Of a DNA stretch of 64,000 nt, positions 1-64,000 are shown piece after piece. Below the pieces are notes generated by a model that was not told the origin of the DNA, did no database searches, and worked only from the letters and a program-made list of their open reading frames with translations. Origin of the DNA: Chloroflexota bacterium (GTDB taxonomy: Bacteria > Chloroflexota > Anaerolineae > JAAYZQ01). Location of the stretch: positions 16,790 through 80,789 of the forward strand of contig JAGVRI010000016.1 in NCBI GenBank assembly GCA_018606645.1, given 5' to 3'. A program made the position numbers and the translations under genes. Position 1 is the stretch's first letter; the number at the start of each line of letters is the position of its first letter.

Positions 1-165
1 GGAGAGCACCTCCTCCAGCGATTTGGAGCCGACCAGCACCGGGGTCGGAAGGGGGAGGACCCCCTCCGCAACGACCCCGGTAGGGAGAGGTCGAGCGGTG
101 GGTCGGCACTGGACCAGGACGGTGACCAGGAGCCACCCTACCCCTATCAGGAGCCTGCGAGCCAT
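1..165 (-). CDS. Partial CDS (N-terminus only, continues beyond window start): exported protein with signal-peptide-like N-terminus
   Basis: ATG at 165 (minus) with GGAGG about 7 nt upstream; reads MARRLLIGVGWLLVTVLVQCRPTA... and stays open to position 1; absent from the ORF track because it is cut by the window edge. Confidence 0.4.
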   Translation of the reverse strand, partial: MARRLLIGVGWLLVTVLVQCRPTARPLPTGVVAEGVLPLPTPVLVGSKSLEEVLS

Positions 166-391
166 AATTTGCCTCCTTTGAATAGACGGCGATGGAAATC
201 GCCCCTCAAGAGCCTTCGGCCCGCGCCACCGTAGCCACCGTAGGGCGACGGGCCGGTCGCCCTGCTGGCGCACCGCCTGAGCAAACCGGAGGTTTGCCCT
301 ACCGCCGGCCCCGCCGGCGATGTTCCGTCGCCAGAGATTGTACCACACCCACCGGGTTTCTGGCTACCTGCCGCCTGTCGAGCGAAAAGAG

Positions 392-745
392 GAAGAGGCG
401 GCGGACCTCGTCTTTAGTCAGGACGGTGGGCAAGCGCCGGGGCCGTTTGGTCAAAAAGACAGGGTCAGTCTCTTTATATAAAGGACTTTACCGTAGAGCG
501 GGCGAAGCGCTGCTTCGCCCCTACAGGGCCTGGTTCTGGTTGGAAGCGGCGACGTGCTCCTGGACGGCCAGATAGGTGAGGAAGGCTGCGACCTGCGGTG
601 CGCCCATTTCGGCGGGGTGGCGTTTGCCGTGGAAGAGGATGTAGCGGGTGATCCAGTGGAGATAGGCCTGCTCGGTGCGGTAGGAGTAGTGTTTGACGCG
701 CAGGGCGTCGCGTACCTGGTCAAGCAGTTTTTTGGGTGGGTTCAT
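392..745 (-). pseudogene. intI: Integron-type tyrosine recombinase (IntI-like) remnant: N-terminal SAM-like domain only, interrupted by stops, catalytic domain missing
   Basis: 521..745 encodes MNPPKKLLDQVRDALRVKHYSYRTEQAYLHWITRYILFHGKRHPAEMGAPQVAAFLTYLAVQEHVAASNQNQAL then TAG; the same frame resumes with RPRRLPTVLTKDEVRRL (450..392) after 24 codons holding TAG and TAA; nothing resembling the catalytic domain follows. Confidence 0.7.
493..524. repeat. REP-like palindrome (GTAGGGGC..GCCCCTAC family) inside the intI remnant
   Basis: GTAGAGCGGGCGAAGC-GCT-GCTTCGCCCCTAC; its right end read on the minus strand (GTAGGGG) supplies the TAG that ends the IntI frame. Confidence 0.6.
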
Positions 746-763
746 GGGCGGATTTCCTTTCAT

Positions 764-792
764 TTGACAGAGTTCGCGCTTTGTTCTATAAT
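764..792 (+). promoter_or_regulatory. Pc-like sigma70 promoter pointing into the cassette array
   Basis: TTGACA (764..769), 17-nt spacer, TATAAT (787..792): perfect consensus, just upstream of and opposite to the intI start. Confidence 0.55.
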
Positions 793-899
793 GAAAGTGC
801 TTCGTCTCAAACGAGTTGTGAAATAGGTCCAGTGGGCCTATTATACGGGGGTTCTCCGTAAAAGCAACTGCAAGGGGGGCTAGGTCGAATCCGTCCAAG

Positions 900-947
900 A
901 TACTGAATCAGCGGTAAAGGTGGATTCCGTATACTGAATAGTTAGGT
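900..947 (+). other. Putative attI region: two direct repeats followed by a GTTAGGT core
   Basis: ATACTGAAT at 900..908 and 931..939, then GTTAGGT at 941..947 (GTTRRRY type); the position between intI and the first attC matches attI layout. Confidence 0.4.
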
Positions 948-972
948 CGGACGCTTCGCTCCGCTTGCGTCC

Positions 973-1013
973 GACCTAATGGGGCGGCGGCTGTTCCCAT
1001 CCGCCAGTTAGGC
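973..1013 (+). repeat. Short attC-like palindrome (ORF-less unit)
   Basis: GACCTAAT ... GTTAGGC with partial internal pairing; no ORF between it and the preceding GTTAGGT core. Confidence 0.3.
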
Positions 1014-1036
1014 GGCTAGCTCGCTCCGCTCGCGTC

Positions 1037-1120
1037 CGCCTAACTGGCGGATGGAGCCGACCCTTGCGTCGGCGCTGACGCGCCTCCGCCACGGGCGGCT
1101 CATCCGCCGCCCCATTGGGC
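1037..1120 (+). repeat. attC-like site preceding the Mrr cassette
   Basis: CGCCTAAC-TGGCGGATGGAGCCGAC ... GGGCGGCTCATCCGCC...ATTGGGC; the inner arm GAGCCGAC/GCGGCTC is shared with the other attC sites; the R' core has A instead of G. Confidence 0.5.
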
Positions 1121-1151
1121 GCTGTAGGCAACGTGAGGAATGAGGTGGCAT

Positions 1152-1958
1152 ATGCTGCCAAAACAACGGGAAGTGGAAGTGCCTCTCTTGGAAGTCCTAG
1201 TAGCCTTGGGCGGTGAAGGCAGGCCCAGTGACATTTACCCTCTGGTCACACAAAAGTTCCCCCAGATTCGTCATGAGGATCTTCTGAAAACCTTGCCTTC
1301 CGGTGGCAACAGGTGGACCAATCGGATTCAGTGGGCAAGACAGACGCTTGTTACGAAAGGGGAGATGGACAGCCCAGGCCACGGGATATGGCGAATCACC
1401 GAGAAGGGGTGCCAAAGGCTCGGACAAGTCACAGCAGGTAAGCCACAGGCACCTATGGTAAGTTTTACGGAGTTGTACGAGGAATATGAAGCCTCATTCC
1501 GCTCTCGCTTGCTTGACATACTGCAGGGTCTATCGCCTACTCAGTTCGAGCAGTTTGCTCAGAGGCTGCTCAGGGCATACGGCTTTGTGGATATGAAGGT
1601 CACTCAGAGGTCAAGGGATGGCGGTATAGATGGGTATGGCAAGCTGCGATTGGGTTTGGCAACGATGAATGTGGCGTTCCAGTGCAAGAGATGGCAGGGG
1701 AATGTCGGACGTCCTGAGGTAGACAAGTTTCGAGGGGCGATCCAGGGCGAGTTTGAGCAAGGTGTGTTTTTCACCACTTCTGACTTTACACCTGAAGCCA
1801 GGGATGCTTCATTGAAGAAAGGAGCTGTGCCGATAATTCTTCTCAACGGGGAGAGCATTGTCAACTTGATGATTGAGAAGGGGCTTGGCGTCGAGCGACT
1901 CCCCTTGTATATCTATTATGAGCGGCCACGAGACTTTGCAGAGGACGAGGAGATTTGA
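1152..1958 (+). CDS. mrr: Mrr-family restriction endonuclease (integron cassette 1)
   Basis: N-terminal Mrr_N-like winged helix (EVLVALGGEGRPSDIYPLV...RIQWARQTLVTKG) and C-terminal Mrr_cat PD-(D/E)xK core (DGGIDGYG...AFQCKRW...FFTTSDFT); ATG at 1152 after GAGGTGG. Confidence 0.85.
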   Translation: MLPKQREVEVPLLEVLVALGGEGRPSDIYPLVTQKFPQIRHEDLLKTLPSGGNRWTNRIQWARQTLVTKGEMDSPGHGIWRITEKGCQRLGQVTAGKPQAPMVSFTELYEEYEASFRSRLLDILQGLSPTQFEQFAQRLLRAYGFVDMKVTQRSRDGGIDGYGKLRLGLATMNVAFQCKRWQGNVGRPEVDKFRGAIQGEFEQGVFFTTSDFTPEARDASLKKGAVPIILLNGESIVNLMIEKGLGVERLPLYIYYERPRDFAEDEEI

Positions 1959-1972
1959 TAACTGCAATGAGT

Positions 1973-2051
1973 GGCCCAACTCGCCGCATCAGCCGACACG
2001 CTCCGCTCGCCTCGCTCGCTCCGCGTGCGGCTGAGCGGCAGATCGTTGGCC
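1973..2051 (+). repeat. attC-like site of the Mrr cassette
   Basis: GGCCCAAC-TCGCCGCATCAGCCGAC-(loop)-GCGGCTGAGCGGCAGATC-GTTGGCC; the arms pair imperfectly with unpaired bases. Confidence 0.65.
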
Positions 2052-2092
2052 AGGCCAAAGTAGTATTCTAGCCACCGTGGAGGGCATCTCGC

Positions 2093-3472
2093 ATGCTAAG
2101 CAAGAAACTCCAGATTGTGAGCGTGATTCCCTTGATAATGCTCTTGGGATCCGTTCATGTCAACGGGGCGTTCAATGGTTCGGGTCACCAGAGATACACC
2201 AACCCACAACGTCCACAAGATGCGTGCAGCCGTCCACTATACCACACGAATGGAACGCCGTTGTACTATCGGGATCACTGCCCCGCTCCAAACAACATTA
2301 TCCCGCTAGAAGATAATCCACCAAGCGATCGATTTGAAGCAGCGCATGTTGCCTACTCTACCGGTGGATCGTGGGTGGAAGCTGTCTCAATGGACGATTT
2401 TGACCGGGACGGGAAGCTCGATATGGTAGTTAGCACAAGCTATTACCTTGACCCTTTGCGCGATCAACGGGTCTGGGTAGCCAGGCAAGATACCCCTTTG
2501 AGCTTTAGCCTAGTGCATTCGGCTACCATCGGAGCGCTCAGCCCGACTTCCCTTGACGTCGCCGATATGAACGGTGACGGCTACTTGGACATAGTCGTAG
2601 CTAATGAGCAGGTAGAGGTCGGCGACGAAGGTGACGTAAGGATTTTCTGGGGCACGGGGGATTTCAGCTTCATCCGCACCGATCATACCGCTGGTAACAA
2701 CCCGTATGCGGTAGCCGTCATACCAGTCTATAACAACTATACCAGAACGTTGGCGGTAGTGACCAACGTGCTTAGTGATTTTCTATCAAGTTATCTAGGA
2801 GAGACTGGTTACTCCGTGACGAGGACTGACTACTTGGCCCCGCAAGCGGGGTTCAATCAGTTGGCAACGGGCGACCTGAACAACGACGGCAACCAAGATA
2901 TTGCGGCCATGTGGGGCCAATTGGATGATGCGGCCTTCACCGAATATTTTGGGGACGGACAAGGGAGCTTGAGTGTCGGACCGAGTTTCCCCAAACACGA
3001 TCGGAATCCTACGGCGATTGCTGTAGGGGATGTCACAAATGACGGGCGCGACGACGTTATCATTGCGCGTGGCAGCAATCGGCCTTATGTATATGTCTTG
3101 GTATACGCCCAGGACCCAACAGGCCACCTTGCATTGACTGCTACGTATCCGTCGTTCGACATGCCCGAATCACTGGATGTGGCTGACGTCAATTGCGATG
3201 GGATCAATGATCTCATCGCAACCAATTCTGGCTGGTTTGCGTTCAGTTGGTGGCCGGGAAAACCCGACGGCACTCTTGGCCTATACCAGATCGAATGGCA
3301 CTCGTTCTATTTCAGTCACGTTGGCCCCAACGGCGCCGAGATGGCGGACGTAAATGGGGATGGGTTGAAGGATTATGTCGTGGTAGACTATAATGTTAAT
3401 GGCGTCTTGGTTGCGCTTCAGCGGCCGTGTTTTAAGAACAAGTTGTACCTGCCGTTGATCATCAGCAAGTAG
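2093..3472 (+). CDS. Secreted FG-GAP/VCBS repeat (integrin-alpha-like beta-propeller) protein (cassette 2)
   Basis: Signal peptide MLSKKLQIVSVIPLIMLLGSVHVNG; repeated DxDxDG Ca-binding-type motifs (DFDRDGKLDMVV, DMNGDGYLDIVV, DLNNDGNQDIAA, DVTNDGRDDVII, DVNCDGINDLIA, DVNGDGLKDYVV). Confidence 0.8.
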   Translation: MLSKKLQIVSVIPLIMLLGSVHVNGAFNGSGHQRYTNPQRPQDACSRPLYHTNGTPLYYRDHCPAPNNIIPLEDNPPSDRFEAAHVAYSTGGSWVEAVSMDDFDRDGKLDMVVSTSYYLDPLRDQRVWVARQDTPLSFSLVHSATIGALSPTSLDVADMNGDGYLDIVVANEQVEVGDEGDVRIFWGTGDFSFIRTDHTAGNNPYAVAVIPVYNNYTRTLAVVTNVLSDFLSSYLGETGYSVTRTDYLAPQAGFNQLATGDLNNDGNQDIAAMWGQLDDAAFTEYFGDGQGSLSVGPSFPKHDRNPTAIAVGDVTNDGRDDVIIARGSNRPYVYVLVYAQDPTGHLALTATYPSFDMPESLDVADVNCDGINDLIATNSGWFAFSWWPGKPDGTLGLYQIEWHSFYFSHVGPNGAEMADVNGDGLKDYVVVDYNVNGVLVALQRPCFKNKLYLPLIISK

Positions 3473-3514
3473 TCATCCCATATGAACTCAGTTTGGCTTT
3501 ACAGGTGGGAAATA

Positions 3515-3581
3515 GCCTGCTGACTTCTTGCTCCAGCTGACGCCGCCTGCGGCGGCGCGGCTGAGCGGCAGATCGTTAGGC
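3515..3581 (+). repeat. Degenerate attC-like site of the FG-GAP cassette
   Basis: Right half GCGGCTGAGCGGCAGATC-GTTAGGC matches site 1973..2051 up to the R' core; the left arm (AGCCTGCTGAC...TGCTCCAGCTGAC) pairs only partly. Confidence 0.45.
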
Positions 3582-3614
3582 GGCGAGAGCGTAAATACCT
3601 GGGAGGAGCCCAAA

Positions 3615-4139
3615 GTGAAGAAAAAGGTGGCTGCATTCATCTTGCGGACACAGACACAGGGAGGCATCGGTCTCTTACTGCATTCCTTTGCCGATGCTCC
3701 TTCTATACCAAGACGTGTCCCAGGGGGTGGTGTCTATTCTGAGGAGACACCCGAGCAAGCTGTCTATCGTGAAGTCCTTGAGGAGACGGGCCTAGCGCAA
3801 ATACAGTTGGTGCGCAAGCTAGGAGTGCAGCATTGCTACAAGCCCTACATACAGGCAGATGTCGAACGCCATGATTTCCTGTTTCGTATACCAACTGCGG
3901 CCCCAGACACCTGGGAATATCAGGTCAAAGGGAAAGGGGCAGATGCTGGGGAAGTCTTCCAGTACCATTGGGTTACAGCCGACCAGCTAGACCGCATTGA
4001 TATTGATGAGGAATACCGTCGGTTTATCACGCCTGACTATCTTCCAGAAATGTTCGAATATTGCCTACCAGCGTCGCCGCCCAACCCGCCGCTTCAGCCG
4101 ACACGCTCCGCTCGCCTCGCTCGCTCCGCGTGCGGCTGA
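3615..4139 (+). CDS. NUDIX hydrolase (cassette 3)
   Basis: Nudix box GGGVYSEETPEQAVYREVLEETGL; GTG at 3615 preceded by GGAGGAG; the stop codon lies inside the attC site. Confidence 0.8.
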   Translation: MKKKVAAFILRTQTQGGIGLLLHSFADAPSIPRRVPGGGVYSEETPEQAVYREVLEETGLAQIQLVRKLGVQHCYKPYIQADVERHDFLFRIPTAAPDTWEYQVKGKGADAGEVFQYHWVTADQLDRIDIDEEYRRFITPDYLPEMFEYCLPASPPNPPLQPTRSARLARSACG

Positions 4140-4156
4140 ACCGCAAACCGTTAGGC
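4078..4156 (+). repeat. attC-like site of the NUDIX cassette
   Basis: CGCCCAAC-CCGCCGCTTCAGCCGAC-(loop)-GCGGCTGAACCGCAAACC-GTTAGGC; its 45-nt core is identical to site 1973..2051. Confidence 0.65.
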
Positions 4157-4175
4157 GGCTTTACGGAGTACAACT

Positions 4176-5033
4176 ATGAAGGGAGAATGGTCGAGCGTCA
4201 CTGCGCAGGGTATCGCTGCCATTAGGGCAATTGAATCGAGCAGACCACCCGAGCAGAGGATTTGTTACGATCCCCTTGCTCGTCAGCTAGTTAGCCCGGT
4301 GTTCTATCTTCTGGCTAAGCTATTTTGGAGATACGGAGAATGGAGAGCGCCGGGCACAACGGGGTTCATAGTCGCCCGCGCCCGTTACATTGACGATTAT
4401 CTACAAACCTGCCTCGATGGCGGAATCGACCAGTTGGTGATCTTAGGGGCGGGGCTGGATTCCAGGGCTTACCGCTTCGAACAACTCAGAGAGCACGTGA
4501 AAGTGTTCGAAGTAGATCATCCAGCAACACAGCAGGAAAAGTGCAAAAGACTTAGGAGGATCTTCGACGAGCTTCCCAAGTATGTGACTTTCGTTCCAAT
4601 TGATTTCAACGAAGAGAGCCTGGAAAAACTATTCGATTTCGGATTTGACAAACAGTGGAAGACTCTATTCATTTGGGAGGGTGTTACCTACTACCTGACA
4701 GCGGAAGCGATGGATAGTACTCTGGAATTCGTGGTGAGGAATTCAGAGGAAGGCAGTTCCATCATCTTCGATTACGTGCATGTCTCAGCCTTGACGGCCG
4801 CCCATAAGCGCGGAGAAATTGCTCGTATGCAGCGGTACGGACGATTCACCGGAGAGCAGTTGATATTCGGGATCGAAGAAGGAAAAGTGGTGGAATTTCT
4901 TAGCCAGCGCGGGTACACCCAGATCGTGAATGTAACTAGCGAGGATCTCAAAAGAGCGTATTTCACTGGCGTCAACCAGAATAGGCCCATTGCGCCCATC
5001 TATGCCATTGTCCATGCCACAGTGAAATCATAG
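4176..5033 (+). CDS. Class I SAM-dependent methyltransferase, leucine carboxyl / O-methyltransferase (TIGR00027-like) family (cassette 4)
   Basis: VILGAGLDSRAYRF SAM-binding motif and EVDHPATQ, typical of the LCM/Omt family. Confidence 0.8.
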   Translation: MKGEWSSVTAQGIAAIRAIESSRPPEQRICYDPLARQLVSPVFYLLAKLFWRYGEWRAPGTTGFIVARARYIDDYLQTCLDGGIDQLVILGAGLDSRAYRFEQLREHVKVFEVDHPATQQEKCKRLRRIFDELPKYVTFVPIDFNEESLEKLFDFGFDKQWKTLFIWEGVTYYLTAEAMDSTLEFVVRNSEEGSSIIFDYVHVSALTAAHKRGEIARMQRYGRFTGEQLIFGIEEGKVVEFLSQRGYTQIVNVTSEDLKRAYFTGVNQNRPIAPIYAIVHATVKS

Positions 5034-5044
5034 GATCAGACCGC

Positions 5045-5114
5045 CGCCTAACATCGCGTCGAGCCGACCGCCCTCCGCTACGCTCCGGGCAGCGGCTCAC
5101 GCTCACCGTTAGGC
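5045..5114 (+). repeat. attC-like site of the methyltransferase cassette (last in the array)
   Basis: CGCCTAAC-ATCGCGTCGAGCCGAC-(loop)-GCGGCTCACGCTCACC-GTTAGGC. Confidence 0.6.
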
Positions 5115-5207
5115 CCTTGTCGCCGGAGGTGATGAGAGGCGGGGAGGCAGGGCGGTGGGGCCTCCGCTCCGGTCGTCATTAGCCGGGGTATCATGGTCCA
5201 ACCATGT

Positions 5208-5474
5208 TCACCCAAGGTGGGCCAACTTCGGGAGGTACCGCCATTCCCAGATGCGGTGATGGCCGAGCACCTCTTCTCGCGAGTAGCCGCTGATCCGTTC
5301 GGCCACCTTGTTCCAGAGGACGATATTGAGCTGCGCGTCGAGGACATTCAGCCAGATGTTGGCATTTTCGACGATGCTGTTGGATAACTGGCTCAAGGCG
5401 CGGACGGAATGGCCTGCCTGTGGATGGGCAGACAACTGCCAAGCGGATGAGTGGCCGTTCATCGTCGTTTCCAC
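5208..5474 (-). pseudogene. PAS-domain sensor fragment (truncated)
   Basis: ENANIWLNVLDAQLNIVLWNKVAERISGYSREEVLGHHRIWEW is a PAS core; the ORF is only 88 aa with no output domain. Confidence 0.5.
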
Positions 5475-5518
5475 CGTCCCTGCCTCACCCTGAACCCAGG
5501 ATGCCGGATGACCATCGC

Positions 5519-5824
5519 ATGGTTCTCCCCTTGGGGCAAGTCGGGCGGCGTGATGATAAGGGTGCGCAAGCCCTCGTCTACGTCATTCGCCGTAGCACCG
5601 ACCGGTCATTTGACCGTGCCAGACTGGCGAAAGGCGGGGAAGGATACAGCTCGCCTCTGGAGCGAGACCCCCAGCGGGTCCTTCAGGCCGTGATCAACGG
5701 CTATGTCTCCGTCGCCTGCGCCCGGAACGAGTACGGGGTCGTGATCCACGAATCGGAGATGGAGATCGATTGGGAGGCGACGCAAAAGCAGCGAGAGCAG
5801 ATGCGCGCCTCTCAGGGAGGGTAG
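5519..5824 (+). pseudogene. Hydantoinase B/oxoprolinase (HyuB) C-terminal remnant
   Basis: GGEGYSSPLERDPQRVLQAVINGYVSVACARNEYGVVI matches the conserved C-terminal end of HyuB-type enzymes; the roughly 450 upstream residues are absent. Confidence 0.45.
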
Positions 5825-5828
5825 GACG

Positions 5829-6266
5829 GTGACGGTGCGGCTCCGATTCACCTTTGCCCGAGGGGGAGCACTGATCGCCGATCTATTGCCGACCGCCGCG
5901 CCCAGGACGATCGAGCGGGTGTTGGAGATACTGCCGTATGAAACGATCGTCTATCACACCCGCTGGTGCGGTCGGGAGATCAACTTTCCGATCCGCTGTC
6001 GCAGACCAGTCCCTCGGGAGAATCAGACGGCGACGCCCAACACCGGCGACGTGGTCTATTGGAAAGAATGGGAGATGGACGAGAGTCCGCCGGAAGCGCT
6101 GGCCATCTACTACGGAGCGGAGGTGATCCGCGATCATCGCGGCTTTCTCCCGGTCAACCGCTTCGCCCATATCTCGCAGAACCAGTGGCCCCTGATCGAA
6201 GAGATCGGGGTGCGGGTGTGGCAACGAGGGATCGAAACGATCTACGTGGAGGCGGTGGAGGACTAG
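5829..6266 (+). CDS. Cyclophilin-like fold protein (DUF3830-like)
   Basis: 145-aa ORF with GTG start 5 nt after the hyuB remnant; the motif NTGDVVYW...ALAIYYG resembles cyclophilin-like DUF3830 proteins; family call from memory only. Confidence 0.5.
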   Translation: MTVRLRFTFARGGALIADLLPTAAPRTIERVLEILPYETIVYHTRWCGREINFPIRCRRPVPRENQTATPNTGDVVYWKEWEMDESPPEALAIYYGAEVIRDHRGFLPVNRFAHISQNQWPLIEEIGVRVWQRGIETIYVEAVED

Positions 6267-7810
6267 GACGGAATCAACTCGGCAGGCAGGAAACTCAGCA
6301 CCAGGACCCGCTCCGTCCCCTCGTGGACGCGAGCACGCTCGTTCACCCGCCAGCCACACACCCAGGCGATCCCGACCTCGCCCACCAACAGCGGTAGCCT
6401 GTCGCGCAGGGCGCGGGGCACCTTCTGGTTGGTCCAAAAGTCGGCCAGTTTGACGGTGTGCCCGCCCAGGCCCATGGGCTGGAAACGGTCGCCGGGCCGG
6501 CGGGTGCGCAGTGCCGGATGCGGCCCCACCATGTCCGCGTCAAGATAGGCGCGCCAGGGGTCGGGATTGACGGCCCAATCGGACGGCAGCTCGGCCCGAT
6601 GGCAGAGCTCGGCGCGGAGCCGCCACTCCGATTCGGGCAGTTCTGTGTCGCCGGGCACGGCGAGCGGCAGCAGATCGCTCCCCGCCGGCAATAACGGCCA
6701 GTCCGGCAGGGACGGCAGTCCGACCGTTTCCGCATCGGCGATCACCAAGTGATGATAGTCCACGGTCAGCATCAGGCCGCGCGGTAAGGTGGCCTGGGCG
6801 CCGGTCGTCCCCTCGCGCGCCACCTGCAACGCATTTTCGACATGGATGAAGTTAATATCGCGCAGCGACCACCGTAGACGATGGATCGCCTCCCGCAGCG
6901 TGGCCCGCTGCAGGCTCGGCGGCAGCGCCCGCCAGGCAGCCCGCTTGAAAACGATTCGAGAAGACGCCCCGGCGCTTCCGGTCGGGGCTGGAACCGAGCA
7001 AAGGGACGGCTCCACTACCTGCGGCCAGGCCTCCTCCAGCAAGGTGCGGAGTAGGGCGTAATCATCGGCCATCACCCGCGCTGAGCGCCGGATCACCTCC
7101 CGCACGTTGGGGTTGTGTCGGGCCAGCAGCGGCAGGACCTCATGGCGCAGCCAGTTGCGGAAATAGGTCGTATCCAGGTTGGAGCGGTCAAAGCGCGGCT
7201 CTAGATGGTAGTAGTCACAATAGGCCAGGATCTCGGCGCGGGTCACCTCGAGCAAGGGGCGGATCAGCCGCAGAGCCGGGGGCGGAGCCTCTCCCTGGAG
7301 CATAGGCGCCAGAAGGCGGTAATCACTCAGGCAAGTGAGCGGCAACATGCCCCGTAGCCCGGCCAGGCCGGAGCCACGCAGCCAGTGCATCAACACCGTC
7401 TCGGTCTGATCGTCGGCGTGGTGGCCGACGGCGATGGTCTGGGCACCCACCGCCCCAGCCACCTCCGCCAGGAAGGCGTAGCGCGCTCGGCGCGCCGCCT
7501 CTTCCACCGCGAGCCGATGGGCCCGGGCCAACGCCGGCACATCCGCCCGTTCCACGGTGCACGGCAGGCTCCAATCGGCGGCCAGGGCGCGGACAAATTC
7601 GGCATCGGCGTCGGCCTCAGCACCCCGCAGGCCATGGTGCAGGTGGGCCACATGGAGCGAGAGACCGTACTCCCCGCGCAGGCGACACAGGACGTGGAGC
7701 AGGCAGAGCGAGTCCGGCCCGCCCGACACGCCGACCACCACCGTCTCACCCGGCGCGAGCAGGTGATGCCGCTCAATGGTCTGCCGTACCCGGTCCAGGA
7801 CCGTGGTCAT
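6263..7810 (-). CDS. tilS: tRNA(Ile)-lysidine synthetase
   Basis: PP-loop VGVSGGPDSLCLLHVL, HHADDQTETVLM, full-length 515 aa with a substrate-binding C-terminal domain. Confidence 0.9.
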   Translation of the reverse strand: MTTVLDRVRQTIERHHLLAPGETVVVGVSGGPDSLCLLHVLCRLRGEYGLSLHVAHLHHGLRGAEADADAEFVRALAADWSLPCTVERADVPALARAHRLAVEEAARRARYAFLAEVAGAVGAQTIAVGHHADDQTETVLMHWLRGSGLAGLRGMLPLTCLSDYRLLAPMLQGEAPPPALRLIRPLLEVTRAEILAYCDYYHLEPRFDRSNLDTTYFRNWLRHEVLPLLARHNPNVREVIRRSARVMADDYALLRTLLEEAWPQVVEPSLCSVPAPTGSAGASSRIVFKRAAWRALPPSLQRATLREAIHRLRWSLRDINFIHVENALQVAREGTTGAQATLPRGLMLTVDYHHLVIADAETVGLPSLPDWPLLPAGSDLLPLAVPGDTELPESEWRLRAELCHRAELPSDWAVNPDPWRAYLDADMVGPHPALRTRRPGDRFQPMGLGGHTVKLADFWTNQKVPRALRDRLPLLVGEVGIAWVCGWRVNERARVHEGTERVLVLSFLPAELIPS

Positions 7811-7828
7811 CGCCCCCTCCCGGTGTTC

Positions 7829-7837
7829 ATTATACCA
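7829..7837 (-). promoter_or_regulatory. Extended -10 promoter for tilS
   Basis: Minus strand reads TGGTATAAT about 19 nt upstream of the tilS ATG, followed by a GGGAGGGGG RBS. Confidence 0.4.
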
Positions 7838-7952
7838 TATTCAGGGGATTTTGCACGGCCAAGCCGTGCAACATCCCCTATCCTTCATGAGAGGGACGTG
7901 ATTGGGTCGCGGGAGCGCACAGACCGGTGCATGACGGACAAGAGCAAGGGGA

Positions 7953-7981
7953 TTGACAAATGGCAGGCGATCGTGTATAGT
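7953..7981 (+). promoter_or_regulatory. Sigma70-type promoter for the lipoprotein gene
   Basis: TTGACA (7953..7958), 17 nt, TATAGT (7976..7981). Confidence 0.5.
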
Positions 7982-8022
7982 GAGTATAGGAAATAGTGAT
8001 ACCAGTTCGCGGACAGGGAGGT

Positions 8023-8556
8023 ATGATGAGAGTACCTGGAAACGACCGTTCGGTGTTTCCATGGGTGATCGGTGTGTTTGTATTGACTCTGAGCACCCTG
8101 ACGGGCTGCGCGGAGGTAAAGGTCGTGGATGCAACACCCATCGCCGTCACGCCGGATCTGTTCACCAGTCCTCCCCAACCGGAAGTGAAGGAGCACAACC
8201 TGGCCGTGGTAACGGTTGATTTTGATCCGCCGCTCAACTATCAACAACTGATCCTCCGTCATCGGGGAGTTTCTCTATTGGTCGCGATCGAGAATACGGG
8301 CACCAGCACCGAGCGCGACGTAACGGTTAGGGCCGAGCTCACCACCCCACAAGACCCTACCTTGATCTTTACCCAAGGGGCCAGTATCGCAAGCATCGCG
8401 CCTGGAGAGATCCAGGTCGTCCGGTTTTCCCGCTTTGGCGAGATCCTATACTATCGAACGTTTCACCTGGAAGTGGCGGTCGATCCGGTTGCTGGCGAGA
8501 ACGAGTTGGACGACAACCGCAAGGCCTTTGACATCCAGATCAATGAGGAGGAATAA
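8023..8556 (+). CDS. Lipoprotein with CARDB-like beta-sandwich region (hypothetical)
   Basis: Lipobox LSTLTGC after a hydrophobic segment; GGGAGG RBS before ATG 8023/8026. Confidence 0.65.
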   Translation: MMRVPGNDRSVFPWVIGVFVLTLSTLTGCAEVKVVDATPIAVTPDLFTSPPQPEVKEHNLAVVTVDFDPPLNYQQLILRHRGVSLLVAIENTGTSTERDVTVRAELTTPQDPTLIFTQGASIASIAPGEIQVVRFSRFGEILYYRTFHLEVAVDPVAGENELDDNRKAFDIQINEEE

Positions 8557-8649
8557 TCCCCCGCCATCTTCAATATGAGATGAGGACGTTCTGATCCTGA
8601 TGGCCTGTTCTGCGGCGGATCGGCAGGCGCTGGAAACCGGGGGTTCGCC

Positions 8650-9468
8650 ATGGACAGGCCTGTTTTGTATAGACGTCCTTCTGGGTTGAGCGAAGGTGCA
8701 TTTTCGCACGCGCAAGCGTGGAGGAATGGTCCGGTGCGCTGGGGTGTAAAGGATATTGGCCGCCTTCTGTCTCTTTTGTTGGTCGGTCTGTCGTTCGGCC
8801 TCTTGTTAAGCCTTGGCTGGCAGACCGCTGCGCAAGGCAAAGCCGGGGCGACAGGGTCCCCATCCGGCCAGTTCTTGCTTAGCGTCCAGCGACTGGAAGC
8901 CGAGCAGCAGATACTGAAGGAAACCCTGGCCGCCCTGCGCCAGGAACTGGCTCAACGTCAGCAAGCCATCACTTCCCAGTCCGAGCGCCTGCAGGTACTG
9001 GAGATCGAACTGGCCCGACAACAACTCCTTGCCAGCCTGACCCCTGTGCAGGGACCGGGAGTGATTGTTACACTGGACGATAGCGCCGCTCAGATTCCTC
9101 CCGGTGCTGACGCCAACCTGTATCTCATTCACGAATATGATCTCCGAGATGTCGTCAACCTGCTGTGGATCGCTGGTTCTGAGGCGATCGCGATCAACAG
9201 CGAACGCCTGACCAGTTTCTCGTCGATTTATTGTGTGGGTAGCACGGTGATGGTGAATGATACCCGCCTCTCGCCACCATATCTCATCCAGGCGATCGGC
9301 AATCCCCGGGTTCAGCAGGACTATTTGCGCAATCCGTCCCACCTGAAAGAGCTGAAAGAAAGACAACGCCTGTATGGCGTGCGCTTTGAAGTCAGAGATG
9401 TAGCCGACTTGACTCTACCGGCGTACAGCGGGAGCTTTTTCATCCGCCACGCCCGACCAGGAGATTGA
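8650..9468 (+). CDS. DUF881 domain protein (division-associated membrane protein)
   Basis: N-terminal TM, coiled coil, then GPGVIVTLDD...IHEYDLRDVVNLLWIAGSEAIAINSERL...SPPYLIQAIGNP, typical of DUF881; the true start may be internal. Confidence 0.75.
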   Translation: MDRPVLYRRPSGLSEGAFSHAQAWRNGPVRWGVKDIGRLLSLLLVGLSFGLLLSLGWQTAAQGKAGATGSPSGQFLLSVQRLEAEQQILKETLAALRQELAQRQQAITSQSERLQVLEIELARQQLLASLTPVQGPGVIVTLDDSAAQIPPGADANLYLIHEYDLRDVVNLLWIAGSEAIAINSERLTSFSSIYCVGSTVMVNDTRLSPPYLIQAIGNPRVQQDYLRNPSHLKELKERQRLYGVRFEVRDVADLTLPAYSGSFFIRHARPGD

Positions 9469-9472
9469 GCCG

Positions 9473-10165
9473 ATGGCGACGCCGAAATGGGCCGCTCCGG
9501 TATCCCTGACCCTGGTCTGTGGGTTTCTGGGATTATTGTTGGTGGCCCAGTTGCAGACTCAACCCAGCGCCCGACCCAGGGTGCGCAATGAAGAGTGGGA
9601 TTATGTGGTGGCCGGTCTGATCGAGAGTAACGGGCGTCTGAGAGACGAGGTAGCCGCGTTGGAGGAGCAGCTGGCCGCGCTTCAGGAAGCCGAAGGGGGA
9701 GGCGGGGCGGTGCTCCAGACGCTGGTGGATGAGGTGAACCGCCTGCGGATCGTCAATGGGCTGGTTGAAATTTCGGGACCGGGGGTTGAAGTGATGGTCA
9801 CCGGCACGCTAAGTGTCGTGGACCTGCACGATCTGATCAACGAAGTGCGCAATGCTGGCGCCGAAGGCCTGGCCGTGAGCGGGCATCGGATCGTAGCCTG
9901 GTCGGCAATCAGCACTGATGGTCAGAACATCCTGATTGACGGGCGTCCGGTAAGTCCCCCCTATTCCCTACAAGCGATTGGCGCCCCCGACACGCTCGAG
10001 GCAGCCCTGACCCGCCCCGGCGGATTGGTCAGCCTTCTGGCAAAGGCCCATCCGGAGATATCCATCACGGTAACCCGTCGAGAAAAGATTACATTGCCGG
10101 TCTGCACGCAGCCGCTCCAGTTCGCGTACGCCAGACCGGTCCAGGCGGACACGAAACGCCCCTAG
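9473..10165 (+). CDS. DUF881 domain protein (paralog)
   Basis: GPGVEVMVTG...LHDLINEVRNAGAEGLAVSGHRI...SPPYSLQAIGAP. Confidence 0.8.
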   Translation: MATPKWAAPVSLTLVCGFLGLLLVAQLQTQPSARPRVRNEEWDYVVAGLIESNGRLRDEVAALEEQLAALQEAEGGGGAVLQTLVDEVNRLRIVNGLVEISGPGVEVMVTGTLSVVDLHDLINEVRNAGAEGLAVSGHRIVAWSAISTDGQNILIDGRPVSPPYSLQAIGAPDTLEAALTRPGGLVSLLAKAHPEISITVTRREKITLPVCTQPLQFAYARPVQADTKRP

Positions 10166-11340
10166 ATCAATCCGACCATCTTGCCCACCCTCTCAAACTG
10201 CTCCAGTACGAAGGCCATCTGCTCATCCGTGTGGGTGGCCATGTAACTGGTACGCAGCAGCGAGAGGTTGGCCGGTACGGCAGGCGGGATCACCGGGTTG
10301 GTATATACCCCCGATTCGAACAACAGCTTCCAGACCAGGAACGTGGCGTGCTGGTCCCCGATGATGATGGGAATGATCGGGGTCTGGCTTGAGCCGGTGT
10401 TGAATCCAAGTCGGCGGAATTCGCGGCGCATATAATCTGCGATCTGGTTGACCCGCTGAATCCGCTCCGGCTCCTCTTTCATCACCTCCAGGGCAGCCAC
10501 GACGGCGGCGACATTGCCGGGCGGCATCGAGGCGCTAAAGATCAGCGAACGGGCATGGTGCTGGATATAGTGGATCACCGACTCCGGTCCGGCGATAAAG
10601 CCCCCCAGGGAAGCGAACGACTTGCTAAAGGTGCCCATCACCAGGTCTACATCGTCATTGACCCCCAGGTGGATGGCAGTGCCTTTGCCGCCTCCCAACA
10701 CCCCGATGGCATGGGCATCGTCCACCATCAGCCGGGCGTTGTACTTTTTGCACAGAGGGATGATCTCGGGCAAGGGAGCGATGTCCCCTCCCATGCTAAA
10801 CACCCCATCGACTACCACCAGTTTCCCCGCCTCTAGCGGTAGACTGGCCAGTACCCGTTCCAGATCCTCCATGTCACTGTGGCGGAATCGCTTCATTGTT
10901 CCAAAGGCCAGCCGACACCCATCCACGATGCTGGCATGATCGTCCTTATCGGTAATGACATATTCATTGCGACCCACCAACGCCGAGATGGTACCCAGGT
11001 TGGTTTGATAACCGGTGCTAAAGACCAGGGCGGCTTCTTTCTCGACATATTCCGCCAGGCGCTTTTCCAGGTCCAGATGCCAGGCCAGCGTTCCATTCAA
11101 GAACCGAGAACCGGTGCAACTGGTGCCGAAACGACGGGTAGCCTCAATCGCCGCTTCCCGTACCTTCGGGTGGGTCGTCAGCCCCAGATAGTTATTCGAC
11201 CCGATCATCACCAGCCGTTTATTGCCGATGGTGACCTCCGTTCCTTCGGTGTCGTCCAGGGGCAGAAAGTACGGGTAAAAGCCGGTCTTCATCAAGTCCC
11301 TGGCATCGGTCCAGGTCCAGCACTTTTCAAATAGGTCCAT
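10162..11340 (-). CDS. PLP-dependent alpha-oxoamine synthase family (8-amino-7-oxononanoate synthase / KBL / serine palmitoyltransferase-like)
   Basis: GSNNYLGL, DDAHAIGVLG, PLP-lysine motif GTFSKSFASLGG; ATG at 11340 (MDLFEKC). Confidence 0.85.
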   Translation of the reverse strand: MDLFEKCWTWTDARDLMKTGFYPYFLPLDDTEGTEVTIGNKRLVMIGSNNYLGLTTHPKVREAAIEATRRFGTSCTGSRFLNGTLAWHLDLEKRLAEYVEKEAALVFSTGYQTNLGTISALVGRNEYVITDKDDHASIVDGCRLAFGTMKRFRHSDMEDLERVLASLPLEAGKLVVVDGVFSMGGDIAPLPEIIPLCKKYNARLMVDDAHAIGVLGGGKGTAIHLGVNDDVDLVMGTFSKSFASLGGFIAGPESVIHYIQHHARSLIFSASMPPGNVAAVVAALEVMKEEPERIQRVNQIADYMRREFRRLGFNTGSSQTPIIPIIIGDQHATFLVWKLLFESGVYTNPVIPPAVPANLSLLRTSYMATHTDEQMAFVLEQFERVGKMVGLI

Positions 11341-11443
11341 GGTCTTCCTCTCGCACCAAATTCCCTCCCTCTGGGCGGCTCTCATGCAGGGGAATGAATG
11401 GCGGCTTGGCCCGTACGGCGGGGTGATGCCCGGTCATCGGGAG

Positions 11444-11683
11444 CTAATGACCACAAGAAGCACAACTGGTGGCGGAGCACGAGCTACAGCCGCTTCCGGT
11501 TCCACTAATGGCCTGGCTGCCCCCGTCTCGGCTCCGGCTGACGGCACAGAACAACGAGATCGCTCGCGAGGTATCCTGACTTCCACACTGGATGCAAGGC
11601 GCCGGCTCGTCGGCCTTGCTCATCGGACGCAATTTCTCGAACCTGGCTCCACAGGTCGCACAGATATATTCATACAGCGGCAT
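11444..11683 (-). CDS. FmdB-family zinc-ribbon protein
   Basis: MPLYEYICATCGARFE...CIQCGS (CxxC...CxxC); GAGGTG RBS before the ATG at 11683. Confidence 0.75.
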   Translation of the reverse strand: MPLYEYICATCGARFEKLRPMSKADEPAPCIQCGSQDTSRAISLFCAVSRSRDGGSQAISGTGSGCSSCSATSCASCGH

Positions 11684-11870
11684 ACTGCTCACACCTCAAT
11701 CCGCAAATTTGAAACTTCAGCGGGCTTATTGTACAATGCTTTCGGCATTCGGTCAAATACGGGGTTGAGAGGTCTCCGCCAATCCCAGGGGCCTGGAGTG
11801 GATACGATCAGACCCTACCGACTGAAATGAGGAGAAAACCGTTTATCCAATGTCCTCAAGGAGTATACCC

Positions 11871-12779
11871 ATGTCGAAACCAACGATAGGATTTATTGGC
11901 CTGGGCATTATGGGCAAGCCGATGGCCTGGAATCTGCTCAAGGCTGGCTATCCGCTGGTGGTCCACAACCGCAGCCGCGCGGCGGTGGATGAATTGGCGG
12001 CGGCTGGGGCTATGGCTGCTTCCTCAGCCCGGCAGGTGGCGGAGGGCAGTGAAGTAGTCATCACCATGCTGCCCGATTCTCCGGACGTGGAACAGGTGGC
12101 CTTGGGTCCCGAGGGCCTGATCGAAGGAGCACGGCCCGGCTTGATCTATATTGATATGAGCACGATCGCCCCGACAACGGCCATTCGCGTCGCCCAGGCG
12201 CTGGCCGAAAAAGGGGTGCGCTGTCTGGATGCACCCGTCAGTGGCGGGGATGTGGGCGCGCGCCAGGGGACGTTGTCGATCATGGTCGGTGGGGATGAGG
12301 CCGTGTTTGATCAAGTCAGGCCTATCTTCAGTGTGCTGGGCAAGAGCGCCGTGTGGTGTGGGCCGAATGGCGCGGGGCAGATTGTCAAAGCATGTAATCA
12401 GATCCTGGTAGCAGTCACTATCGCCGGCGTCAGTGAGGCGCTCACCTTGGGAGCCAGGGCGGGCGTAGACCCGGCCAAGATCGTCCAGGTGCTCAGCGGG
12501 GGCCTGGCCCGTTGCGGCGTGCTCGAAAACCGTGGCCAGCGGATGATCCGGGGCGATTTCCAACCCGGCTTTCGCATCCGGCTCCACTACAAAGACCTGA
12601 ACATCATCCGCCAGGCCGGCCGCGATTATCGGGTGCCTTTGCCGGTGACGGCGGCGGTGCATGAGCTGTTTACATTGGCGATGGCCAAGGGCCGGGAAGA
12701 GTTGGACCATTCGGGCTTGTTGACGGTGCTCGAAGAGCTGGCAGGAATCGAGGTTCGTACCACCGAACCCGGTGAATAG
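11871..12779 (+). CDS. NAD(P)-dependent 2-hydroxy-3-oxopropionate reductase / 3-hydroxyisobutyrate dehydrogenase family
   Basis: [17 protein letters not shown] Rossmann motif, DAPVSGG, family-typical length; AAGGAG RBS before ATG 11871. Confidence 0.85.
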
Positions 12780-12832
12780 AGGCAAGCCGTTTAGATTACG
12801 TATCGAACAACACCAACAAGGAGGCAAATCCC

Positions 12833-13171
12833 ATGACTCAGGCTACCCTCTTGAGCGCTATCCTGGATAGCCTCAAGGACCCCATCCTCTTTGCCGATAC
12901 GGAACACATCACCCGGTACATGAACAAAGCGGCCATCGCTCATTATCGAGGCGGGGAAGGGCTGATCGGTCGTTCGCTGCTGGAATGCCACAACGAGCAT
13001 TCGCAGAAGAGGATTCAGGAAATCATGCGCGCCATGGAGGTGGAGGGGTTGGAGGAGGAACTCATCATTGACGATGATCGTCGTCGGGTCTACATGCGGG
13101 CGGTGCGCGATTCCGATGGAACGTTGTTAGGATATTATGAACGCTACGAATGGAAGGAGGGAAAACATTGA
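12833..13171 (+). CDS. Stand-alone PAS domain protein
   Basis: 112 aa; LDSLKDPILFADTEHITRYMNKAAIAHY...GRSLLECH has a PAS-like layout; AAGGAGG RBS. Confidence 0.6.
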   Translation: MTQATLLSAILDSLKDPILFADTEHITRYMNKAAIAHYRGGEGLIGRSLLECHNEHSQKRIQEIMRAMEVEGLEEELIIDDDRRRVYMRAVRDSDGTLLGYYERYEWKEGKH

Positions 13172-14646
13172 GAACACTTACTGACCGCGCCCTCAACCTG
13201 GCTCAGGTGCAGGGTGCTACCTATGCCGATATCCGCGTCATCCAGCGGTTCACCCAGCATATCGTCGTCAAGAACGGGATAGTCGAATCGCTATCCACCG
13301 ATGAAAGTCAAGGCTTTGGGGTGCGGGTGGTGGTTGACGGAGCATGGGGATTTGCCAGCTCGGCCCTGGTCACGCCAGCCGAGGTGGACCGGATCACCGC
13401 TCTGGCGGTGCAGATCGCTCGGGCCAGCGCTCTGGTCAAAAGGCGTGACGTCCGGCTGGGCCTCCCTATGTCTCACGTGGGGACGTACCGCACCCCTGTC
13501 CAGATCGATCCCTGGAATGTCTCGATGGAGGAAAAGATAGACCTGTTGCTCAAGGCCGACGAAGGACTTCGAGCTACCCCAGGGGTCAAGGTAGCCACCT
13601 CAGAACTGGCCTTCTGGCGCGAGCACAAGATCTTTGCCAACAGCGAGGGCGCATTCCTGGAGCAGGAGATCATCGAGTCGGGCGGTGGCATTGAGGCGCT
13701 GGCCGTCGACCCAGAACGGGGCGAGGTGCAAAAGCGTTCCTATCCCAATTCCTTCCGGCGCGATCAGCGTACCGAAGGATGGGAGGCCATCCTGGCCATG
13801 GACTTGCCCGGCCACGCGCCCCGGATCGGGGAAGAAGCGGTGGCCCTGCTCTCGGCCGATCCCTGTCCCAGCGGCGTCACCACGCTCATCCTGGGAGCCA
13901 CCCAACTGGCGTTGCAGATCCACGAATCATGTGGCCACCCCATCGAACTGGACCGGGTGTTTGGCACCGAGGCCAGTTACGCCGGGACCAGCTTCCTCAC
14001 CCCCGACAAGTATGGCACCTTCCGCTACGGCTCTGAAATCGTGAACCTCACCGCCGATGCCACCATCCCTGGCGGGCTGGGCACCTTCGGCTGGGATGAT
14101 GAAGGCGTGCCGGCCCAGCGGATCCCCATCGTCCGCAACGGTATCTTTTGCGGCTACCTGTCCTCGCGGGAGACGGTCGAGCAGTTACGCGAGATCGTGG
14201 GCGATGCGGCGCCGCCCTTCTCAGGGGGAGCCATGCGCGCCGACGGGTGGAACCGCATCCCGCTGGTGCGGATGACCAATGTCAATCTGGAACCAGGCGA
14301 GTGGGAATTCGATGACCTGATCGCCGACACCGATGACGGAATCTACATGGAGTTGAACCGGAGCTGGAGTATTGACGACAAGCGGCTCAACTTTCAGTTT
14401 GGCACCGAGATCGCCTACGAGATCAAACATGGCAAGATGGGCCGCATGCTCAAGAACGCCACCTATACCGGTATCACCCCACAGTTTTGGGCGAGCTGCG
14501 ACGCCATCTGCAATCGAAATCACTGGCGAGTGTGGGGCACGCCTAACTGTGGCAAGGGACAACCCTCGCAAATTGCCCATACCGGCCATGGCGCCGCTCC
14601 GGCCCGTTTTCGCAATGTCCGGGTCGGGGTCATGCAGCAGAGGTGA
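13150..14646 (+). CDS. tldD: TldD-type metalloprotease
   Basis: HESCGHPIELD (HExxxH) plus the TldD/PmbA fold signature GGxxRxDG; an alternative TTG start at 13168 after GGAGGG is possible. Confidence 0.85.
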   Translation: MEGGKTLRTLTDRALNLAQVQGATYADIRVIQRFTQHIVVKNGIVESLSTDESQGFGVRVVVDGAWGFASSALVTPAEVDRITALAVQIARASALVKRRDVRLGLPMSHVGTYRTPVQIDPWNVSMEEKIDLLLKADEGLRATPGVKVATSELAFWREHKIFANSEGAFLEQEIIESGGGIEALAVDPERGEVQKRSYPNSFRRDQRTEGWEAILAMDLPGHAPRIGEEAVALLSADPCPSGVTTLILGATQLALQIHESCGHPIELDRVFGTEASYAGTSFLTPDKYGTFRYGSEIVNLTADATIPGGLGTFGWDDEGVPAQRIPIVRNGIFCGYLSSRETVEQLREIVGDAAPPFSGGAMRADGWNRIPLVRMTNVNLEPGEWEFDDLIADTDDGIYMELNRSWSIDDKRLNFQFGTEIAYEIKHGKMGRMLKNATYTGITPQFWASCDAICNRNHWRVWGTPNCGKGQPSQIAHTGHGAAPARFRNVRVGVMQQR

Positions 14647-14664
14647 CCTGGAAAGGGAGAGAAG

Positions 14665-16029
14665 ATGCTAGGCCAAGAACGCATTCATCAAATCAGTCAA
14701 CCGATCCTCGCCCGCTCCACGGCGGACCAGACGGAAGTCGTGATCCGCACCTTTGACCGACACCTCACCCGGTTTGCCAATTCCAGCATCCATCAGAATG
14801 TCGCCGAGAGCGACACCGAGGTGCGGATCCGGGTCGTGCTTTTTGAGACGGCGGCAGGGGCACGGGTCGGTACGGCCACGACCAATGATCTTTCCGAAGA
14901 GGCCCTCTTCCGGACCCTGGAAAACGCCCTGACGCTGGCCCGTCTGCAACCCCCGAACCCCGATTTCAAGTCTTTACCGGGCCCACAGCCGATTCCGGAA
15001 GCCAATGCCTTTCGCTCCACCACGGCGGGATGCACCCCGGAGAGGCGTGCCAGGGAAGTGGGGATCGTGTGTCGCCTGGCCGGTGAGGCGGGCGTGATCG
15101 CCTCCGGCGCATTCACCACTGCCGCCTCAGAGCTGGCCGTAGCCAACTCGTTGGGTATTTTTGCCTACCATCCCAGCACCTTTGCCGAGATCAACACCGT
15201 CGTCATGAGCGATACGAGCGCTGGCTATGCTTCGGCTCTGGCTCTCGATGTCAATGACCTGGACGTGGAATCCCTGGGCCGAGAAGCGGTCGAAAAATGC
15301 CGGCGCAGCCAGAATCCCCGCTCGCTGGACCCAGGTGAATATTGCGTCATACTGGAACCCTATGCCGTCGAGGACGTGGTGCAAATGATGGCCTACACCG
15401 GCTTTAGCGCCCTCACCGTGCAAGAGGGCCGCAGCTTTATGGTAGGCCGCTTGGGTCAGCAGATCGTGGACCCGCGAGTGTCTATCTGGGATGATGGCCT
15501 CGATCCAACGGGCCTGCCAACTCCGTTCGACTTCGAGGGCGTGCCGAAGCAACGGGTGGACCTGATCGAAAAAGGTGTGGCGCGGGGAGTCGTCTATGAC
15601 TCGTACCGGGCCGGCAGAGAGGAGGGAAAAAGGTCTACGGGCCATGCCATCTCGGCCCCGTTCATCTTCAGTCCCTTCCCCCAGAACACCTTCTTCGCCC
15701 CAGGCGATGCGACGTTGGAGGAGATGATCCAAAGTACCACCCGGGGCCTGTACGTGACCCGTTTTCATTATACGCGGGTGGTGGAACCGCGTCAGGTGGT
15801 CATCACCGGCATGACCCGAGATGGGACCTTTCTGATTGAAAACGGCGAGATCGCTTACCCGGTCAAGAACTTGCGCTTCACGCAGAGCTATCTGGAAGCC
15901 CTGAACCATGTAGCCGCCATTGGGCGACAGCCCCGCCTTCTCCTCTCCGATTCAGATGGCCTGCTCTCTTGTTCGGTGCCGGCTCTCAAGTTGGAGCAAT
16001 TCACCTTCACCGGAGTGACCGAGTTTTAG
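14665..16029 (+). CDS. pmbA: PmbA/TldE-type partner of TldD
   Basis: TldD/PmbA family similarity without HExxxH; lies immediately downstream of tldD. Confidence 0.8.
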   Translation: MLGQERIHQISQPILARSTADQTEVVIRTFDRHLTRFANSSIHQNVAESDTEVRIRVVLFETAAGARVGTATTNDLSEEALFRTLENALTLARLQPPNPDFKSLPGPQPIPEANAFRSTTAGCTPERRAREVGIVCRLAGEAGVIASGAFTTAASELAVANSLGIFAYHPSTFAEINTVVMSDTSAGYASALALDVNDLDVESLGREAVEKCRRSQNPRSLDPGEYCVILEPYAVEDVVQMMAYTGFSALTVQEGRSFMVGRLGQQIVDPRVSIWDDGLDPTGLPTPFDFEGVPKQRVDLIEKGVARGVVYDSYRAGREEGKRSTGHAISAPFIFSPFPQNTFFAPGDATLEEMIQSTTRGLYVTRFHYTRVVEPRQVVITGMTRDGTFLIENGEIAYPVKNLRFTQSYLEALNHVAAIGRQPRLLLSDSDGLLSCSVPALKLEQFTFTGVTEF

Positions 16030-16066
16030 CGAGTTCCCATCATCGCGGTCAATTCGAGGGCAATGC

Positions 16067-16098
16067 AAAAGGCTGCCCTGGCACCAGGGCAGCCTTTT
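16067..16098. terminator. Bidirectional intrinsic terminator hairpin
   Basis: AAAAGGCTGCCCTGG-CACC-AGGGCAGCCTTTT between convergent pmbA and the LivJ-like gene. Confidence 0.7.
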
Positions 16099-16117
16099 CG
16101 ATCCATCCCGTCGTTGC

Positions 16118-17266
16118 CTATGGGTACACCTGGACCCAATTGCCTTCCCGCACCTGGAAGATATAGATCTTTTGCTCCCTCAGGTCACCCGAGGCGTCGT
16201 AGCTCAGGTTGCCCATCGGCGTCTGGATCGCTGTCAGGTTCCGAATCGCGTCGGCCACCTGAAGGGCATCCAGCTTCCCCGCCTTTTTGACCCCCTCCGC
16301 CAACACTTCCAACGCACTGTAGCCGTTGATACTATACGTATCCGGGTTACGGTACTCCACCGCCTGGTATTCTTTGATCCAGAGGTCATCCACCACCGCT
16401 TCCGGCTTGGGGCCAAAGGCTGACACATACATTCCTTCGGCAGCGCTGCCCGCTTCGTCTATCGTGGCGGCCAGGAATGCGCCATCGCTGGCCAGAAAGG
16501 GAACGGAAAGCCCGGCTTCCACCAGCTCGAGGCGCAGGTACGGCGCTTCGACCTCATAACCGGCGTAAAAGACGGCATCAGGCTGAGCGGCCACGACCTT
16601 GGGGACCTCTTCTGGGAAGGTGGACTGCTCCACGGCCACCTGCAAGGTGAGCACCACTTCGGCCCCCAACGACTGCAGTTCGCCGGTGATCAACTGAGCC
16701 AGACCCTGTCCGTACGGATCATCATTGTGGAGAACCGCGATCCGCTTTGCCCCCAGGGTGTCCACCAGGAATCTGGCGTCCACCTGAGCCTGGGTCCGGT
16801 CGTTGGCATTGACTCGGAAGAAATTGCGATAGCCCTTTTGGGTCAGGCTCACTTCGCTGGCAGTCGGGGTGATCACCACCAAAGACAGGTCCTTATAGAT
16901 CTCCATGGCGGCCAGGGTTTGACCGCTGTTCAAATGGCCGATCACGCCCAGAATCCGGTCGCCTCGTTGCAGCGCCGCCTCGACCTGCTGGGCCACTTCT
17001 ACTGCCACATCCGAGTCGGATTCGTCGTCCACCCCGATCACGGTCACTTGATAGCCCAGCAGGCCCCCGCTGCGGTTGATCCGTTCAGCCGCCAGGCGGG
17101 CGCCCCCCAACACCGTCTGGCCGCCATTGGCCTGGAAACCCGACAGCGGGGCGGCGACATAGATAAATACCTCTCCCTTGGTCGGTTTTTGGGGTCCCCC
17201 ACAGGCTGCCAGAAGCATGACGCACACTGCAAGCAACCACCCAGCCTGTGCTCTTGTTCTCTTCAT
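16118..17266 (-). CDS. Branched-chain amino acid type ABC substrate-binding lipoprotein (Peripla_BP_6 / LivJ-like)
   Basis: Lipobox LLAACGG; LivJ-like sequence throughout; ATG at 17266 after GAGGTGG. Confidence 0.8.
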   Translation of the reverse strand: MKRTRAQAGWLLAVCVMLLAACGGPQKPTKGEVFIYVAAPLSGFQANGGQTVLGGARLAAERINRSGGLLGYQVTVIGVDDESDSDVAVEVAQQVEAALQRGDRILGVIGHLNSGQTLAAMEIYKDLSLVVITPTASEVSLTQKGYRNFFRVNANDRTQAQVDARFLVDTLGAKRIAVLHNDDPYGQGLAQLITGELQSLGAEVVLTLQVAVEQSTFPEEVPKVVAAQPDAVFYAGYEVEAPYLRLELVEAGLSVPFLASDGAFLAATIDEAGSAAEGMYVSAFGPKPEAVVDDLWIKEYQAVEYRNPDTYSINGYSALEVLAEGVKKAGKLDALQVADAIRNLTAIQTPMGNLSYDASGDLREQKIYIFQVREGNWVQVYP

Positions 17267-17287
17267 ACCATCCACCTCGACAATTCT

Positions 17288-18193
17288 CTACTTTCTGGCC
17301 GTTCCCCGGTGCGCTGTCCTGGCATCCGCCTGGGAGGCTTCCGCTGCGGTCTGGTTCGCCATATCGGAGCTTATGTCAAACCCTCCGGTGCGGTATACCT
17401 CATCGACCGTTTGGACAATATCTTGCAAGGCCTGAACCTGATCGGCGATGTCCTGTTGCAGGCGCTGGGCCCGGCCAGAGGCAATATCCCGAGCGCTGAG
17501 GAGCATCATCTGGGAATACACCGTCCCCATCGCCGTGATTGTGCTTTCTAACTGGAAATCAGCTCGTTCCATCACGTTTTGCAGCTTGAGCAGATTCTCG
17601 CGCTGAATCTGTTTCTGAGCGATCGCCTGGCTGATCTGATGGCGTACCGTCTCGTCGTCCTCCTGAGCCAGCCGTTTTTTCAGATTCTCGATCGCCGGAT
17701 CGAGCGCACGCAGGTCCTGGGCGATCATCTCGTCGGCCATGTAGGCATCCAACCGCTTGGCCAGACGAAACACATTCTCCAGCCAACTGGTAATGCCCTG
17801 ACTGACATCGGCCATGTGATCGCGCAACACGCTCTCCCGACTTTTGGCGATCACCTGATCGATCCGGTCCCGATATTCCAACGCCTTCTCGACCCGGCTG
17901 CGCAACGCCCGGTTCTGGATCTCGCCGGTCTTGTATTTCTCGCGGAACATCTGGGACACGGCTCTGGTCCGGAACTCGGGATCCTGGATGCTGCTCCAGA
18001 TCAGCCCCACTTCCCCCAGTGCCCCCAGGATGAGCCAGAACCACCGCTGCCAGAAGGGCAGCGGCTGGGGCACCAACACAAAGAGAACAATAGTCAGGGC
18101 GATGATCGCCGCACTTTCCCAGCGGTAGAATGACTGGGTCAGAATGGCCCGCGCCGCCTTGCGCTCGAGATCGTCCCGAAAGATCCTGGTCAT
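17288..18193 (-). CDS. Membrane-anchored coiled-coil protein (hypothetical)
   Basis: Two predicted TM helices (IIALTIVLFVLV, WFWLILGALGEVGLIW) then about 200 aa of heptad-rich sequence; 14 nt downstream of the vWA gene. Confidence 0.6.
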   Translation of the reverse strand: MTRIFRDDLERKAARAILTQSFYRWESAAIIALTIVLFVLVPQPLPFWQRWFWLILGALGEVGLIWSSIQDPEFRTRAVSQMFREKYKTGEIQNRALRSRVEKALEYRDRIDQVIAKSRESVLRDHMADVSQGITSWLENVFRLAKRLDAYMADEMIAQDLRALDPAIENLKKRLAQEDDETVRHQISQAIAQKQIQRENLLKLQNVMERADFQLESTITAMGTVYSQMMLLSARDIASGRAQRLQQDIADQVQALQDIVQTVDEVYRTGGFDISSDMANQTAAEASQADARTAHRGTARK

Positions 18194-18207
18194 CGGCTAG
18201 AAATCGG

Positions 18208-19932
18208 CTAGAAATAGGTGGACAAGATCTTGTAGAGGTCCCGGATCGTCTCCGGATCGCCCCTATACACCTGGCCGCCGGTCGCCTCAGCAATGGCCTG
18301 CAGGGTATCCATATCCGCATCCCGGCCATAGGCGATGCAAAACACAAGGACCCGCACCGGAGAGTCCGCATTCAGTCGGCGGGTCAAGCTACGCAGGCTG
18401 AGAGAGGAGGCATTCTCCTGCCCATCCGTCATCACCACCACGGCGTTGATCCGCTCCGGGTCTCCCAATTCCTGGAGGCGGCGATATGCCTCATAGACGG
18501 CATCGAGCAAGGCAGTATCCCCTCCGGCCTGTAAGCCATCTACCGCAATTTCGAGTGCCGTACGGTTGCGGGCCATGGTATCGAGCGGTATCAGGAGATT
18601 CACAGCCGATGAAAACTGGATCAACCCCACCCGTTCTTCATCGCCCTTGATCTGATCCAGAAAGACGCGAAGGGCAGCCTGGGCTTGATCCAGTTTATCG
18701 CCGGCCATGCTTCCTGACGTGTCGGCCACCAGGTAGACGTTGGTATGGCGTTTGGTATACCACCACACGTCCCGCACCACCTGGATCACGCTAGCGTTGG
18801 GTACCTGCAAGGCCGTCTTGGGTTCGCTGGGAGTGACTCCGTTTTCTGGGGTGAGAGGCGAACCGGGAGCATCCAGAGGGATCGAGAGATCGGCCGGGCG
18901 ATATCCGTGCTGAAGGATCAGTTGCTGCGCTTCTGGGGCGAGGAGATAATCGCGGAAGCGGGCAAACACCTGGCGCTGAAGAGGGGTCGGTTTGGCCGAT
19001 TCCAGCAAGGCGAGCGGGTGATCTTCCCACAATGCGCCTTCGACTGGATAAAGGGCCACCAGCCGTTCCCGATCCGTTGAGCGGCGCATATTAAAATAGA
19101 CCACCATCTGTTCCTGGACGACAAAGGCATCCAGGAAATCCCGCCCTTCCTGCAGCGCGCGCTCTATGATCGCCGGTTCGTTCCCTTCGCCGTAGTAACG
19201 GACGGTTTTCTCCAACGCGGCGACATAGTCCAAGGTCTTCTGAGCCTGGACATCCTCAATGGTCAGCCCGCGCGTCTTGCCGGCGCCGGCATAGAACTCG
19301 GCCAGGGTGGCCAGCAGCCCGCTGGCCGAGCTGGTAGAGGGATGGCTCCAGCGAAAAGCGGCATCGGATTGCGCCCGGTCGAGAAGGTCCTGCCAGCTCA
19401 GGGGCCGGCCCGGCCAGCCCATTTCCCGGGCCAGGTCTTCCCACATGGCAATGACTACCGGGCTGATGGCATAGCGTACCGTCTCTCCCACCGCCGTTCG
19501 ATCGCTGCCCCACTGTTCGCTCCAGGCCAGGTCCAGTTGCCCCAACCAGATGGACGAGTCGGGGGTGATGGCCTGAAAGCTCGCGTTGCCGCTCAGGGCG
19601 GATTCAACCATCGACTGGGGGTCCAGTTCGACCGCTTCGACCCACATCTTTTGCCCGTCGGATGTCTTGAACCCTTGCTGATTGAATCGGTCCACCAGGG
19701 CTCGGAAAACCGGTTCCTTCTCGGGCGAATAGGCCACCACCAGGGCCGAAGCCGGGACTGGAGTGGGAGGCGTCTCCTCGCGGCCGGTCACCAGCTTGCT
19801 CACCACAGAGTAGAACCCACAGCATAGGGCCATCACCCCGAACAAACCGAGGGTTAATAAAGCCAGGGCCAGGCGAGCATCTGCTGGGGCTGGACGACGT
19901 TGCGACTGTCTACTCATTCGACTCTTTCTCAT
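18208..19932 (-). CDS. Membrane-anchored substrate-binding-protein-like plus von Willebrand factor A (vWA) domain protein
   Basis: N-terminal TM, SBP-like domain, C-terminal vWA with MIDAS VADTSGSMAGDKL; start taken at MRKSRMS (19932). Confidence 0.8.
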   Translation of the reverse strand: MRKSRMSRQSQRRPAPADARLALALLTLGLFGVMALCCGFYSVVSKLVTGREETPPTPVPASALVVAYSPEKEPVFRALVDRFNQQGFKTSDGQKMWVEAVELDPQSMVESALSGNASFQAITPDSSIWLGQLDLAWSEQWGSDRTAVGETVRYAISPVVIAMWEDLAREMGWPGRPLSWQDLLDRAQSDAAFRWSHPSTSSASGLLATLAEFYAGAGKTRGLTIEDVQAQKTLDYVAALEKTVRYYGEGNEPAIIERALQEGRDFLDAFVVQEQMVVYFNMRRSTDRERLVALYPVEGALWEDHPLALLESAKPTPLQRQVFARFRDYLLAPEAQQLILQHGYRPADLSIPLDAPGSPLTPENGVTPSEPKTALQVPNASVIQVVRDVWWYTKRHTNVYLVADTSGSMAGDKLDQAQAALRVFLDQIKGDEERVGLIQFSSAVNLLIPLDTMARNRTALEIAVDGLQAGGDTALLDAVYEAYRRLQELGDPERINAVVVMTDGQENASSLSLRSLTRRLNADSPVRVLVFCIAYGRDADMDTLQAIAEATGGQVYRGDPETIRDLYKILSTYF

Positions 19933-19999
19933 TCCGCACCCTGATTCCGCACTCTCGTTGGTAGGGTAGCCAAAGACCCGGGCTTGGGGACGTGGATCG

Positions 20000-21190
20000 C
20001 TATCTTCCCGCCACGTTGAGATCAAACCAGCGCAGTAACGCCTGAAGCACATCCCGATCGGGGAAGCGCATGGCGGTGGTGCGCGGGATTACGCTCAACA
20101 CTCCCTGACTGGCCCACTGATCAAAGAGGCTGCCTTCGCCACTGACCGAGACGTTGGGGTTGGCCGGTCGGAGGCCATAGGCCAGAGCCTTTTCTTGCAC
20201 CTCCCTGGAGAGCAAGTACTTTTCGAATTCCAGCGCTGCATTCTTTTCAGCCGCAGTCGTTTCAGGTCCCATCCAGACGGTGAAGGGAAAGTCGAACCAG
20301 GTGACATACTCCGGGTAGACGATCCGCAGTGGGTCCGCCCAGCGGCTCTGGATGCCCTGCATATTCACCAGGAGGTCGCTTTCCAGGAGCTGTCCGGCGT
20401 CACCGGTGGTATAGCCAAACAGGGCCAGGTCATCCACCGTGTAGGTTCCGCCCGACAGGTCGCTCATCGAACTCATGATCTCGGCCAGCCATCGCTGAAA
20501 GTCGGGATCGGTTACATCCTCGACGCTGAGGCTGGTCTTGCCAAAATACTCCCCGGCGGCCGCCACCATTGCCTGCAACCCGCTGACGTTCTTGCGGGGG
20601 TTGGAAATCGCCAGTTTGAAATATCCCCATTCCGGTTGCCCCCCCAACTCGGCCCAGCCCGTTGGGGCCATCGCCGCATCATGGATGGTGTGCCAGGAGA
20701 TCTTGCCGAATCTGCGTTCCAGCACGGCAGCCCGGCTTTCATAAATGCCCCAGGCCAGCAAGGAGATAGCAAGCGGGCGGGCCCGGTATTCCCCGTCGGT
20801 GAGAAACACGTCGCGTCCCAGACGTTCCTTGTAGGCAGCGTTGACCAACTCGACCAGATAACGGCTATCCGGGATCCAGGCGGTGGGCAAGGGGTCCATC
20901 TCATCCCGTTCATAGCGGCCCTTGGCCGTCAGCCCATCCATGGGGATGATGGAGACATGGATCGGCTGCCCTTCCAGAGTATGAGTTTCAGCGTTGAACT
21001 GGTGGGCCGCCTCCTGGACCCAGTCAGTCACCGGCAGAGCGGTGGCGAGGGTAACCTCCAGCACCTGGCCGCTGGCCTTTGGAACGATTGGCTCTGGTCG
21101 GTTGGCTAACTGGCTCCACACCAGGCCTCCTGCCACAATGAGGATGGCCAGGCCAACAATGGCAAAGAAGATGATACGTGTTCGGTTCAT
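20000..21190 (-). CDS. Membrane-anchored substrate-binding-protein-like protein (paralog of the N-domain of the vWA protein)
   Basis: N-terminal TM IIFFAIVGLAILIVAGGLVW; SBP-like domain resembling the N-terminal half of 18208..19932. Confidence 0.65.
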   Translation of the reverse strand: MNRTRIIFFAIVGLAILIVAGGLVWSQLANRPEPIVPKASGQVLEVTLATALPVTDWVQEAAHQFNAETHTLEGQPIHVSIIPMDGLTAKGRYERDEMDPLPTAWIPDSRYLVELVNAAYKERLGRDVFLTDGEYRARPLAISLLAWGIYESRAAVLERRFGKISWHTIHDAAMAPTGWAELGGQPEWGYFKLAISNPRKNVSGLQAMVAAAGEYFGKTSLSVEDVTDPDFQRWLAEIMSSMSDLSGGTYTVDDLALFGYTTGDAGQLLESDLLVNMQGIQSRWADPLRIVYPEYVTWFDFPFTVWMGPETTAAEKNAALEFEKYLLSREVQEKALAYGLRPANPNVSVSGEGSLFDQWASQGVLSVIPRTTAMRFPDRDVLQALLRWFDLNVAGR

Positions 21191-21300
21191 AACCGCTATC
21201 CTCAGACTGGGTGGCGGTGCGAACCCTCGGGCATAGAAACATGCACCCGTCCGAACAACGCCGGGTCGCTATGCGAGGGGATGTTGCACCAGAGTGATGT

Positions 21301-21978
21301 TCAGCCTAAACCCAAACGCGCCTTGCGCTCAGCCAACTGGGATTCCAGCGTGCTCCTTTCCAATACCTCGTCCATCTGCGCATCCAGACTGCTGGCCAGC
21401 ATCTCGCTTTGGGCGGTCGCCTTGTCCAACCGGGCGCGGATGCCCTCTGCCACCCGAGCAATATCGGCATCGCCCGCACCCATCAGATCGTCCAGGGATT
21501 TGATCGTCCGGACAGTGAGTTCTTTCGAGCGGGCCAGATCCAGCAGCGCCTGCAGCTCTTCCCGCTCTTGCTTGACCGTGGTGAGTTTGGCTTCGAGCTT
21601 CAGGCGGGCGTCCTTCAGACTCTGAAGTTCTGATTCCTGACGCTGGAGCATTTCCGCATAGTTCTGGATCAGACGGTTGACTGAATTGAGTTTGCTTTGT
21701 GCTGCCAGGGCCAGCTCTTCTTTCCCTTCCCGCAAAAAGATGTCAATGTTGCGGTCCAGCTCGGCGGCTTGCTGATCCAGCGCTGCCTTCTTGCGCTGGA
21801 GCGTTTTGACCTCCCCGCCCACCGTCGCCACGGCGTCTTTCAGATTCTCCAGGTTGTCTTCCACCTCGCGCACATATTGATCGAATACCGCCAGCGAGTT
21901 GGCCTTGAGCGCCGAATCCACCATGGCATGTAGATTCGCCGAAATCAGGATTTGCACTTTTTTCATCAAGCTTGTCAT
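21301..21978 (-). CDS. pspA: PspA/IM30 family protein
   Basis: MTSLMKKVQILISANLHAMVDSALKANSLAVFDQYVREVEDNL... long coiled coil typical of PspA/IM30; GGGAGGG RBS. Confidence 0.85.
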   Translation of the reverse strand: MTSLMKKVQILISANLHAMVDSALKANSLAVFDQYVREVEDNLENLKDAVATVGGEVKTLQRKKAALDQQAAELDRNIDIFLREGKEELALAAQSKLNSVNRLIQNYAEMLQRQESELQSLKDARLKLEAKLTTVKQEREELQALLDLARSKELTVRTIKSLDDLMGAGDADIARVAEGIRARLDKATAQSEMLASSLDAQMDEVLERSTLESQLAERKARLGLG

Positions 21979-22187
21979 GGTTTATATCCCTCCCATTCTT
22001 TGTATGAGACTGCCATCTATCACTCGGATGATTTGATTGTACCCGAATCGTGCACTTGATACATGACCAGCCACCGACAACTGCCTGACGCTTTCGTCAG
22101 GGTATCCGGCAAAAGCTCCTCCTTATCAAGGCAGGAGACAGACCCGGTATTGCCCGGCAGGTATCCAGGATGACCAGGACCCGATGA

Positions 22188-22688
22188 CTAGCTCATCAGT
22201 CGCAGGCGTCGAGCGACAAACGTCAGCGCCGCCAGGCCGGTGCCCGAGGCCAGAATCAACCCCCATCCGATACCCGTTTGAGCCAGCTCGTCATCTTCCG
22301 GGTTGGTCTCCTGAGCGCTGGGAGAGGGAGTCGAGGTAGGGGTGGGGGTCGCCTGCGCCGGCACCGCCTCTTCACCAGCCGGGGCGGTCGCCTCTGTAGT
22401 CGCTGCGGATGTGGGCCCTCCTACGGTCGGGCCCACCGGCACCAGAGTCGGGGACGGTCTTGGGGTGGGCGAAGTGGTGGGGGTGAAGGTCGGAGGCAGA
22501 GGCTGGGTAGCGGTCACCGGGGGTGTAGCCGTTGCCTGGACGATGGCTTCCCCCCTGGTCGGCAGACCGGGTTTCCAGATCAGGATGACGCCGATCAACA
22601 ACAATCCGATGAAACAGAACGCGAGCAGCACGATCAGCGGGATGGCAAATCGTCGATTTGCCAGCAACTCACGCAATCCTTGAGACAT
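22188..22688 (-). CDS. Pro/Thr-rich surface protein with N-terminal TM and C-terminal LAxTG-type sorting signal
   Basis: C-terminus LAQTG + GIGWGLILASGTGLAALTFVA + RRLRLMS (motif, hydrophobic helix, basic tail); AAGGAGG RBS before ATG 22688. Confidence 0.65.
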   Translation of the reverse strand: MSQGLRELLANRRFAIPLIVLLAFCFIGLLLIGVILIWKPGLPTRGEAIVQATATPPVTATQPLPPTFTPTTSPTPRPSPTLVPVGPTVGGPTSAATTEATAPAGEEAVPAQATPTPTSTPSPSAQETNPEDDELAQTGIGWGLILASGTGLAALTFVARRLRLMS

Positions 22689-22712
22689 TTCTTCCTCCTT
22701 GTTTCTGTCCAA

Positions 22713-23789
22713 TTACCGTGAAGTGATCAACTCCAGATTGACCCGTGGGACGATCACTGGCTTTCCTTCTCCAAGGTCCACGACCGCCACCGGAAGCCTG
22801 AGCCCGGATTCCACGATCTGAGGTGCGGAGGGCAGGTTCACCACCGCCCCCATCATCCCTCGATAGGGAGCTCGAAGGATACGGACCTGCGCTCCGACCT
22901 GTAAGGGCAGGGGTTCAGACTCTTCACGGGCGGATGCTCTGGTGTCTGGCAACGGGATCAGGACCTCCGGGCGTCGGATCCCCCCTCGAGTCTGAAAGGC
23001 GGCGTTCAGCAACGCCTCTCGTCCTACATGGGTCTGCAACAGGGAAAACGCCGCCTGCGACATGGGCAGCGCGCCAAACCCCTCGGTGATCAGGACCGGA
23101 AAGGGCAACGATCGAAGGAGTGGGCACAATTCGGCATGGACGCTGCCGGCAATGATCCCTCGGACCTTGACGTCCACGGCCTGCTTGAGCGCCTCTTCGT
23201 CTACAATCTGGCCCCCTACGATCAGAGTGCCCTGGCAACTTGCGTCAATGGACCGGGCGCGGAGGGGACGCTGGGGATGATCCACGACTAGCCTGAGAAC
23301 CCCTTGCGCTTCCCCCCCATTGCCCCAGAACCCCTGGATCAACGCCCCGGTCGTGGCGATCACCACACCCAGGCCGGGCATGACATTGGTCACCGTGCCT
23401 GGCAGACACGCCTGCAGTTCAAATGGGGTAGCTGCCGCTTCAATCACGATCCGGCCATCCCGTACGGCGAGGACCTGCCCATCCACAGGGGCCCGGCAAC
23501 TGGGCTTCAGGCGTGCCAACGCCCCCTGGTGCGCCGCCAGGACCTCACCCGCCCGTACCGGCTCCCCCGTAGCCTTGCGGATGAGCGGCATCACCCGCTC
23601 ACGAGGCATCCGCAACGCGCGACTCACATCAATCACCTGGATGTCACCGGGCAGCAGGCAACGGGCCACCACATCGGCGGGTTCTACCTGCTCGCCGGGT
23701 CGTACCAACACCTCCCCGCGCGCTGGCAAGATCCGCTCTCGTCGAACGGCGGTCAGGGAAGAGATCCGTGTTTCGACTGGGTAATCCAT
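22713..23789 (-). CDS. Hypothetical protein with barrel-sandwich (biotinyl/lipoyl-like) segments
   Basis: 358-aa ORF abutting the neighbouring genes; ARGEVLVRPGEQVEPADVVA and APVDGQVLAVRDGRIVIE resemble hybrid-barrel motifs; no family recognised. Confidence 0.55.
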   Translation of the reverse strand: MDYPVETRISSLTAVRRERILPARGEVLVRPGEQVEPADVVARCLLPGDIQVIDVSRALRMPRERVMPLIRKATGEPVRAGEVLAAHQGALARLKPSCRAPVDGQVLAVRDGRIVIEAAATPFELQACLPGTVTNVMPGLGVVIATTGALIQGFWGNGGEAQGVLRLVVDHPQRPLRARSIDASCQGTLIVGGQIVDEEALKQAVDVKVRGIIAGSVHAELCPLLRSLPFPVLITEGFGALPMSQAAFSLLQTHVGREALLNAAFQTRGGIRRPEVLIPLPDTRASAREESEPLPLQVGAQVRILRAPYRGMMGAVVNLPSAPQIVESGLRLPVAVVDLGEGKPVIVPRVNLELITSR

Positions 23790-23811
23790 AGAAACCTCTC
23801 TCTACCTGAGA

Positions 23812-25581
23812 TCAGGAACCCATGTCCCATAACCAGTGCTGGACTTTTTCCCGTTGGACTTCGGGTGCCGAGGCCACCGGCAACGGTCGGCCACGAGCAT
23901 CGACAATAATCCCCAGAAGGCCGCCTTCGACGCGAGTCTTGCCCGCCTGTCCTCTGACCCCCAGCCCGACGTCAAAGCGGCGAGTGGGTCGGAGCTCCAG
24001 ATCGGCTGAGTGACCCGTTGGCAGCGAGATGATCTCCAGCGAGCCGTAAGGTACTTCCACCTCCAGGGAGCGACCATCCTGGTATGTAACCTTGAGCTTG
24101 AGCGCGATCTCACCCTCGTGACCTGTTCCAACCGGCGCGACCACCGTCCCCAGGCTCAACAGGGCGTCCTTCTCCATGACCTGGGCGGCCGCTACCGGAT
24201 GGATCATGGCCACTGCACCCAGCGGAGCTAACAGTCCAGCATGGTCCAACGCCAGGCCGCTGATACCGATCGGCTGCAATGCATCGAGCAGGATCAGAGC
24301 GGCCTGACCATAGCTCGGTGCGTTGGCCAGAACCCCACCTCCGCCGATGATCAGATGAAACTTGGGCAAGAGCTCTGGATAGAGGAGAGAGGGTCCCTTC
24401 GGCCACTGAGTTTCCATATCGGCCAAGATAGTCCGTACCATCTCCCGGGCGGCGGCCTGCTCCACGAGAAGATCCTCCCGGGTCTGGGGCAGTGTCTGGA
24501 CATAGATGGCTCTTTCATGCAGTTGATCGCGGAGGGTCGTGGGGTCGATCTCAAAGGGCAGCCAGCGAACGATGGACTCTGGAGATTTGAGATCGAGGAG
24601 TCGGGTCACATTGTACGTCATCCCCAGATCGCTCCGGATCACGAGCCTGGGCTGTTCGTCCACCACGGCAGCCATGGTGACCGTCGCTCCCCCCACATCC
24701 ACCCCCAGGACATTGATCCCGCCCAGGCGTGCCAGATACTGGATGGAATGCATCCATCCTTTCGATGTGGGCAAGACCTGCGCCGAGCTCCACGAGGCTA
24801 ACGTAGCAAACCCAGGCAGCCGCTCCATCCTGATCTGTCGGTATAGCTCGTCGACTTCGGCCTGAAGAGGACCAGGATTCTCGACCCCGAGGCTGGGCAA
24901 CACGTTATCGATGGCCCGCAACTCGGTGACCGGGCCGATCCGTTCGGCGACCTGCGGTCTCAGGTCCGCGTTGCCGGCATAGATCACCAGCGGGCGGGCC
25001 CCCTCTGCCATCGCAAGGCAGGCCAGAGCTACCGCCTCAGCCGATTGCAATATCGGTCTGCTGGCGCCTCCATCGACGCCGCCCACGAGAATCACTGCGT
25101 CCGGCGCCGACTCAAGGATCAGGCGGATTTGACCCTGCATATCATCGCAGGTTTTGAATCCGCTGCTTTCCTGTGCGTCCACCGAGATCACGCCGTCAAT
25201 CAGCACAGGGCAGGCAGATAGAGCGCGCCGGGTGCTGGCGAAGCTCATATCCCCGATGATCCCGCTGACCACCAGGCGCAACGGCCGGCTTGCGCTGGTC
25301 ACGGCGACCACTCCGTCCACTCCCCCTTCGCGGTGACCAGGGATGATCATCTGTCCACGGTCATCCATGAAACGCCAATTGGTTACCTCTGACAGATGGT
25401 TCAGCGCGTGGCGCACCGAGACCATCATGTCGTTCCAGGGCGACTCGACCGTAGCCGGTGCTTCGGTTCGTGCGACAAGGCGGTATTGTCCATCCACCTG
25501 ATCGATCCAGATGGCCCGGGTTCGGGAGCTACCGCAATCCAGGACCAGGATCGATTCGATCGCGCGATACTCATGGATCAT
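23812..25581 (-). CDS. GlmL/MutL-like actin-fold (ASKHA) ATPase
   Basis: ILVLDCGSSRTRA and VLGVDVGGATVTMA phosphate-binding motifs, VILVGGVDGG; GGAGG RBS. Confidence 0.65.
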   Translation of the reverse strand: MIHEYRAIESILVLDCGSSRTRAIWIDQVDGQYRLVARTEAPATVESPWNDMMVSVRHALNHLSEVTNWRFMDDRGQMIIPGHREGGVDGVVAVTSASRPLRLVVSGIIGDMSFASTRRALSACPVLIDGVISVDAQESSGFKTCDDMQGQIRLILESAPDAVILVGGVDGGASRPILQSAEAVALACLAMAEGARPLVIYAGNADLRPQVAERIGPVTELRAIDNVLPSLGVENPGPLQAEVDELYRQIRMERLPGFATLASWSSAQVLPTSKGWMHSIQYLARLGGINVLGVDVGGATVTMAAVVDEQPRLVIRSDLGMTYNVTRLLDLKSPESIVRWLPFEIDPTTLRDQLHERAIYVQTLPQTREDLLVEQAAAREMVRTILADMETQWPKGPSLLYPELLPKFHLIIGGGGVLANAPSYGQAALILLDALQPIGISGLALDHAGLLAPLGAVAMIHPVAAAQVMEKDALLSLGTVVAPVGTGHEGEIALKLKVTYQDGRSLEVEVPYGSLEIISLPTGHSADLELRPTRRFDVGLGVRGQAGKTRVEGGLLGIIVDARGRPLPVASAPEVQREKVQHWLWDMGS

Positions 25582-25584
25582 TGG

Positions 25585-26277
25585 TTAGCCTCCGAGCAAC
25601 TCGCGTGCGCTGTCCACCAGAAACTGGATGCGCCCTGTCAGCAGCGAAAGGCGTGAGGTGAAGGTCGTGGCCAAAATGGCGCCGAAGGCGATCCACAGAA
25701 ACCATTGCCCCAGGCCACCCCAGGCCTGCACGATGCCGTTGCGGAATCTGGCCCACTTTCCCCTTGCACCCGCGGCGAAATAAAAGTGCAGGAGCACCCC
25801 AGTCGTACCGACCAGTACGAGGAGGCCGCTCGCCAACCCCAACCCGGTTCCGTAGCGTGAATAGCGCGTGACATCGGCCGTTGCGTCTATCTGGGGCCAC
25901 AGAGTACCTGATAGTGCACCACCGATGGCCAGCGCTCCCCCGACGCCTAGCAACACCGCAAGGCTCAAGTTCCCCCAGGCCGAGAATCTTTTGCTGGATT
26001 TGGCAAAAAGCAACAAGCCCAATACCAGAGGAACCATCAATAAAGCGATCCGCTCCCCTTCGCCAGCATCCAGGGCCTGAACCAAGGGGATCAACAGCCT
26101 GGGAGCCAGAATGTGGTGGAACGTGACCACGCCAACATAACCGAGCGCGGCCCCGACAAACAGGTGTTCGGCCCATCGGTAGAGGACATTGTCCCCGAGC
26201 AGATAGCCAAAGACAATCAGGGTCAAGACCACAGCCAGCCCCGTACCAACCGTATCCAGTAGCGGAGTCTCCATCAT
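25585..26277 (-). CDS. Polytopic membrane protein (hypothetical)
   Basis: 230 aa with about 6 hydrophobic helices; 4-nt overlap with the upstream gene. Confidence 0.6.
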   Translation of the reverse strand: MMETPLLDTVGTGLAVVLTLIVFGYLLGDNVLYRWAEHLFVGAALGYVGVVTFHHILAPRLLIPLVQALDAGEGERIALLMVPLVLGLLLFAKSSKRFSAWGNLSLAVLLGVGGALAIGGALSGTLWPQIDATADVTRYSRYGTGLGLASGLLVLVGTTGVLLHFYFAAGARGKWARFRNGIVQAWGGLGQWFLWIAFGAILATTFTSRLSLLTGRIQFLVDSARELLGG

Positions 26278-28784
26278 CGTTCCCTCCTGGCTTCATGTCG
26301 CATCAGGCCGATCACGCCTCCCACCAGGAGCACCAGGATCAGCACAAGGTGGCCGCCCATTTGGGAATCCAGGCGGACGGCGGTATCCCCTCCAGTGAGT
26401 CCCTGGCTGGCGCTGCCGCTTTCATACATGGCTGCGCCCGGCACTCCACCCACCACCCCAACCAGTCGTCGGGGTTCCGTGTCAAAATAGGACCGGGCGA
26501 TGGGTTCGATGGCCGCGCTGACCCCGGCTCCCACCGGCACCTTGTATAGCGCCGCAACTTGCTCGATCCAGGTCCGCAACATATCCTGTCCGGCGGTCAA
26601 CTCGATCACCAGATCCACGTCCTCGATGCGGACCATCCCGTCCATCACCGGCAGGTCGGTCAGCGGCGTGCCTTGAAAGTCCTGAGGGAACGTCCCCCGG
26701 AGCGATTGGCCCAACGAGCGCAAGGCCGCCGCCTGGCCGGGCAGGAACCCCAGGTTCACATAGCGTTGGCCATAGCGGCCCGCGTATCCGGCATGCTCTT
26801 GCATCAACCCATCGAGCAGACGTTGAGCAGTGGCAGGTCCGGCCGGCAACAGACTCACTACGATCAGCCGCGCCTCGCGGTCCATCAAATGGGTCACCAC
26901 CGCCCGAGCCACCACATCCATTTCACCGCTGTGGGCAGGATCATAATCAAAGCCGATCAACACCGTTGCGTCCCGGGGCAGAGCCTCTATTGTGCGATAT
27001 AATGCCGCCACCTCAGGACTCGGTTCGAAGCTCCGCGATATCAAAGGCTTCTCCAGCAACAGAGGAAAGGCGACGGCTGCGATCAGGGCCAGAAAGATGA
27101 TCCAGCGCGGCAGCAGAGCCAACAACTCAGGTCGAGGAGAAACGACGGCTCTCGGGCCAACTTCCAACGGCTGGCTTACGATCTCGGCAAAGAGCCGCGC
27201 CTGAGGCAGATCGGCGATGGTCTCTTGTCCGCGGGGCCTGGCCGCTCGAGGTTGGGCAATGATCATCTCAGCCGGCAGGATCCCCTGCAAGCCAGCCAGC
27301 AATCCCGTTCCCTCTTCCTCTTTGACTACGCTGGAGGGCTCCTCGACCCTTTTCTCTTCGTCCAGCTCCTGGGGCTTGAGGGAGATCAGCCAATCCGGGA
27401 TCTCGGCCCTGGGCAGACCCTCCTCCTTCGGTTCGGCAGGCACCAGCCACTGCGCCAGCTCTCTTTCCGATATCTCTGCCGGAGGGACGGGCTCCCCAGC
27501 AGGTCTCGGCTCGAGCCCCGTCAGCCAGTCGGGGACCCTGGTTTCTTCTGCTTCAGACGGTGGAGGGGAGGGGGCAGCCTCTTTGGCTTCAATGGGGCGC
27601 AGTTCCGCCAGCCATTCCGGAAGCTCGGCCTCTTCCGGCTCCGCCACCGGAGGAGCCGCCTCCGCCGGTTCCCCAGGGCGCAGTTCCGCCAGCCACTCCG
27701 GAAGCTCGGCCTCCTCCGGCTCCACCGCCGGAGGAACTGCCTCCGCCGCTTCCACCGGGCGCAGTTCCGCCAGCCACTCCGGGAGCTCGGTTTCCTCCGG
27801 CTCCACCACCGGAGGAACGGCCTCCACCGGCTCCACCGGGCGCAGTGCCGCCAGCCACTCCGGAAACTCGGTTTCCTCCGGCTCCACCACCGGGGGAACC
27901 GCCTCCGCCGGTTCCACCGGGCGCAGTTCCGCCAGCCACTCCGGAAGCTCGGCCTCCTCCGGCTCCACCGCCGGAGGAACGGCCTCCACCGGCTCCACCG
28001 GGCGCAGTGCCGCCAGCCACTCCGGAAGCTCGGCCTCCTCCGCCCCGACCACCGGAGGAACGGCCTCCGCCGGTTCCCCAGGGCGCAGTTCCGCCAGCCA
28101 CTCCGGAAGCTCGGCCTCCTCCGGCTCCACCGCCGGGGGAACCGCCTCCGCCGGTTCCACCGGGCGCAGTTCCGCCAGCCACTCCGGAATCTCGGCCTCC
28201 TCCGGCTCCACCGCCGGAGGAACCGCCTCCGCCGGTTCCACCGGGCGCAGTGCCGCCAGCCACTCCGGAAGCTCGGCCTCCTCTGGCTCCACCATCGGGG
28301 CAACGGGGGTGACTTCCTTGGCTTCTGGCATCTCACCTTCCGCCGCTTCCGTTCCCTCGATCGGAGACAGTTCTGATAACTCCCGTAACCAGTCCGGAAT
28401 CCCCTCACTGCTCTGCGCAGGGGCGGCTTCAACCGCCGGGCCGGTGGGGGGGTGAATCAGGCCAAGTTCTCGCAACCAGGCGGGCAATTCCTCTTCTACC
28501 TCAGACGGTTCCGCTTCGCCCTCTAACTCTTCCTCGCTATCTGCAGAGACTTTGGATGGTAAAGAAAGGCCCTTGATCGGCGAAGGGGAAGGAACACCAG
28601 AGGGTGGAGCAGGTGATGGCAGCAACTGTCCCCCACACTCCTCACAGAACACATTCTGAACAGGATTGAGCGCACCGCATTGGGGACATTTGACCTGGGT
28701 CTGGGAGCCAAGCCCTTCCCCACATTCATTGCAGAACTTGCTGCCATCTCGATTGGCGGTCCCACATTTCGGGCAATAGATCAT
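26274..28784 (-). CDS. Double zinc-ribbon protein with PEWL tandem repeats, TM segment and extracytoplasmic C-terminal domain
   Basis: MIYCPKCGTANRDGSKFCNECG...CPQCGALNPVQNVFCEECG; about nine 27-aa repeats EEAELPEWLAELRPVEPAEAVPPAVEP; TM WIIFLALIAAVAFPLLL and a C-terminal TM. Confidence 0.75.
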   Translation of the reverse strand: MIYCPKCGTANRDGSKFCNECGEGLGSQTQVKCPQCGALNPVQNVFCEECGGQLLPSPAPPSGVPSPSPIKGLSLPSKVSADSEEELEGEAEPSEVEEELPAWLRELGLIHPPTGPAVEAAPAQSSEGIPDWLRELSELSPIEGTEAAEGEMPEAKEVTPVAPMVEPEEAELPEWLAALRPVEPAEAVPPAVEPEEAEIPEWLAELRPVEPAEAVPPAVEPEEAELPEWLAELRPGEPAEAVPPVVGAEEAELPEWLAALRPVEPVEAVPPAVEPEEAELPEWLAELRPVEPAEAVPPVVEPEETEFPEWLAALRPVEPVEAVPPVVEPEETELPEWLAELRPVEAAEAVPPAVEPEEAELPEWLAELRPGEPAEAAPPVAEPEEAELPEWLAELRPIEAKEAAPSPPPSEAEETRVPDWLTGLEPRPAGEPVPPAEISERELAQWLVPAEPKEEGLPRAEIPDWLISLKPQELDEEKRVEEPSSVVKEEEGTGLLAGLQGILPAEMIIAQPRAARPRGQETIADLPQARLFAEIVSQPLEVGPRAVVSPRPELLALLPRWIIFLALIAAVAFPLLLEKPLISRSFEPSPEVAALYRTIEALPRDATVLIGFDYDPAHSGEMDVVARAVVTHLMDREARLIVVSLLPAGPATAQRLLDGLMQEHAGYAGRYGQRYVNLGFLPGQAAALRSLGQSLRGTFPQDFQGTPLTDLPVMDGMVRIEDVDLVIELTAGQDMLRTWIEQVAALYKVPVGAGVSAAIEPIARSYFDTEPRRLVGVVGGVPGAAMYESGSASQGLTGGDTAVRLDSQMGGHLVLILVLLVGGVIGLMRHEARRER
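27594..28300. repeat. Tandem 81-bp coding repeat, about 9 near-identical copies
   Basis: GGGCGCAGTTCCGCCAGCCACTCCGGAAGCTCGGCC... recurs every 81 nt; open in all six frames. Confidence 0.9.
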
Positions 28785-28819
28785 CTCAACCTCGCTCTTG
28801 TCACCTGTTCTGGGTGGTA

Positions 28820-29452
28820 TCAGTCGCTATAGGGACGCTCTACCCCTAACAAGAGCCGAATGCTGGTCAAGAGAGCTCCCAGAGATACACCCAGTACAAT
28901 GCCTCGTACGCCGGCCATGGCCGGCACATCCAGAATCCAATCCTTGAGATCGGACAAAACCGGGAAGATTCCTACCGAGACCTGTCCCAGCAGAACGAGC
29001 AGAGCCACGATCCACAGGATGACCCAGCCGGGACGGCGAGTTCGAAGCATCCGGTAGGAGGCCGTGGCGATGAAAAAGACGAGCAGCGCCGAGAGAGAAG
29101 CCTGGATCGGGGCCTGGACATTCTGAAAGATCCACTGCACCGCCGGTTGAGCCGGCCCGGAAGGCCGGTCTGGAGATGGAGGCAACCCCAGAGCCAGGAC
29201 CAACAACATCACGGCGAGGAGGAAGAAACTCGAAAAACGCCCCGGTTGCCGCTCACGGATCTTGCGAGCATGAACACGGACGACATTCCACAGTCCCAAA
29301 AAGAGAGCAAACGCAGCGATCAGAATGGCCGTGTCCACAAAGTAATTCCCAATGGCATCCAACCAGGGGTTGGTCGTGAACACCGACGCCAGGACGAACA
29401 GGCCCACGGCCATGCCAACCGCGGTAGGTAGCATCCGTTTCAGAACTGACAT
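28820..29452 (-). CDS. Polytopic membrane protein (hypothetical)
   Basis: Start taken at MSVLKRMLPTAVGMAVGLFVLA (29452); about 6 hydrophobic helices. Confidence 0.6.
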   Translation of the reverse strand: MSVLKRMLPTAVGMAVGLFVLASVFTTNPWLDAIGNYFVDTAILIAAFALFLGLWNVVRVHARKIRERQPGRFSSFFLLAVMLLVLALGLPPSPDRPSGPAQPAVQWIFQNVQAPIQASLSALLVFFIATASYRMLRTRRPGWVILWIVALLVLLGQVSVGIFPVLSDLKDWILDVPAMAGVRGIVLGVSLGALLTSIRLLLGVERPYSD

Positions 29453-29466
29453 GGCTCCCCCCAATC

Positions 29467-30201
29467 TCACGCGACGATCTTGGCCACGGCAGCGATCACG
29501 ATCCCAGCGATCACCGCCCACCGGGCCCAATCCTCGGTCAGCAAACTGCCGATCTGGATCGGCAGTCGTCTGATATAGGATCCTGCGGCAAAGATCTCTT
29601 CCCCGATCAACGTCTGATCGGCCGACGCATAGACCAGAGGCAACGTCTGAGGATCCGTTGTCCCCACGACCTGGGGGATCTGGCGACGGGCACCCGTTTC
29701 CCCGATCAGGAGGTACTCGTCGCCGAACGCTCCGACCATGACATTGGCCATCAGCGGCTGTCGGTCCAGCAGGCCCATGACCCCAGCCGCATAGGCCATC
29801 GGGACCGGAGCGATCAGGCGGACCTGAGTGGGATCGAACCCTTCGGGATTGCCACGACGGGCATAGGCCCGGCGCACGATATCTTGGGCAATGGGCAGGA
29901 CGGTCGGGTCGGCCACAGTGACGATGAGGGGAGCATCACAGGCTACCGCTCTGTCGGCGATTTGCGATAACAAGGAAAGGCCGGCCCACGTTTCCGCCGT
30001 AGCCACGCCGCCGACTCCGGCGACCCCCACCGAGACATGGAGAGGCCGACCGGTTTCTGCCGATTGTCCAACGGACTGCGAGATCTCGGGGATGCCCGGC
30101 AGCTTCCGGAGTTCCCCCGCCTTACCAGCCTTCACCCTAAGGGTCAGGTAAAACAGAACAGGCCAGATAAGAAGAAAGAAAACCAACAAGACCTTTTCCA
30201 T
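29467..30201 (-). CDS. Membrane-anchored hypothetical protein (N- and C-terminal TM)
   Basis: MEKVLLVFFLLIWPVLFYL... and the C-terminal WAVIAGIVIAAVAKIVA; GGAGGAA RBS; 1-nt overlap with the upstream gene. Confidence 0.6.
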   Translation of the reverse strand: MEKVLLVFFLLIWPVLFYLTLRVKAGKAGELRKLPGIPEISQSVGQSAETGRPLHVSVGVAGVGGVATAETWAGLSLLSQIADRAVACDAPLIVTVADPTVLPIAQDIVRRAYARRGNPEGFDPTQVRLIAPVPMAYAAGVMGLLDRQPLMANVMVGAFGDEYLLIGETGARRQIPQVVGTTDPQTLPLVYASADQTLIGEEIFAAGSYIRRLPIQIGSLLTEDWARWAVIAGIVIAAVAKIVA

Positions 30202-30497
30202 CAGCTTTCCTCCTCGCTGCGCCGCGTGTGGCCGGCTCTTTCCCGTTCCAGGCGGACGATCAACGCGTCCAGGCTCCTGGGTTCGGCCAACAGGTCGGCG
30301 TACTGTGCCAGCCGAGTTTCTGAAGACAGGAACCCCAGCAGCGGTTCGCAGAGGTAGAGGCCCTGACTGGCCAGAAAGCCGAACGGCTTGACGATCTCCA
30401 ACAGGAGAATGGCGGGAGCGATCAACCCCCGCTGGCTGATCTTTCCTACGATTTGCTCGATCAATTGCTGGTCCGGTTCTTGATCTGATTCTCTCAT
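30201..30497 (-). CDS. Small hypothetical protein, first gene of the operon
   Basis: ATG at 30497 (MRESDQ...); the track start at 30503 is TTG; a promoter lies just upstream. Confidence 0.5.
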   Translation of the reverse strand: MRESDQEPDQQLIEQIVGKISQRGLIAPAILLLEIVKPFGFLASQGLYLCEPLLGFLSSETRLAQYADLLAEPRSLDALIVRLERERAGHTRRSEEES

Positions 30498-30511
30498 CGT
30501 CAACCGAACCT

Positions 30512-30540
30512 ATTATACCACAATATTTTTATTTTTGCCA
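30512..30540 (-). promoter_or_regulatory. Promoter of the 8-gene envelope operon
   Basis: Minus strand: TGGCAA, 17 nt, (TGG)TATAAT; the -10 ends about 14 nt before ATG 30497, implying a very short leader. Confidence 0.45.
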
Positions 30541-30571
30541 GTTACTATCGGGTCGGATTATGGCTGCTGCA

Positions 30572-30706
30572 AAGTCCAGCACCCAGTGGGAGTGGAGGCT
30601 TCAGCCGGAACGGAATCACGCAGACCCCAGCTCAGGCTTCCACTCCAGTCCGTTCCGCAAAGCCACAGCGGGCCTGTCAACCCACCTGGCCACAGTCGTA
30701 GGGTCT
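30572..30706 (+). repeat. Dispersed ~135-nt element, copy A (possible structured RNA or MITE)
   Basis: AAGTCCAGCACCCAGTGGGAGTGGAGGCTTCAGCCGGAACGGAATCACGCAGA...GCTTCCACTCCAGTCCGTTCCGCAAAGCC...; near-identical to 42251..42387 (reverse) and similar to 59219..59345. Confidence 0.7.
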
Positions 30707-30797
30707 GGTAGTGTATCTCTTGGAAATCAGAGAGGTGAGCGACCGCCCGGCGCCAGCGGCCCACGCTGCCGTGGGCATTGACTGCCTGGAGTCCGGA

Positions 30798-31099
30798 TCA
30801 TCGCTGCAGATAGGCCTTGAGCAGGGCCTTGAATAGCCGCCCGTGATTGGGCACTTTGAGGTGCAGCAGCTCGTGCACAATCACCTCGCGGCGAATGTCA
30901 GCCGGCTGGTGCAGGAGATCGGTGTCGAAGGTGAGCCGGCCTTGCGAGGAGCAACTGGCCCACTTGCGTTTCATGGGACGGATGCGGATCTCGCGCGGGG
31001 TCACCTCCAGGCGCCTGGCCCAGGCCTCTACTTCGGCGCGAAACAGGTCAACGGGGACCGCTTGCTCCAACGGTTGCCAATCGGAAACGGCGGCTTTTC

Positions 31100-31103
<4 letters not shown>
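30798..31103 (-). CDS. Short DUF45/YgjP-like (M48/WLM-type) zinc metallopeptidase
   Basis: RKWASCSSQGRLTFDTDLL...VIVHELLHLKVPNHG (HExxH); 4-nt overlap with the hsdR stop. Confidence 0.75.
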
Positions 31104-34101
<2,998 letters not shown>

Positions 34102-34105
<4 letters not shown>

Positions 34106-34782
34106 GGTTTGTCCTCCTGTGACCGTGGGGGCGAAGACAAAGCAGGGGCGAACAATCTTTCGCCCCTGCGAGCTGCCCCTGCGGGGTTGTGGATCATCTC
34201 CCAGATCTCCCGTGCCAGTGGATCCTCGCCGGTGCGTTCGGGGTTGTAGCGGTCCAGGTGCCACCGTAAGGGGTTCTCATCAATGTAACGGCGAATGGCG
34301 TCCAGGGCGCGTTCGTCGCGGATGATGTGTTCGTAATAATTGCGTTGCCAGACCGGCGCGCCGGGGGCGTTGCGCAATTCATTGATGCGTTTGGTGACGC
34401 CGGATTTGAACGATCGGACGATGGCCCCCACCGACCCGGGAACGACATTGGCCGGGGGCGTGGTGAATGAAGGGGCGCAGCGGCGCTGCGCCCCTACGCC
34501 ATCCCCCACAATCCAAATCATGCCGTGGATGTGGTTGGGCGTAATTACGAGTTCATCATCGCATAATTGCACATACGGGCGGATTTGGCCGGTTTTGAAC
34601 CATTCATCGCGCACGATTTCGCCCCATTCATTCAACCGCATCTCCCCATCCACCACCGCGCCAAACAAGTACGCCCGCTCGTGCGTGCAAATGGTGATGA
34701 AATACGCGCCCGGTTGGGTGTAATCGTAGCCCGGCAAGCGGATGGAACGGCGATGATAGCGATTCGGGTCATAGTGGGTCAT
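34102..34782 (-). CDS. REP-associated tyrosine transposase (RAYT, IS200/IS605 Y1 HUH family)
   Basis: HUH motif NHIHGMIW and the Tyr motif WQRNYYEHIIRDE; single ORF without tnpB or IS ends; overlaps the hsdS stop and the hsdR start. Confidence 0.8.
34142..34169. repeat. REP-like palindrome variant inside the RAYT 3' end (in frame)
   Basis: GCAGGGGCGAACAATCTTTCGCCCCTGC encodes RRGERLFAPA. Confidence 0.55.
34469..34497. repeat. REP-like palindrome inside the RAYT gene (in frame)
   Basis: GAAGGGGCGCAGCGGCGCTGCGCCCCTAC encodes VGAQRRCAPS. Confidence 0.65.
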
Positions 34783-36143
34783 CAGGCGTCCTCGTGGGCC
34801 TCAAAGCCGGCAACGAAAGCAGGCGGCAGGCGGCGCCGGGCGGTCATCAGCTCATGCAACAAGGTCTTGAACAGGTCCCCCAGCGCGCGGGCATAGGCCT
34901 CCTCGGCCTGGATGCGCCGATCCACCGCCTGCAGAATACGCGCAATCTCCCGCTGCTCGGCGATGGGTGGGAGGGGGATAAGAAGGTTTTGCAGGACAGG
35001 GATGTTAATACCGAGTTTTAGCCGTCCACCCTTGCTGCTATTGATCTGGTCCCAATAGGTTCTTGTATCTGTGAAGAACGATAGGAAGTCAGGCAGAAGG
35101 TTTTCGTCAGATAGAATTCGAATTCGGATCAAGTACGAAGCGAATATTGCTGGCGGGCACTCGTCAACAAGAAACGTTTTTCCTGTGGTAGCCCCGATAC
35201 GAGCCACAAGTATATCGCCAGGTTTTAAAGTGTATTTCTCAATTTCGGATTGGGTTATTTCGCAGAAAGGAACTGATGACCAAATCACCTTGCCACTTTG
35301 GATGTCTGTAATACGCAAGAACTTTGGGCCTATAGGAAAAACAGAGGCGCTGGCGGTATAACCATACTGAGGTCTTTCCATCACCTCCCCCAACCGGACC
35401 ACCTGCCAATGTTCCGGGATGGGGCCGATTTCGGTCTCGCGTAGGGGCACAGCGCGCTGTGCCCCTACCCCTATGGGGACCGGCCCATAGGTGAAAAGAT
35501 GGTTCATGAGGCTGCGCTTGAGGTCGCGCAGCGCGGCGATGACCCGCTCCGTGGCCTCCTTTGCCTCCTGCACCGTCCGCAGCACGTGCGCAATCGCCCG
35601 CTGCTCGGCAATGGGTGGGAGGGGGATGGGCACGCTCAAAAAATCACTTTTCCGAATAGCTCGCCTACGGTTAACGGCACCAGAAGCAAAACGATTATAC
35701 ACTGCTATTGCAGCTGGCATCCGCAGAAGGGGATCAACAAACAAAAAGTCTGCTTTGTCAGATTTGACCTCCCAGACTGGGTAAACTGGGCTAACAAGTC
35801 CAGCGTTGTATTTGCTAAGAGCATGAACAGCCCCTTCCCAAATTACATAAGGATTATTTACGATTTGCCCACGAAGAACAACCTTGTATTCGCTAACATC
35901 TTCTGTTGCAATACGTTTGCCAAACCGTTCTGTTTGCAAAATAAGCCCGTCATTCTTTGTTAACGACAATACGGGTAACTCTTGGTCAACTTTTTCCAGG
36001 TCCTTATAACGAATATCAACCTCACTAAGCACCTCCCCCAACCGGACTACCTGCCAGTCTTCGGGCAGGGGACCGAGTTCGGTGTCGCGTAGGGGCACGG
36101 CATGCCGTGCCGCTACGGGCAATCCGTTCGCCTTAGCGCTCAT
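34782..36143 (-). CDS. hsdS: Type I R-M specificity subunit
   Basis: Two-TRD layout with duplicated conserved segments (PEDWQVVRLGEV / PEHWQVVRLGEV; PLPPIAEQRAIA / PLPPIAEQREIA); start MSAKANG at 36143. Confidence 0.9.
   Translation of the reverse strand: MSAKANGLPVAARHAVPLRDTELGPLPEDWQVVRLGEVLSEVDIRYKDLEKVDQELPVLSLTKNDGLILQTERFGKRIATEDVSEYKVVLRGQIVNNPYVIWEGAVHALSKYNAGLVSPVYPVWEVKSDKADFLFVDPLLRMPAAIAVYNRFASGAVNRRRAIRKSDFLSVPIPLPPIAEQRAIAHVLRTVQEAKEATERVIAALRDLKRSLMNHLFTYGPVPIGVGAQRAVPLRETEIGPIPEHWQVVRLGEVMERPQYGYTASASVFPIGPKFLRITDIQSGKVIWSSVPFCEITQSEIEKYTLKPGDILVARIGATTGKTFLVDECPPAIFASYLIRIRILSDENLLPDFLSFFTDTRTYWDQINSSKGGRLKLGINIPVLQNLLIPLPPIAEQREIARILQAVDRRIQAEEAYARALGDLFKTLLHELMTARRRLPPAFVAGFEAHEDA
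35441..35468. repeat. REP-like palindrome inside hsdS, second half (in frame)
   Basis: GTAGGGGCACAGCGCGCTGTGCCCCTAC encodes VGAQRAVPL. Confidence 0.7.
36089..36116. repeat. REP-like palindrome inside hsdS, N-terminus (in frame)
   Basis: GTAGGGGCACGGCATGCCGTGCCGCTAC encodes VAARHAVPL. Confidence 0.7.
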
Positions 36144-36480
36144 CGGCGATTTCCTCCAGCAAGCGCGCCATCTGCTCACGCAAAAGCGGCACCTCTTGCG
36201 TTGCCGTCACCCAAACGATACGCCAATCCACCGCAAAATACTCATGAACCGCAATGTTGCGAAAGGCGACAATATCCGGCCAGGGGATTTCGGGATGCTG
36301 CTCCGTGAAGGTCCTGGGCAGGCGAGATGCTGCCTCGCCGATGACGATGAGTTTCTGCAACACAGCGCTCTGTCGCAGCTCATCCTGCATGAAGGCGGTT
36401 TCATCCACACCTTGCAAGAAACGGGCAATGGCGTCGGCGGCCTCTACAATATCCGTCAGATACAGTCGCTCAGGCCGCAT
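36133..36480 (-). CDS. hepT: HepT-like (DUF86) RNase toxin, type VII TA
   Basis: Rx4HxY motif FRNIAVHEY; 115 aa; overlaps the MNT gene by 11 nt and the hsdS start by 11 nt. Confidence 0.85.
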   Translation of the reverse strand: MRPERLYLTDIVEAADAIARFLQGVDETAFMQDELRQSAVLQKLIVIGEAASRLPRTFTEQHPEIPWPDIVAFRNIAVHEYFAVDWRIVWVTATQEVPLLREQMARLLEEIADER

Positions 36481-36765
36481 AGATCACCTGTTCCTCGCGC
36501 AAGATGGCATCCCGAATGGCGGGCTTGAGCCCATTGCGTGGCACCAGGTCTACTGACCTCCCCAACAAGCTCGATAACTCCCGTGCCATCCGGCTCAACG
36601 TAAGGAAGCCCACCTGTGCCTCTGGTTCAAACTCCACCAGAATATCTACGTCGCTGTGCGGACCCAAGTCCTCGCGGAGCACGGAACCGAACAGAGAAAG
36701 CCGACGTACCTGGTAACGACGGCACAGTTCCGCCAATTCCCGTTTAGGAGTGGATAACGCAATGC

Positions 36766-36769
<4 letters not shown>
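36470..36769 (-). CDS. mntA: MNT nucleotidyltransferase antitoxin
   Basis: GSx10DxD motif FGSVLREDLGPHSDVDILV; 99 aa; its ATG overlaps the hsdM stop (ATGA). Confidence 0.85.
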
Positions 36770-38361
<1,592 letters not shown>

Positions 38362-38411
38362 CGAGGCCCTTTCTCCTTGTTCTCCCTGACGAGGTATCCC
38401 GCTCAACTAAC

Positions 38412-38441
38412 ATTATACCCCATCCGTTGCCACTGCGTCAA
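38412..38441 (-). promoter_or_regulatory. Promoter of the Type I R-M operon
   Basis: Minus strand TTGACG, 18 nt, TATAAT, about 45 nt upstream of the hsdM ATG. Confidence 0.45.
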
Positions 38442-38499
38442 GCGAGGTTCTTGCAGTGAAAGCCCCCGCTAAGGATGGCTGTCACCAGGTGCTGCGTAC

Positions 38500-38527
38500 T
38501 TGACACGAGGGCGGACCTGGATATAAT
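38500..38527 (+). promoter_or_regulatory. Promoter of the padR / ABC importer operon
   Basis: TTGACA (38500..38505), 16 nt, TATAAT (38522..38527). Confidence 0.55.
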
Positions 38528-38546
38528 AGTGGCCGTATTCAGATCG

Positions 38547-38571
38547 TGAATATTCAAAATATGAATATTCA
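38547..38571. promoter_or_regulatory. Candidate operator: twin palindromes TGAATATTCA-N5-TGAATATTCA
   Basis: Two identical 10-bp perfect palindromes 20-45 nt downstream of the -10 and upstream of the likely padR start. Confidence 0.45.
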
Positions 38572-38617
38572 ACGGGATCGTGACTTGCAGAGCGTGGAAA
38601 AGCCGAGATCAGCCGCG

Positions 38618-39145
38618 ATGCGCCAGGATAGCGCGGCTCTGCCTCCACCGGTGTTGTTGGGCCTGCTCATGGCCCGGCCACGGCACGGTTACGAACTGTG
38701 CAAGGAGTTCAATCGGACCTTAGGCCAGGTGTGGCGGCTGGGCCTGAGTCAGCTTTATGCCCAATTGAAGCAACTGGAGGACGCCGGGCTTGTCGCCGCC
38801 CAGGAAGAGCCTCAACCGAGCCGTCCGCCGCGCAAGGTGTACCACCTGACGCCAGAAGGTCGTGAGGTGTTCCTGGAGTGGCTGCAACAGCCAACACCCT
38901 ATTTGCGCCAGATGCGGGTGGACCTGATGGCCAGGTTGTACTTTTTTCGAGAGCTGGGTCTTCCTGGGCTCCCGGAACTGATCGCCCGACAGAAGGAGGT
39001 CTGCCGCGCCCAGATCGAGAGGTTTGAGCGGCTGGCGGCCGAGGCCGATGACGATTTTCGCCGTCTGGTACTGGAATTTCGGCGAGGACAGGTGGAAGCA
39101 GCCCTCCGCTGGCTGGATCGATGTCTGGAGCCGGTCGGCGGATGA
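38618..39145 (+). CDS. PadR family transcriptional regulator
   Basis: LLGLLMARPRHGYELCKEF...LSQLYAQLKQLEDAGLV...KVYHLTPEGREVF winged-helix PadR signature. Confidence 0.85.
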   Translation: MRQDSAALPPPVLLGLLMARPRHGYELCKEFNRTLGQVWRLGLSQLYAQLKQLEDAGLVAAQEEPQPSRPPRKVYHLTPEGREVFLEWLQQPTPYLRQMRVDLMARLYFFRELGLPGLPELIARQKEVCRAQIERFERLAAEADDDFRRLVLEFRRGQVEAALRWLDRCLEPVGG

Positions 39146-39221
39146 GGTTGGTCTCTCAACCTTCTCATCCCTCGTGGCGCCCCACCGGGCATGGGAACTA
39201 TCAAAAGATAGGGAGGACAAA

Positions 39222-40385
39222 ATGCAACGTTCATGGTGGTCTCTCGGTATCATTACTCTTCTGCTGGTTGGATTGACGCTGACCTCGTGCGGGGGCACCG
39301 CCACCCCATCGCCGGTGGAATCTCCTCCGGCCCCGCTCACCCCGACCGCCGGACCATCACCCTCGCCGCAGTCGGAGGCAACCCCGGCGGGAATTACGGT
39401 GGTAGATGCCCTGGGACGGAACGTAGTGTTCGCGACGCTCCCTCAACGCATCGTCATTGCCGGCAAGAACACCCTGCCTATGGTGGATACGGTCTATCTC
39501 TTCCCGGAGGCGAAGGAGCGGGTGGTGGGTCTGACCGTCGGCAAGCAACCGGTGGGGGACTTTATCGGCCTGATCGATCCGGATTTTGGGCAAAAGACAA
39601 TTCTGGACCCGGAGGCCGGTCCGGAGCAGATCGCCCCCTTGAAACCGGACGCAGTGATCCTCAGGAGCTTCCTGGCAGATAAGCTTGGCCGGTCGCTGGA
39701 AGAGATCGGCATCCCGGTGGTCTATGTGGATCTGGAGACGCCGGAACAGTATTTCCGCGACCTGTCCACGCTGGGGCAACTCTTTGGGGATGAGGCCCGG
39801 GCGGAGCAGATCCGTTCGTTCTATCAATCGCGGTTGGAGCTGATCGCGGCCGGGCTCCAGGGGTTGAAGGAGGAAGAAAAGCCCCAGGTGTTGCTCGCCC
39901 AGTATACCGATCAAGGGGGGACCGTGGCGCTGCAGGTGCCCTCCGCCTCCTGGATCCAGACCACTGAGGTGGAATTGGCCGGAGGTCATCCGGTGTGGAA
40001 GGAAGCGGCGCAAAGCGGCGGTTGGACGGTGGTCAATTTCGAGCAGATCGCGGCCTGGAATCCAGATCAGATCGTGGTGATCGCCTACAAAGGCAATTCG
40101 GCGCAGGTGGTCGCCACGCTCAAACAGGAACCAGCCTGGCAGGCGCTGAAAGCGGTGAAAAACGGCAAGGTCTTTGGTTTTCCAGCGGATATCTTTAGCT
40201 GGGATCAACCCGACCCGCGCTGGATCCTGGGAACGCTTTGGCTGGCGGGCACGATCCACCCCGACCGCTTCCCGGACCTGGAGATAAAGCAACAGGTAGC
40301 CGACTTTTTTGGTCAGATGTATGGCATGGACCAGGCCGCGATCCAAAACCAGATCGTGCCGACGCTGAAAGGCAACATCGAATGA
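39222..40385 (+). CDS. ABC substrate-binding lipoprotein, iron-siderophore/cobalamin type (Peripla_BP_2)
   Basis: Lipobox LTLTSCGG, FecB/BtuF-like sequence; GGGAGGA RBS. Confidence 0.8.
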   Translation: MQRSWWSLGIITLLLVGLTLTSCGGTATPSPVESPPAPLTPTAGPSPSPQSEATPAGITVVDALGRNVVFATLPQRIVIAGKNTLPMVDTVYLFPEAKERVVGLTVGKQPVGDFIGLIDPDFGQKTILDPEAGPEQIAPLKPDAVILRSFLADKLGRSLEEIGIPVVYVDLETPEQYFRDLSTLGQLFGDEARAEQIRSFYQSRLELIAAGLQGLKEEEKPQVLLAQYTDQGGTVALQVPSASWIQTTEVELAGGHPVWKEAAQSGGWTVVNFEQIAAWNPDQIVVIAYKGNSAQVVATLKQEPAWQALKAVKNGKVFGFPADIFSWDQPDPRWILGTLWLAGTIHPDRFPDLEIKQQVADFFGQMYGMDQAAIQNQIVPTLKGNIE

Positions 40386-41434
40386 CCGTGCCGCAGGGCT
40401 ATTCGGCGGCGACCCGGTTGGCGCTGCGCCGCGAGTCGGTTTCCGGGCTCCTTCGCCGGCATCTCCTCCTGATCCTGGGCCTGGCCTGTCTGGTCGCTGT
40501 GGGCGTGTCGCTGTTGGTCGGGCGATACCCGGCTTCGCTTTGGACATCGCCAGGGGTTCTGCGGGAGGATGAACTGGCGCGGCAGCTCGTCTTGAATTTG
40601 CGCCTGCCTCGTGTGCTGACCGCCTGCCTGCTGGGAATGACCCTGGCGGCCTGTGGCGCGGTCCTGCAGATGATCTTTCGCAACCCGCTGGTCGAGCCGG
40701 GCTTTCTGGGAGTTTCGCAGGGGGCCGCCTTTGGAGCTGGCCTGAGCATTCTCTACCTGGGGAGCGCTCCGCTGCTGATCGAGGGCACGGCCACCATCTT
40801 TGCCTGCCTGGGGCTGACGGTGTCGTATCTCGTGGCCCGTCGTGTCCGCTACGGCGGCTGGATCCTGCGCCTGGTGCTGTCGGGCATTGCCGTTTCGGCC
40901 CTCTTTTCTTCGGGGGTGGGGGTGCTCAAATACCTGGCCGATCCGCTGACCCAACTGCCCGACCTGGTGCTGTGGATGCTGGGCGGGTTGTGGGGAGTCA
41001 CCTGGGCCGATTTTCTGTACATCCTGCCCTTGGTGATCCCGGGGTTGGTGGTGGTCATCCTGATGCGCTGGCGGCTGAACCTGCTGTCTTTGGACGATGA
41101 GACATCGTTTTCCTTGGGCGCCGCTCCCGGGCGGGAGCGGACCCTGGTGCTGGTGGCAGCGGTGGCGGCGACGGCGTCGGTGGTGTCGGTGGCCGGCGTG
41201 GTGGGCTGGATCGGCCTGATCATCCCCCATGTGGCCCGCCGTCTGACCGGAGCAGATGCACAGAGGGCCGTGCCGGCGTCGCTCCTGTTGGGTGGTCTGT
41301 TCGCCCTGATGTGTGATGCCCTGTCGCGCATTCTGTTGGCCGGAGAAGTGCCGTTGGGCATCCTGACTTCCTTCTTTGGAGCGCTGTTGTTCATCTTCAT
41401 GATGCTGAGTCGAAGCATCCGGGTGCAGCGATGA
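40382..41434 (+). CDS. FecCD/BtuC-family ABC permease
   Basis: Polytopic; the RLPRVL..LLGM.LA..GA..Q motif is typical of FecCD; ATGA overlap with the SBP gene. Confidence 0.85.
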   Translation: MTVPQGYSAATRLALRRESVSGLLRRHLLLILGLACLVAVGVSLLVGRYPASLWTSPGVLREDELARQLVLNLRLPRVLTACLLGMTLAACGAVLQMIFRNPLVEPGFLGVSQGAAFGAGLSILYLGSAPLLIEGTATIFACLGLTVSYLVARRVRYGGWILRLVLSGIAVSALFSSGVGVLKYLADPLTQLPDLVLWMLGGLWGVTWADFLYILPLVIPGLVVVILMRWRLNLLSLDDETSFSLGAAPGRERTLVLVAAVAATASVVSVAGVVGWIGLIIPHVARRLTGADAQRAVPASLLLGGLFALMCDALSRILLAGEVPLGILTSFFGALLFIFMMLSRSIRVQR

Positions 41435-42252
41435 ATCCAGATGAGAAGGCGTGGACCGGTCCGAGTTCGGCACAGTCCGGGATCATATCCCTGTCCCGTG
41501 TGTCGTTCAGTTACAACGGGAAGGAGCAGGACGTGTTGCGCGATCTGACCCTCGACATCCCGGCCGAGACCATTACCGCGATCCTCGGTCCCAATGGTTC
41601 GGGCAAGACGACCCTCCTGCGGCTGATGTTAGGAGTCGTGCGCCCCCGTCAGGGCAGGATCCAGATCGCGGGCCGATGGCAAAGCAGTTATTCACGACGG
41701 GAGATGAGCCAACTGATGGCCCTGGTCCCGCAGAACGAACATATCCCGTTCGATTTCTCGGTGCTGGAGTATGTGCTGATGGGTCGGGCGCCGTACCTGA
41801 GTCCGCTCGGTATGCCGGGCGACGGGGATCGGCAGATAGCCATCGAAAGCTTGCAGGCGATCGGCCTGGATCACCTGCGGGAGCGACCGCTGCCCAACCT
41901 GAGCGGTGGGGAGCGACAGTTGGTCGCCGTAGCCCGGGCGCTGGTCCAAAGGCCCCGCATCCTGCTTCTGGACGAACCGACCGCCCATCTGGACCTGGGC
42001 AACAAGAGTCGGTTGCTCGAGATCCTGCGCTCTCTGGCTGTCCAGGGGATCAGCGTTATATTGACCACCCACGATCCCAGCCTGGCGGCAACGATCGCCA
42101 GTTTTGCGGTATTGATGCGCCACGGTCAGATCCTGGATGCCGGGCCGGTGGACCGGCTGTTCACCGCAGAGAAGCTGTCGGCCACCTACGGGGTATCGGT
42201 TCAGGTCTTTCAGATTGACGGGAGGCGGATCGTGCTACTGCCGGAGGGCTAG
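41431..42252 (+). CDS. ABC transporter ATP-binding protein (FecE/BtuD-like)
   Basis: Walker A GPNGSGKTTLL, signature LSGGERQ, Walker B ILLLDEP. Confidence 0.9.
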   Translation: MNPDEKAWTGPSSAQSGIISLSRVSFSYNGKEQDVLRDLTLDIPAETITAILGPNGSGKTTLLRLMLGVVRPRQGRIQIAGRWQSSYSRREMSQLMALVPQNEHIPFDFSVLEYVLMGRAPYLSPLGMPGDGDRQIAIESLQAIGLDHLRERPLPNLSGGERQLVAVARALVQRPRILLLDEPTAHLDLGNKSRLLEILRSLAVQGISVILTTHDPSLAATIASFAVLMRHGQILDAGPVDRLFTAEKLSATYGVSVQVFQIDGRRIVLLPEG

Positions 42253-42387
42253 ACCCCTTACGGCTATTGCCAAGCAGGTTGACAGGCCGCTGCGGCTTTG
42301 CGGAACGGCCGAGGAGTGGAAACGCTAGCTGGGTTCTGCGTGATTCCGTTCCGGCTGAAGCCTCCACTCCCATTGGGTGCTGGACTT
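42251..42387 (-). repeat. Dispersed ~135-nt element, copy B (reverse orientation)
   Basis: The reverse complement aligns almost base for base with copy A; its end abuts the ABC ATPase stop codon. Confidence 0.7.
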
Positions 42388-42520
42388 GGTCTTGTTAGAC
42401 CCCGACTCTGGGCTTCACAGAAAACGGAGGATGTGATACACTAGGAAAGTCCGGTGGGGCACCACGATGAATGAAAATGTCGAGGGGCCGGCACGGGCAG
42501 ACCTCTCCTCATCCCCCCGG

Positions 42521-42556
42521 CCCCTTCCCCTCTCCGCCAGCGGAGAGGGGAAGGGG
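42521..42556. repeat. GC-rich perfect palindrome CCCCTTCCCCTCTCCG-CCAG-CGGAGAGGGGAAGGGG
   Basis: 16-bp arms, 4-nt loop, in the intergenic region upstream of 42593. Confidence 0.6.
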
Positions 42557-42592
42557 GTAGGGGTGAGGTAAAATATTTTCGGAGTTGAGATT

Positions 42593-43603
42593 ATGCGACT
42601 GGAACGACGAGCGATTTCGGAGGCGTTGGGGACGATACTGATGCACAACGTGGCCGATGAGGAGGGGAGTCGCGCCTTGAAAAAGGGTACCCGCCTGACC
42701 GATGAACACCTGCGCCAACTGGCCGAACTGGGTCGAACCACGGTGGATGTGGCGGTGTTGGAGGCGGACGACGTCCATGAGGACGAGGCGGCCACGGCCC
42801 TGGCCGAGGCGCTGTGCACCGACCCGATCACCCATTCCAGGTCGAGTGGGGGTCGGGTGAACCTGCGGAGCCAGGTGGATGGGTTACTCGAAGTGGATGC
42901 GGAGCGGTTGTTGGAACTGAATATGATCCCCGGCATCACGTTGGCGACCCGCCGTCCCCACACGGTGGTCGGCCCCAATCAAGAGACCGACAATGTTGGC
43001 ACGCTCAAGATCATCCCCTTTGCCGTGAGCCGGCGGGAGCTGGAACGAGCGCTGGAGCTGGCGCGACCACGGCCTGGGATCGTAGAGGTCCGTCCCTTCC
43101 AGCCGGGCCGTCGGGCGGCGATGCTCTTTGTCGCCGAGCCGGCGGTCCACGCCAAACTCCGCGACGAGTATCTGCCCGCTACCCAAAGCCGACTGGAACG
43201 CCTGGGGGCCCGATTGGTGGCGACCGAGGACGTGCCTCAAGAGGAAGAGGCCATCGCCCAGGCGGCATCTCGCCTGGCAGAGAACGCCGATCTCCTGGTG
43301 ATCGCCAGCCAGACCTCGGTCATGGACGAGGATGATACGGCGCTCCGAGGATTGCGTCTGGCCGGGGCCGAGGGCATCCTCTCCGGGGCGCCGGTCGAGC
43401 CGGGCAACCTGTTGGCGCTGGCCTATCTTCCAGGTACACCGGTGATCTGCCTGCCGGGCTGCGCCAAGGGGCTGAAGCGCAATGTGGTGGACCTGGTGTT
43501 GCCCCGACTGCTGCTCGGCGACCGTCTGACAAGGCGCGACATTGCCGCATTGGGGCTGGGCGGGTTCCTCACCGCCGCGGAGCGGGCCGGACAGAGTGGG
43601 TAG
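42593..43603 (+). CDS. Molybdopterin-binding (MoCF_BD/MoeA-like) domain protein
   Basis: 336 aa; the C-terminal half resembles the MoCF-biosynthesis binding fold (LLVIASQTSVMDEDD...GAPVEPGNLL...PGCAKG); adjacent to xdhC. Confidence 0.55.
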   Translation: MRLERRAISEALGTILMHNVADEEGSRALKKGTRLTDEHLRQLAELGRTTVDVAVLEADDVHEDEAATALAEALCTDPITHSRSSGGRVNLRSQVDGLLEVDAERLLELNMIPGITLATRRPHTVVGPNQETDNVGTLKIIPFAVSRRELERALELARPRPGIVEVRPFQPGRRAAMLFVAEPAVHAKLRDEYLPATQSRLERLGARLVATEDVPQEEEAIAQAASRLAENADLLVIASQTSVMDEDDTALRGLRLAGAEGILSGAPVEPGNLLALAYLPGTPVICLPGCAKGLKRNVVDLVLPRLLLGDRLTRRDIAALGLGGFLTAAERAGQSG

Positions 43604-43632
43604 AATCAGAGATTCGGTTCAGGTGTGGGGAG

Positions 43633-44691
43633 ATGATCGAGCTTTTGCCGCAGATTGAGGAATGGTGGGCGAAAGGGGAAGAGGTGGCCGTCGCCACGGT
43701 GATCCGTGTGTTCGGGTCGGCTCCGCGACCGGTGGGGGCGCGGATGATCGTTTCCTCGGGCGGACGGATGGCCGGCTCGGTGAGCGGCGGATGCGTGGAA
43801 ACCACCGTCTTTGAAGAAATGATCGATGTCCTGGAAGGGGGACCACCGCGCACCCTCCGATTCGGCATCACCGAAGACATGATCTGGGATGTCGGCCTGG
43901 CCTGCGGCGGGACGATCGATGTCTTGGTGCAGCGACTGGACCGGGAACTGGTGTCGAGCCTGAAACGCCAGGTCGCGCTGGGGAACCCGACGGCGCTGGC
44001 GACTGTGGTGAGTGGTCAAGAGATCGGCAAATCGGCCGTGATCGCAGCCGACGGGGTGGTATCGGGGCAGAGTGAAGAGAGGATTGTATCCCTGGCACGG
44101 CAACTGCTTGCCGATCACACCGATGCTGCTGCTGTGCACGAGATAGCGCCGGGGATGGAGGTCTACATCGAACCGTTCCTTCCCCCTCCGGTGCTGGTCA
44201 TCGTCGGCGGGGTCCACGTGGCCATTCCCCTCACCCGCTTTGCCAAAGAGCTGGGCTTTCGGACCATCGTGGTGGACCCTCGCGCCAAGTTTGCCAATCG
44301 TGAGCGCTTTCCGGAAGCCGATGAGATCCTGGTCGAGTGGCCCGATGAAGCCCTGGCTCACCTAAAGATCGATGAATCCACCTACCTGGTGCTGCTGACG
44401 CACGATCCCAAGATTGACGAGCCGACTCTGGCGGCAGCGCTCAAGACCCCCGCCCGGTATATCGGGGCCATCGGCAGCCGCAAGACCCATGCGGAGCGGT
44501 TTGAACGGATGGCCAAATGGGGGGTCACGGCGGAGCAGTTGCGCCGGGTGCACGCACCCATTGGTCTGGACCTGGGCGGACGCACCCCGGAGGAAACCGC
44601 GCTGAGCATCATTGCCGAGGTGGTGGCGGTCAAGAACGGGCGGAAAGGCGCCTCACTCCGCGACGTGGACGGACCGATCGGAGCAAAGTAA
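43633..44691 (+). CDS. xdhC: XdhC/CoxI family molybdoenzyme maturation factor
   Basis: N-terminal XdhC_CoxI (VAVATVIRVFGSAPRPVGARM...GSVSGGCVE) and a C-terminal Rossmann-like domain (VLVIVGGVHVA). Confidence 0.85.
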   Translation: MIELLPQIEEWWAKGEEVAVATVIRVFGSAPRPVGARMIVSSGGRMAGSVSGGCVETTVFEEMIDVLEGGPPRTLRFGITEDMIWDVGLACGGTIDVLVQRLDRELVSSLKRQVALGNPTALATVVSGQEIGKSAVIAADGVVSGQSEERIVSLARQLLADHTDAAAVHEIAPGMEVYIEPFLPPPVLVIVGGVHVAIPLTRFAKELGFRTIVVDPRAKFANRERFPEADEILVEWPDEALAHLKIDESTYLVLLTHDPKIDEPTLAAALKTPARYIGAIGSRKTHAERFERMAKWGVTAEQLRRVHAPIGLDLGGRTPEETALSIIAEVVAVKNGRKGASLRDVDGPIGAK

Positions 44692-44704
44692 CCCGGCCCT
44701 GTCT

Positions 44705-45937
44705 TCAGCGGGTGATCTCCCGGGCCGACATCAGCTCATGCATTTTGGATGCGGCGGCGTCGGCGAACGCCTCGTCGTTGATATGGGCGTCGATCTTGAC
44801 CAGCTCGATCTTGGGGTCCAGGTGGGTCTCCAGCGCCTCGATGAGGGCGGCGTCGGCTTCAGGATCGTAAAAGGCGTGGCCGGGCCGATCGGAGTAGCTA
44901 AAGCCACGGAGCGGGATCAGCACGGCAACCGGTCCCCGCGCCTCGTTCAGCCGGCAGGCCATGAGATGACCTACTTGCGCCATCTCCTCTTTGGCGGTGC
45001 GGACCAGGGTGATGTTCGGGTTGTGGATAATGAGAGGCCGGCATCGCTGCTCTGCGGTGAGCGATGACAGGGGCCCCAGGACGATATAATCCGTACCGCC
45101 GGGGGCGACCACCTGGGGGATTCCCTGTCGTCCCGCTGCCGTCAGGCGATCGGGACCGGCGTCAAAAAGACCGTGGCAGACATACCCGGTCAATTCCTGC
45201 GTGCTGAGGTCCAGCACCCCGTGGATCACGCCGTCGTCAACCAGCCGTTCCATGCTGCGTCCGCCGGTGCCATTGGGGTGAAAGGCCACCAGCTCATAGC
45301 CCCACTCCTCCAGCCGCTTTTTGGCGTGGAGCACGCAGGGCGTGGTCAGCCCCAGCATGGTGGCACCCAATACGGTGCGGCCGCTCTCCTCGACTGCCTC
45401 GCTGGCCTCGACCATGGCCACCACCGCCGCCGCTGCGTTGGCAAATATCTTGCGGGTGATAGTATTGAGGCCCAGGATGTCGGCGACGGAATGCATCAGA
45501 GTCACATCGGAGGTGCCGACGTATGGCTCAAAGAGATTCCGCCCACTGGCAATGGTGGACACCATCACTTTGGGCACGCCGATGGGCAAGGCCTGCATCG
45601 CCGCCGTACCGATGGCTGTCCCCTGACCTCCTCCGACGGCCAGGACCCCTCCCAGTTTGCCGGCTGCATACAGGTCCACGACAATAGCACGCGTACCGTC
45701 GATCATGGTCTGGATGGCCCGTCCCTTATCTCCGGCGGCAATGAGGTCAGCCAGTTCTGCCCCGCCGGCGCGGGCCACTTGCTGGCGGGGGAAATCGGCC
45801 TCGATGGCTGGTTCGCCCAACACGCCTGGGTCGATGACCCAGGTGGGGCACCCACGGGACCGGATCAGATCGCGCAGATAGGCGACTTCGTACCCTTTGG
45901 TGTCGAGAGTGCCGATGATGGCAATCGGTTTGACCAT
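44705..45937 (-). CDS. UPF0261 / Tm-1-like ATP-binding protein
   Basis: MVKPIAIIGTLDTKGYEVAYLRDLI N-terminus typical of UPF0261. Confidence 0.7.
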   Translation of the reverse strand: MVKPIAIIGTLDTKGYEVAYLRDLIRSRGCPTWVIDPGVLGEPAIEADFPRQQVARAGGAELADLIAAGDKGRAIQTMIDGTRAIVVDLYAAGKLGGVLAVGGGQGTAIGTAAMQALPIGVPKVMVSTIASGRNLFEPYVGTSDVTLMHSVADILGLNTITRKIFANAAAAVVAMVEASEAVEESGRTVLGATMLGLTTPCVLHAKKRLEEWGYELVAFHPNGTGGRSMERLVDDGVIHGVLDLSTQELTGYVCHGLFDAGPDRLTAAGRQGIPQVVAPGGTDYIVLGPLSSLTAEQRCRPLIIHNPNITLVRTAKEEMAQVGHLMACRLNEARGPVAVLIPLRGFSYSDRPGHAFYDPEADAALIEALETHLDPKIELVKIDAHINDEAFADAAASKMHELMSAREITR

Positions 45938-45970
45938 AGATCACCCCTTCACATACAGACGGTCACCACT

Positions 45971-46792
45971 TTACGCCAGTCGCCGGCCCTGCAACTCGAC
46001 AATCTCGGCGGCGCACTCTTCGATCGATTTGTTGGTCACATCAAGGGTGACCCACCGCTCCCGGCGTAAAATCAGTTCCGCCCAATCCAGTTCTTTTTGA
46101 ATATAGTCCGGGGTGGCATACTGGAGCGACAGGCCGCGCGCCATGCGGTTCGCCCGCGCCTGACGCAGCTTGAGCAACCGTTCGGGTTGGATGGTCAGGG
46201 CGATGATCCGGCGACGGTCCACCTGGAACAAGGCGGGAGGAGGCTCCAGGTCGGCGACAATCGGCACATTGGCTACTCGCCAGCCCCGGTAGGCGAGAAA
46301 GACACTGATCGGCGTCTTGGAGGTGCGGGAGACGCCGACCAGCACCAGGTCGGCCTGGGGCAGGTCATCGGGATTGCGTCCGTCATCGTGACGGACGGCA
46401 AAGTCGATGGCCCCGATGCGCTCAAAGTAGCTCTCGTCCAGTTGGCGGAGCAAGCCCGGTTTGGCCAGGGGCGAGAGTTCCAGCGTCTCCGACAGGCGCG
46501 CCAGCAGCGGTCCCATGAGGTCGATGGTTACCACATGGCGACGGCGGCCCTCGGTCAGCATTGTTTGCCGGAGTTGGGGAATGACCAGCGTATGGACGAT
46601 GGTGCCTCCATTGTGCGCTGCCCTGTCGATCAACTCTCGGATCTGCTCTACCGTCTGAACGCCTGGGATCTGCTCGACCGTCACCTGGGCGCCGGAGAAC
46701 TGGGCCAGGGCGGCTTCGACGACCCGTCGAGCGGTAGCCCCGGTTGCGTCCGATACGACATAGACCACATGGCGGCGAGCGGTTGGATCCAT
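45971..46792 (-). CDS. Pyruvate phosphate dikinase / PEP synthase regulatory protein (kinase/pyrophosphorylase, DUF299)
   Basis: P-loop LVGVSRTSKTP plus family-typical length and sequence. Confidence 0.8.
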   Translation of the reverse strand: MDPTARRHVVYVVSDATGATARRVVEAALAQFSGAQVTVEQIPGVQTVEQIRELIDRAAHNGGTIVHTLVIPQLRQTMLTEGRRRHVVTIDLMGPLLARLSETLELSPLAKPGLLRQLDESYFERIGAIDFAVRHDDGRNPDDLPQADLVLVGVSRTSKTPISVFLAYRGWRVANVPIVADLEPPPALFQVDRRRIIALTIQPERLLKLRQARANRMARGLSLQYATPDYIQKELDWAELILRRERWVTLDVTNKSIEECAAEIVELQGRRLA

Positions 46793-46794
46793 GC

Positions 46795-47757
46795 CTACAC
46801 CTCTCCCCGCTCCCAGGCCAGGATCGCGGCTCCGATCAGTCCCACATCATCGCCCAGAGCCGCCGGCACGACCGGGCAATCTTTCCAATAGATTTCATGG
46901 ATCCGCGCCCGAAGCGTGGCGTGCATGGGCACAAACAGCAGGTCGCCCGCCTTGGCCACCCCTCCGCCGATGACAAAGAGAGCCGGATTGAACAGATACA
47001 TCAGATTCACCAGACCGATGCCCAGGTAGACGCCGGCTTTGCGGAACAGGTCAACCGCCACTACATCCCCGTCTGACGCTGCCTGGTGCACCAACCTGGC
47101 ATCGATCCGATCCAGGTCGCCGGCGGCCAGGTCGGCGATGCGAGTTCGAGCGCCGGCTGCGACCAGTTCCCGGGCCTGTCGGGCGATGGCAGTCCCAGAG
47201 GCCAGGGCTTCCAGGCAGCCGATATTGCCGCAATTGCAGCGGGGTCCGTTGGCTTCAAGGGTCATGTGGCCGACCTCGCCGGCCAGGCCACCGCGCCCGA
47301 GAACGAGGCGCCCGTGGCTGATCACGCCGCCGCCGATGCCGGTGCTGATGGTCAGGTACACCAGGTCCGACTGGCCTCTTCCGGCCCCGCGCCGCTGCTC
47401 GGCCAGGGCGGCCAGGTTGGCGTCATTGCCCAAAAAAACCGGGCGGCCCACTGCCGCCTGCAACCGCTCGACCAACGGGACCTGATGCCAGCCGGGCAGG
47501 TTGGGGCTCCAGTGAATGACTCCTCGCCAGGGATCCAGCGGTCCGGGTGACGAGACCCCGATAGCCTGGATCCGGTCCCAACCCACGCTATCCCCCAGGC
47601 GGCGCACACTGGCGATGAGGCGCATCAATACCGATTCGGGCCCTTCCTCGGCCAGGGTCGGCTCGACATGGCGAGCCTGGATCTCGCCCTGGTTGTTGCA
47701 CAAAGCCACGCGCAGCAGAGTACCTCCCAGATCGACGGCGATGACCCATTCTTCCAT
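46795..47757 (-). CDS. glk: ROK family glucokinase
   Basis: VIAVDLGGTLLRVA ATP motif and the ROK zinc motif CNCGNIGCLEALASG. Confidence 0.8.
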   Translation of the reverse strand: MEEWVIAVDLGGTLLRVALCNNQGEIQARHVEPTLAEEGPESVLMRLIASVRRLGDSVGWDRIQAIGVSSPGPLDPWRGVIHWSPNLPGWHQVPLVERLQAAVGRPVFLGNDANLAALAEQRRGAGRGQSDLVYLTISTGIGGGVISHGRLVLGRGGLAGEVGHMTLEANGPRCNCGNIGCLEALASGTAIARQARELVAAGARTRIADLAAGDLDRIDARLVHQAASDGDVVAVDLFRKAGVYLGIGLVNLMYLFNPALFVIGGGVAKAGDLLFVPMHATLRARIHEIYWKDCPVVPAALGDDVGLIGAAILAWERGEV

Positions 47758-47839
47758 CTCTTTCCCTCCTGATGTGGCCTCCGATGCCAGCTTCTGAACC
47801 TGGTCGCACCGATCCGCAGTATACCATGTTTCGCTCGAT

Positions 47840-47868
47840 TTGTCACAACCCCCGCTTTTTGTTATAAT
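47840..47868 (+). promoter_or_regulatory. Promoter of the mtnP operon
   Basis: TTGTCA, 17 nt, TATAAT. Confidence 0.5.
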
Positions 47869-47927
47869 CGCCCCAGACCGGAAGCCAGGGTCCTCATTCG
47901 TTAGCGATCAACAGGGAGGCATCCATC

Positions 47928-48791
47928 ATGGGTGAGATTTCATTGGCCATCATTGGTGGCTCGGGGGTGTATGACATTGAGGCTCTCACCGACGTAGAGG
48001 AACGGCACATTTCCACTCCATTTGGGGATCCATCGGATAGTATCATCATTGGCACTCTGTCGGGCAAACGGATCGCCTTTCTACCCCGTCACGGGCGGGG
48101 GCACCGATTGACTCCCAGCGAAGTTCCCTACCGGGCCAATATCTGGGCGCTCAAGAGCCTGGGAGTGGAGCGCATTCTTTCGATCAGCGCCTGCGGGAGC
48201 ATGAAAGAGAAGTATGCGCCGCGCCATATCGTCATCCCGGACCAGATTTATGACCAGACCAAGAAGCGCGACTATACCTTCTTCGGGGATGGCCTGGTCG
48301 CCCATCTGGCCTTTGCCGAGCCTTTCTGTCCCCACCTGCGCGAGTTGCTCTATCAGGCGGTGAGCCGGGCCGGCGGGACGGTCCATTGGGGAGGGACCTT
48401 TCTGGTCATCGAAGGGCCACGCTTCAGTACCCGGGGAGAAAGCTCCATCTATCGGTCGTGGGGAGTCGACGTCATCGGCATGACCGCCGTTCCAGAAGCT
48501 CAACTGGCCCGCGAGGCCGAGATGTGCTATGCCACCATGGCCCATGTCACCGATTACGATGTGTGGCATGAGGAAGAGGAAGCGGTCAGCGTGCAGATGT
48601 TGATCGACAACCTGAACGCCAATGCGGCTCTCTCCAAGCAAACCCTGGCCGAGCTGGTGCCGTTGCTCCCGGATGAGCGCCTCTGCGATTGCGGCCAGGC
48701 TCTGGCCACCGCGATCATCACCCGTCGGGACCTGATCCCCAGGGCCAAGATCGAACAACTGCGTCCGATTGTGGGCAAGTATTTCGAATGA
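47928..48791 (+). CDS. mtnP: S-methyl-5'-thioadenosine phosphorylase
   Basis: IIGGSGVY, FLPRHGRGH, SACGS, GMT motifs of the MTAP/PNP family. Confidence 0.85.
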   Translation: MGEISLAIIGGSGVYDIEALTDVEERHISTPFGDPSDSIIIGTLSGKRIAFLPRHGRGHRLTPSEVPYRANIWALKSLGVERILSISACGSMKEKYAPRHIVIPDQIYDQTKKRDYTFFGDGLVAHLAFAEPFCPHLRELLYQAVSRAGGTVHWGGTFLVIEGPRFSTRGESSIYRSWGVDVIGMTAVPEAQLAREAEMCYATMAHVTDYDVWHEEEEAVSVQMLIDNLNANAALSKQTLAELVPLLPDERLCDCGQALATAIITRRDLIPRAKIEQLRPIVGKYFE

Positions 48792-49720
48792 TCCCGATCG
48801 TGGAGTGTGTCCCCAATTTCAGCGAGGGTCGCCGGCCCGAGGTCGTAGATCTGATTGTGGCGGCCATGGCCGAGGTGGCCGGGGCGCGGGTGCTCAATGT
48901 CCAGTCGGACCCAGACCACAACCGCTCGGTGGTGACGCTGATCGGCCCTCCGGAGTCGATGGTCGAGGCCGCCTTCCGCGGGATCGCCCGGGCCGCAGCA
49001 CTGATTGACATGAACCGCCACCAGGGAGCGCATCCCCGCATCGGGGCGACCGATGTCGTGCCCTTTGTGCCACTGCGCGGAGTGACCATGTCCGACTGTG
49101 TGGCTCTGGCGCGTCGTCTGGGTGAGCGGGTGGGTAGCGAGTTGGGTATTCCGGTCTATCTCTATGAAGCGGCTGCCACCCGACCCGATCGGCGGGACCT
49201 GGCCGAGATCCGGCGCGGCGAATATGAACGACTCAAGGAAGAGATCGCTACCCATCCGGATCGGTTTCCCGATTTCGGCCCGGCAGTGATGGGTCCGGCC
49301 GGGGCGACGGTGATCGGCGCCCGCCCACCGTTGATCGCCTTCAACGTCTACCTCAACTCGTCTGATCTGTCAATTGCCAGGGCCATCGCCAAGGCAGTGC
49401 GCCATTCCAGCGGCGGTCTGCGTTTTGTCAAGGCCATCGGCTTATTGGTCGGGGGCCAGGCCCAGGTGTCGATGAACCTGACCGATTACCAGCAAACCCC
49501 CATTCACCGCGTAATGGAGCTGATCCGGACCGAGGCAGCCCACCATGGTCTCTCGGTCACCCGCAGCGAGATCGTCGGACTGGTGCCGCTGGAAGCCCTG
49601 GTCCAGGCGGCCCGATTCTACCTCCAATTGCACGATTTCTCGCCGGACCAGATCCTGGAGAACTGGCTGCTGGAGAACGGACCCACCGGCGAGGAGGACT
49701 CGAATGCCGATCTTGGTTGA
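48788..49720 (+). CDS. Glutamate formimidoyltransferase
   Basis: ECVPNFSEGRRPEVV N-terminus characteristic of the FTCD_N family; ATGA overlap with mtnP. Confidence 0.85.
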   Translation: MIPIVECVPNFSEGRRPEVVDLIVAAMAEVAGARVLNVQSDPDHNRSVVTLIGPPESMVEAAFRGIARAAALIDMNRHQGAHPRIGATDVVPFVPLRGVTMSDCVALARRLGERVGSELGIPVYLYEAAATRPDRRDLAEIRRGEYERLKEEIATHPDRFPDFGPAVMGPAGATVIGARPPLIAFNVYLNSSDLSIARAIAKAVRHSSGGLRFVKAIGLLVGGQAQVSMNLTDYQQTPIHRVMELIRTEAAHHGLSVTRSEIVGLVPLEALVQAARFYLQLHDFSPDQILENWLLENGPTGEEDSNADLG

Positions 49721-50192
49721 TGGTCACAACCTCATCGGTCGGCTTCCAGCGCTTTCGTTGCACGACCCCGACGACGAAGAGAAGCTCATCCAGGTCCTTC
49801 AGGTCTTCCGCACCAGGAAAAGAAAGGCAATGACGGTCGTGTTCGATCCTGGAGAGTCGTATGCCTTGCCCGCGAGTCGGCGGCAGGGCGGCGTCGAGGT
49901 GGTGTATGCCCCCCACGGCAGCAGCGCCGATGCGATCATCGTTCAGCGGGTCCAGCGCAGCCGTCGTCCCGATGACTGGTTGGTGGTCACCTCGGATCGA
50001 CTCCTGGCGGAGAAGGTCACAAGGCTGGGAGCCAGGGTGCAGAGCTCTGAAGCCTTTGCCGCCGAACTGGACTCCCTGCACAGCGCAACCTCTGCCTGGA
50101 AGGACAGACCGCTCTCCCCTGCTGAAGTCGAAAAATGGCTGGCATTGTTCGGCTCTCAAGAGCGATCCGACGTCGTGGACTCTTCCAGGTGA
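49704..50192 (+). CDS. YacP-like NYN domain protein (predicted RNase)
   Basis: MPILVDGHNLIG...SADAIIV...LVVTSD; GAGGAGGA RBS; 17-nt overlap with the upstream gene. Confidence 0.7.
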   Translation: MPILVDGHNLIGRLPALSLHDPDDEEKLIQVLQVFRTRKRKAMTVVFDPGESYALPASRRQGGVEVVYAPHGSSADAIIVQRVQRSRRPDDWLVVTSDRLLAEKVTRLGARVQSSEAFAAELDSLHSATSAWKDRPLSPAEVEKWLALFGSQERSDVVDSSR

Positions 50193-50237
50193 AATAACTG
50201 TCCTGTATTGCATCATAGAACCGAGGAGGGAGCCATC

Positions 50238-51743
50238 GTGGACCAAGTGATTCTGGCTCTGGATCAGGGGACCACCAGTTCGAGGGCTATCCTCTTTGAT
50301 CGGGCCGGGCGGTTGGTAGCAGCGGCTCAGGAGGAGTTTCCTCAGATTTACCCACAACCAGGATGGGTGGAACACGACCCGGAAGCGATCTGGGGTACCC
50401 AGTTGCGTACTGCCCGACAGGTACTGCAAAAGGCCGGCGTAGAAGCCCGGCAGGTGGCGGCCATCGGCATCACCAACCAGCGGGAGACCTCTGTGATCTG
50501 GGACCGGGAGACTGGCGCGCCCCTCCATAATGCCATTGTCTGGCAATGCCGCCGCACCGCCGCGATGTGCGACCAACTGCGGGCGCAGGGGTGGGCGGAT
50601 CCGATCCGCCACAAGACCGGGCTGGTCATTGATGCCTATTTCTCAGGCACCAAGGTCGCCTGGCTCCTAGAACAGGTACCCGGCTTGCGCCAAAAAGCGG
50701 AGCGAGGGCAGGCGCTTTTTGGGACGGTAGATTCCTTCCTGATCTGGCGCCTGAGCGGGGGACGGCTGCACGTGACCGATGTCAGCAATGCCTCGCGGAC
50801 GATGCTCTTTAATATTCACACCCTGGATTGGGATGATGAGATCCTGACGGAGCTACGAATCCCCCGCGCCATGCTTCCTTCGGTCCACCCTTCCTCAAGT
50901 TGGTACGGTCTGAGCGATGCCCGGTTCCTGGGGGCGGAAGTGCCGATTGCCGGGGCTGCGGGCGATCAGCAGGCGGCGCTCTTTGGTCAGACCTGTTTTG
51001 CGCCGGGACAGGCCAAGAACACCTATGGTACCGGTTGCTTCTTGCTGCTCAATACCGCAGAGCGAGCGGTGGCTTCCAACCGGGGACTGCTGACGACCAT
51101 CGCCTGGCAACTCGGGGCGGGGCAAGGGAATCGCTCTCCGATATATGCCCTGGAGGGAAGCGTCTTTATCGCCGGAGCGGCGATCCAGTGGTTGCGCGAT
51201 GGGTTGAGGATCATCCATCATGCCGCCGAGAGCGAAACTCTGGCCGGGCAGGTAGCCGACAGCGGGGGCGTTTATTTCGTGCCGGCGTTCGTCGGCCTGG
51301 GTGCGCCCTATTGGGATGCCTACGCGCGGGGCACGATCGTCGGCGTGACCAGAGGGACCGACCGCCGGCACCTGGTCCGCGCCGCCCTGGAGGCCATCTG
51401 CTATCAGAGCCGCGATGTACTGGAGGCCATGGTCGCCGATTCGGGCATCCAGTTGCAGGCCCTCCGCGCCGATGGCGGGGCGGCGGCCAACAACCTGCTG
51501 ATGCAACTGCAGGCCGACCTCCTGGGCGTGCCGGTCCAGCGGCCGGCCGTCACCGAAACCACCGCGTTGGGCGCGGCCTATCTGGCCGGACTGGCCGTGG
51601 GCTATTGGTCCGGGCTAGACGAGATCGCGGCCCAGTGGCAGGTGGAGGCCGAGTTCAGGCCGACCATGGCCGCAGCCGAACGGGACGCGCTCTATGCCGG
51701 CTGGCAACGCGCCGTGCAGCGCGCCCGAGATTGGGCCAGGTGA
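50238..51743 (+). CDS. glpK: Glycerol kinase
   Basis: [41 protein letters not shown]; GTG at 50238 after GGAGGG. Confidence 0.9.
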
Positions 51744-51750
51744 ACAAAAC

Positions 51751-51783
51751 AGGCCCTTCGGGTCTTTGAGACCCGAAGGGCCT
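51751..51783. terminator. Bidirectional intrinsic terminator hairpin
   Basis: AGGCCCTTCGGGTCT-TTGAG-ACCCGAAGGGCCT between convergent glpK and the carboxypeptidase gene. Confidence 0.7.
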
Positions 51784-51791
51784 GGGTCCAA

Positions 51792-54197
51792 TTACTCTAG
51801 TCCGCTGTAGATGGCGTTGGCCACGATGCGGAACAGGTCCTCGGGGTGGGCGCGAAAGATGGGGTCCATCCCGATCAGGGTCGCATCCTGCGCGTCTTTC
51901 TCCCAGCGGATGACGATCGGCTTGCCGCCCGCCCCACTGGTCTGCCAGCCTGGCCAGTAGCCGGAGACCAGGAAGTTCGGATCGTCGTCGTAAATCGAGA
52001 TGGCGCGTTGCACTCCTGAGCCGAGGGCATCGAAGGTGTAGGGCGGATTGACAAAGCCATAACCCACCGGATCGAACCCGGCGGCCACAGGGTTGGTCAG
52101 ATCGTACTCCAGGCGGAGGATGGCGTCCACGGCGCCGGCATAACTCTTGTAGGTGAAGGGGAAGAGGTTATATTGCTCTGCACTGACCAGACGTATGCCG
52201 GAGCTGCCGAGGCCAATGTAATCTTTGCCGGCGGCCAGGTAGTTCTGCAACGCAGCCCGCCCGGTGGGGTTCAGGCCAGAACTGCCCCGATGGATGCTGT
52301 TGTTGATGAACAGGTCATAGCCCATCAAGGCCTGATCGCTGGTGTTGAGGGTGGCGACGGTGATGACGTCAAAGTTGAAACCGAAGCGGCGCAACTGGAA
52401 GCGACCGGCCACATCCAATGCGGCGGCGATGCGGAGCTGGCGCAGCGGCACTGACCCGGCCGGCAGGTTGCTCAAGGCCAAGAGGTCCAATCCCCACTGG
52501 CTGGCCAGTTCGTTGGCGATCGACTTGGCGCCAGGGGAGCTGGCCGGGAGGATGAACACCCCGGCGTCAAAGCTGCGGCCACGGTCGGTGAACGGCGCCT
52601 GCGCCCGGAGCAATGGCACGCCACGGGCCAATAGTTCGTTTGTCGCCTGGATGGCGGCGATGCTGGTGGGTAGGTAGGCATAGGCTTTGGCCTTACCGCC
52701 CTCCACCGAACCTTGCGCCCGATCGGCGCTCCGGATCGGATGGGTGGCGATCGCCATCGGCTCTTCCATGGCTGCAATATGGACGCCCCACAGCCTCGGC
52801 AGGCTCCATACGGTGGGCGGCGAGTAAAACGCCAGGCCGGGGATGTTCGACAGGTCCAGCCCATCGGACAGGAGCGTGTTGACCAATCCGCGCTTGGGCT
52901 GGTCCACCCAGACCACATAGGTCCCCTTCGGATACTGGACGCCATCCAGCGTAAACGATTGGCTGGCCTGCTCGACCTCCAGGCCATTGTCCAGCAGGAA
53001 ATTCACCAGCCGGGCCGGCGCCTGCGGGCTCAACTGGAAGGGGACGTCCGCCGGAATGATATATGCCTCGGGGAAGTGGGTGGTGATCACATCCTGGTAT
53101 TGAGGCCATTCGGGCAGCAGTTCGGGTGGGATCGGGACCTGGGGCAGGTCGAGGAAGCCGCGCTTAAAGATCTCGATCTGGTCGCGGACCATGGCCTCGC
53201 CGTTCTGGGCGGCGAATTTGAGCGCGCCCCAGACCGCCCAGTAGTGGGCATCCACCCCCCGGCTATCCCGATAGGGCGTCTCCAGCGTATGGCCGTAGGC
53301 CCCGTGGAACATGGCGAACATCGGTACATAGGTTGGGGCCCAGTCGTCCCAAGTCATCGGCCAATCCCGATAGGGGATGTTGGCCACGAAGCCGGTCCGG
53401 GCATTGAGCTCAGCCTCCATCGCCTCGGCCTGAGCCCAGGCCCAGCGGATGAACAGGTCATATTCATAGTTGGGGTTGTGGGGCGGAGTGCACGGCTCGA
53501 TGATCATCGGATTGGCAAAGCCATGCAGATCGATCACGACCATCGGGTTCCACTCGGCAAAGATGCGGGCCGTGATCCGGCTTTCGGGTTGGGACTGGGT
53601 AATAAAGTCACGGTTGACGTCAAAGCCGTTGGCGTTGCCGCGCTGGCCGAGCACCCGTCCGTCCGGGTTCTGGACGACGTTGATCAACACGATCAGGTTA
53701 TCCAGGATCATCCGGGTTTCTTCGCTGTCGTCAAAGGCCAGCGTCTCGATCAGGCGCATGGCCGCGTCCACGCCCGGATATTCCGCACCGTGGATGCTGG
53801 CATTGATAAAGAAGGGCACTTTCACGTCGCCCAAGCGGTCGATCATCGCCTGGGCCTGTTCCGGGTCCTTTAGCATTGTCTGACGGATAGCCTGGTAATC
53901 GCCCAGGCGGCCCATCGCCTCCGGCGCCGAGATGGTGACCAGGAACAGGTTCCGGCCACCGGCGGACTGGCCGATCACCTCGACCCGCACCCGGTTGCTG
54001 GCCAATTCGATCTCGCGCAGCCTGGGTGCGATCTCGGAATAGAGGATGGAATCATAATAGGGAGATGGGTTCTCCGGCTCGGGAGTCACCTCCCACCACC
54101 GGCCCTGATCGGCAAATACGCTGGCCGGCATCACCAGCACAACCACGCACAAGAGCGCAATTACACTCCAGCGCGCTCTAAGGTTTAGGCCCTCCAT
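51792..54197 (-). CDS. Secreted M14 family zinc carboxypeptidase (large, multidomain)
   Basis: Signal peptide; the HxxE zinc motif IHGAEYPG, NPDG, and DLHG further on; start at 54197 has the best spacing from AGGAG. Confidence 0.8.
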   Translation of the reverse strand: MEGLNLRARWSVIALLCVVVLVMPASVFADQGRWWEVTPEPENPSPYYDSILYSEIAPRLREIELASNRVRVEVIGQSAGGRNLFLVTISAPEAMGRLGDYQAIRQTMLKDPEQAQAMIDRLGDVKVPFFINASIHGAEYPGVDAAMRLIETLAFDDSEETRMILDNLIVLINVVQNPDGRVLGQRGNANGFDVNRDFITQSQPESRITARIFAEWNPMVVIDLHGFANPMIIEPCTPPHNPNYEYDLFIRWAWAQAEAMEAELNARTGFVANIPYRDWPMTWDDWAPTYVPMFAMFHGAYGHTLETPYRDSRGVDAHYWAVWGALKFAAQNGEAMVRDQIEIFKRGFLDLPQVPIPPELLPEWPQYQDVITTHFPEAYIIPADVPFQLSPQAPARLVNFLLDNGLEVEQASQSFTLDGVQYPKGTYVVWVDQPKRGLVNTLLSDGLDLSNIPGLAFYSPPTVWSLPRLWGVHIAAMEEPMAIATHPIRSADRAQGSVEGGKAKAYAYLPTSIAAIQATNELLARGVPLLRAQAPFTDRGRSFDAGVFILPASSPGAKSIANELASQWGLDLLALSNLPAGSVPLRQLRIAAALDVAGRFQLRRFGFNFDVITVATLNTSDQALMGYDLFINNSIHRGSSGLNPTGRAALQNYLAAGKDYIGLGSSGIRLVSAEQYNLFPFTYKSYAGAVDAILRLEYDLTNPVAAGFDPVGYGFVNPPYTFDALGSGVQRAISIYDDDPNFLVSGYWPGWQTSGAGGKPIVIRWEKDAQDATLIGMDPIFRAHPEDLFRIVANAIYSGLE

Positions 54198-54506
54198 TGG
54201 CATTGCTCCTTTCTTTTTGGCTTGGGATAAGAATCCACAGTTCCCCGGCTTCTGTCCACTCTGATATGGCACCTACACCGGAGTGGCAAACGGCGCGGTG
54301 CCAGGTATCCGGGACAGGCTCAGCACAAATGCCTCACTCAGTCGGTATCACCACCCCCTTTCTTGTGCAAGAGGACTGTCCGGGCTGTGATGGAGCGCAT
54401 AAATACCAAAACGCGGATGTCAGAGGCCAGACTTGAACCTGCGCCGCCATCCGACCGGGTTCCGGCGCCGTTGCCGGCTATGTCATTGACATCGGGGACC
54501 AATTAT

Positions 54507-54535
54507 ATTATAGCGCCTTGAGCCCACGCTGTCAA
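54507..54535 (-). promoter_or_regulatory. Perfect consensus promoter about 300 nt upstream of the carboxypeptidase gene
   Basis: Minus strand TTGACA (54535..54530), 17 nt, TATAAT (54512..54507). Confidence 0.5.
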
Positions 54536-54650
54536 GGCTCGTTGATGTTATGTAAAGTTTAAATTTCCGGCTAAGGGAGCTTTTGGCGCAATCTTTGTTC
54601 TGCCCGTTCTCGGCAAGAGCATTGCATTCTCTCGCCGTCGTGGGCCGAGA

Positions 54651-55799
54651 TCACTCCAGACGTCGGGCGATATTGTGCCACGCCAAGGACCAGGTGAGCA
54701 CCGCCAGGCCGACCAGAGTCAGGACCTGCGGCCACAACTCCATCCACCCCGCGCCCTTTAGCATGAGGCTGCGGGTGATCACCAGATAGTGCTGGAGAGG
54801 GGAAAAACGGGAGACGAACTGCAGGAGGGTTGGCATGTTCCGGACCGGGACCAGAAAGCCAGAGAAGGTAATCTCCATCATGGCCAGGATAAACACCAGA
54901 AGGATGGCCTGTTGTTGGGTGCGCGACAGGGCGGATATGGTCAACCCCCAACCAACGACCACCAGGATAAAAGGCAGGGTAAAGACCGCGAGGAGCAGGA
55001 GAGAGCCGTTCATCGGGACCTGGAAGATCGCCCGGCCCACGGCCCACATCCCCCAGAAGTTCAACCCGCCTACCGCCACCGCCGGGATTCCCTTGCCCAG
55101 GGCCAGTTCAAGGCGATTCAACGGTGTGACGATCAGTGCTTCCAGCGTCCCCAGTTCACGCTCCCGGGCCAGGCCGAGAGACGCCACGGCCAATGTGACC
55201 TGATAGAGGATAAACCCCAATTGAGCTGGGATGGAAAAGTCGCGAAAGTCCATCGCCGGATTAAAGCGTACGTCGGTGCGAAAGTCAATCCACTCGGGCG
55301 TGATCAATCCGTAGCCAGCGGCCAAGTCGGAAGAGATGCGGCTTACCACCCCGCTCACGGTACTGATCATCACCGAGCCAGCGAGGATATTGGTGCCGTC
55401 AACCAGGACTCGGATCCGCGGTGGAGGACTGACGCTCTTGAGTCGTGACGAGAAATCGGCCGGGATCACTATCGCCAGCCGGGCCTGGCCTTGATCCAGG
55501 AGGCGGCGCAACTCTTCCTCTCGCCGGACATAGTATCGCAGCTCGACCTCTTCGGCATTATCCAGTCGAGTGATCAGTTCGCGGCTGGCCTGGCTGTGAT
55601 CCAGATCGAGAACGGCCAGGGGTTGCTCACTCACCCCCCGCTCGATGGCCCGCGCCATCAAGATCAATTGCAATGCAGGGACCAGGAGGATGAAGGTCAG
55701 TAATACCCGGTCCCGGCGGAGCTGAATCAACTCTTTTGCGATCAGGGTTCCAATCCGGAGGAGCCCCTCGGCGACGCGTCCGATCCAGGTGAGACTCAT
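54651..55799 (-). CDS. ABC-2 type transporter permease (YbhR/YhhJ-like)
   Basis: N-terminal TM, large extracytoplasmic loop, then 5 TM helices; ABC2_membrane_3 layout. Confidence 0.8.
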   Translation of the reverse strand: MSLTWIGRVAEGLLRIGTLIAKELIQLRRDRVLLTFILLVPALQLILMARAIERGVSEQPLAVLDLDHSQASRELITRLDNAEEVELRYYVRREEELRRLLDQGQARLAIVIPADFSSRLKSVSPPPRIRVLVDGTNILAGSVMISTVSGVVSRISSDLAAGYGLITPEWIDFRTDVRFNPAMDFRDFSIPAQLGFILYQVTLAVASLGLARERELGTLEALIVTPLNRLELALGKGIPAVAVGGLNFWGMWAVGRAIFQVPMNGSLLLLAVFTLPFILVVVGWGLTISALSRTQQQAILLVFILAMMEITFSGFLVPVRNMPTLLQFVSRFSPLQHYLVITRSLMLKGAGWMELWPQVLTLVGLAVLTWSLAWHNIARRLE

Positions 55800-56911
55800 G
55801 CTATCCTTTTCTTGAACAGCAGCAGCCCGAGCCCGACCGCGCCCACTCCCATTCCCAGGAGAACCAAAGCAGGACGCAGCATGTGGGTCAGACCTAACCC
55901 TTTCAGGAAGATGGACCGACTGATATCCACAAAGTGGGTGCTAGGAAGGGCAGACGAGATAAGATACGCTGACCACGAACTGGTGCTCACCGGCGTGATC
56001 AGCCCGGCCAGGAAGAAGCTGGGAACCAGAAAGATGAGCAAGACCGTGAAGAGCGCTGTTTGCTGGCTTTTGACAAAGCTGGCGATGACGATCGTCACCC
56101 CCATGCAAGCCAGAAAATAGAGCCCGACCAGCCCCAGGTAGAGGATCAGGTTGCCCCGGAAGGGTACCCGGAACCACAGCACGGCCACCAGCCAGGCAAG
56201 AACCGCACTGACCAGACCGGTCACCGCGTACGCCAGGAATTTGCCGGTGAAATACTCCAAACCCGACACAGGGCTGACGAACAGGTTCTCCAGGGTGCTC
56301 GTTTCTTTTTCTCTTGCCAGCGCCAGGGCAAAGGCCATGGTGGGCATGAGCAGTACAATGGCCATCAGACCCGGTACCATACTGAAGAGCGATTCCAGGC
56401 CGGCATTGTACCAGACTTGAGTAGAGACCTCGATCAGTTCGGTCCTTTTCAACCCGCTTGGCCGGCTTCTCGCCGCGGCAAAGACCTGCGACCGGGCGGT
56501 GAGGGAAGCGCTCACCTGTCGGCCGGCGAGGGGATCCGTGCCATCGATGATCGCCTGCACCGGAGCGGGTTGCCCCCCTTGTAACTTCGCGGCAAAGCCT
56601 GGGGGGATAACCAGGGCTGCTTCTGCCTCCCCCCGGCGCAGAAGGGGAAGGATCTGATCATAGCGGTCCAGGTGGGCCACCACGACCAGATCCTGGTCAC
56701 TGGTCAGAGTGGCCAGGTATTGGCGCGAAAGGGGAGTGCGATCCAGGTCCAGCACGGCGAGTTCCAGATGTTCGACCTCGAAAGAAAAGATGTAGGACAG
56801 GAGAAAGAGCAAGAACGCCGGCGAGATCGTCACCAGGAAAAGGTTCCGTGGATCGCGGACGATGTGCAGCATCTCCTTGCGGACGACGGCTATCATGCGA
56901 TGCCACGACAT
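55796..56911 (-). CDS. ABC-2 type transporter permease (paralog)
   Basis: Same architecture; 4-nt overlap with the downstream paralog. Confidence 0.8.
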   Translation of the reverse strand: MSWHRMIAVVRKEMLHIVRDPRNLFLVTISPAFLLFLLSYIFSFEVEHLELAVLDLDRTPLSRQYLATLTSDQDLVVVAHLDRYDQILPLLRRGEAEAALVIPPGFAAKLQGGQPAPVQAIIDGTDPLAGRQVSASLTARSQVFAAARSRPSGLKRTELIEVSTQVWYNAGLESLFSMVPGLMAIVLLMPTMAFALALAREKETSTLENLFVSPVSGLEYFTGKFLAYAVTGLVSAVLAWLVAVLWFRVPFRGNLILYLGLVGLYFLACMGVTIVIASFVKSQQTALFTVLLIFLVPSFFLAGLITPVSTSSWSAYLISSALPSTHFVDISRSIFLKGLGLTHMLRPALVLLGMGVGAVGLGLLLFKKRIA

Positions 56912-56967
56912 GTGAGGTTCCGTATAGTCAGAATGGGGCCGCGCCGTTGCGGCCCAGATACCGGATT

Positions 56968-57609
56968 TTACTTGGCCTCAAGCAGGGTGACCTGTCCTCC
57001 GTACAAACTGGCAAAACGCTGGCCATCGCCGGAGGTTCCGATGCCGGATCCATAATGCATCGGAACCACGATCTGGGGTTTGAGGGTACGCGCTGCTTCA
57101 GCCGCTTCTTCTGCCGTCATGACATAGATACCGCTCACCGGTAGAAGGGCCACCTCACAAGCAATGTCTGCCATTTCTGGGATATGATCGGTGTCCCCGG
57201 CAAAGTAGAGGCGCACTCCCTCGATGGTGACCACAAATCCAACATGGTTCGCATCGCGGGGATGGAAGGGGGTGCCCGGAGAACGGAACTTGTTGATGTT
57301 GTACGCCCTCACCGCCTCGATTTCCACCCCGGCGGCCGTCAGGCGGTCCCCCGGGCGGACGGCTCTGGCTCCAGGCAATTTGGCCGCCGCATCGGCACTG
57401 GCGATCACGACCGTCTGGGGGCCGCTGATCCGCTTCACATCATCGGGAGAGCAATGGTCAAAGTGCTCATGGCTGACCAGAATCAGGTCCGCAACCGGTT
57501 GTCGGCCGCGCAACTTCCACGGATCGAAATAGATGACCGGGGGGCCATCGAATCGAAAACTGTCGTGCCCCAGCCAATGAAGCTTCTTCACCAACTCCTC
57601 AGGTTTCAT
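56968..57609 (-). CDS. MBL-fold metallo-hydrolase (UPF0173-like)
   Basis: LILVSHEHFDH (HxHxDH) motif; 213 aa. Confidence 0.8.
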   Translation of the reverse strand: MKPEELVKKLHWLGHDSFRFDGPPVIYFDPWKLRGRQPVADLILVSHEHFDHCSPDDVKRISGPQTVVIASADAAAKLPGARAVRPGDRLTAAGVEIEAVRAYNINKFRSPGTPFHPRDANHVGFVVTIEGVRLYFAGDTDHIPEMADIACEVALLPVSGIYVMTAEEAAEAARTLKPQIVVPMHYGSGIGTSGDGQRFASLYGGQVTLLEAK

Positions 57610-57624
57610 CTTAACCCTCCTCTC

Positions 57625-58968
57625 TTACAAGTCCGATGCTAACGGGCGGGCATTGATTGCCGCCCAACGGTTGTTCTGGAACGAGGCGACAGCCGCCAGA
57701 AGGCTATGGGTGCGCCGCCAGGTGCGCCACAGACCCCGCAACAGCGCCGAACCGGATGTCGCCCGACGCACGGCATGATACTTGGCCGCCAGGAGCTCTC
57801 TGGCAGACACCCGCATCGGTTGATAGGTGACATGATGGGCATCAAAATAGGCATACCCGTCGGGCAGGTCCTGGGCCACTAGGCGCCCTTCGTTCTCTAA
57901 GCGTTGCCATAGATCGGTACCCGGCAACGGGGTCAGGATCGTATAAACCGGGCTATCCACCCCACTGCGCGCGACAAACGACTCCAGGTCATGGAAGGTA
58001 GCCAGCGTATCCTCGTCATTGCCAAAAATGATCCCGGCCGACACGGCCATGCCATGGCTCTGGATGCGAGCAATCAGTTCCGCAAAGTGGGCTACCCCCA
58101 CTTTTAGATTGGCAACCTTCCGCAGACGCTGCAGGGTGCTCTCCTGGAGGGATTCGATCCCGACAAAGACCAGAAAACAACCCGCGCGATGCAGCCAGCG
58201 GAGCAATTCCTCGTTCTGGCCCATCTCCAGCGACGCTTGAATGGCAAAGCGCTTTTTCAGTTGGCGCTCTACCATGCCTTTGCACAGGGCGATGGCCCGC
58301 TGGGGGTCCGCCGTCAGGTTATCATCCACAAAGAAAAAGTGCCTGGCCGGAATGAGTGCTATCTCGTCCAGGACCTCATCCACCGGACGCAGCAGATAGC
58401 GCCGGCCATACAGTTTCCACACCGAACAAAACTCGCATCGGTACGGGCATCCCTTGGAGGTCAATACCGCGTCAAAATGGTAGCGATGGGGATACAGGTC
58501 CCGGCGAGGCAGCGGTAGTCCGTCCAGCGGTGGAGTCCCCCCATCATAGATGGGCTGCAATTGTCCGTGCCCCAGGTCGTCCAGCAGCCGGGGCCAGGCT
58601 CCTTCTGCCTGACCGACAAAGGCTACATCGGCGTATTGAGTGACCTCCTCCGGCAAAACGCTGGCATGGTATCCGCCGATCACCACCGGGATTCCGAGGC
58701 TGCGGAAATGGTGGGCCAGTTCGTAAGCGCGAGGGATGGTAGCAGTGTAAGAAGAAATCCCGACCAGATCGGGTTCAAAGGCAGCACAGGATTTGGCATC
58801 CTGCCCTCCATTCTCATCCACGATCCGGATTTCCCAGTCAGCAGGGGTAAGGGCCGCCACGTAGGCCAGGTTGAGGGGAGGAACGGACCGGTTCCCATTC
58901 CAGCCTCTCTGTCGCTGTCCCCTGATTTGCTGGATCGGATTGATCAGCAAAAGTCGTCGCCTGCCCAC
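57625..58968 (-). CDS. B12-binding domain radical SAM protein
   Basis: CxxxCxxC in SKGCPYRCEFCSV; N-terminal B12-binding-like region; start moved to GTG 58968 (AGGTGA RBS) because a TGGTATAAT promoter lies inside the longer track ORF. Confidence 0.8.
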   Translation of the reverse strand: MGRRRLLLINPIQQIRGQRQRGWNGNRSVPPLNLAYVAALTPADWEIRIVDENGGQDAKSCAAFEPDLVGISSYTATIPRAYELAHHFRSLGIPVVIGGYHASVLPEEVTQYADVAFVGQAEGAWPRLLDDLGHGQLQPIYDGGTPPLDGLPLPRRDLYPHRYHFDAVLTSKGCPYRCEFCSVWKLYGRRYLLRPVDEVLDEIALIPARHFFFVDDNLTADPQRAIALCKGMVERQLKKRFAIQASLEMGQNEELLRWLHRAGCFLVFVGIESLQESTLQRLRKVANLKVGVAHFAELIARIQSHGMAVSAGIIFGNDEDTLATFHDLESFVARSGVDSPVYTILTPLPGTDLWQRLENEGRLVAQDLPDGYAYFDAHHVTYQPMRVSARELLAAKYHAVRRATSGSALLRGLWRTWRRTHSLLAAVASFQNNRWAAINARPLASDL

Positions 58969-59008
58969 CTCTTCACCTGCCTGACACGCGCCGAAACTGG
59001 CGTAAGGG

Positions 59009-59017
59009 ATTATACCA
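59009..59017 (-). promoter_or_regulatory. Extended -10 promoter for the rSAM-MBL-ABC2 operon
   Basis: Minus strand TGGTATAAT about 40 nt upstream of GTG 58968. Confidence 0.4.
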
Positions 59018-59218
59018 CAATCCGGTGAGCAAGAAAAATGGCCCGTACGCTCATCCAAGGTGTGGCAAAGTCGGGCTTGGGGCGAGGTATCCCCAAGGAC
59101 GGCGTATACGGCCCATATGGGTTGTGGTCAATTCGCGGCGATTCAAGCGCCGGGTGGTCACCATGAATACCTCGCCTCTACCAGGTCAATGGAGCGTGCG
59201 ACAGCCCCTATGGCTGTT

Positions 59219-59345
59219 ACAGCGCCCAACGGGAGTGGAGGCCTCAGCCGGAACGGAAGCACGCAGAACCCCAAAGCTTCTACTCCTGGACCGTTCCGCA
59301 GAGACAGCGAGCTTGTCCACCTGCTTGGCAACCGCCGTAGCTCTG
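59219..59345 (+). repeat. Dispersed ~135-nt element, copy C (more diverged)
   Basis: ACAGCGCCCAACGGGAGTGGAGGCCTCAGCCGGAACGGAAGCACGCAGAACCCC...GCTTCTACTCCTGGACCGTTCCGCAGAG... Confidence 0.65.
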
Positions 59346-59394
59346 CCCACTGGCAGACCTTGAAGATCTGGGAAACCCTTAGGGTCTCTGCTCT

Positions 59395-59423
59395 TTGACA
59401 AAGCGTTAATCTTTATGTATGAT
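59395..59423 (+). promoter_or_regulatory. Promoter upstream of marR
   Basis: TTGACA, 17 nt, TATGAT; leaves a ~150-nt leader before ATG 59573. Confidence 0.5.
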
Positions 59424-59572
59424 ATAGGTGATACACCAGAAAAGTCGTGCTGCTCCTGTCACGGGGGTTTTCGCGGCGCGGTGGTCACTCTCGTCGTACA
59501 GCAACCTACTTCGACGGGTGAGGCATAAAAACCAAATCGAAGGAACAAGATCGGTTCGACCAGGAGACCTGA

Positions 59573-60067
59573 ATGGACTATGAACTAACCACGTCTGAAG
59601 AAGACAGACTCTGGAGGCTGCTGGGCCTGGCCTACAACACTCTCATGAATGCGATTCGAACGGAGCTGGAGCCGTTCGGCATCCAGTTGGTGCGCGCCTG
59701 GGCGTTGTGGGGCCTGAAGGCCATGGGGCGTCCGGCCACTGTGGCCGAGATGGCCGCCATCCTGGACCGCGATCACCAATCGACCAGCCAGTTGCTCAAA
59801 CGCATGGAAAAAGATGGATTGGTGAAACGGCAAAAGGGACTCGACAAGAGGGGTACCGTCACCATATCCCTCACACCCCAGGGAGATGAACTGCTGGGGC
59901 AGATTGTGGCCAACACCCAGATTATCAGCGAGGTTTTTGGCTGCCTGACCAAGGAAGAACGAGAAATACTCAGAATGATCCTGGAGAAACTGCGTACGGA
60001 AGCCCTGACCAGGGTTGCGGTCCGCTCATTGCTGCCGCCCCCCTATGCCTCCAAATTGGGTTTGTAA
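59573..60067 (+). CDS. MarR family transcriptional regulator
   Basis: Winged-helix MarR layout (ATVAEMAAILDRDHQSTSQLLKRMEKDGLVKR...DKRGTVTISLTPQG). Confidence 0.85.
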   Translation: MDYELTTSEEDRLWRLLGLAYNTLMNAIRTELEPFGIQLVRAWALWGLKAMGRPATVAEMAAILDRDHQSTSQLLKRMEKDGLVKRQKGLDKRGTVTISLTPQGDELLGQIVANTQIISEVFGCLTKEEREILRMILEKLRTEALTRVAVRSLLPPPYASKLGL

Positions 60068-60309
60068 GAGCAGTCCCCCTTGGCAGCGGCACCAGACACG
60101 TAGCCCTATGAACTGGTGGTCGCTGTCCTGATCTGCCCAGCATTCATTATCGATCGGGGCCTGCCCTCCTCCCTCACCGAAGAGGTCCCGGTGCCGTGCC
60201 CTTGCCCACAGGGCTTGTGATCGGCTCTACCGCGCAGGCTCAAGGCGTTTCTGCGAAACAATCGGCCTCACGGAAATCGTTTCTTGTTAAATCCGGCGAA
60301 TTTTGCGTA

Positions 60310-60338
60310 TTGACAAAATGCATAACCTGGTGTATACT
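60310..60338 (+). promoter_or_regulatory. Promoter of the SDR-SDR-AOR cluster
   Basis: TTGACA, 17 nt, TATACT; overlapped by the inverted repeat ATTTTG-N9-CAAAAT (possible MarR site). Confidence 0.5.
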
Positions 60339-60376
60339 CTAGATTGTACATCATCATGTCGTGGATGAGGAGCAGC

Positions 60377-61177
60377 ATGAAACCAGCAGCGGAACTACTG
60401 AACCTGACGGGCAAGGCCGCCATTGTGACCGGCGGCGCCTCGGGCATTGGCAAGGGGATCGCGCTTCGGCTCGGTGAAGCAGGGGCGGGGGTGATTGTCT
60501 CTGACATCAACATGGAGGGCGCCCGGCAGACGGTCGCCGAGATAGAGGCTCTGGGCAGCCGGGCCCGGGCCGTGTACGCGGATGCCCTGGATATCACGGC
60601 AGCGCAAAAGGTCGTGGACCTTGCCCTGGAGACTTTTGGCCGCCTCGACATTCTGGTCAACGTCGTGGGCATTCGCCTCTTTTCCTCCTTTGCTCACATT
60701 ACTGAGGATGCCTGGGACCGGATGCTCGACGCCAATCTCAAGTCCATGTTCTTCACTTCCCAGGCGGCCGCGAAGGCGATGATCAAAGGAGGCCAGGGCG
60801 GCAAGATCGTCAACATATCCTCCGTGGGCGCCGTGAGGCCACACGGCTATTGCGCGCACTATGATGCCTCGAAAGCCGGGGTTGTGGGCTTGACCCAGGC
60901 CCTCGCCCTGGAGCTGGCCCCCTATCACATTCAGGTCAATGCCATCGCGCCGGGAGGAACCATGACTCCTGGCGCTATTGAGGCCGGCAAGGGCATTCAA
61001 GCATGTCGTGACCAGTTTGAACACCCGGTTCTGAACGTCTGGTCCCTGGACGTGCCCTGGTTTCGGTTCGCTGAGCCGGATGACATCGCCAAGGTGGCGC
61101 TGTTCTTGGCCAGTGAAGCCGCCGACTATATGACCGGTTGTCTCCTGGTGGTCGATGGCGGTCGGACGCTGCTGTAA
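60377..61177 (+). CDS. SDR family oxidoreductase (FabG-like)
   Basis: TGGASGIGKG cofactor motif, catalytic YDASK; GAGGAG RBS. Confidence 0.85.
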   Translation: MKPAAELLNLTGKAAIVTGGASGIGKGIALRLGEAGAGVIVSDINMEGARQTVAEIEALGSRARAVYADALDITAAQKVVDLALETFGRLDILVNVVGIRLFSSFAHITEDAWDRMLDANLKSMFFTSQAAAKAMIKGGQGGKIVNISSVGAVRPHGYCAHYDASKAGVVGLTQALALELAPYHIQVNAIAPGGTMTPGAIEAGKGIQACRDQFEHPVLNVWSLDVPWFRFAEPDDIAKVALFLASEAADYMTGCLLVVDGGRTLL

Positions 61178-61297
61178 AGCCTGAAGCTGGCAAAGGCCGC
61201 CGCTACCATCAAGTGGCTTAAGGAGGTGACAGCATCCAGATACGAGTTCGCATTGCAGGCAAGCCAATGAACAAAAATGAAAGGAGGGACAGATTTC

Positions 61298-62143
61298 ATG
61301 AAGGACTATTTTGGCTACGCGGGCAAAGTGTGCGTGGTGACCGGCGCCGCGTCCGGTATGGGCAAGGCCACCACGGAGATGCTCGTTGATCTCGGCGCGG
61401 AGGTCTATGCGCTGGACTGGGTGGAGGTCACGGTTCCTGGCATCAAAAAGTACGTACACGTTAACCTCGGCGAGAAGGCATCGATCGATGCGGCCTTTGC
61501 CCAACTCCCCAACGAGATCGACAAGTTCTTCGGTATCGCCGGCGTTTCCGGCATGAAGACGGATTACATCACCACAGTTAAGATCAACTTTATCAGCAAC
61601 AAGTACATGATAGAGGAATACCTCACCAAACGGATGAAAGACGGTGGCGCAGTAGCGTTCATCATCTCCAGCGGTGGCCTCCGCTGGGAGAAACCGGACA
61701 ACAGGAGAGAGCTCCAGGGCGTCGTAGAAGCCAAGACATATGAGGATGTAGTGGCAGAGCTGGAGCGCCGCCATCTGCAGACAGCGCCTGGCCCTCTCGG
61801 ATATGTGTTCTCCAAGCGCGCCATGTGTTACCTGGTAGCCTGGCACGTCGCCACGTTCGGTCAGAGAAAGATCCGAATCAACGCGGTGCTTCCTGGCCCT
61901 ACCCAGAGTGGCATGACGGACGAATTTGCCGCGATGAAGGGGGGCATGGACAAGCTGCTCGAATCCAGCGGTTTTGCCGGAAGGCTGGCAACGTCCGCCG
62001 AGATGGCCGCCCCCATCGTATTCCTGAACAGTGATATGGCATCCTATATCTCGGGTGAATTGGTCTGCGTGGACTTTGGGGATAATCTGCGCCAGGTCGC
62101 CGGGCTCATCCCCGACACGTTTGATTTCCGGCTGTTCGGCTGA
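61298..62143 (+). CDS. SDR family oxidoreductase
   Basis: TGAASGMGKAT, catalytic YVFSK; AGGAGGG RBS before ATG 61298. Confidence 0.8.
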   Translation: MKDYFGYAGKVCVVTGAASGMGKATTEMLVDLGAEVYALDWVEVTVPGIKKYVHVNLGEKASIDAAFAQLPNEIDKFFGIAGVSGMKTDYITTVKINFISNKYMIEEYLTKRMKDGGAVAFIISSGGLRWEKPDNRRELQGVVEAKTYEDVVAELERRHLQTAPGPLGYVFSKRAMCYLVAWHVATFGQRKIRINAVLPGPTQSGMTDEFAAMKGGMDKLLESSGFAGRLATSAEMAAPIVFLNSDMASYISGELVCVDFGDNLRQVAGLIPDTFDFRLFG

Positions 62144-62182
62144 TGGAAACCGAGACCTAGAGAAAGGACAGAGGTGATTGAG

Positions 62183-64000
62183 ATGACAAGCATCCCTGGA
62201 TACATGGGCAAGATCCTGCGGCTCGATATGCAGCGCCACAAGGCGAGCGATTTGGTCCTGGATGATGATTTTTTGAAAAAATACTTTGGTGGGCTGACGA
62301 TGGGTGCCCGGCTGCTGTTTGACCTGGTTCCTCCGGGATGCAACGAACTCGGCCCCGAAAACAAGGTCATTCTCACCACCAGCCCGGTCACGGGGACCAA
62401 CGCCCCTGGGGTGAGCCTTGTGAACGTCACAACCAAGAGCCCGCTCTTTAACAGCGCCGCCTGCTCCCAAATGAACGGCTTCCTGGGCAAGAATATGAAG
62501 GGCGCTGGCTATGACGGCGTCATCATCGAGGGCCAGTCAGACGACTGGCAGTATGTGACCGTCATCAACGGTGTGGTAGAATTCCATGATGCTACGGGAA
62601 TACTGGGGCTGGACACCTTCTCCACGGAGAATCTCCTGAAAGAGAAGCACGGACAACCCAAAGCCAGCGTCTTCTGCATTGGCCCCGCCGGCGAGCATCT
62701 GGTGAAATTCGCAGCGGTCGAGGCTGACGATGGTCATTTCGCCTCAACGGGCGGCGCCGGCGCGGTCATGGGCTCCAAGAAGCTGAAAGCCATTCTCTTC
62801 GCGGGTGACGCCAAGCCCACGATCGCCGATCCAGAGGCCTTCCAGGAGGAGACGAAGGCCTGGCGGGAAGAGATCGCAGCCGACCCGTCGACAGCAGCCT
62901 ACAAGGCATACGGCACAATTTCCACTTTTACCAACCTCTATAACATGTGCATGCTTCCCATCAAGAACCTGCAGACCAACAGTTTCGAGTATGCCGAGGC
63001 CTACGACGGTGCCAACATCTATGGCAGGTCTGGTGTCAAGTTCACCAGGACTCCCTGCTTTGCCTGCCCCATCGGTCACTGCTTCGAGATGGAGTTCACT
63101 GAAGGCCAGCGCAAGGGTTACAAGGCCGATGCGGCCGAGTATGAGGGCCTGGCCAACTTTGGCCCAAACCTGCTGGTCAAGGACCCGCTGGACAGCATGT
63201 ACCTGAGCAGTATCAACGACCGGATGGGCATGGACCTGAAGGAGTGTGGCTTCACCATCAGTTGGGCCATGGAGTGCTATGAAAAGGGCTACTTGACCAA
63301 ACAGGACACCGACGGCCTGGATCTGACCTGGGGCAACGTTGAAGCGATCGAGATACTCCTCCACCGGATCGCCAGGCGTGAGGGCAAGTTCGCCAATATG
63401 CTGGCGGATGGTATCTGGCGTGCGTCCGAGACGGTCGGTGGTGAGGCGCGAAAATGCGCAGTGTATACAAAGCGCCACGCCCCTCACGCCCACGACCCTC
63501 GACTGATGATCGTCCTCAACCAGTCGGTGTCCGACATGGGATCCTTCCAAGGCGGCAACCCCATGAAAGCAGAACCGGCCTGCGGAATTGACCAGGCGGT
63601 CAATCCTCGCGACATGGCCGCCTTTGGTTGGGGCATGGGCATGGCCTCCAAACGCACCATGTGGCGCGACACCATGCTTGTCTGCATGTTCTGCGAGAAC
63701 AAGACGAGCGTAGAACGGCTGGTGGCAGTAGCCAACGCGGTCACCGGCATCGGCTACTCACCGAAAGAGGCCATGACGGTCGGTCACAGGGCCAACCAGC
63801 TTCTGCGCACGTTCAACCTGCTGGCTGGTATGACGCCGGACGACGACATTGCCTCTTACCGCCTGATGATCGATCAACCCGATGGCGGGTCTATGAAGGG
63901 CGTCTCCCAGGCGTGGTTCTTCGATATCCAGAAGCAGAACTACTACCGTGGCATGGGCTGGGATACGGAGACGAGCAAGCCGCTGCCTGAGACGCTGAAA
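62183..64000 (+). CDS. Aldehyde:ferredoxin oxidoreductase (AOR) family tungsto/molybdopterin enzyme, partial (runs off window end)
   Basis: My own translation from ATG 62183 stays open to 64000: MTSIPGYMGKILRLDMQ...GAGAVMGSKKLKAI..., 4Fe-4S ligands CFACPIGHC, C-terminal AOR domain motifs; not in the ORF track because no stop occurs within the window. Confidence 0.85.
   Translation, partial: MTSIPGYMGKILRLDMQRHKASDLVLDDDFLKKYFGGLTMGARLLFDLVPPGCNELGPENKVILTTSPVTGTNAPGVSLVNVTTKSPLFNSAACSQMNGFLGKNMKGAGYDGVIIEGQSDDWQYVTVINGVVEFHDATGILGLDTFSTENLLKEKHGQPKASVFCIGPAGEHLVKFAAVEADDGHFASTGGAGAVMGSKKLKAILFAGDAKPTIADPEAFQEETKAWREEIAADPSTAAYKAYGTISTFTNLYNMCMLPIKNLQTNSFEYAEAYDGANIYGRSGVKFTRTPCFACPIGHCFEMEFTEGQRKGYKADAAEYEGLANFGPNLLVKDPLDSMYLSSINDRMGMDLKECGFTISWAMECYEKGYLTKQDTDGLDLTWGNVEAIEILLHRIARREGKFANMLADGIWRASETVGGEARKCAVYTKRHAPHAHDPRLMIVLNQSVSDMGSFQGGNPMKAEPACGIDQAVNPRDMAAFGWGMGMASKRTMWRDTMLVCMFCENKTSVERLVAVANAVTGIGYSPKEAMTVGHRANQLLRTFNLLAGMTPDDDIASYRLMIDQPDGGSMKGVSQAWFFDIQKQNYYRGMGWDTETSKPLPETLK

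Follow-up and report, generated by a model that had tools for sequence, protein, structure and literature searches.

The 64,000-nucleotide stretch of DNA analysed here (the window) raises the question of whether a short recombinase-like reading frame and a set of palindromes beside four genes of unrelated function are the remains of an integron and, if so, whether that integron is still at work. An earlier note, made from the letters alone, had proposed a sedentary chromosomal integron, now in a CALIN-like state, with a dead integrase, four ORF cassettes in the divergent layout typical of integrons, a promoter (Pc) and an attI site. We conclude with high confidence that an uncultured member of the Anaerolineae (Chloroflexota) carries here a chromosomal integron with a destroyed integrase gene. 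That proposal correctly predicted the match to the integron-integrase family, the divergent arrangement, the outcome of the attC model and the reduced GC content of the array.

The integrase remnant and the insertion platform

The integrase gene persists as a pseudogene on the minus strand (386–745) that encodes residues 1 to ~118 of an integron integrase in a single frame, with in-frame stops, seen on translation of that frame, at 521–523 and 488–490. The reading frame 521–745 (minus strand, 74 aa), to which an N-terminal SAM-like domain of an integron-type recombinase had been ascribed, does match PF13495 (Phage_int_SAM_4, E 3.8e-24) and positions 1–68 of the 315 of the NCBIfam integron integrase TIGR02249 (E 4.6e-23). 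A further TIGR02249 match covers positions 92–113 (E 0.004), and the score of the remnant is 82 bits vs a cutoff of 265. A Pfam search of the remnant gives no match to the catalytic domain PF00589. When the full-length integrases of four loci (L083, L092, L090 and L140) are compared with the window by tblastn, residues 3–118 align at 733→377; the likeness stops after LPTVLTKDEVRRL, and the catalytic domain of ~200 residues is absent. The next gene past the remnant begins within 220 nt, with its start at 165 and its own ribosome-binding site. With two in-frame stops and its catalytic domain deleted, the integrase is indeed dead, and no second intI is found in the 64 kb of the window.

The promoter and the attI had been claimed without coordinates, and both can now be placed, the Pc as a candidate. 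The candidate Pc, at 764–792 on the plus strand, begins 19 nt past the intI start codon and is directed into the array. It consists of TTGACA and TATAAT separated by 17 nt, and is the sole 12/12 match to the sigma-70 consensus within 300–5400; the consensus is of the E. coli type and is assumed to hold for the Chloroflexota host. A second promoter-like site on the same strand (816–844, TTGTGA and TATTAT, again 17 nt apart) has the -10 box CTATTATAC, which also occurs at the same place in the related platforms L233, L234 and L237. The attI follows at 853–947 (plus strand) and shares homology with the corresponding site of Chloroflexota integrons that have an intact intI. In an alignment with the sequence preceding the first cassette of such integrons (L140, L090, L223, L237) and of further loci it shows 77% mean column identity, a conservation that is partly built in because the attI matches were picked by an exact-match pattern. 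The blocks TCCGTAAAAGCAAC and GAATCCGTCCAAGA are conserved, as is the core GGATTCCGTATACTGAATA followed by GTTAGGT, within which we infer that the crossover falls between G941 and T942.

Among JGI metagenome contigs that carry the same attI core and extend at least 400 nt upstream of it, a full-length intI is found in 1 of ~19, the rest having fragments or nothing. This scarcity is one reason to ask whether the platform is still in use, promoter, attI and cassettes acting as a docking and expression site served by an intact integrase elsewhere in the genome, in which case the array would not be frozen. The conservation of the attI and the intact cores of three attC sites also speak for such a role, and Cury et al. 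(2016, PMC4889954) point out that the cassettes of a CALIN could be mobilised by an integrase working in trans. Set against this are the lack of a second intI in the window, the decay of the cores of two attC sites and a relic (see below), and the exact-match selection that partly produces the conservation. In addition, GTDB genomes carry a single attI copy each, adjoined by an intact intI in 3–4 of 5, so that there is no sign of several attI copies sharing one integrase, an arrangement that was considered and rejected on this ground. A platform in continued use is thus unlikely, though it deserves to be kept in mind more than the other alternatives. The destroyed integrase gene might instead be intact in the organism, its stops and truncation being artefacts of assembly or binning, and the sequence is evidently metagenome-derived, with short-read contigs of SRR16588181 that break at 761 and inside the attC repeats. 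We regard this as very improbable. The remnant and the left flank are covered by a Logan contig of 900 nt (L081) that runs from 761 leftwards past position 1; its translated intI fragments and the translated start of the neighbouring gene are the same as those of the window. This Logan assembly of SRR16588181, the only other one, may come from the same sample and so is not independent proof of the lesions. The damage moreover comprises two stops, ~25 diverged codons and ~200 lost codons, with the next gene within 220 nt, and is not a single error.

The attC sites

The palindromes were scored with two covariance models that stand in for IntegronFinder's own attC model. Plasmid NZ_CP023143 supplied the four class 1 attC sites on which the first (R1) is based. 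MAFFT alignments of unequal-length class 1 sites were discarded as the 3′ arm was mis-aligned, and for this reason modelling started from four 60-nt sites and was widened iteratively. The training set of the second (R2) comprises 64 sites that R1 detects in two class 1 plasmid regions and in loci retrieved by means of the window IntI fragment, and includes no site of the window itself; the E-values of R2 come from a shortened calibration. With filters off and both strands of the 64 kb searched, R2 gives five matches below E 0.01 (1.5e-10 to 8e-3), all on the plus strand, at 1038–1120, 1974–2051, 3518–3581, 4079–4156 and 5046–5114. The matches that rank next, with E>0.4, mostly represent the same sites read on the reverse strand. 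R1, also with filters off, finds 5046–5114 (33.6 bits, E 2e-7) and 3518–3581 (29.2 bits). In 1.245 Mb of control sequence R2 yields one match, itself inside a cassette array. Fifty of the 58 non-class-1 sites of the R2 set lie on the strand opposite intI, and 49 of these 50 upstream of it, as in the window. All five palindromes of the earlier note are thus scored by an independent model, and the divergent layout is borne out by the remnant on the minus strand and every attC on the plus strand.

The spacing and internal structure of the sites are those proposed. The attC begins 15 nt after the stop codon of the Mrr gene, 45 nt after that of the FG-GAP gene and 12 nt after that of the methyltransferase gene, and the NUDIX stop codon lies inside its own site, in line with the expectation that the palindromes overlap the ORF ends or follow within about 45 nt. 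The inverted R′′ and R′ cores (RYYYAAC and GTTRRRY) are exact at 4079 and 5046. The R′ core at 1974 is GTTGGCC, one letter off; that at 1038 is ATTGGGC, and the R′′ core at 3518 is TGCTGAC. The heptamer GTTAGGC occurs four times in the 64 kb, each time between 1007 and 5114. In folds of the bottom strands the R′′–L′′ (3′) arm has two single-base bulges and the central spacer is left unpaired, and with these inverted cores, bulged arm and spacer the R′′-L′′-loop-L′-R′ architecture of attC sites is established. The unpaired bases on this arm stand in an AGCCG-A-C context that is common to the aadA1 and cmlA1 attC sites. For four sites the bottom strand is more stable than the top by 2.2–6.9 kcal/mol, and the top strand has a negative GC skew in four of the five, both being published attC traits (PMC5027507).

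The sites at 1974 and 4079 belong to a 78-nt type that recurs in co-oriented arrays of 42 other contigs, mostly of Chloroflexota, and that carries a pyrimidine-rich loop of 29 nt, nearly invariant among the Chloroflexota arrays. This type shows strong covariation, in that 17 of the 22 base pairs are changed on both sides and 92.5% of cells are paired, values reached by none of 500 shuffles. The Rfam search gives no match reaching the gathering score; a sub-threshold mir-339 at 980–1079 was set aside as a chance match to the palindrome. Although G+C-rich hairpins after ORFs are also often terminators and REP elements, a genome-wide repeat family of that sort with an intI fragment adjoining by coincidence can be dismissed as scarcely credible, since the five sites fall within 4 kb beside the remnant with none in the other 59 kb, match models built from bona fide attC sites, are of a type found elsewhere in co-oriented attC arrays, one of them beside an integrase gene (Calidithermus roseus, L167), and are neither followed by a T run nor detected in a terminator scan.

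The cassettes and their cargo

Four ORF cassettes had been counted and all four are present, but the array holds six, two without an ORF lying between attI and the Mrr cassette; all six are on the plus strand. The first mini-cassette (942–1007, 66 nt) is bounded by GTTAGGT (941) and GTTAGGC (1007). It contains a 41-nt attC relic (973–1013) that receives no R2 score, and a hairpin at 940–980 has a folding energy of -16 kcal/mol (z -6.7). The second mini-cassette (1008–1114, 107 nt) has the attC 1038–1120 (R2 20.7 bits, E 0.0076), the weakest of the five, the assignment of which leans in part on its context. This palindrome does precede the Mrr ORF as noted earlier; it represents the attC that belongs to this mini-cassette rather than the attI. 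A perfect 19-bp inverted repeat (997–1015/1036–1054) is also present.

The four remaining cassettes each carry an ORF with its own ribosome-binding site, and profile searches agree with the unrelated functions read from the translations. Cassette 3 (1115–2045) encodes a type IV restriction endonuclease of the Mrr family, with a start at 1140 or 1152 and its end at 1958, Mrr_N and Mrr_cat domains (Pfam), PADLOC matches to mREase_IV (E 3e-28) and PDC-S02 (E 5e-37), and an attC at 1974–2051 (R2 29.1 bits, E 5e-5). Cassette 4 (2046–3575) encodes an FG-GAP repeat protein (ORF 2093–3472, FG-GAP_3 E 3e-29) with an N-terminal hydrophobic segment resembling a signal peptide, and its attC (3518–3581), degenerate in R′′, scores 37.5 bits with R2 (E 3e-7). 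A NUDIX hydrolase (E 3e-18) is read from a GTG at 3615 to 4139 in cassette 5 (3576–4150), the attC of which (4079–4156) scores 41.2 bits (R2, E 3.5e-8). Cassette 6 (4151–5108) encodes a SAM-dependent methyltransferase of the LCM/TIGR00027 family (ORF 4176–5033; TIGR00027 245.6 bits vs a cutoff of 93.55), and the array ends with its attC at 5046–5114 (R2 50.2 bits, E 1.5e-10). Beyond the array, a suspected likeness of ORF 5420–5824 to a C-terminal remnant of hydantoinase B was rejected, as no Pfam match is obtained even at E 10.

The GC content of the array (942–5108) is 0.541, compared with 0.610 for 5115–64000 and 0.638 for 1–745, which gives figures to the AT-richness that had been judged by eye. 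The four cassette proteins have no homologues in the 237 fetched loci, and exact-protein look-ups give matches only in short contigs of one sample, identical to the window. The surroundings are chromosomal, with tilS, DUF881 and TldD/PmbA genes nearby. In the 80 loci retrieved with the window TilS, no counterpart of the four ORFs is seen within 10 kb of tilS, a weak and in effect uninformative test of synteny because the closest GTDB genomes have only 68–69% TilS identity and no flanking genes in common.

Classification and comparison with known integrons

Under the IntegronFinder definitions the locus can be classed as a CALIN accompanied by an intI pseudogene. Its five plus-strand attC sites are separated by 854, 1467, 498 and 890 nt, where a CALIN requires at least two sites on one strand with neighbours less than 4 kb apart, and the only trace of an integron integrase in the 64-kb window is the N-terminal remnant. 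Of the features of a complete integron it retains attC sites near intI (five, 290–4370 nt from the intI start) and an attI adjoining intI and ending in GTTRRRY (853–947); it lacks an intI that includes the C-terminal insertion specific to IntI and the catalytic domain (PF00589). Cury et al. (2016, PMC4889954) call a chromosomal integron sedentary when it is found in all genomes of a species or has >19 attC sites. The present array has five, and with the closest TilS match 68–69% identical no conspecific genomes were found.

The cargo, as in CALIN, consists of genes other than antibiotic-resistance genes. Pseudogenes of intI were reported near 15 of 279 CALIN, and loss of the integrase is one of their listed origins (Cury et al. 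2016, PMC4889954); that screen would miss the present remnant, since it required a C-terminal IntI profile and only the N-terminal third survives here. The locus differs from most CALIN in its identifiable attI and promoter candidate, which can rarely be recognised for them. It is close to Chloroflexota integrons with an intact intI, the N-terminus of its IntI being 51–60% identical to those of L140 (Chloroflexia H63_651) and L090 (Anaerolineae H27_366). Their divergent layout is the same, as is the distance of ~140–200 nt between the attI core and the intI start in the window, L140 and L090, and the core GGATTCYGTAYAMTSAATA followed by GTTRGG is shared with these two and with L237 (Anaerolineae PO_4). 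In contrast to the window, L090 and L140 encode full-length integrases (347 and 351 aa), L237 has a full-length match, and in all three the attI is followed directly by an ORF cassette, whereas in the window a truncated intI is followed by two ORF-less mini-cassettes.

Class 1 attC sites (aadA1, aadA2, cmlA1) have the same R′′ RYYYAAC and R′ GTTRRRY cores and unpaired central spacer, the same L′′ box ending in AGCCGAC, in which an A of the top strand (a T of the bottom strand) stays unpaired, and a second unpaired base 6–7 nt nearer the R box; a model from four of them finds two of the window sites. The window sites are 64–83 nt long rather than 60–70, and two have the 29-nt pyrimidine-rich loop. 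Clinical integrons are not related to the present one in host, integrase clade or cargo. The Vibrio cholerae superintegron is likewise chromosomal, with non-resistance cargo and attC sites that are alike within the lineage, but the present array has five attC sites and a dead integrase.

Proposed history and significance

The arrangement suggests that an intact integrase once inserted circular cassettes singly at attI, with the crossover at G941/T942, in a recombination between attI and the attC hairpin of each cassette, folded from its bottom strand. Such recombination would explain why every ORF lies downstream of the platform promoter and points away from intI. The gene may then have acquired two in-frame stops and lost everything past IntI residue ~118 by deletion, so that no enzyme encoded at the locus would now rearrange the array. 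What remains would be a fixed block of six cassettes, two ORF-less and four with ORFs, probably transcribed from the consensus promoter at 764–792. The sites at 1974, 4079 and 5046 keep intact cores and, judged from these, could be used by an integrase from elsewhere. Decay has begun in the ATT of R′ at 1038, the R′′ at 3518 and the 41-nt relic.

It is conceivable, if improbable, that this Chloroflexota lineage commonly keeps its promoter–attI platform after integrase loss as a stable expression or docking site, perhaps served by an outside integrase; the near-invariant 29-nt attC loop, which many genomes share, might bind a host or integrase-associated factor instead of serving as a variable terminal structure.

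A dead intI with surviving promoter, insertion site and cassettes is a known and fairly ordinary state of an integron; the locus is a further example of an already known kind and leaves the understanding of integrons unchanged. It adds a well-resolved case of integron decay outside the Proteobacteria, in which nucleotide-level positions can be given for what is left of the integrase gene, for the promoter and attI, and for the limits of each cassette. For most environmental integrons, to our knowledge, the attI has not been identified. The first ORF cassette, encoding a type IV restriction enzyme, would likely have an anti-phage role, and the attI consensus together with the 78-nt attC type could aid the annotation of integrons in Chloroflexota metagenome bins.

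Identification of attC sites

The four plus-strand open reading frames (ORFs) at the left end of the window each have a stop codon 12-45 nt ahead of, or within, an imperfect palindrome of 64-83 nt (RYYYAAC...GTTRRRY), and a fifth palindrome of the same kind lies at 1038-1120. Together with a minus-strand integrase ORF, all of these are present as described in the earlier note, which had proposed an integron-like cassette array with a dead integrase. The heptamer GTTAGGC occurs four times in the 64 kb, every copy between 1007 and 5114.

Rfam holds no attC family. A covariance model (R1) was built from four 60-nt attC sites of one plasmid integron (estX-psp-aadA2-cmlA1-aadA1-qacL), with the pairing of R-box, L-box and loop and two single-base bulges written in by hand. 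The aadA1 attC sequence used as a reference is matched in 2463 plasmid records over 80% or more of its length, and with at least 99% identity in 1962. With filters off, R1 recovers two window sites, both on the plus strand: 5046-5114 (33.6 bits, E 2e-7) and 3518-3581 (29.2 bits, E 5e-6). It also finds 64 sites at E < 5e-4 in 82 loci, comprising 80 from GTDB genomes retrieved with the window IntI fragment and two class 1 plasmid regions; 50 of the 58 non-class 1 sites are on the strand opposite intI, 49 of those 50 upstream of it. The extended model R2 was formed from these 64, which include no site of the window. Across both strands of the whole window with filters off, R2 gives exactly five matches at E < 0.01 (model E-values being rough because calibration was shortened), all on the plus strand: 5046-5114 (50.2 bits), 4079-4156 (41.2 bits), 3518-3581 (37.5 bits), 1974-2051 (29.1 bits) and 1038-1120 (20.7 bits). 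The runners-up are these five sites read on the other strand, or noise at E > 0.4. All five matches lie where the earlier note had placed its palindromes.

As a negative control, R2 was run on 1.245 Mb surrounding tilS in 80 genomes, and its one match is itself inside a cassette array. This array (L019:15700-17414, Anaerolineae bacterium AMR_MDS_4610) starts 4.9 kb downstream of tilS, is oriented relative to that gene as the window array is, and belongs to a contig that stops before any intI is visible. The integrons of this lineage may share a chromosomal neighbourhood, or the agreement may be coincidence.

Structure and distribution of the attC sites

In DNA folds of the bottom strands, an unpaired spacer separates the R-box stem from the L-box stem, and the 3' arm of the latter carries two single-base bulges (e.g. 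G-T-CGGCTGA-T-GCGGC), in agreement with the unpaired inner-arm bases noticed earlier. The bottom strand is more stable than the top by 2.2 to 6.9 kcal/mol in the four sites compared, and GC skew is negative in 4 of the 5 top strands. The published hallmarks of attC (PMC5027507) are a terminal loop, a central spacer that stays unpaired, extrahelical bases close to L'' and a bottom strand that is purine-enriched and the more stable of the two; the window sites show them in their folds, strand stability and GC skew. The L'' box of the window sites (...AGCCG-A-C) is letter-for-letter the same in the class 1 aadA1, aadA2 and cmlA1 attC.

A 20-mer from sites 1974-2051 and 4079-4156, AGCCGACACGCTCCGCTCGC, is found in 42 GTDB contigs, mostly Chloroflexota. 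R2 gives 80 matches in these stretches (259 kb), nearly always co-oriented within one locus (e.g. n = 14 in L192, n = 7 in L176). Most copies measure 74-78 nt and combine a pyrimidine-rich, nearly invariant loop (ACGCTCCGCTCGCTTCGCTCGCTCCGCGT) with L-box stems that differ by compensating changes. In the alignment, which is model-fitted and hence biased toward structure by construction, 92.5% of cells are paired and changes occur on both sides in 17 of 22 pairs; none of 500 shuffles, and no slid register, comes near these values. The co-oriented arrays and the covariation therefore tie this attC family to cassette arrays. That the palindromes are a dispersed genomic repeat is rejected, since in the window and in the 42 contigs the copies sit in cassette arrays, nearly always co-oriented.

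Some carriers of this attC type (loci L165-L206) are in bins labelled Cyanobacteria, Verrucomicrobia, Planctomycetota and others, labels that on short contigs may be affected by mis-binning; the isolate Calidithermus roseus also carries it. In strain NBRC 110900 of this species an integrase match spans two frames (L167:3157-4076, residues 5-63 and 67-316), which suggests a frameshifted intI beside an array with the 74-78 nt type also found in the window.

Organization of the cassettes

Cutting between G and TT at every boundary defines six cassettes. Two are ORF-less, at 942-1007 (66 nt) and 1008-1114 (107 nt). The remaining four, all on the plus strand, encode an Mrr-family endonuclease (1115-2045, ORF 1140-1958), an FG-GAP repeat protein (2046-3575, ORF 2093-3472), a NUDIX hydrolase (3576-4150, ORF 3615-4139) and an LCM/TIGR00027 methyltransferase (4151-5108, ORF 4176-5033), each ORF with a GGAG-type ribosome-binding site 4-8 nt before its start. 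In PADLOC the Mrr protein matches type IV methyl-directed restriction enzyme models (E 3e-28) and the candidate system PDC-S02 (E 5e-37). The two mini-cassettes are mutually homologous. Their hairpins (window 940-1054), one at 940-980 and the other a perfect 19-bp inverted repeat (997-1015/1036-1054), have R'-to-R'' order and are placed after attI and ahead of the first scored attC; the CGCTCCGCT motif of attC loops recurs in the loops of both. The cassette region is AT-richer than its surroundings, as had been supposed: GC content is 0.541 in the array, 0.610 over the remainder of the window and 0.638 left of the array.

Beyond the array, the distal flank (5115-5824) contains an 88-aa PAS-domain fragment (5208-5474, -) and an ORF without a family match (5420-5824), followed by a DUF3830 gene (5829-6266), which suggests that genes are truncated at the outer edge. 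Type I restriction-modification genes are located at 31100-34264 (HsdR, -) and 36766-38406 (HsdM, -). Three Logan contigs of SRR16588181 (L081, L082, L238) are identical to the window and end at 761, 4110, 2005 and 3512; 3 of these 4 ends fall in attC repeats or at their edge, the pattern to be expected when an assembly graph branches at the repeated sequence.

The integrase remnant and attI

The ORF at 521-745 (-) encodes 74 residues matching the N-terminal SAM-like integrase domain (PF13495, E 3.8e-24) and positions 1-68 of the 315 in the integron integrase model TIGR02249 (E 4.6e-23). The alignment of related full-length integrases keeps to one frame between 733 and about 377 (residues 3-118, 50-67% identity). 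This frame reads ...AASNQNQAL, a stop, GRSSASPALR, a second stop and SPLYKETDPVFLTKRPRRLPTVLTKDEVRRLF, beyond which similarity is gone. The lesions are thus two in-frame stops and about 25 diverged codons, and from about residue 120 onward nothing is left, so that both the catalytic domain and the integron-specific insertion are missing; the integrase is dead, as originally read. The neighbouring gene from 165, on the same strand, has its own ribosome-binding site and encodes a protein with a signal peptide-like N-terminal hydrophobic segment. No other integron integrase is encoded anywhere in the 64 kb window.

Directed toward the array, and beginning 19 nt past the intI start codon, is a candidate promoter (TTGACA-17-TATAAT, 764-792) that matches the sigma-70 consensus at 12 of 12 positions, the sole such match in the region. 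A second promoter-like site (816-844) has a -10 box, CTATTATAC, also found at the equivalent position in three related platforms. The segment 853-947 can be aligned with the sequence that separates intI from the first cassette in Chloroflexota integrons whose integrase is intact (L140, L090, L223, L237), sharing the core GGATTCCGTAYAMTSAATA then GTTRGG; attI is therefore placed here, its crossover falling between G941 and T942.

The attI core, GGATTCYGTAYAMTSAATA joined to GTTRGG, marks a family of platforms in JGI metagenome contigs (L207-L232) and GTDB bins (L233-L237). Of about 19 metagenome contigs that extend 400 nt or more upstream, L223 alone carries a full-length intI; intI fragments, often N-terminal like the window remnant, are present in about nine, and about nine lack intI. 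In the bins intI is intact in 3-4 of 5. Loss of the integrase may be unusually frequent in this lineage, or an integrase encoded elsewhere may serve such platforms. An intI fragment on the cassette side of attI reads toward it in L227 (2133-2477), and L212 and L218 have two attI-like copies each; these three may be tandem or rearranged platforms.

Classification and decay

Integrons in Chloroflexi are already on record, and attC clusters without an integrase are common, with an intI pseudogene nearby in 15 of 279 (PMC4889954). By the definitions of that study the locus is a CALIN, a cluster of attC sites lacking an integron integrase, with an N-terminal intI remnant. The CALIN-like state put forward in the earlier note is upheld, and the element is of an already known kind.

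The cores are unevenly preserved. Sites 1974-2051, 4079-4156 and 5046-5114 keep the AAC/GTT cleavage triplets, the first being one letter away from GTTRRRY; at the cleavage position, ATT replaces GTT in site 1038-1120, site 3518-3581 has lost the AAC of R'', and a 41-nt attC relic (973-1013) falls below scoring by the attC model.

In the established model of integrons the integrase recombines attI with the folded bottom strand of the cassette attC. An intact integrase would have recombined each cassette in this way, and such recombination would explain why all the ORFs point the same way and where each attC is located. The decay of the cores fits relaxed constraint following integrase loss, an order of events that we infer from the sequence. 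With the destruction of intI, the array would have been fixed in place.

Follow-up and report, generated by a model that had tools for sequence, protein, structure and literature searches.

The described proteins that lie closest to the ATPase of the locus reported here are GlmL/MutL and their Or-4 relative of the ornithine pathway (PF13941, TIGR01319), which have the ASKHA fold; we know of no biochemically established activity in the GlmL family from which to extrapolate. In the actin-like tethers (FtsA with the FtsZ peptide, MreB-RodZ, PilM-PilN, GspL), an ASKHA cytoplasmic protein likewise works with bitopic or polytopic membrane proteins, and the landing pad of actin-like FtsA is a short conserved FtsZ peptide after a flexible linker (PMC3418248). 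Mechanotransmission systems (FtsEX, MacB/LolCDE, type VII ABC) have in common a cytoplasmic ATPase that works through an extracytoplasmic domain. Sortase substrates end in an LPXTG/LAXTG motif, a hydrophobic stretch and a basic tail. A further comparison is offered by the PspA/IM30 envelope-stress loci; the gene context described below goes unmentioned in a published survey of PSP partners (PMC11237479).

The locus consists of eight minus-strand genes, g1 to g8, spanning positions 22188-30497 of the window, that is, of the whole 64,000-nt stretch of Chloroflexota DNA that was analysed. Searches with Pfam, NCBIfam, the PDB and Foldseek assigned the operon to no described system, it is not a known defence system, and no paper on DUF6754, PF13941 or TIGR01319 in this context was found in the literature. 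The original prediction had taken the operon for the best candidate for an undescribed system, and this stands, because the genes are co-conserved and profile, fold and literature searches assigned the eight of them to no characterised pathway. We propose that the operon may encode an undescribed two-module, ATP-driven envelope machine, a reading drawn from sequence to which we give an even chance.

Layout of the operon and its products

The ORF list and a gap computation reproduced the eight tightly packed ORFs (Table 1), with intergenic distances from g1 to g8 of -1, 14, 35, -4, 3, 22 and 24 nt. The single promoter that had been predicted upstream was also found again, as was the gap downstream, where 209 nt separate g8 from the next, pspA-like gene. 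The promoter-like site (CTGGCA-18-TATAAT, 10/12 consensus matches, TG-extended -10) is the sole sigma-70-like site within 15800-31200 (15.4 kb), and shuffled sequence gave 3.8 such sites; it is consistent with a promoter before g1 and is no proof of one. An alternative g1 start, a TTG at 30503, is possible.

Table 1. Coordinates of the genes and sequence features of the operon
Feature	Position	Strand	Description
Sigma-70-like promoter site, upstream of g1	30512..30541	-	Consensus match alone
g1	30201-30497	-	98 aa; one hydrophobic stretch; cytoplasmic adaptor candidate
g2	29467-30201	-	244 aa; DUF6754; TM, ~200-aa domain (probably cytoplasmic), TM
g3	28820-29452	-	210 aa; polytopic membrane protein, ~6 TM (hydropathy)
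g4	26274-28784	-	836 aa; zinc ribbons, PxWL repeats, TM, ~220 aa, TM
g4 residues 1-52	28629..28784	-	Double zinc ribbon, cytoplasmic
g4 residues 101-475	27360..28484	-	13 acidic E-[LIV]-P-[DE]-W-L motifs; Pro/Glu/Ala-rich linker
g4C (g4 residues 540-836)	26277..27167	-	TM, Rossmann-like extracytoplasmic domain, TM
g5	25585-26277	-	230 aa; polytopic membrane protein, ~6 TM (hydropathy)
g6	23812-25581	-	589 aa; long-form GlmL/MutL-like ASKHA ATPase (family-based name)
g6 extra C-terminal domain (residues 473-589)	23815-24165	-	Invariant G-x-I-I-D-A-R-G-R-P motif
g7	22713-23789	-	358 aa; N-terminal barrel-sandwich hybrid, central alpha/beta, C-terminal KOW/SH3-like
g8	22188-22688	-	166 aa; N-terminal TM, PT-rich linker, LAQTG + TM + ARRLR
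g8 C-terminal signal	22191-22286	-	LAQTG + TM + ARRLR (sequence)

The product descriptions first given hold for g2 to g8; g1 had been called a soluble protein, but it carries a single hydrophobic stretch at residues 25-43. Pfam and NCBIfam contain no match to g1, and an HMM built in this work detects it in 47 of the 49 Chloroflexota loci, adjoining g2 in 44, as well as in Planctomycetota-like and other loci. The g2 protein belongs to DUF6754 (PF20539, E 1.2e-50 in Pfam) and has one TM helix at each end (residues 3-21 and 226-244). Its DUF6754 domain is probably cytoplasmic, because orthologs (L086, L091, L092) carry a signal peptide and an additional exported N-terminal domain ahead of the first TM. 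Invariant across phyla are an R, E43, G45, E153 and the G-E-E at 191-193 (A9 numbering), and a PDB sequence search returned no relative of g2. For g3 and g5, neither a family match in Pfam or NCBIfam nor a PDB sequence relative was found, and a relationship between the two was not detectable (hhalign probability 0.3%). The former stays beside g2 in Chloroflexota and metagenome loci; the latter keeps its place behind g4 in metagenome loci and in 68 of the 74 Chloroflexota loci that could be evaluated.

The N-terminus of g4 matches Pfam DZR, Zn_Ribbon_1 and Zn_ribbon_3 at E ~1e-9, with one or two zinc ribbons per ortholog. The array is an 81-bp tandem repeat at 27595-28298 (8.7 copies, 90% identity), and the consensus E-[LIV]-P-[DE]-W-L, derived from 585 motifs in 73 g4 orthologs, occurs 2-27 times among them. 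The same motif is present on the tails of g6 homologs (P0337, P0370, P0330, P0364) and in a fusion of the g4 N-terminus with g6 (P0247); since g6 itself bears it in some lineages, it may bind g7, the membrane module M defined below or another partner. The predicted topology places the zinc ribbons and the tail in the cytoplasm and the C-terminal domain between two TM helices, followed by a basic C-terminal tail. In the AlphaFold model of g4C (md638df22825c, pLDDT 83.5), helices 13-38 and 261-296 flank a six-strand alpha/beta domain, for which Foldseek returned nothing from the PDB at E<1e-3 and only unspecific matches to Rossmann, flavodoxin and GT-B half-domain folds; g4C has no Pfam match and no PDB sequence match. 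Strands 1-3 carry the invariant residues D74-Y75-D76-P77, E82, P108, G110, G140 and G144 at their C-terminal ends; in this predicted structure these residues cluster where Rossmann-like folds bind ligands. In other phyla g4C is a stand-alone protein, with 284-287-aa homologs in L086, L091 and L092.

Residues 11-472 of g6 match PF13941 (Pfam MutL) with E 1.5e-64, and the BLASTP comparison with the Peptoclostridium GlmL gives E 9e-26. Genuine GlmL ends with this region, over which it is 23% identical to g6; the extra 117-aa C-terminal domain of g6 holds the most conserved motif of the family. The ASKHA-type Gly/Asp nucleotide-binding motifs are invariant or nearly so, as are D561, R563, R565 and P566. 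Homologs of g6 fall into 2061 clusters (50% identity) at E<=1e-3 and 602 at E<=1e-30. Directly after g6, in 69 of 73 loci, stands g7, whose model (m1ec3548758d6, pLDDT 66.8, with good ends and a poor central third) has a barrel-sandwich and a KOW/SH3 fold. Foldseek matches to g7 are at the domain level only (NusG DII, Spt5 KOW, L24, CusB, BCCP, NqrA), weak KOW, Biotin_lipoyl and RPOC_hybrid signals occur in g7 itself and in 11-12 of 30 orthologs, and sequence inspection found no conserved biotin/lipoyl lysine.

In at least 56 of 66 Chloroflexota loci the gene after g7 is g8-like. The g8 product had been described as an LAxTG surface protein, and the LAQTG, TM and ARRLR elements are indeed present in the window; however, canonical L[PA]xTG occurs in just 24 of 57 orthologs, and no sortase was found as a member of the cluster. 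Among orthologs the signal reads [LTVM]-[PA]-x-[TSA]-G, 20-24 residues and an invariant R-[RK]-[LAV]-R, and in several of them the motif decays to TPSAG, TPAAG and the like. TIGR01167 (LPXTG_anchor) gives a weak match in 12 of 40 orthologs and none to g8 of the window, and sortase-like ORFs lie near only 2 of 80 loci (searched with a SrtA sequence as query). The g8 protein shares its C-terminal architecture with sortase substrates but differs from them in retaining an N-terminal TM anchor, in a motif that is degenerate in many orthologs and in an R-[RK]-x-R tail conserved beyond sortase need.

Two modules and their conservation

Co-conservation of the genes had been set beforehand as a test, and it was found: g2-g7 are colinear in 44 of the 49 evaluable species-level (GTDB) Chloroflexota loci, where g6 identity is 34-62%, and g1 and g8-like genes recur at the frequencies given above. 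Chance would not produce this arrangement, since an identical order is seen in dozens of species whose proteins are 34-60% identical. The gene set is kept in hundreds of bacterial species, and what is conserved at its core, also beyond Chloroflexota, are seven genes that fall into two separable modules. Module M (g1, g2, g3, g4C and g5) is a predicted cytoplasmic-membrane gene set, whose sole globular extracytoplasmic part is the modelled Rossmann-like domain of g4. Module A is the predicted cytoplasmic pair g6 and g7, in which g6 has the ASKHA fold of the GlmL/hydantoinase branch. The proposed eight-gene unit is real and co-conserved in Chloroflexota, but the core elsewhere is the seven genes of the two modules.

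In Planctomycetota-like and other metagenome lineages, A and M occur together in at least three gene orders, and each module also occurs alone. The orders include g1-g6-g7-g2-g3-g4C-g5 (L092, L138, L147, L150, L152, L153, L155, L172, L176 and others), g2-g3-g4C-g5-g1-g6-g7 (L128) and divergent A/M arrangements (L139, L168), and the GC content of the rearranged loci runs from 28 to 70%. About ten well-flanked metagenome loci (e.g., L098, L101, L104, L108, L164, L177) have M without A within +/-8-10 kb, with heterogeneous neighbours of no functional theme, and A is found without M in L085, L096 and L053. Since each module is also found without the other, their coupling is frequent, not obligatory.

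The comparative evidence, natural (Rosetta-stone) fusions included, shows modules A and M to be functionally linked, with g6, on which the fusions centre, as the hub. The fusions join g1 to the N-terminus of a g6 homolog (P0383), g6 to g7 (P0310, P0332, L083, L084), exported domains through a TM to g6 (P0304, P0340, including an M1-peptidase-like exported domain) and the g4 N-terminus to g6 (P0247 and an 821-aa ORF in L005). The last of these support the predicted link of a zinc-ribbon/repeat scaffold to the ATPase. The original prediction had further envisaged a connection from scaffold to surface substrate, and this cannot be how the core works, because the ribbons, PEWL repeats and LAxTG protein are lineage-specific: all are missing from the Planctomycetota-like and other versions examined. 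Seven-gene cores in Planctomycetota-like loci, in L083-L086 and in others examined have no g8-like gene, nor have the non-Chloroflexota versions examined. By this distribution, zinc ribbons, E-[LIV]-P-[DE]-W-L repeats and the LPxTG-like g8 are Chloroflexota add-ons.

Proposed mechanism and alternative explanations

In the two-module machine that we propose, module A would dock via g1 onto the cytoplasmic face of M and, in Chloroflexota, also through the N-terminal tail of g4, which is long and acidic and whose zinc ribbons and 2-27 short linear motifs may form a multivalent landing pad. Binding and hydrolysis of ATP by g6 would alter the conformation or assembly state of M, and this change could drive or gate an outer-face activity, located in the conserved acidic pocket (D-Y-D-P...E) that the g4 ectodomain carries. 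The co-inherited g8 would be the most likely client or structural partner in Chloroflexota, possibly as a wall-spanning PT-rich tether held by its N-terminal TM and its sortase-like C-terminal signal. The TM-linked fusions between g6 and exported domains (P0304, P0340) would fit the logic of mechanotransmission, but g6 is of ASKHA and not ABC type and FtsX and MacB have no relatives among the membrane proteins; the resemblance is a functional analogy only.

If g6 were simply a GlmL/MutL accessory protein serving a coenzyme-B12-dependent mutase as a putative reactivase, with membrane genes beside it only incidentally, one could account for its Pfam MutL match, its weak NCBIfam GlmL and Or-4 matches, the label "glutamate mutase L" given to its homologs by sources, and the B12-binding-domain ORF divergently upstream in five related loci. 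However, g6 scores 86.9 bits against the NCBIfam GlmL equivalog, for which the cut-off is 475, and real GlmL, encoded between glmS and glmE, has neither the 117-aa C-terminal domain nor the obligatory g7 partner and membrane-protein context of g6. In agreement with the original prediction, glutamate mutase genes are absent nearby, as tblastn searches of the window for GlmS, GlmE and methylaspartase produced no match below E=2.5, and the membrane neighbours of g6 are conserved across phyla and fused to it. A role of g6 as glutamate mutase chaperone was rejected on the equivalog score, the absent mutase genes and the conserved membrane neighbours, and the accessory-protein explanation as a whole has next to negligible probability. 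A transporter coupled to a vectorial cytoplasmic enzyme is also unlikely. Here g3/g5 would be the permease, the g4 ectodomain would bind substrate, and g6-g7 would be an ATP-dependent kinase- or hydrolase-type enzyme that, at the membrane, modifies a small molecule or lipid on its way in or out. In its favour are the two polytopic proteins, the conserved pocket of the extracytoplasmic Rossmann-like domain and the ASKHA protein in the cytoplasm; ASKHA enzymes include kinases and ATP-dependent hydantoinases/oxoprolinases, PF13941 is tied by Pfam to the hydantoinase branch, with faint Hydantoinase_A matches on g6 homologs, and some lineages have M without A. Yet g3 and g5 are mutually unrelated and found no place in any transporter family by Pfam, NCBIfam or PDB sequence searches, consistently adjacent metabolic genes were not found, and the TM fusions of g6 to large exported domains fit small-molecule metabolism poorly.

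The actin/Hsp70 (ASKHA) fold of g6 invites comparison with a membrane-tethered cytoskeletal or scaffold element, in which g6 would polymerise like FtsA, MreB or ParM, the g4 array would nucleate or tether the polymer (compare WH2 arrays with actin, or the FtsZ C-terminal peptide with FtsA) and M would position envelope synthesis in filamentous cells. The 2-27 amphipathic acidic repeats lie between zinc ribbons and TM, and some lineages have the motif, or the entire g4 tail, joined to g6 in one protein. The motif presumably resembles the FtsZ peptide D-I-P-x-F-L-R, and g4, with a DNA-free zinc ribbon in the cytoplasm, a linker, a TM and an outside domain, is built in a way that we take to be RodZ-like in outline. 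A conserved short peptide after a flexible linker is a known landing pad for FtsA (PMC3418248), and the motif is a plausible docking element in g4 too. Nevertheless, g6 has no FtsA, MreB, ParM or PilM match in Pfam (at E<=0.1 for the first three) and belongs to the different GlmL/hydantoinase branch, g6, g7 and M persist without the lineage-specific repeats in Planctomycetota-like and many further versions, and known bacterial actin systems contain nothing equivalent to g7, the obligatory partner. We know of no polymerisation in this ASKHA branch and hold the cytoskeletal explanation to be improbable. Lower still is the probability of a dedicated export, sorting or anchoring pathway in which g1-g7 insert, process or wall-anchor g8, comparable to accessory Sec for one serine-rich adhesin or to dedicated sortase/exosortase-target pairs. 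The position of g8 as last gene of the Chloroflexota clusters, its tripartite C-terminal signal with fixed spacing and the weak LPXTG_anchor matches would suit it; against it stand the seven-gene cores without g8, the degenerate motifs, the scarcity of sortase-like ORFs and the lack of likeness of g1-g7 to sortase, exosortase, rhomboid or Sec components in Pfam and NCBIfam.

The operon also differs from PspA/IM30 envelope-stress loci in that PspA is absent from most operon loci with long flanks. A PspA_IM30 gene (21301-21978) adjoins the operon downstream in the window, 209 nt away, and one follows it likewise in about ten related Chloroflexota loci, where an extra gene or several kb lie between.

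Operon anatomy, conservation and gene fusions

The original prediction had placed eight consecutive minus-strand genes between 22188 and 30497, and this arrangement was reproduced by an ORF list and by computation of the gaps. The junctions from g1 to g8 measure -1, 14, 35, -4, 3, 22 and 24 nt, after which a gap of 209 nt follows. Only one sigma-70-like site, a consensus match only, was found, and no Rfam riboswitch or leader RNA element is present in 15000-32000. Immediately upstream of the operon lies a type I restriction-modification (R-M) island, composed of a YgjP-like metallopeptidase fragment, HsdR, HsdS, a HepT/MntA pair (toxin-antitoxin, HEPN RNase and nucleotidyltransferase, encoded between hsdS and hsdM) and HsdM. 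At the syntenic locus L001 an MgtE gene takes the place of this R-M island, which thus looks like an insertion; the 5' boundary of the operon is therefore real.

Coordinates of the operon genes and adjoining features in the window
Feature	Coordinates	Strand	Source
g1	30201-30497	-	ORF list
g2	29467-30201	-	ORF list
g3	28820-29452	-	ORF list
g4	26274-28784	-	ORF list
g5	25585-26277	-	ORF list
g6	23812-25581	-	ORF list
g7	22713-23789	-	ORF list
g8	22188-22688	-	ORF list
sigma-70-like site	30541..30512	-	
DNA repeat in g4	27595-28298		
R-M island	30798-38406	-	
second block, after the operon	16118-21978	-	
PspA/IM30 gene, first of the second block	21301-21978	-	

At the level of sequence, the unit is conserved and its architecture modular, with a cytoplasmic module A (g6-g7) and a membrane module M linked to each other by both fusion and synteny. 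In Chloroflexota, 44 of the 49 loci whose flanks are long enough keep g2-g3-g4-g5-g6-g7 in this order on the same strand, even where g6 identity falls to 34%, and a g1 HMM matches 47 of these 49 loci. By using a g6 profile, at least 575 relatives, counted by the C-terminal motif of g6, were recovered from a collection of one genome per species; the best 80 g6 loci are almost all from Anaerolineae, Caldilineae or Thermoflexia, and Caldilinea aerophila is one of the carriers of g6 (L024 and L035). The C-terminal unit of g4 (g4C), in which a Rossmann-like ectodomain is flanked by transmembrane (TM) helices, also has stand-alone homologs of about 285 aa. Both the contexts of these genes and a metagenome scan with the profile of DUF6754, the family of g2 (566 relatives, of which the best 80 were analysed; 28-70% GC), delineate g2-g3-g4C-g5 as a four-gene membrane module, often joined by g1.

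The two modules are frequently joined, and in several ways. The order g1-g6-g7-g2-g3-g4C-g5 occurs in more than 10 loci, including the Planctomycetota-like L092-L094, and g2-g3-g4C-g5-g1-g6-g7 and divergent arrangements are also seen. M occurs without A in L098, L101, L104, L108, L164, L177 and L095. Conversely, L084 carries g5, g1, a g6-g7 fusion and Wzz, A is alone or in other company also in L096, and g6 stands alone in L053. In the Firmicute-like L085, with g7, an exported-domain-TM-g6 protein and an M1 peptidase, A is paired with extracellular peptidase-type domains in place of M. This last locus (1100-9430) adjoins spoIID, spoIIT and murA; its g7 homolog has a duplicated barrel-sandwich domain, and the two large proteins have 1304 aa (exported-domain-TM-g6) and 1020 aa (M1-peptidase-like).

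At 50% identity, the g6 relatives form 2061 clusters with E<=1e-3 and 602 with E<=1e-30, and among the representatives of the former five kinds of fusion were found. These join g1 to g6 (P0383); the g4 N-terminus, with its zinc ribbons and PxWL motifs, to g6 (P0247; L005, 821 aa); g6 to g7 (P0310, P0332, L083 and L084); g6 to one to three PxWL motifs behind it (P0337, P0370, P0330 and P0364); and a large exported domain and TM helix to g6 (P0304, and P0340 with an intact HEIAH...E M1 motif). Such fusions make g6 the hub; it is cytoplasmic, with recurrent ties to membrane-spanning partners.

The GlmL-like protein g6 and its partner g7

Residues 11-472 of g6 match PF13941 (MutL/GlmL, of the actin/Hsp70-like ASKHA fold) with E 1.5e-64 and a score of 218.9 bits, the Pfam gathering score being 27, and g6 homologs are labelled in databases as 'glutamate mutase L' or hypothetical. 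An ordinary GlmL/MutL accessory protein, as label and family would have it, is nevertheless effectively excluded. The scores of g6 lie below the NCBIfam cut-offs of NF040745 (86.9 versus 475 bits), the Or-4 model NF040744 (69.9 versus 600) and TIGR01319 (48.3 versus 204). Whereas GlmL, of about 460 aa, ends with the ASKHA core, g6 has 589 aa and continues for 117 residues past the GlmL end; the identity to a genuine GlmL (461 aa), which aligns only to g6 residues 11-472, is 23%. The C-terminal extension carries an invariant D-A-R-G-R-P motif, and this extra domain is kept in more than 100 full-length representatives. Moreover, genuine GlmL is encoded between or next to the mutase subunit genes glmS and glmE, whereas g6 has no mutase genes in the window, as had been noticed originally and as tblastn with the GlmS, GlmE and methylaspartase of L097 confirmed (best E 2.5). 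A search of plasmids for annotated g6 relatives returned only a genuine GlmL.

In five related Anaerolineales loci (L048, L051, L057, L058 and L073), a divergent ORF with 27-31% identity to the B12-binding GlmS lies just upstream of the cluster, at about 4300-4840 on the opposite strand. GlmE was not found, and the position of this ORF next to a GlmL-like gene may be coincidental, though odd.

In g7, a barrel-sandwich hybrid at the N-terminus and a KOW/SH3-like domain at the C-terminus are recognised with support at the domain level only: a Foldseek comparison of its model with the PDB gave domain-level matches only, and a single-sequence search against PDB sequences gave nothing meaningful. 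A role as biotin/lipoyl carrier was rejected because the hairpin lacks a conserved lysine (A1, P0310 and L092 versions inspected). Among the matches listed, the homologs of g7 and g4C are labelled hypothetical, except for two stray 'YvlD (DUF360)' labels on g7.

The membrane module, the g4 repeat tail and the putative surface protein g8

Within the membrane module, the 98-aa g1 contains a single hydrophobic stretch and matches nothing in Pfam or NCBIfam, and g2 is a DUF6754 protein (PF20539; E 1e-50; 172.5 bits against a Pfam gathering score of 27) with a TM helix at each end. Both g3 and g5 are polytopic, with about 6 TM helices each and no Pfam or NCBIfam match, and are mutually unrelated by hhalign. 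Internal paralogy was considered and rejected: hhalign was negative for g3 versus g5 and for g4C versus g2, so M is not a pseudo-dimer. Profile searches of g2, g3, g5, g4C and g6 against PDB sequences yielded nothing meaningful.

In its C-terminal unit, g4 has a domain of about 220 aa with a TM helix on either side. In the confident AlphaFold model of g4C (pLDDT 83.5), a six-strand Rossmann-like alpha/beta domain is placed between two long helices. Strands 1-3 carry the invariant residues (D-Y-D-P, E, P-x-G, G...G) at their C-terminal ends, where folds of this kind usually bind ligands. Foldseek against the PDB gave generic matches only, with no specific relative; the top GPCR matches were discarded as homologs, being fusion constructs in which flavodoxin or glycogen synthase is inserted between TM helices.

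The zinc ribbons and repeat tail of g4 are cytoplasmic, g4C is outside and the C-terminal tail is basic. Some DUF6754 orthologs have a signal peptide and an exported N-terminal domain ahead of the first TM helix, which puts the DUF6754 domain on the cytoplasmic side. At its cytoplasmic face, M thus presents A with g1 and the g2 domain, to which Chloroflexota add the g4 tail. In versions from outside Chloroflexota (L092 5568-7118 and 4281-5561; L086 8188-9303), about 300 aa are inserted between the two TM halves of g3, and g2 is extended at its N-terminus by a signal peptide and an exported domain of about 110 aa.

Two zinc ribbons (Pfam DZR) open g4, and behind them an acidic motif occurs 13 times. 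For nine of these copies the unit spans 27 aa and corresponds to an 81-bp tandem repeat in the DNA (8.7 copies); the 90% DNA identity between units implies recent expansion or homogenisation. Over 585 instances, the consensus is acidic-acidic-E-[LVI]-P-[DE]-W-L-x-[ED]-L-R-P. Orthologs hold 2 to 27 copies, the motif is absent from the Planctomycetota-like cluster, and the L095 ortholog is split into two ORFs inside the repeat region. As a lead, the motif may resemble the FtsZ C-terminal peptide. The latter is a landing pad for the actin-like FtsA (PMC3418248).

By eye, g8 reads as an N-terminal TM helix, a PT-rich linker, LAQTG, a TM helix and ARRLR. A similar gene of 150-240 aa, with an N-terminal TM helix and PT-rich linker, follows g7 in at least 56 of 66 Chloroflexota loci. 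These proteins share a [LTVM]-[PA]-x-[TSA]-G motif, followed after 20-24 residues by an invariant R-[RK]-x-R.

Interpretation and neighbouring genes

The unit has no assignable known function. As anticipated from the sequence, searches of the eight proteins with Pfam, NCBIfam and PADLOC led to no known pathway and returned only the families DZR, DUF6754 and MutL; the sole PADLOC match, a low-complexity one of g8 (E 9e-4), gave no known anti-phage defence system. In the literature library searched, no paper mentioning DUF6754, a family without known function, was found, nor anything relevant in this context on PF13941, TIGR01319 or 'glutamate mutase L'.

In the mechanism that we favour, g6 would be an active ATPase, A would dock on M via g1 and the g4 tail, energy would be spent at the outer face, at the pocket of the g4 ectodomain, and g8 would be a client or tether peculiar to Chloroflexota. 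One rival reading, to be set beside the repeat array of g4, is a polymer or scaffold tethered to the membrane; g6 is in none of the FtsA, MreB, ParM or PilM Pfam families, matching only MutL and, below threshold, FGGY_N. A transporter with a vectorial ASKHA enzyme is another, to be considered with the polytopic g3 and g5. As for ABC-type mechanotransmission or transport systems, Pfam and NCBIfam reveal no ABC domains in g1-g8. A pathway dedicated to the sorting of g8 may also be envisaged, and a canonical L[PA]xTG is present in 24 of 57 g8 orthologs. In comparison with sortase substrates, the g8 of the window gives no TIGR01167 match at E<=0.1 and 12 of 40 orthologs match weakly; a search with a SrtA query yielded no sortase-like ORF in the 64-kb window and weak sortase matches near only 2 of 80 loci.

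Returning to the ATPase-driven mechanism, we propose, tentatively and with more doubt than confidence, that g1-g8 may be the first recognised case of a widespread class of bacterial transmembrane machine, in which a GlmL-branch ASKHA ATPase with a barrel-sandwich/KOW partner would be the motor, and four families (DUF6754 and three unnamed) without relatives of known function would make up the membrane part. This class would occur in Chloroflexota, Planctomycetota and other phyla; in Chloroflexota it would have acquired a scaffold of multivalent short linear motifs and a PT-rich client that spans the wall. If true, it would be a new type of envelope machinery and no variant of the Sec, ABC, sortase, elongasome or pilus systems; it would provide the first cellular context for long-form GlmL-like ATPases, mis-annotated as 'glutamate mutase L', and a place for DUF6754 and at least four unnamed protein families, while the E-[LIV]-P-[DE]-W-L array would be a rare bacterial multivalent short-linear-motif scaffold. 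The spread over at least 575 species-level genomes and hundreds of metagenome contigs, in lineages of 28-70% GC, makes it likely that the function is one of general importance to the membrane or envelope in phyla that have been little studied.

Around the cluster, the only further recurrent gene family found is that of a conserved protein of about 145 aa, whose gene directly precedes g1 in some lineages (L092 491-928; L119, L138, L140, L147, L151 and L155). These are Planctomycetota-like and other metagenome versions of the cluster; the window has no counterpart of the protein. The neighbours of M-only loci (MscS-like, XdhC, MobB, Wza-like, LPG synthase TM and PGI) share no functional theme. 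In a low-GC lineage having M without g6 and g7, a 1089-aa ABCG-like NBD+ABC2 protein and a 265-aa lipoprotein precede M (L086 3938-8014; L101 and L102), these three being the only loci with an ABCG-like gene in that position. The replacement of A by an ABC transporter in M-only lineages holds for the close relatives of L086 only and was rejected as a general rule.

Downstream of pspA, the second block encodes a 396-aa SBP-like protein, a 614-aa SBP_bac_11+VWA protein, a 301-aa protein without family and a Peripla_BP_6 lipoprotein-like binding protein. The g1-g8 system goes unmentioned in a survey of PspA partners (PMC11237479). Of 82 loci, 10 have pspA downstream, at variable distance; all of these are from closer relatives, and the linkage may reflect shared ancestry as well as function. 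The block as a whole is syntenic in closer relatives only; missing from most distant loci, its order is kept in L001, L005, L006 and L020 and partly in others.
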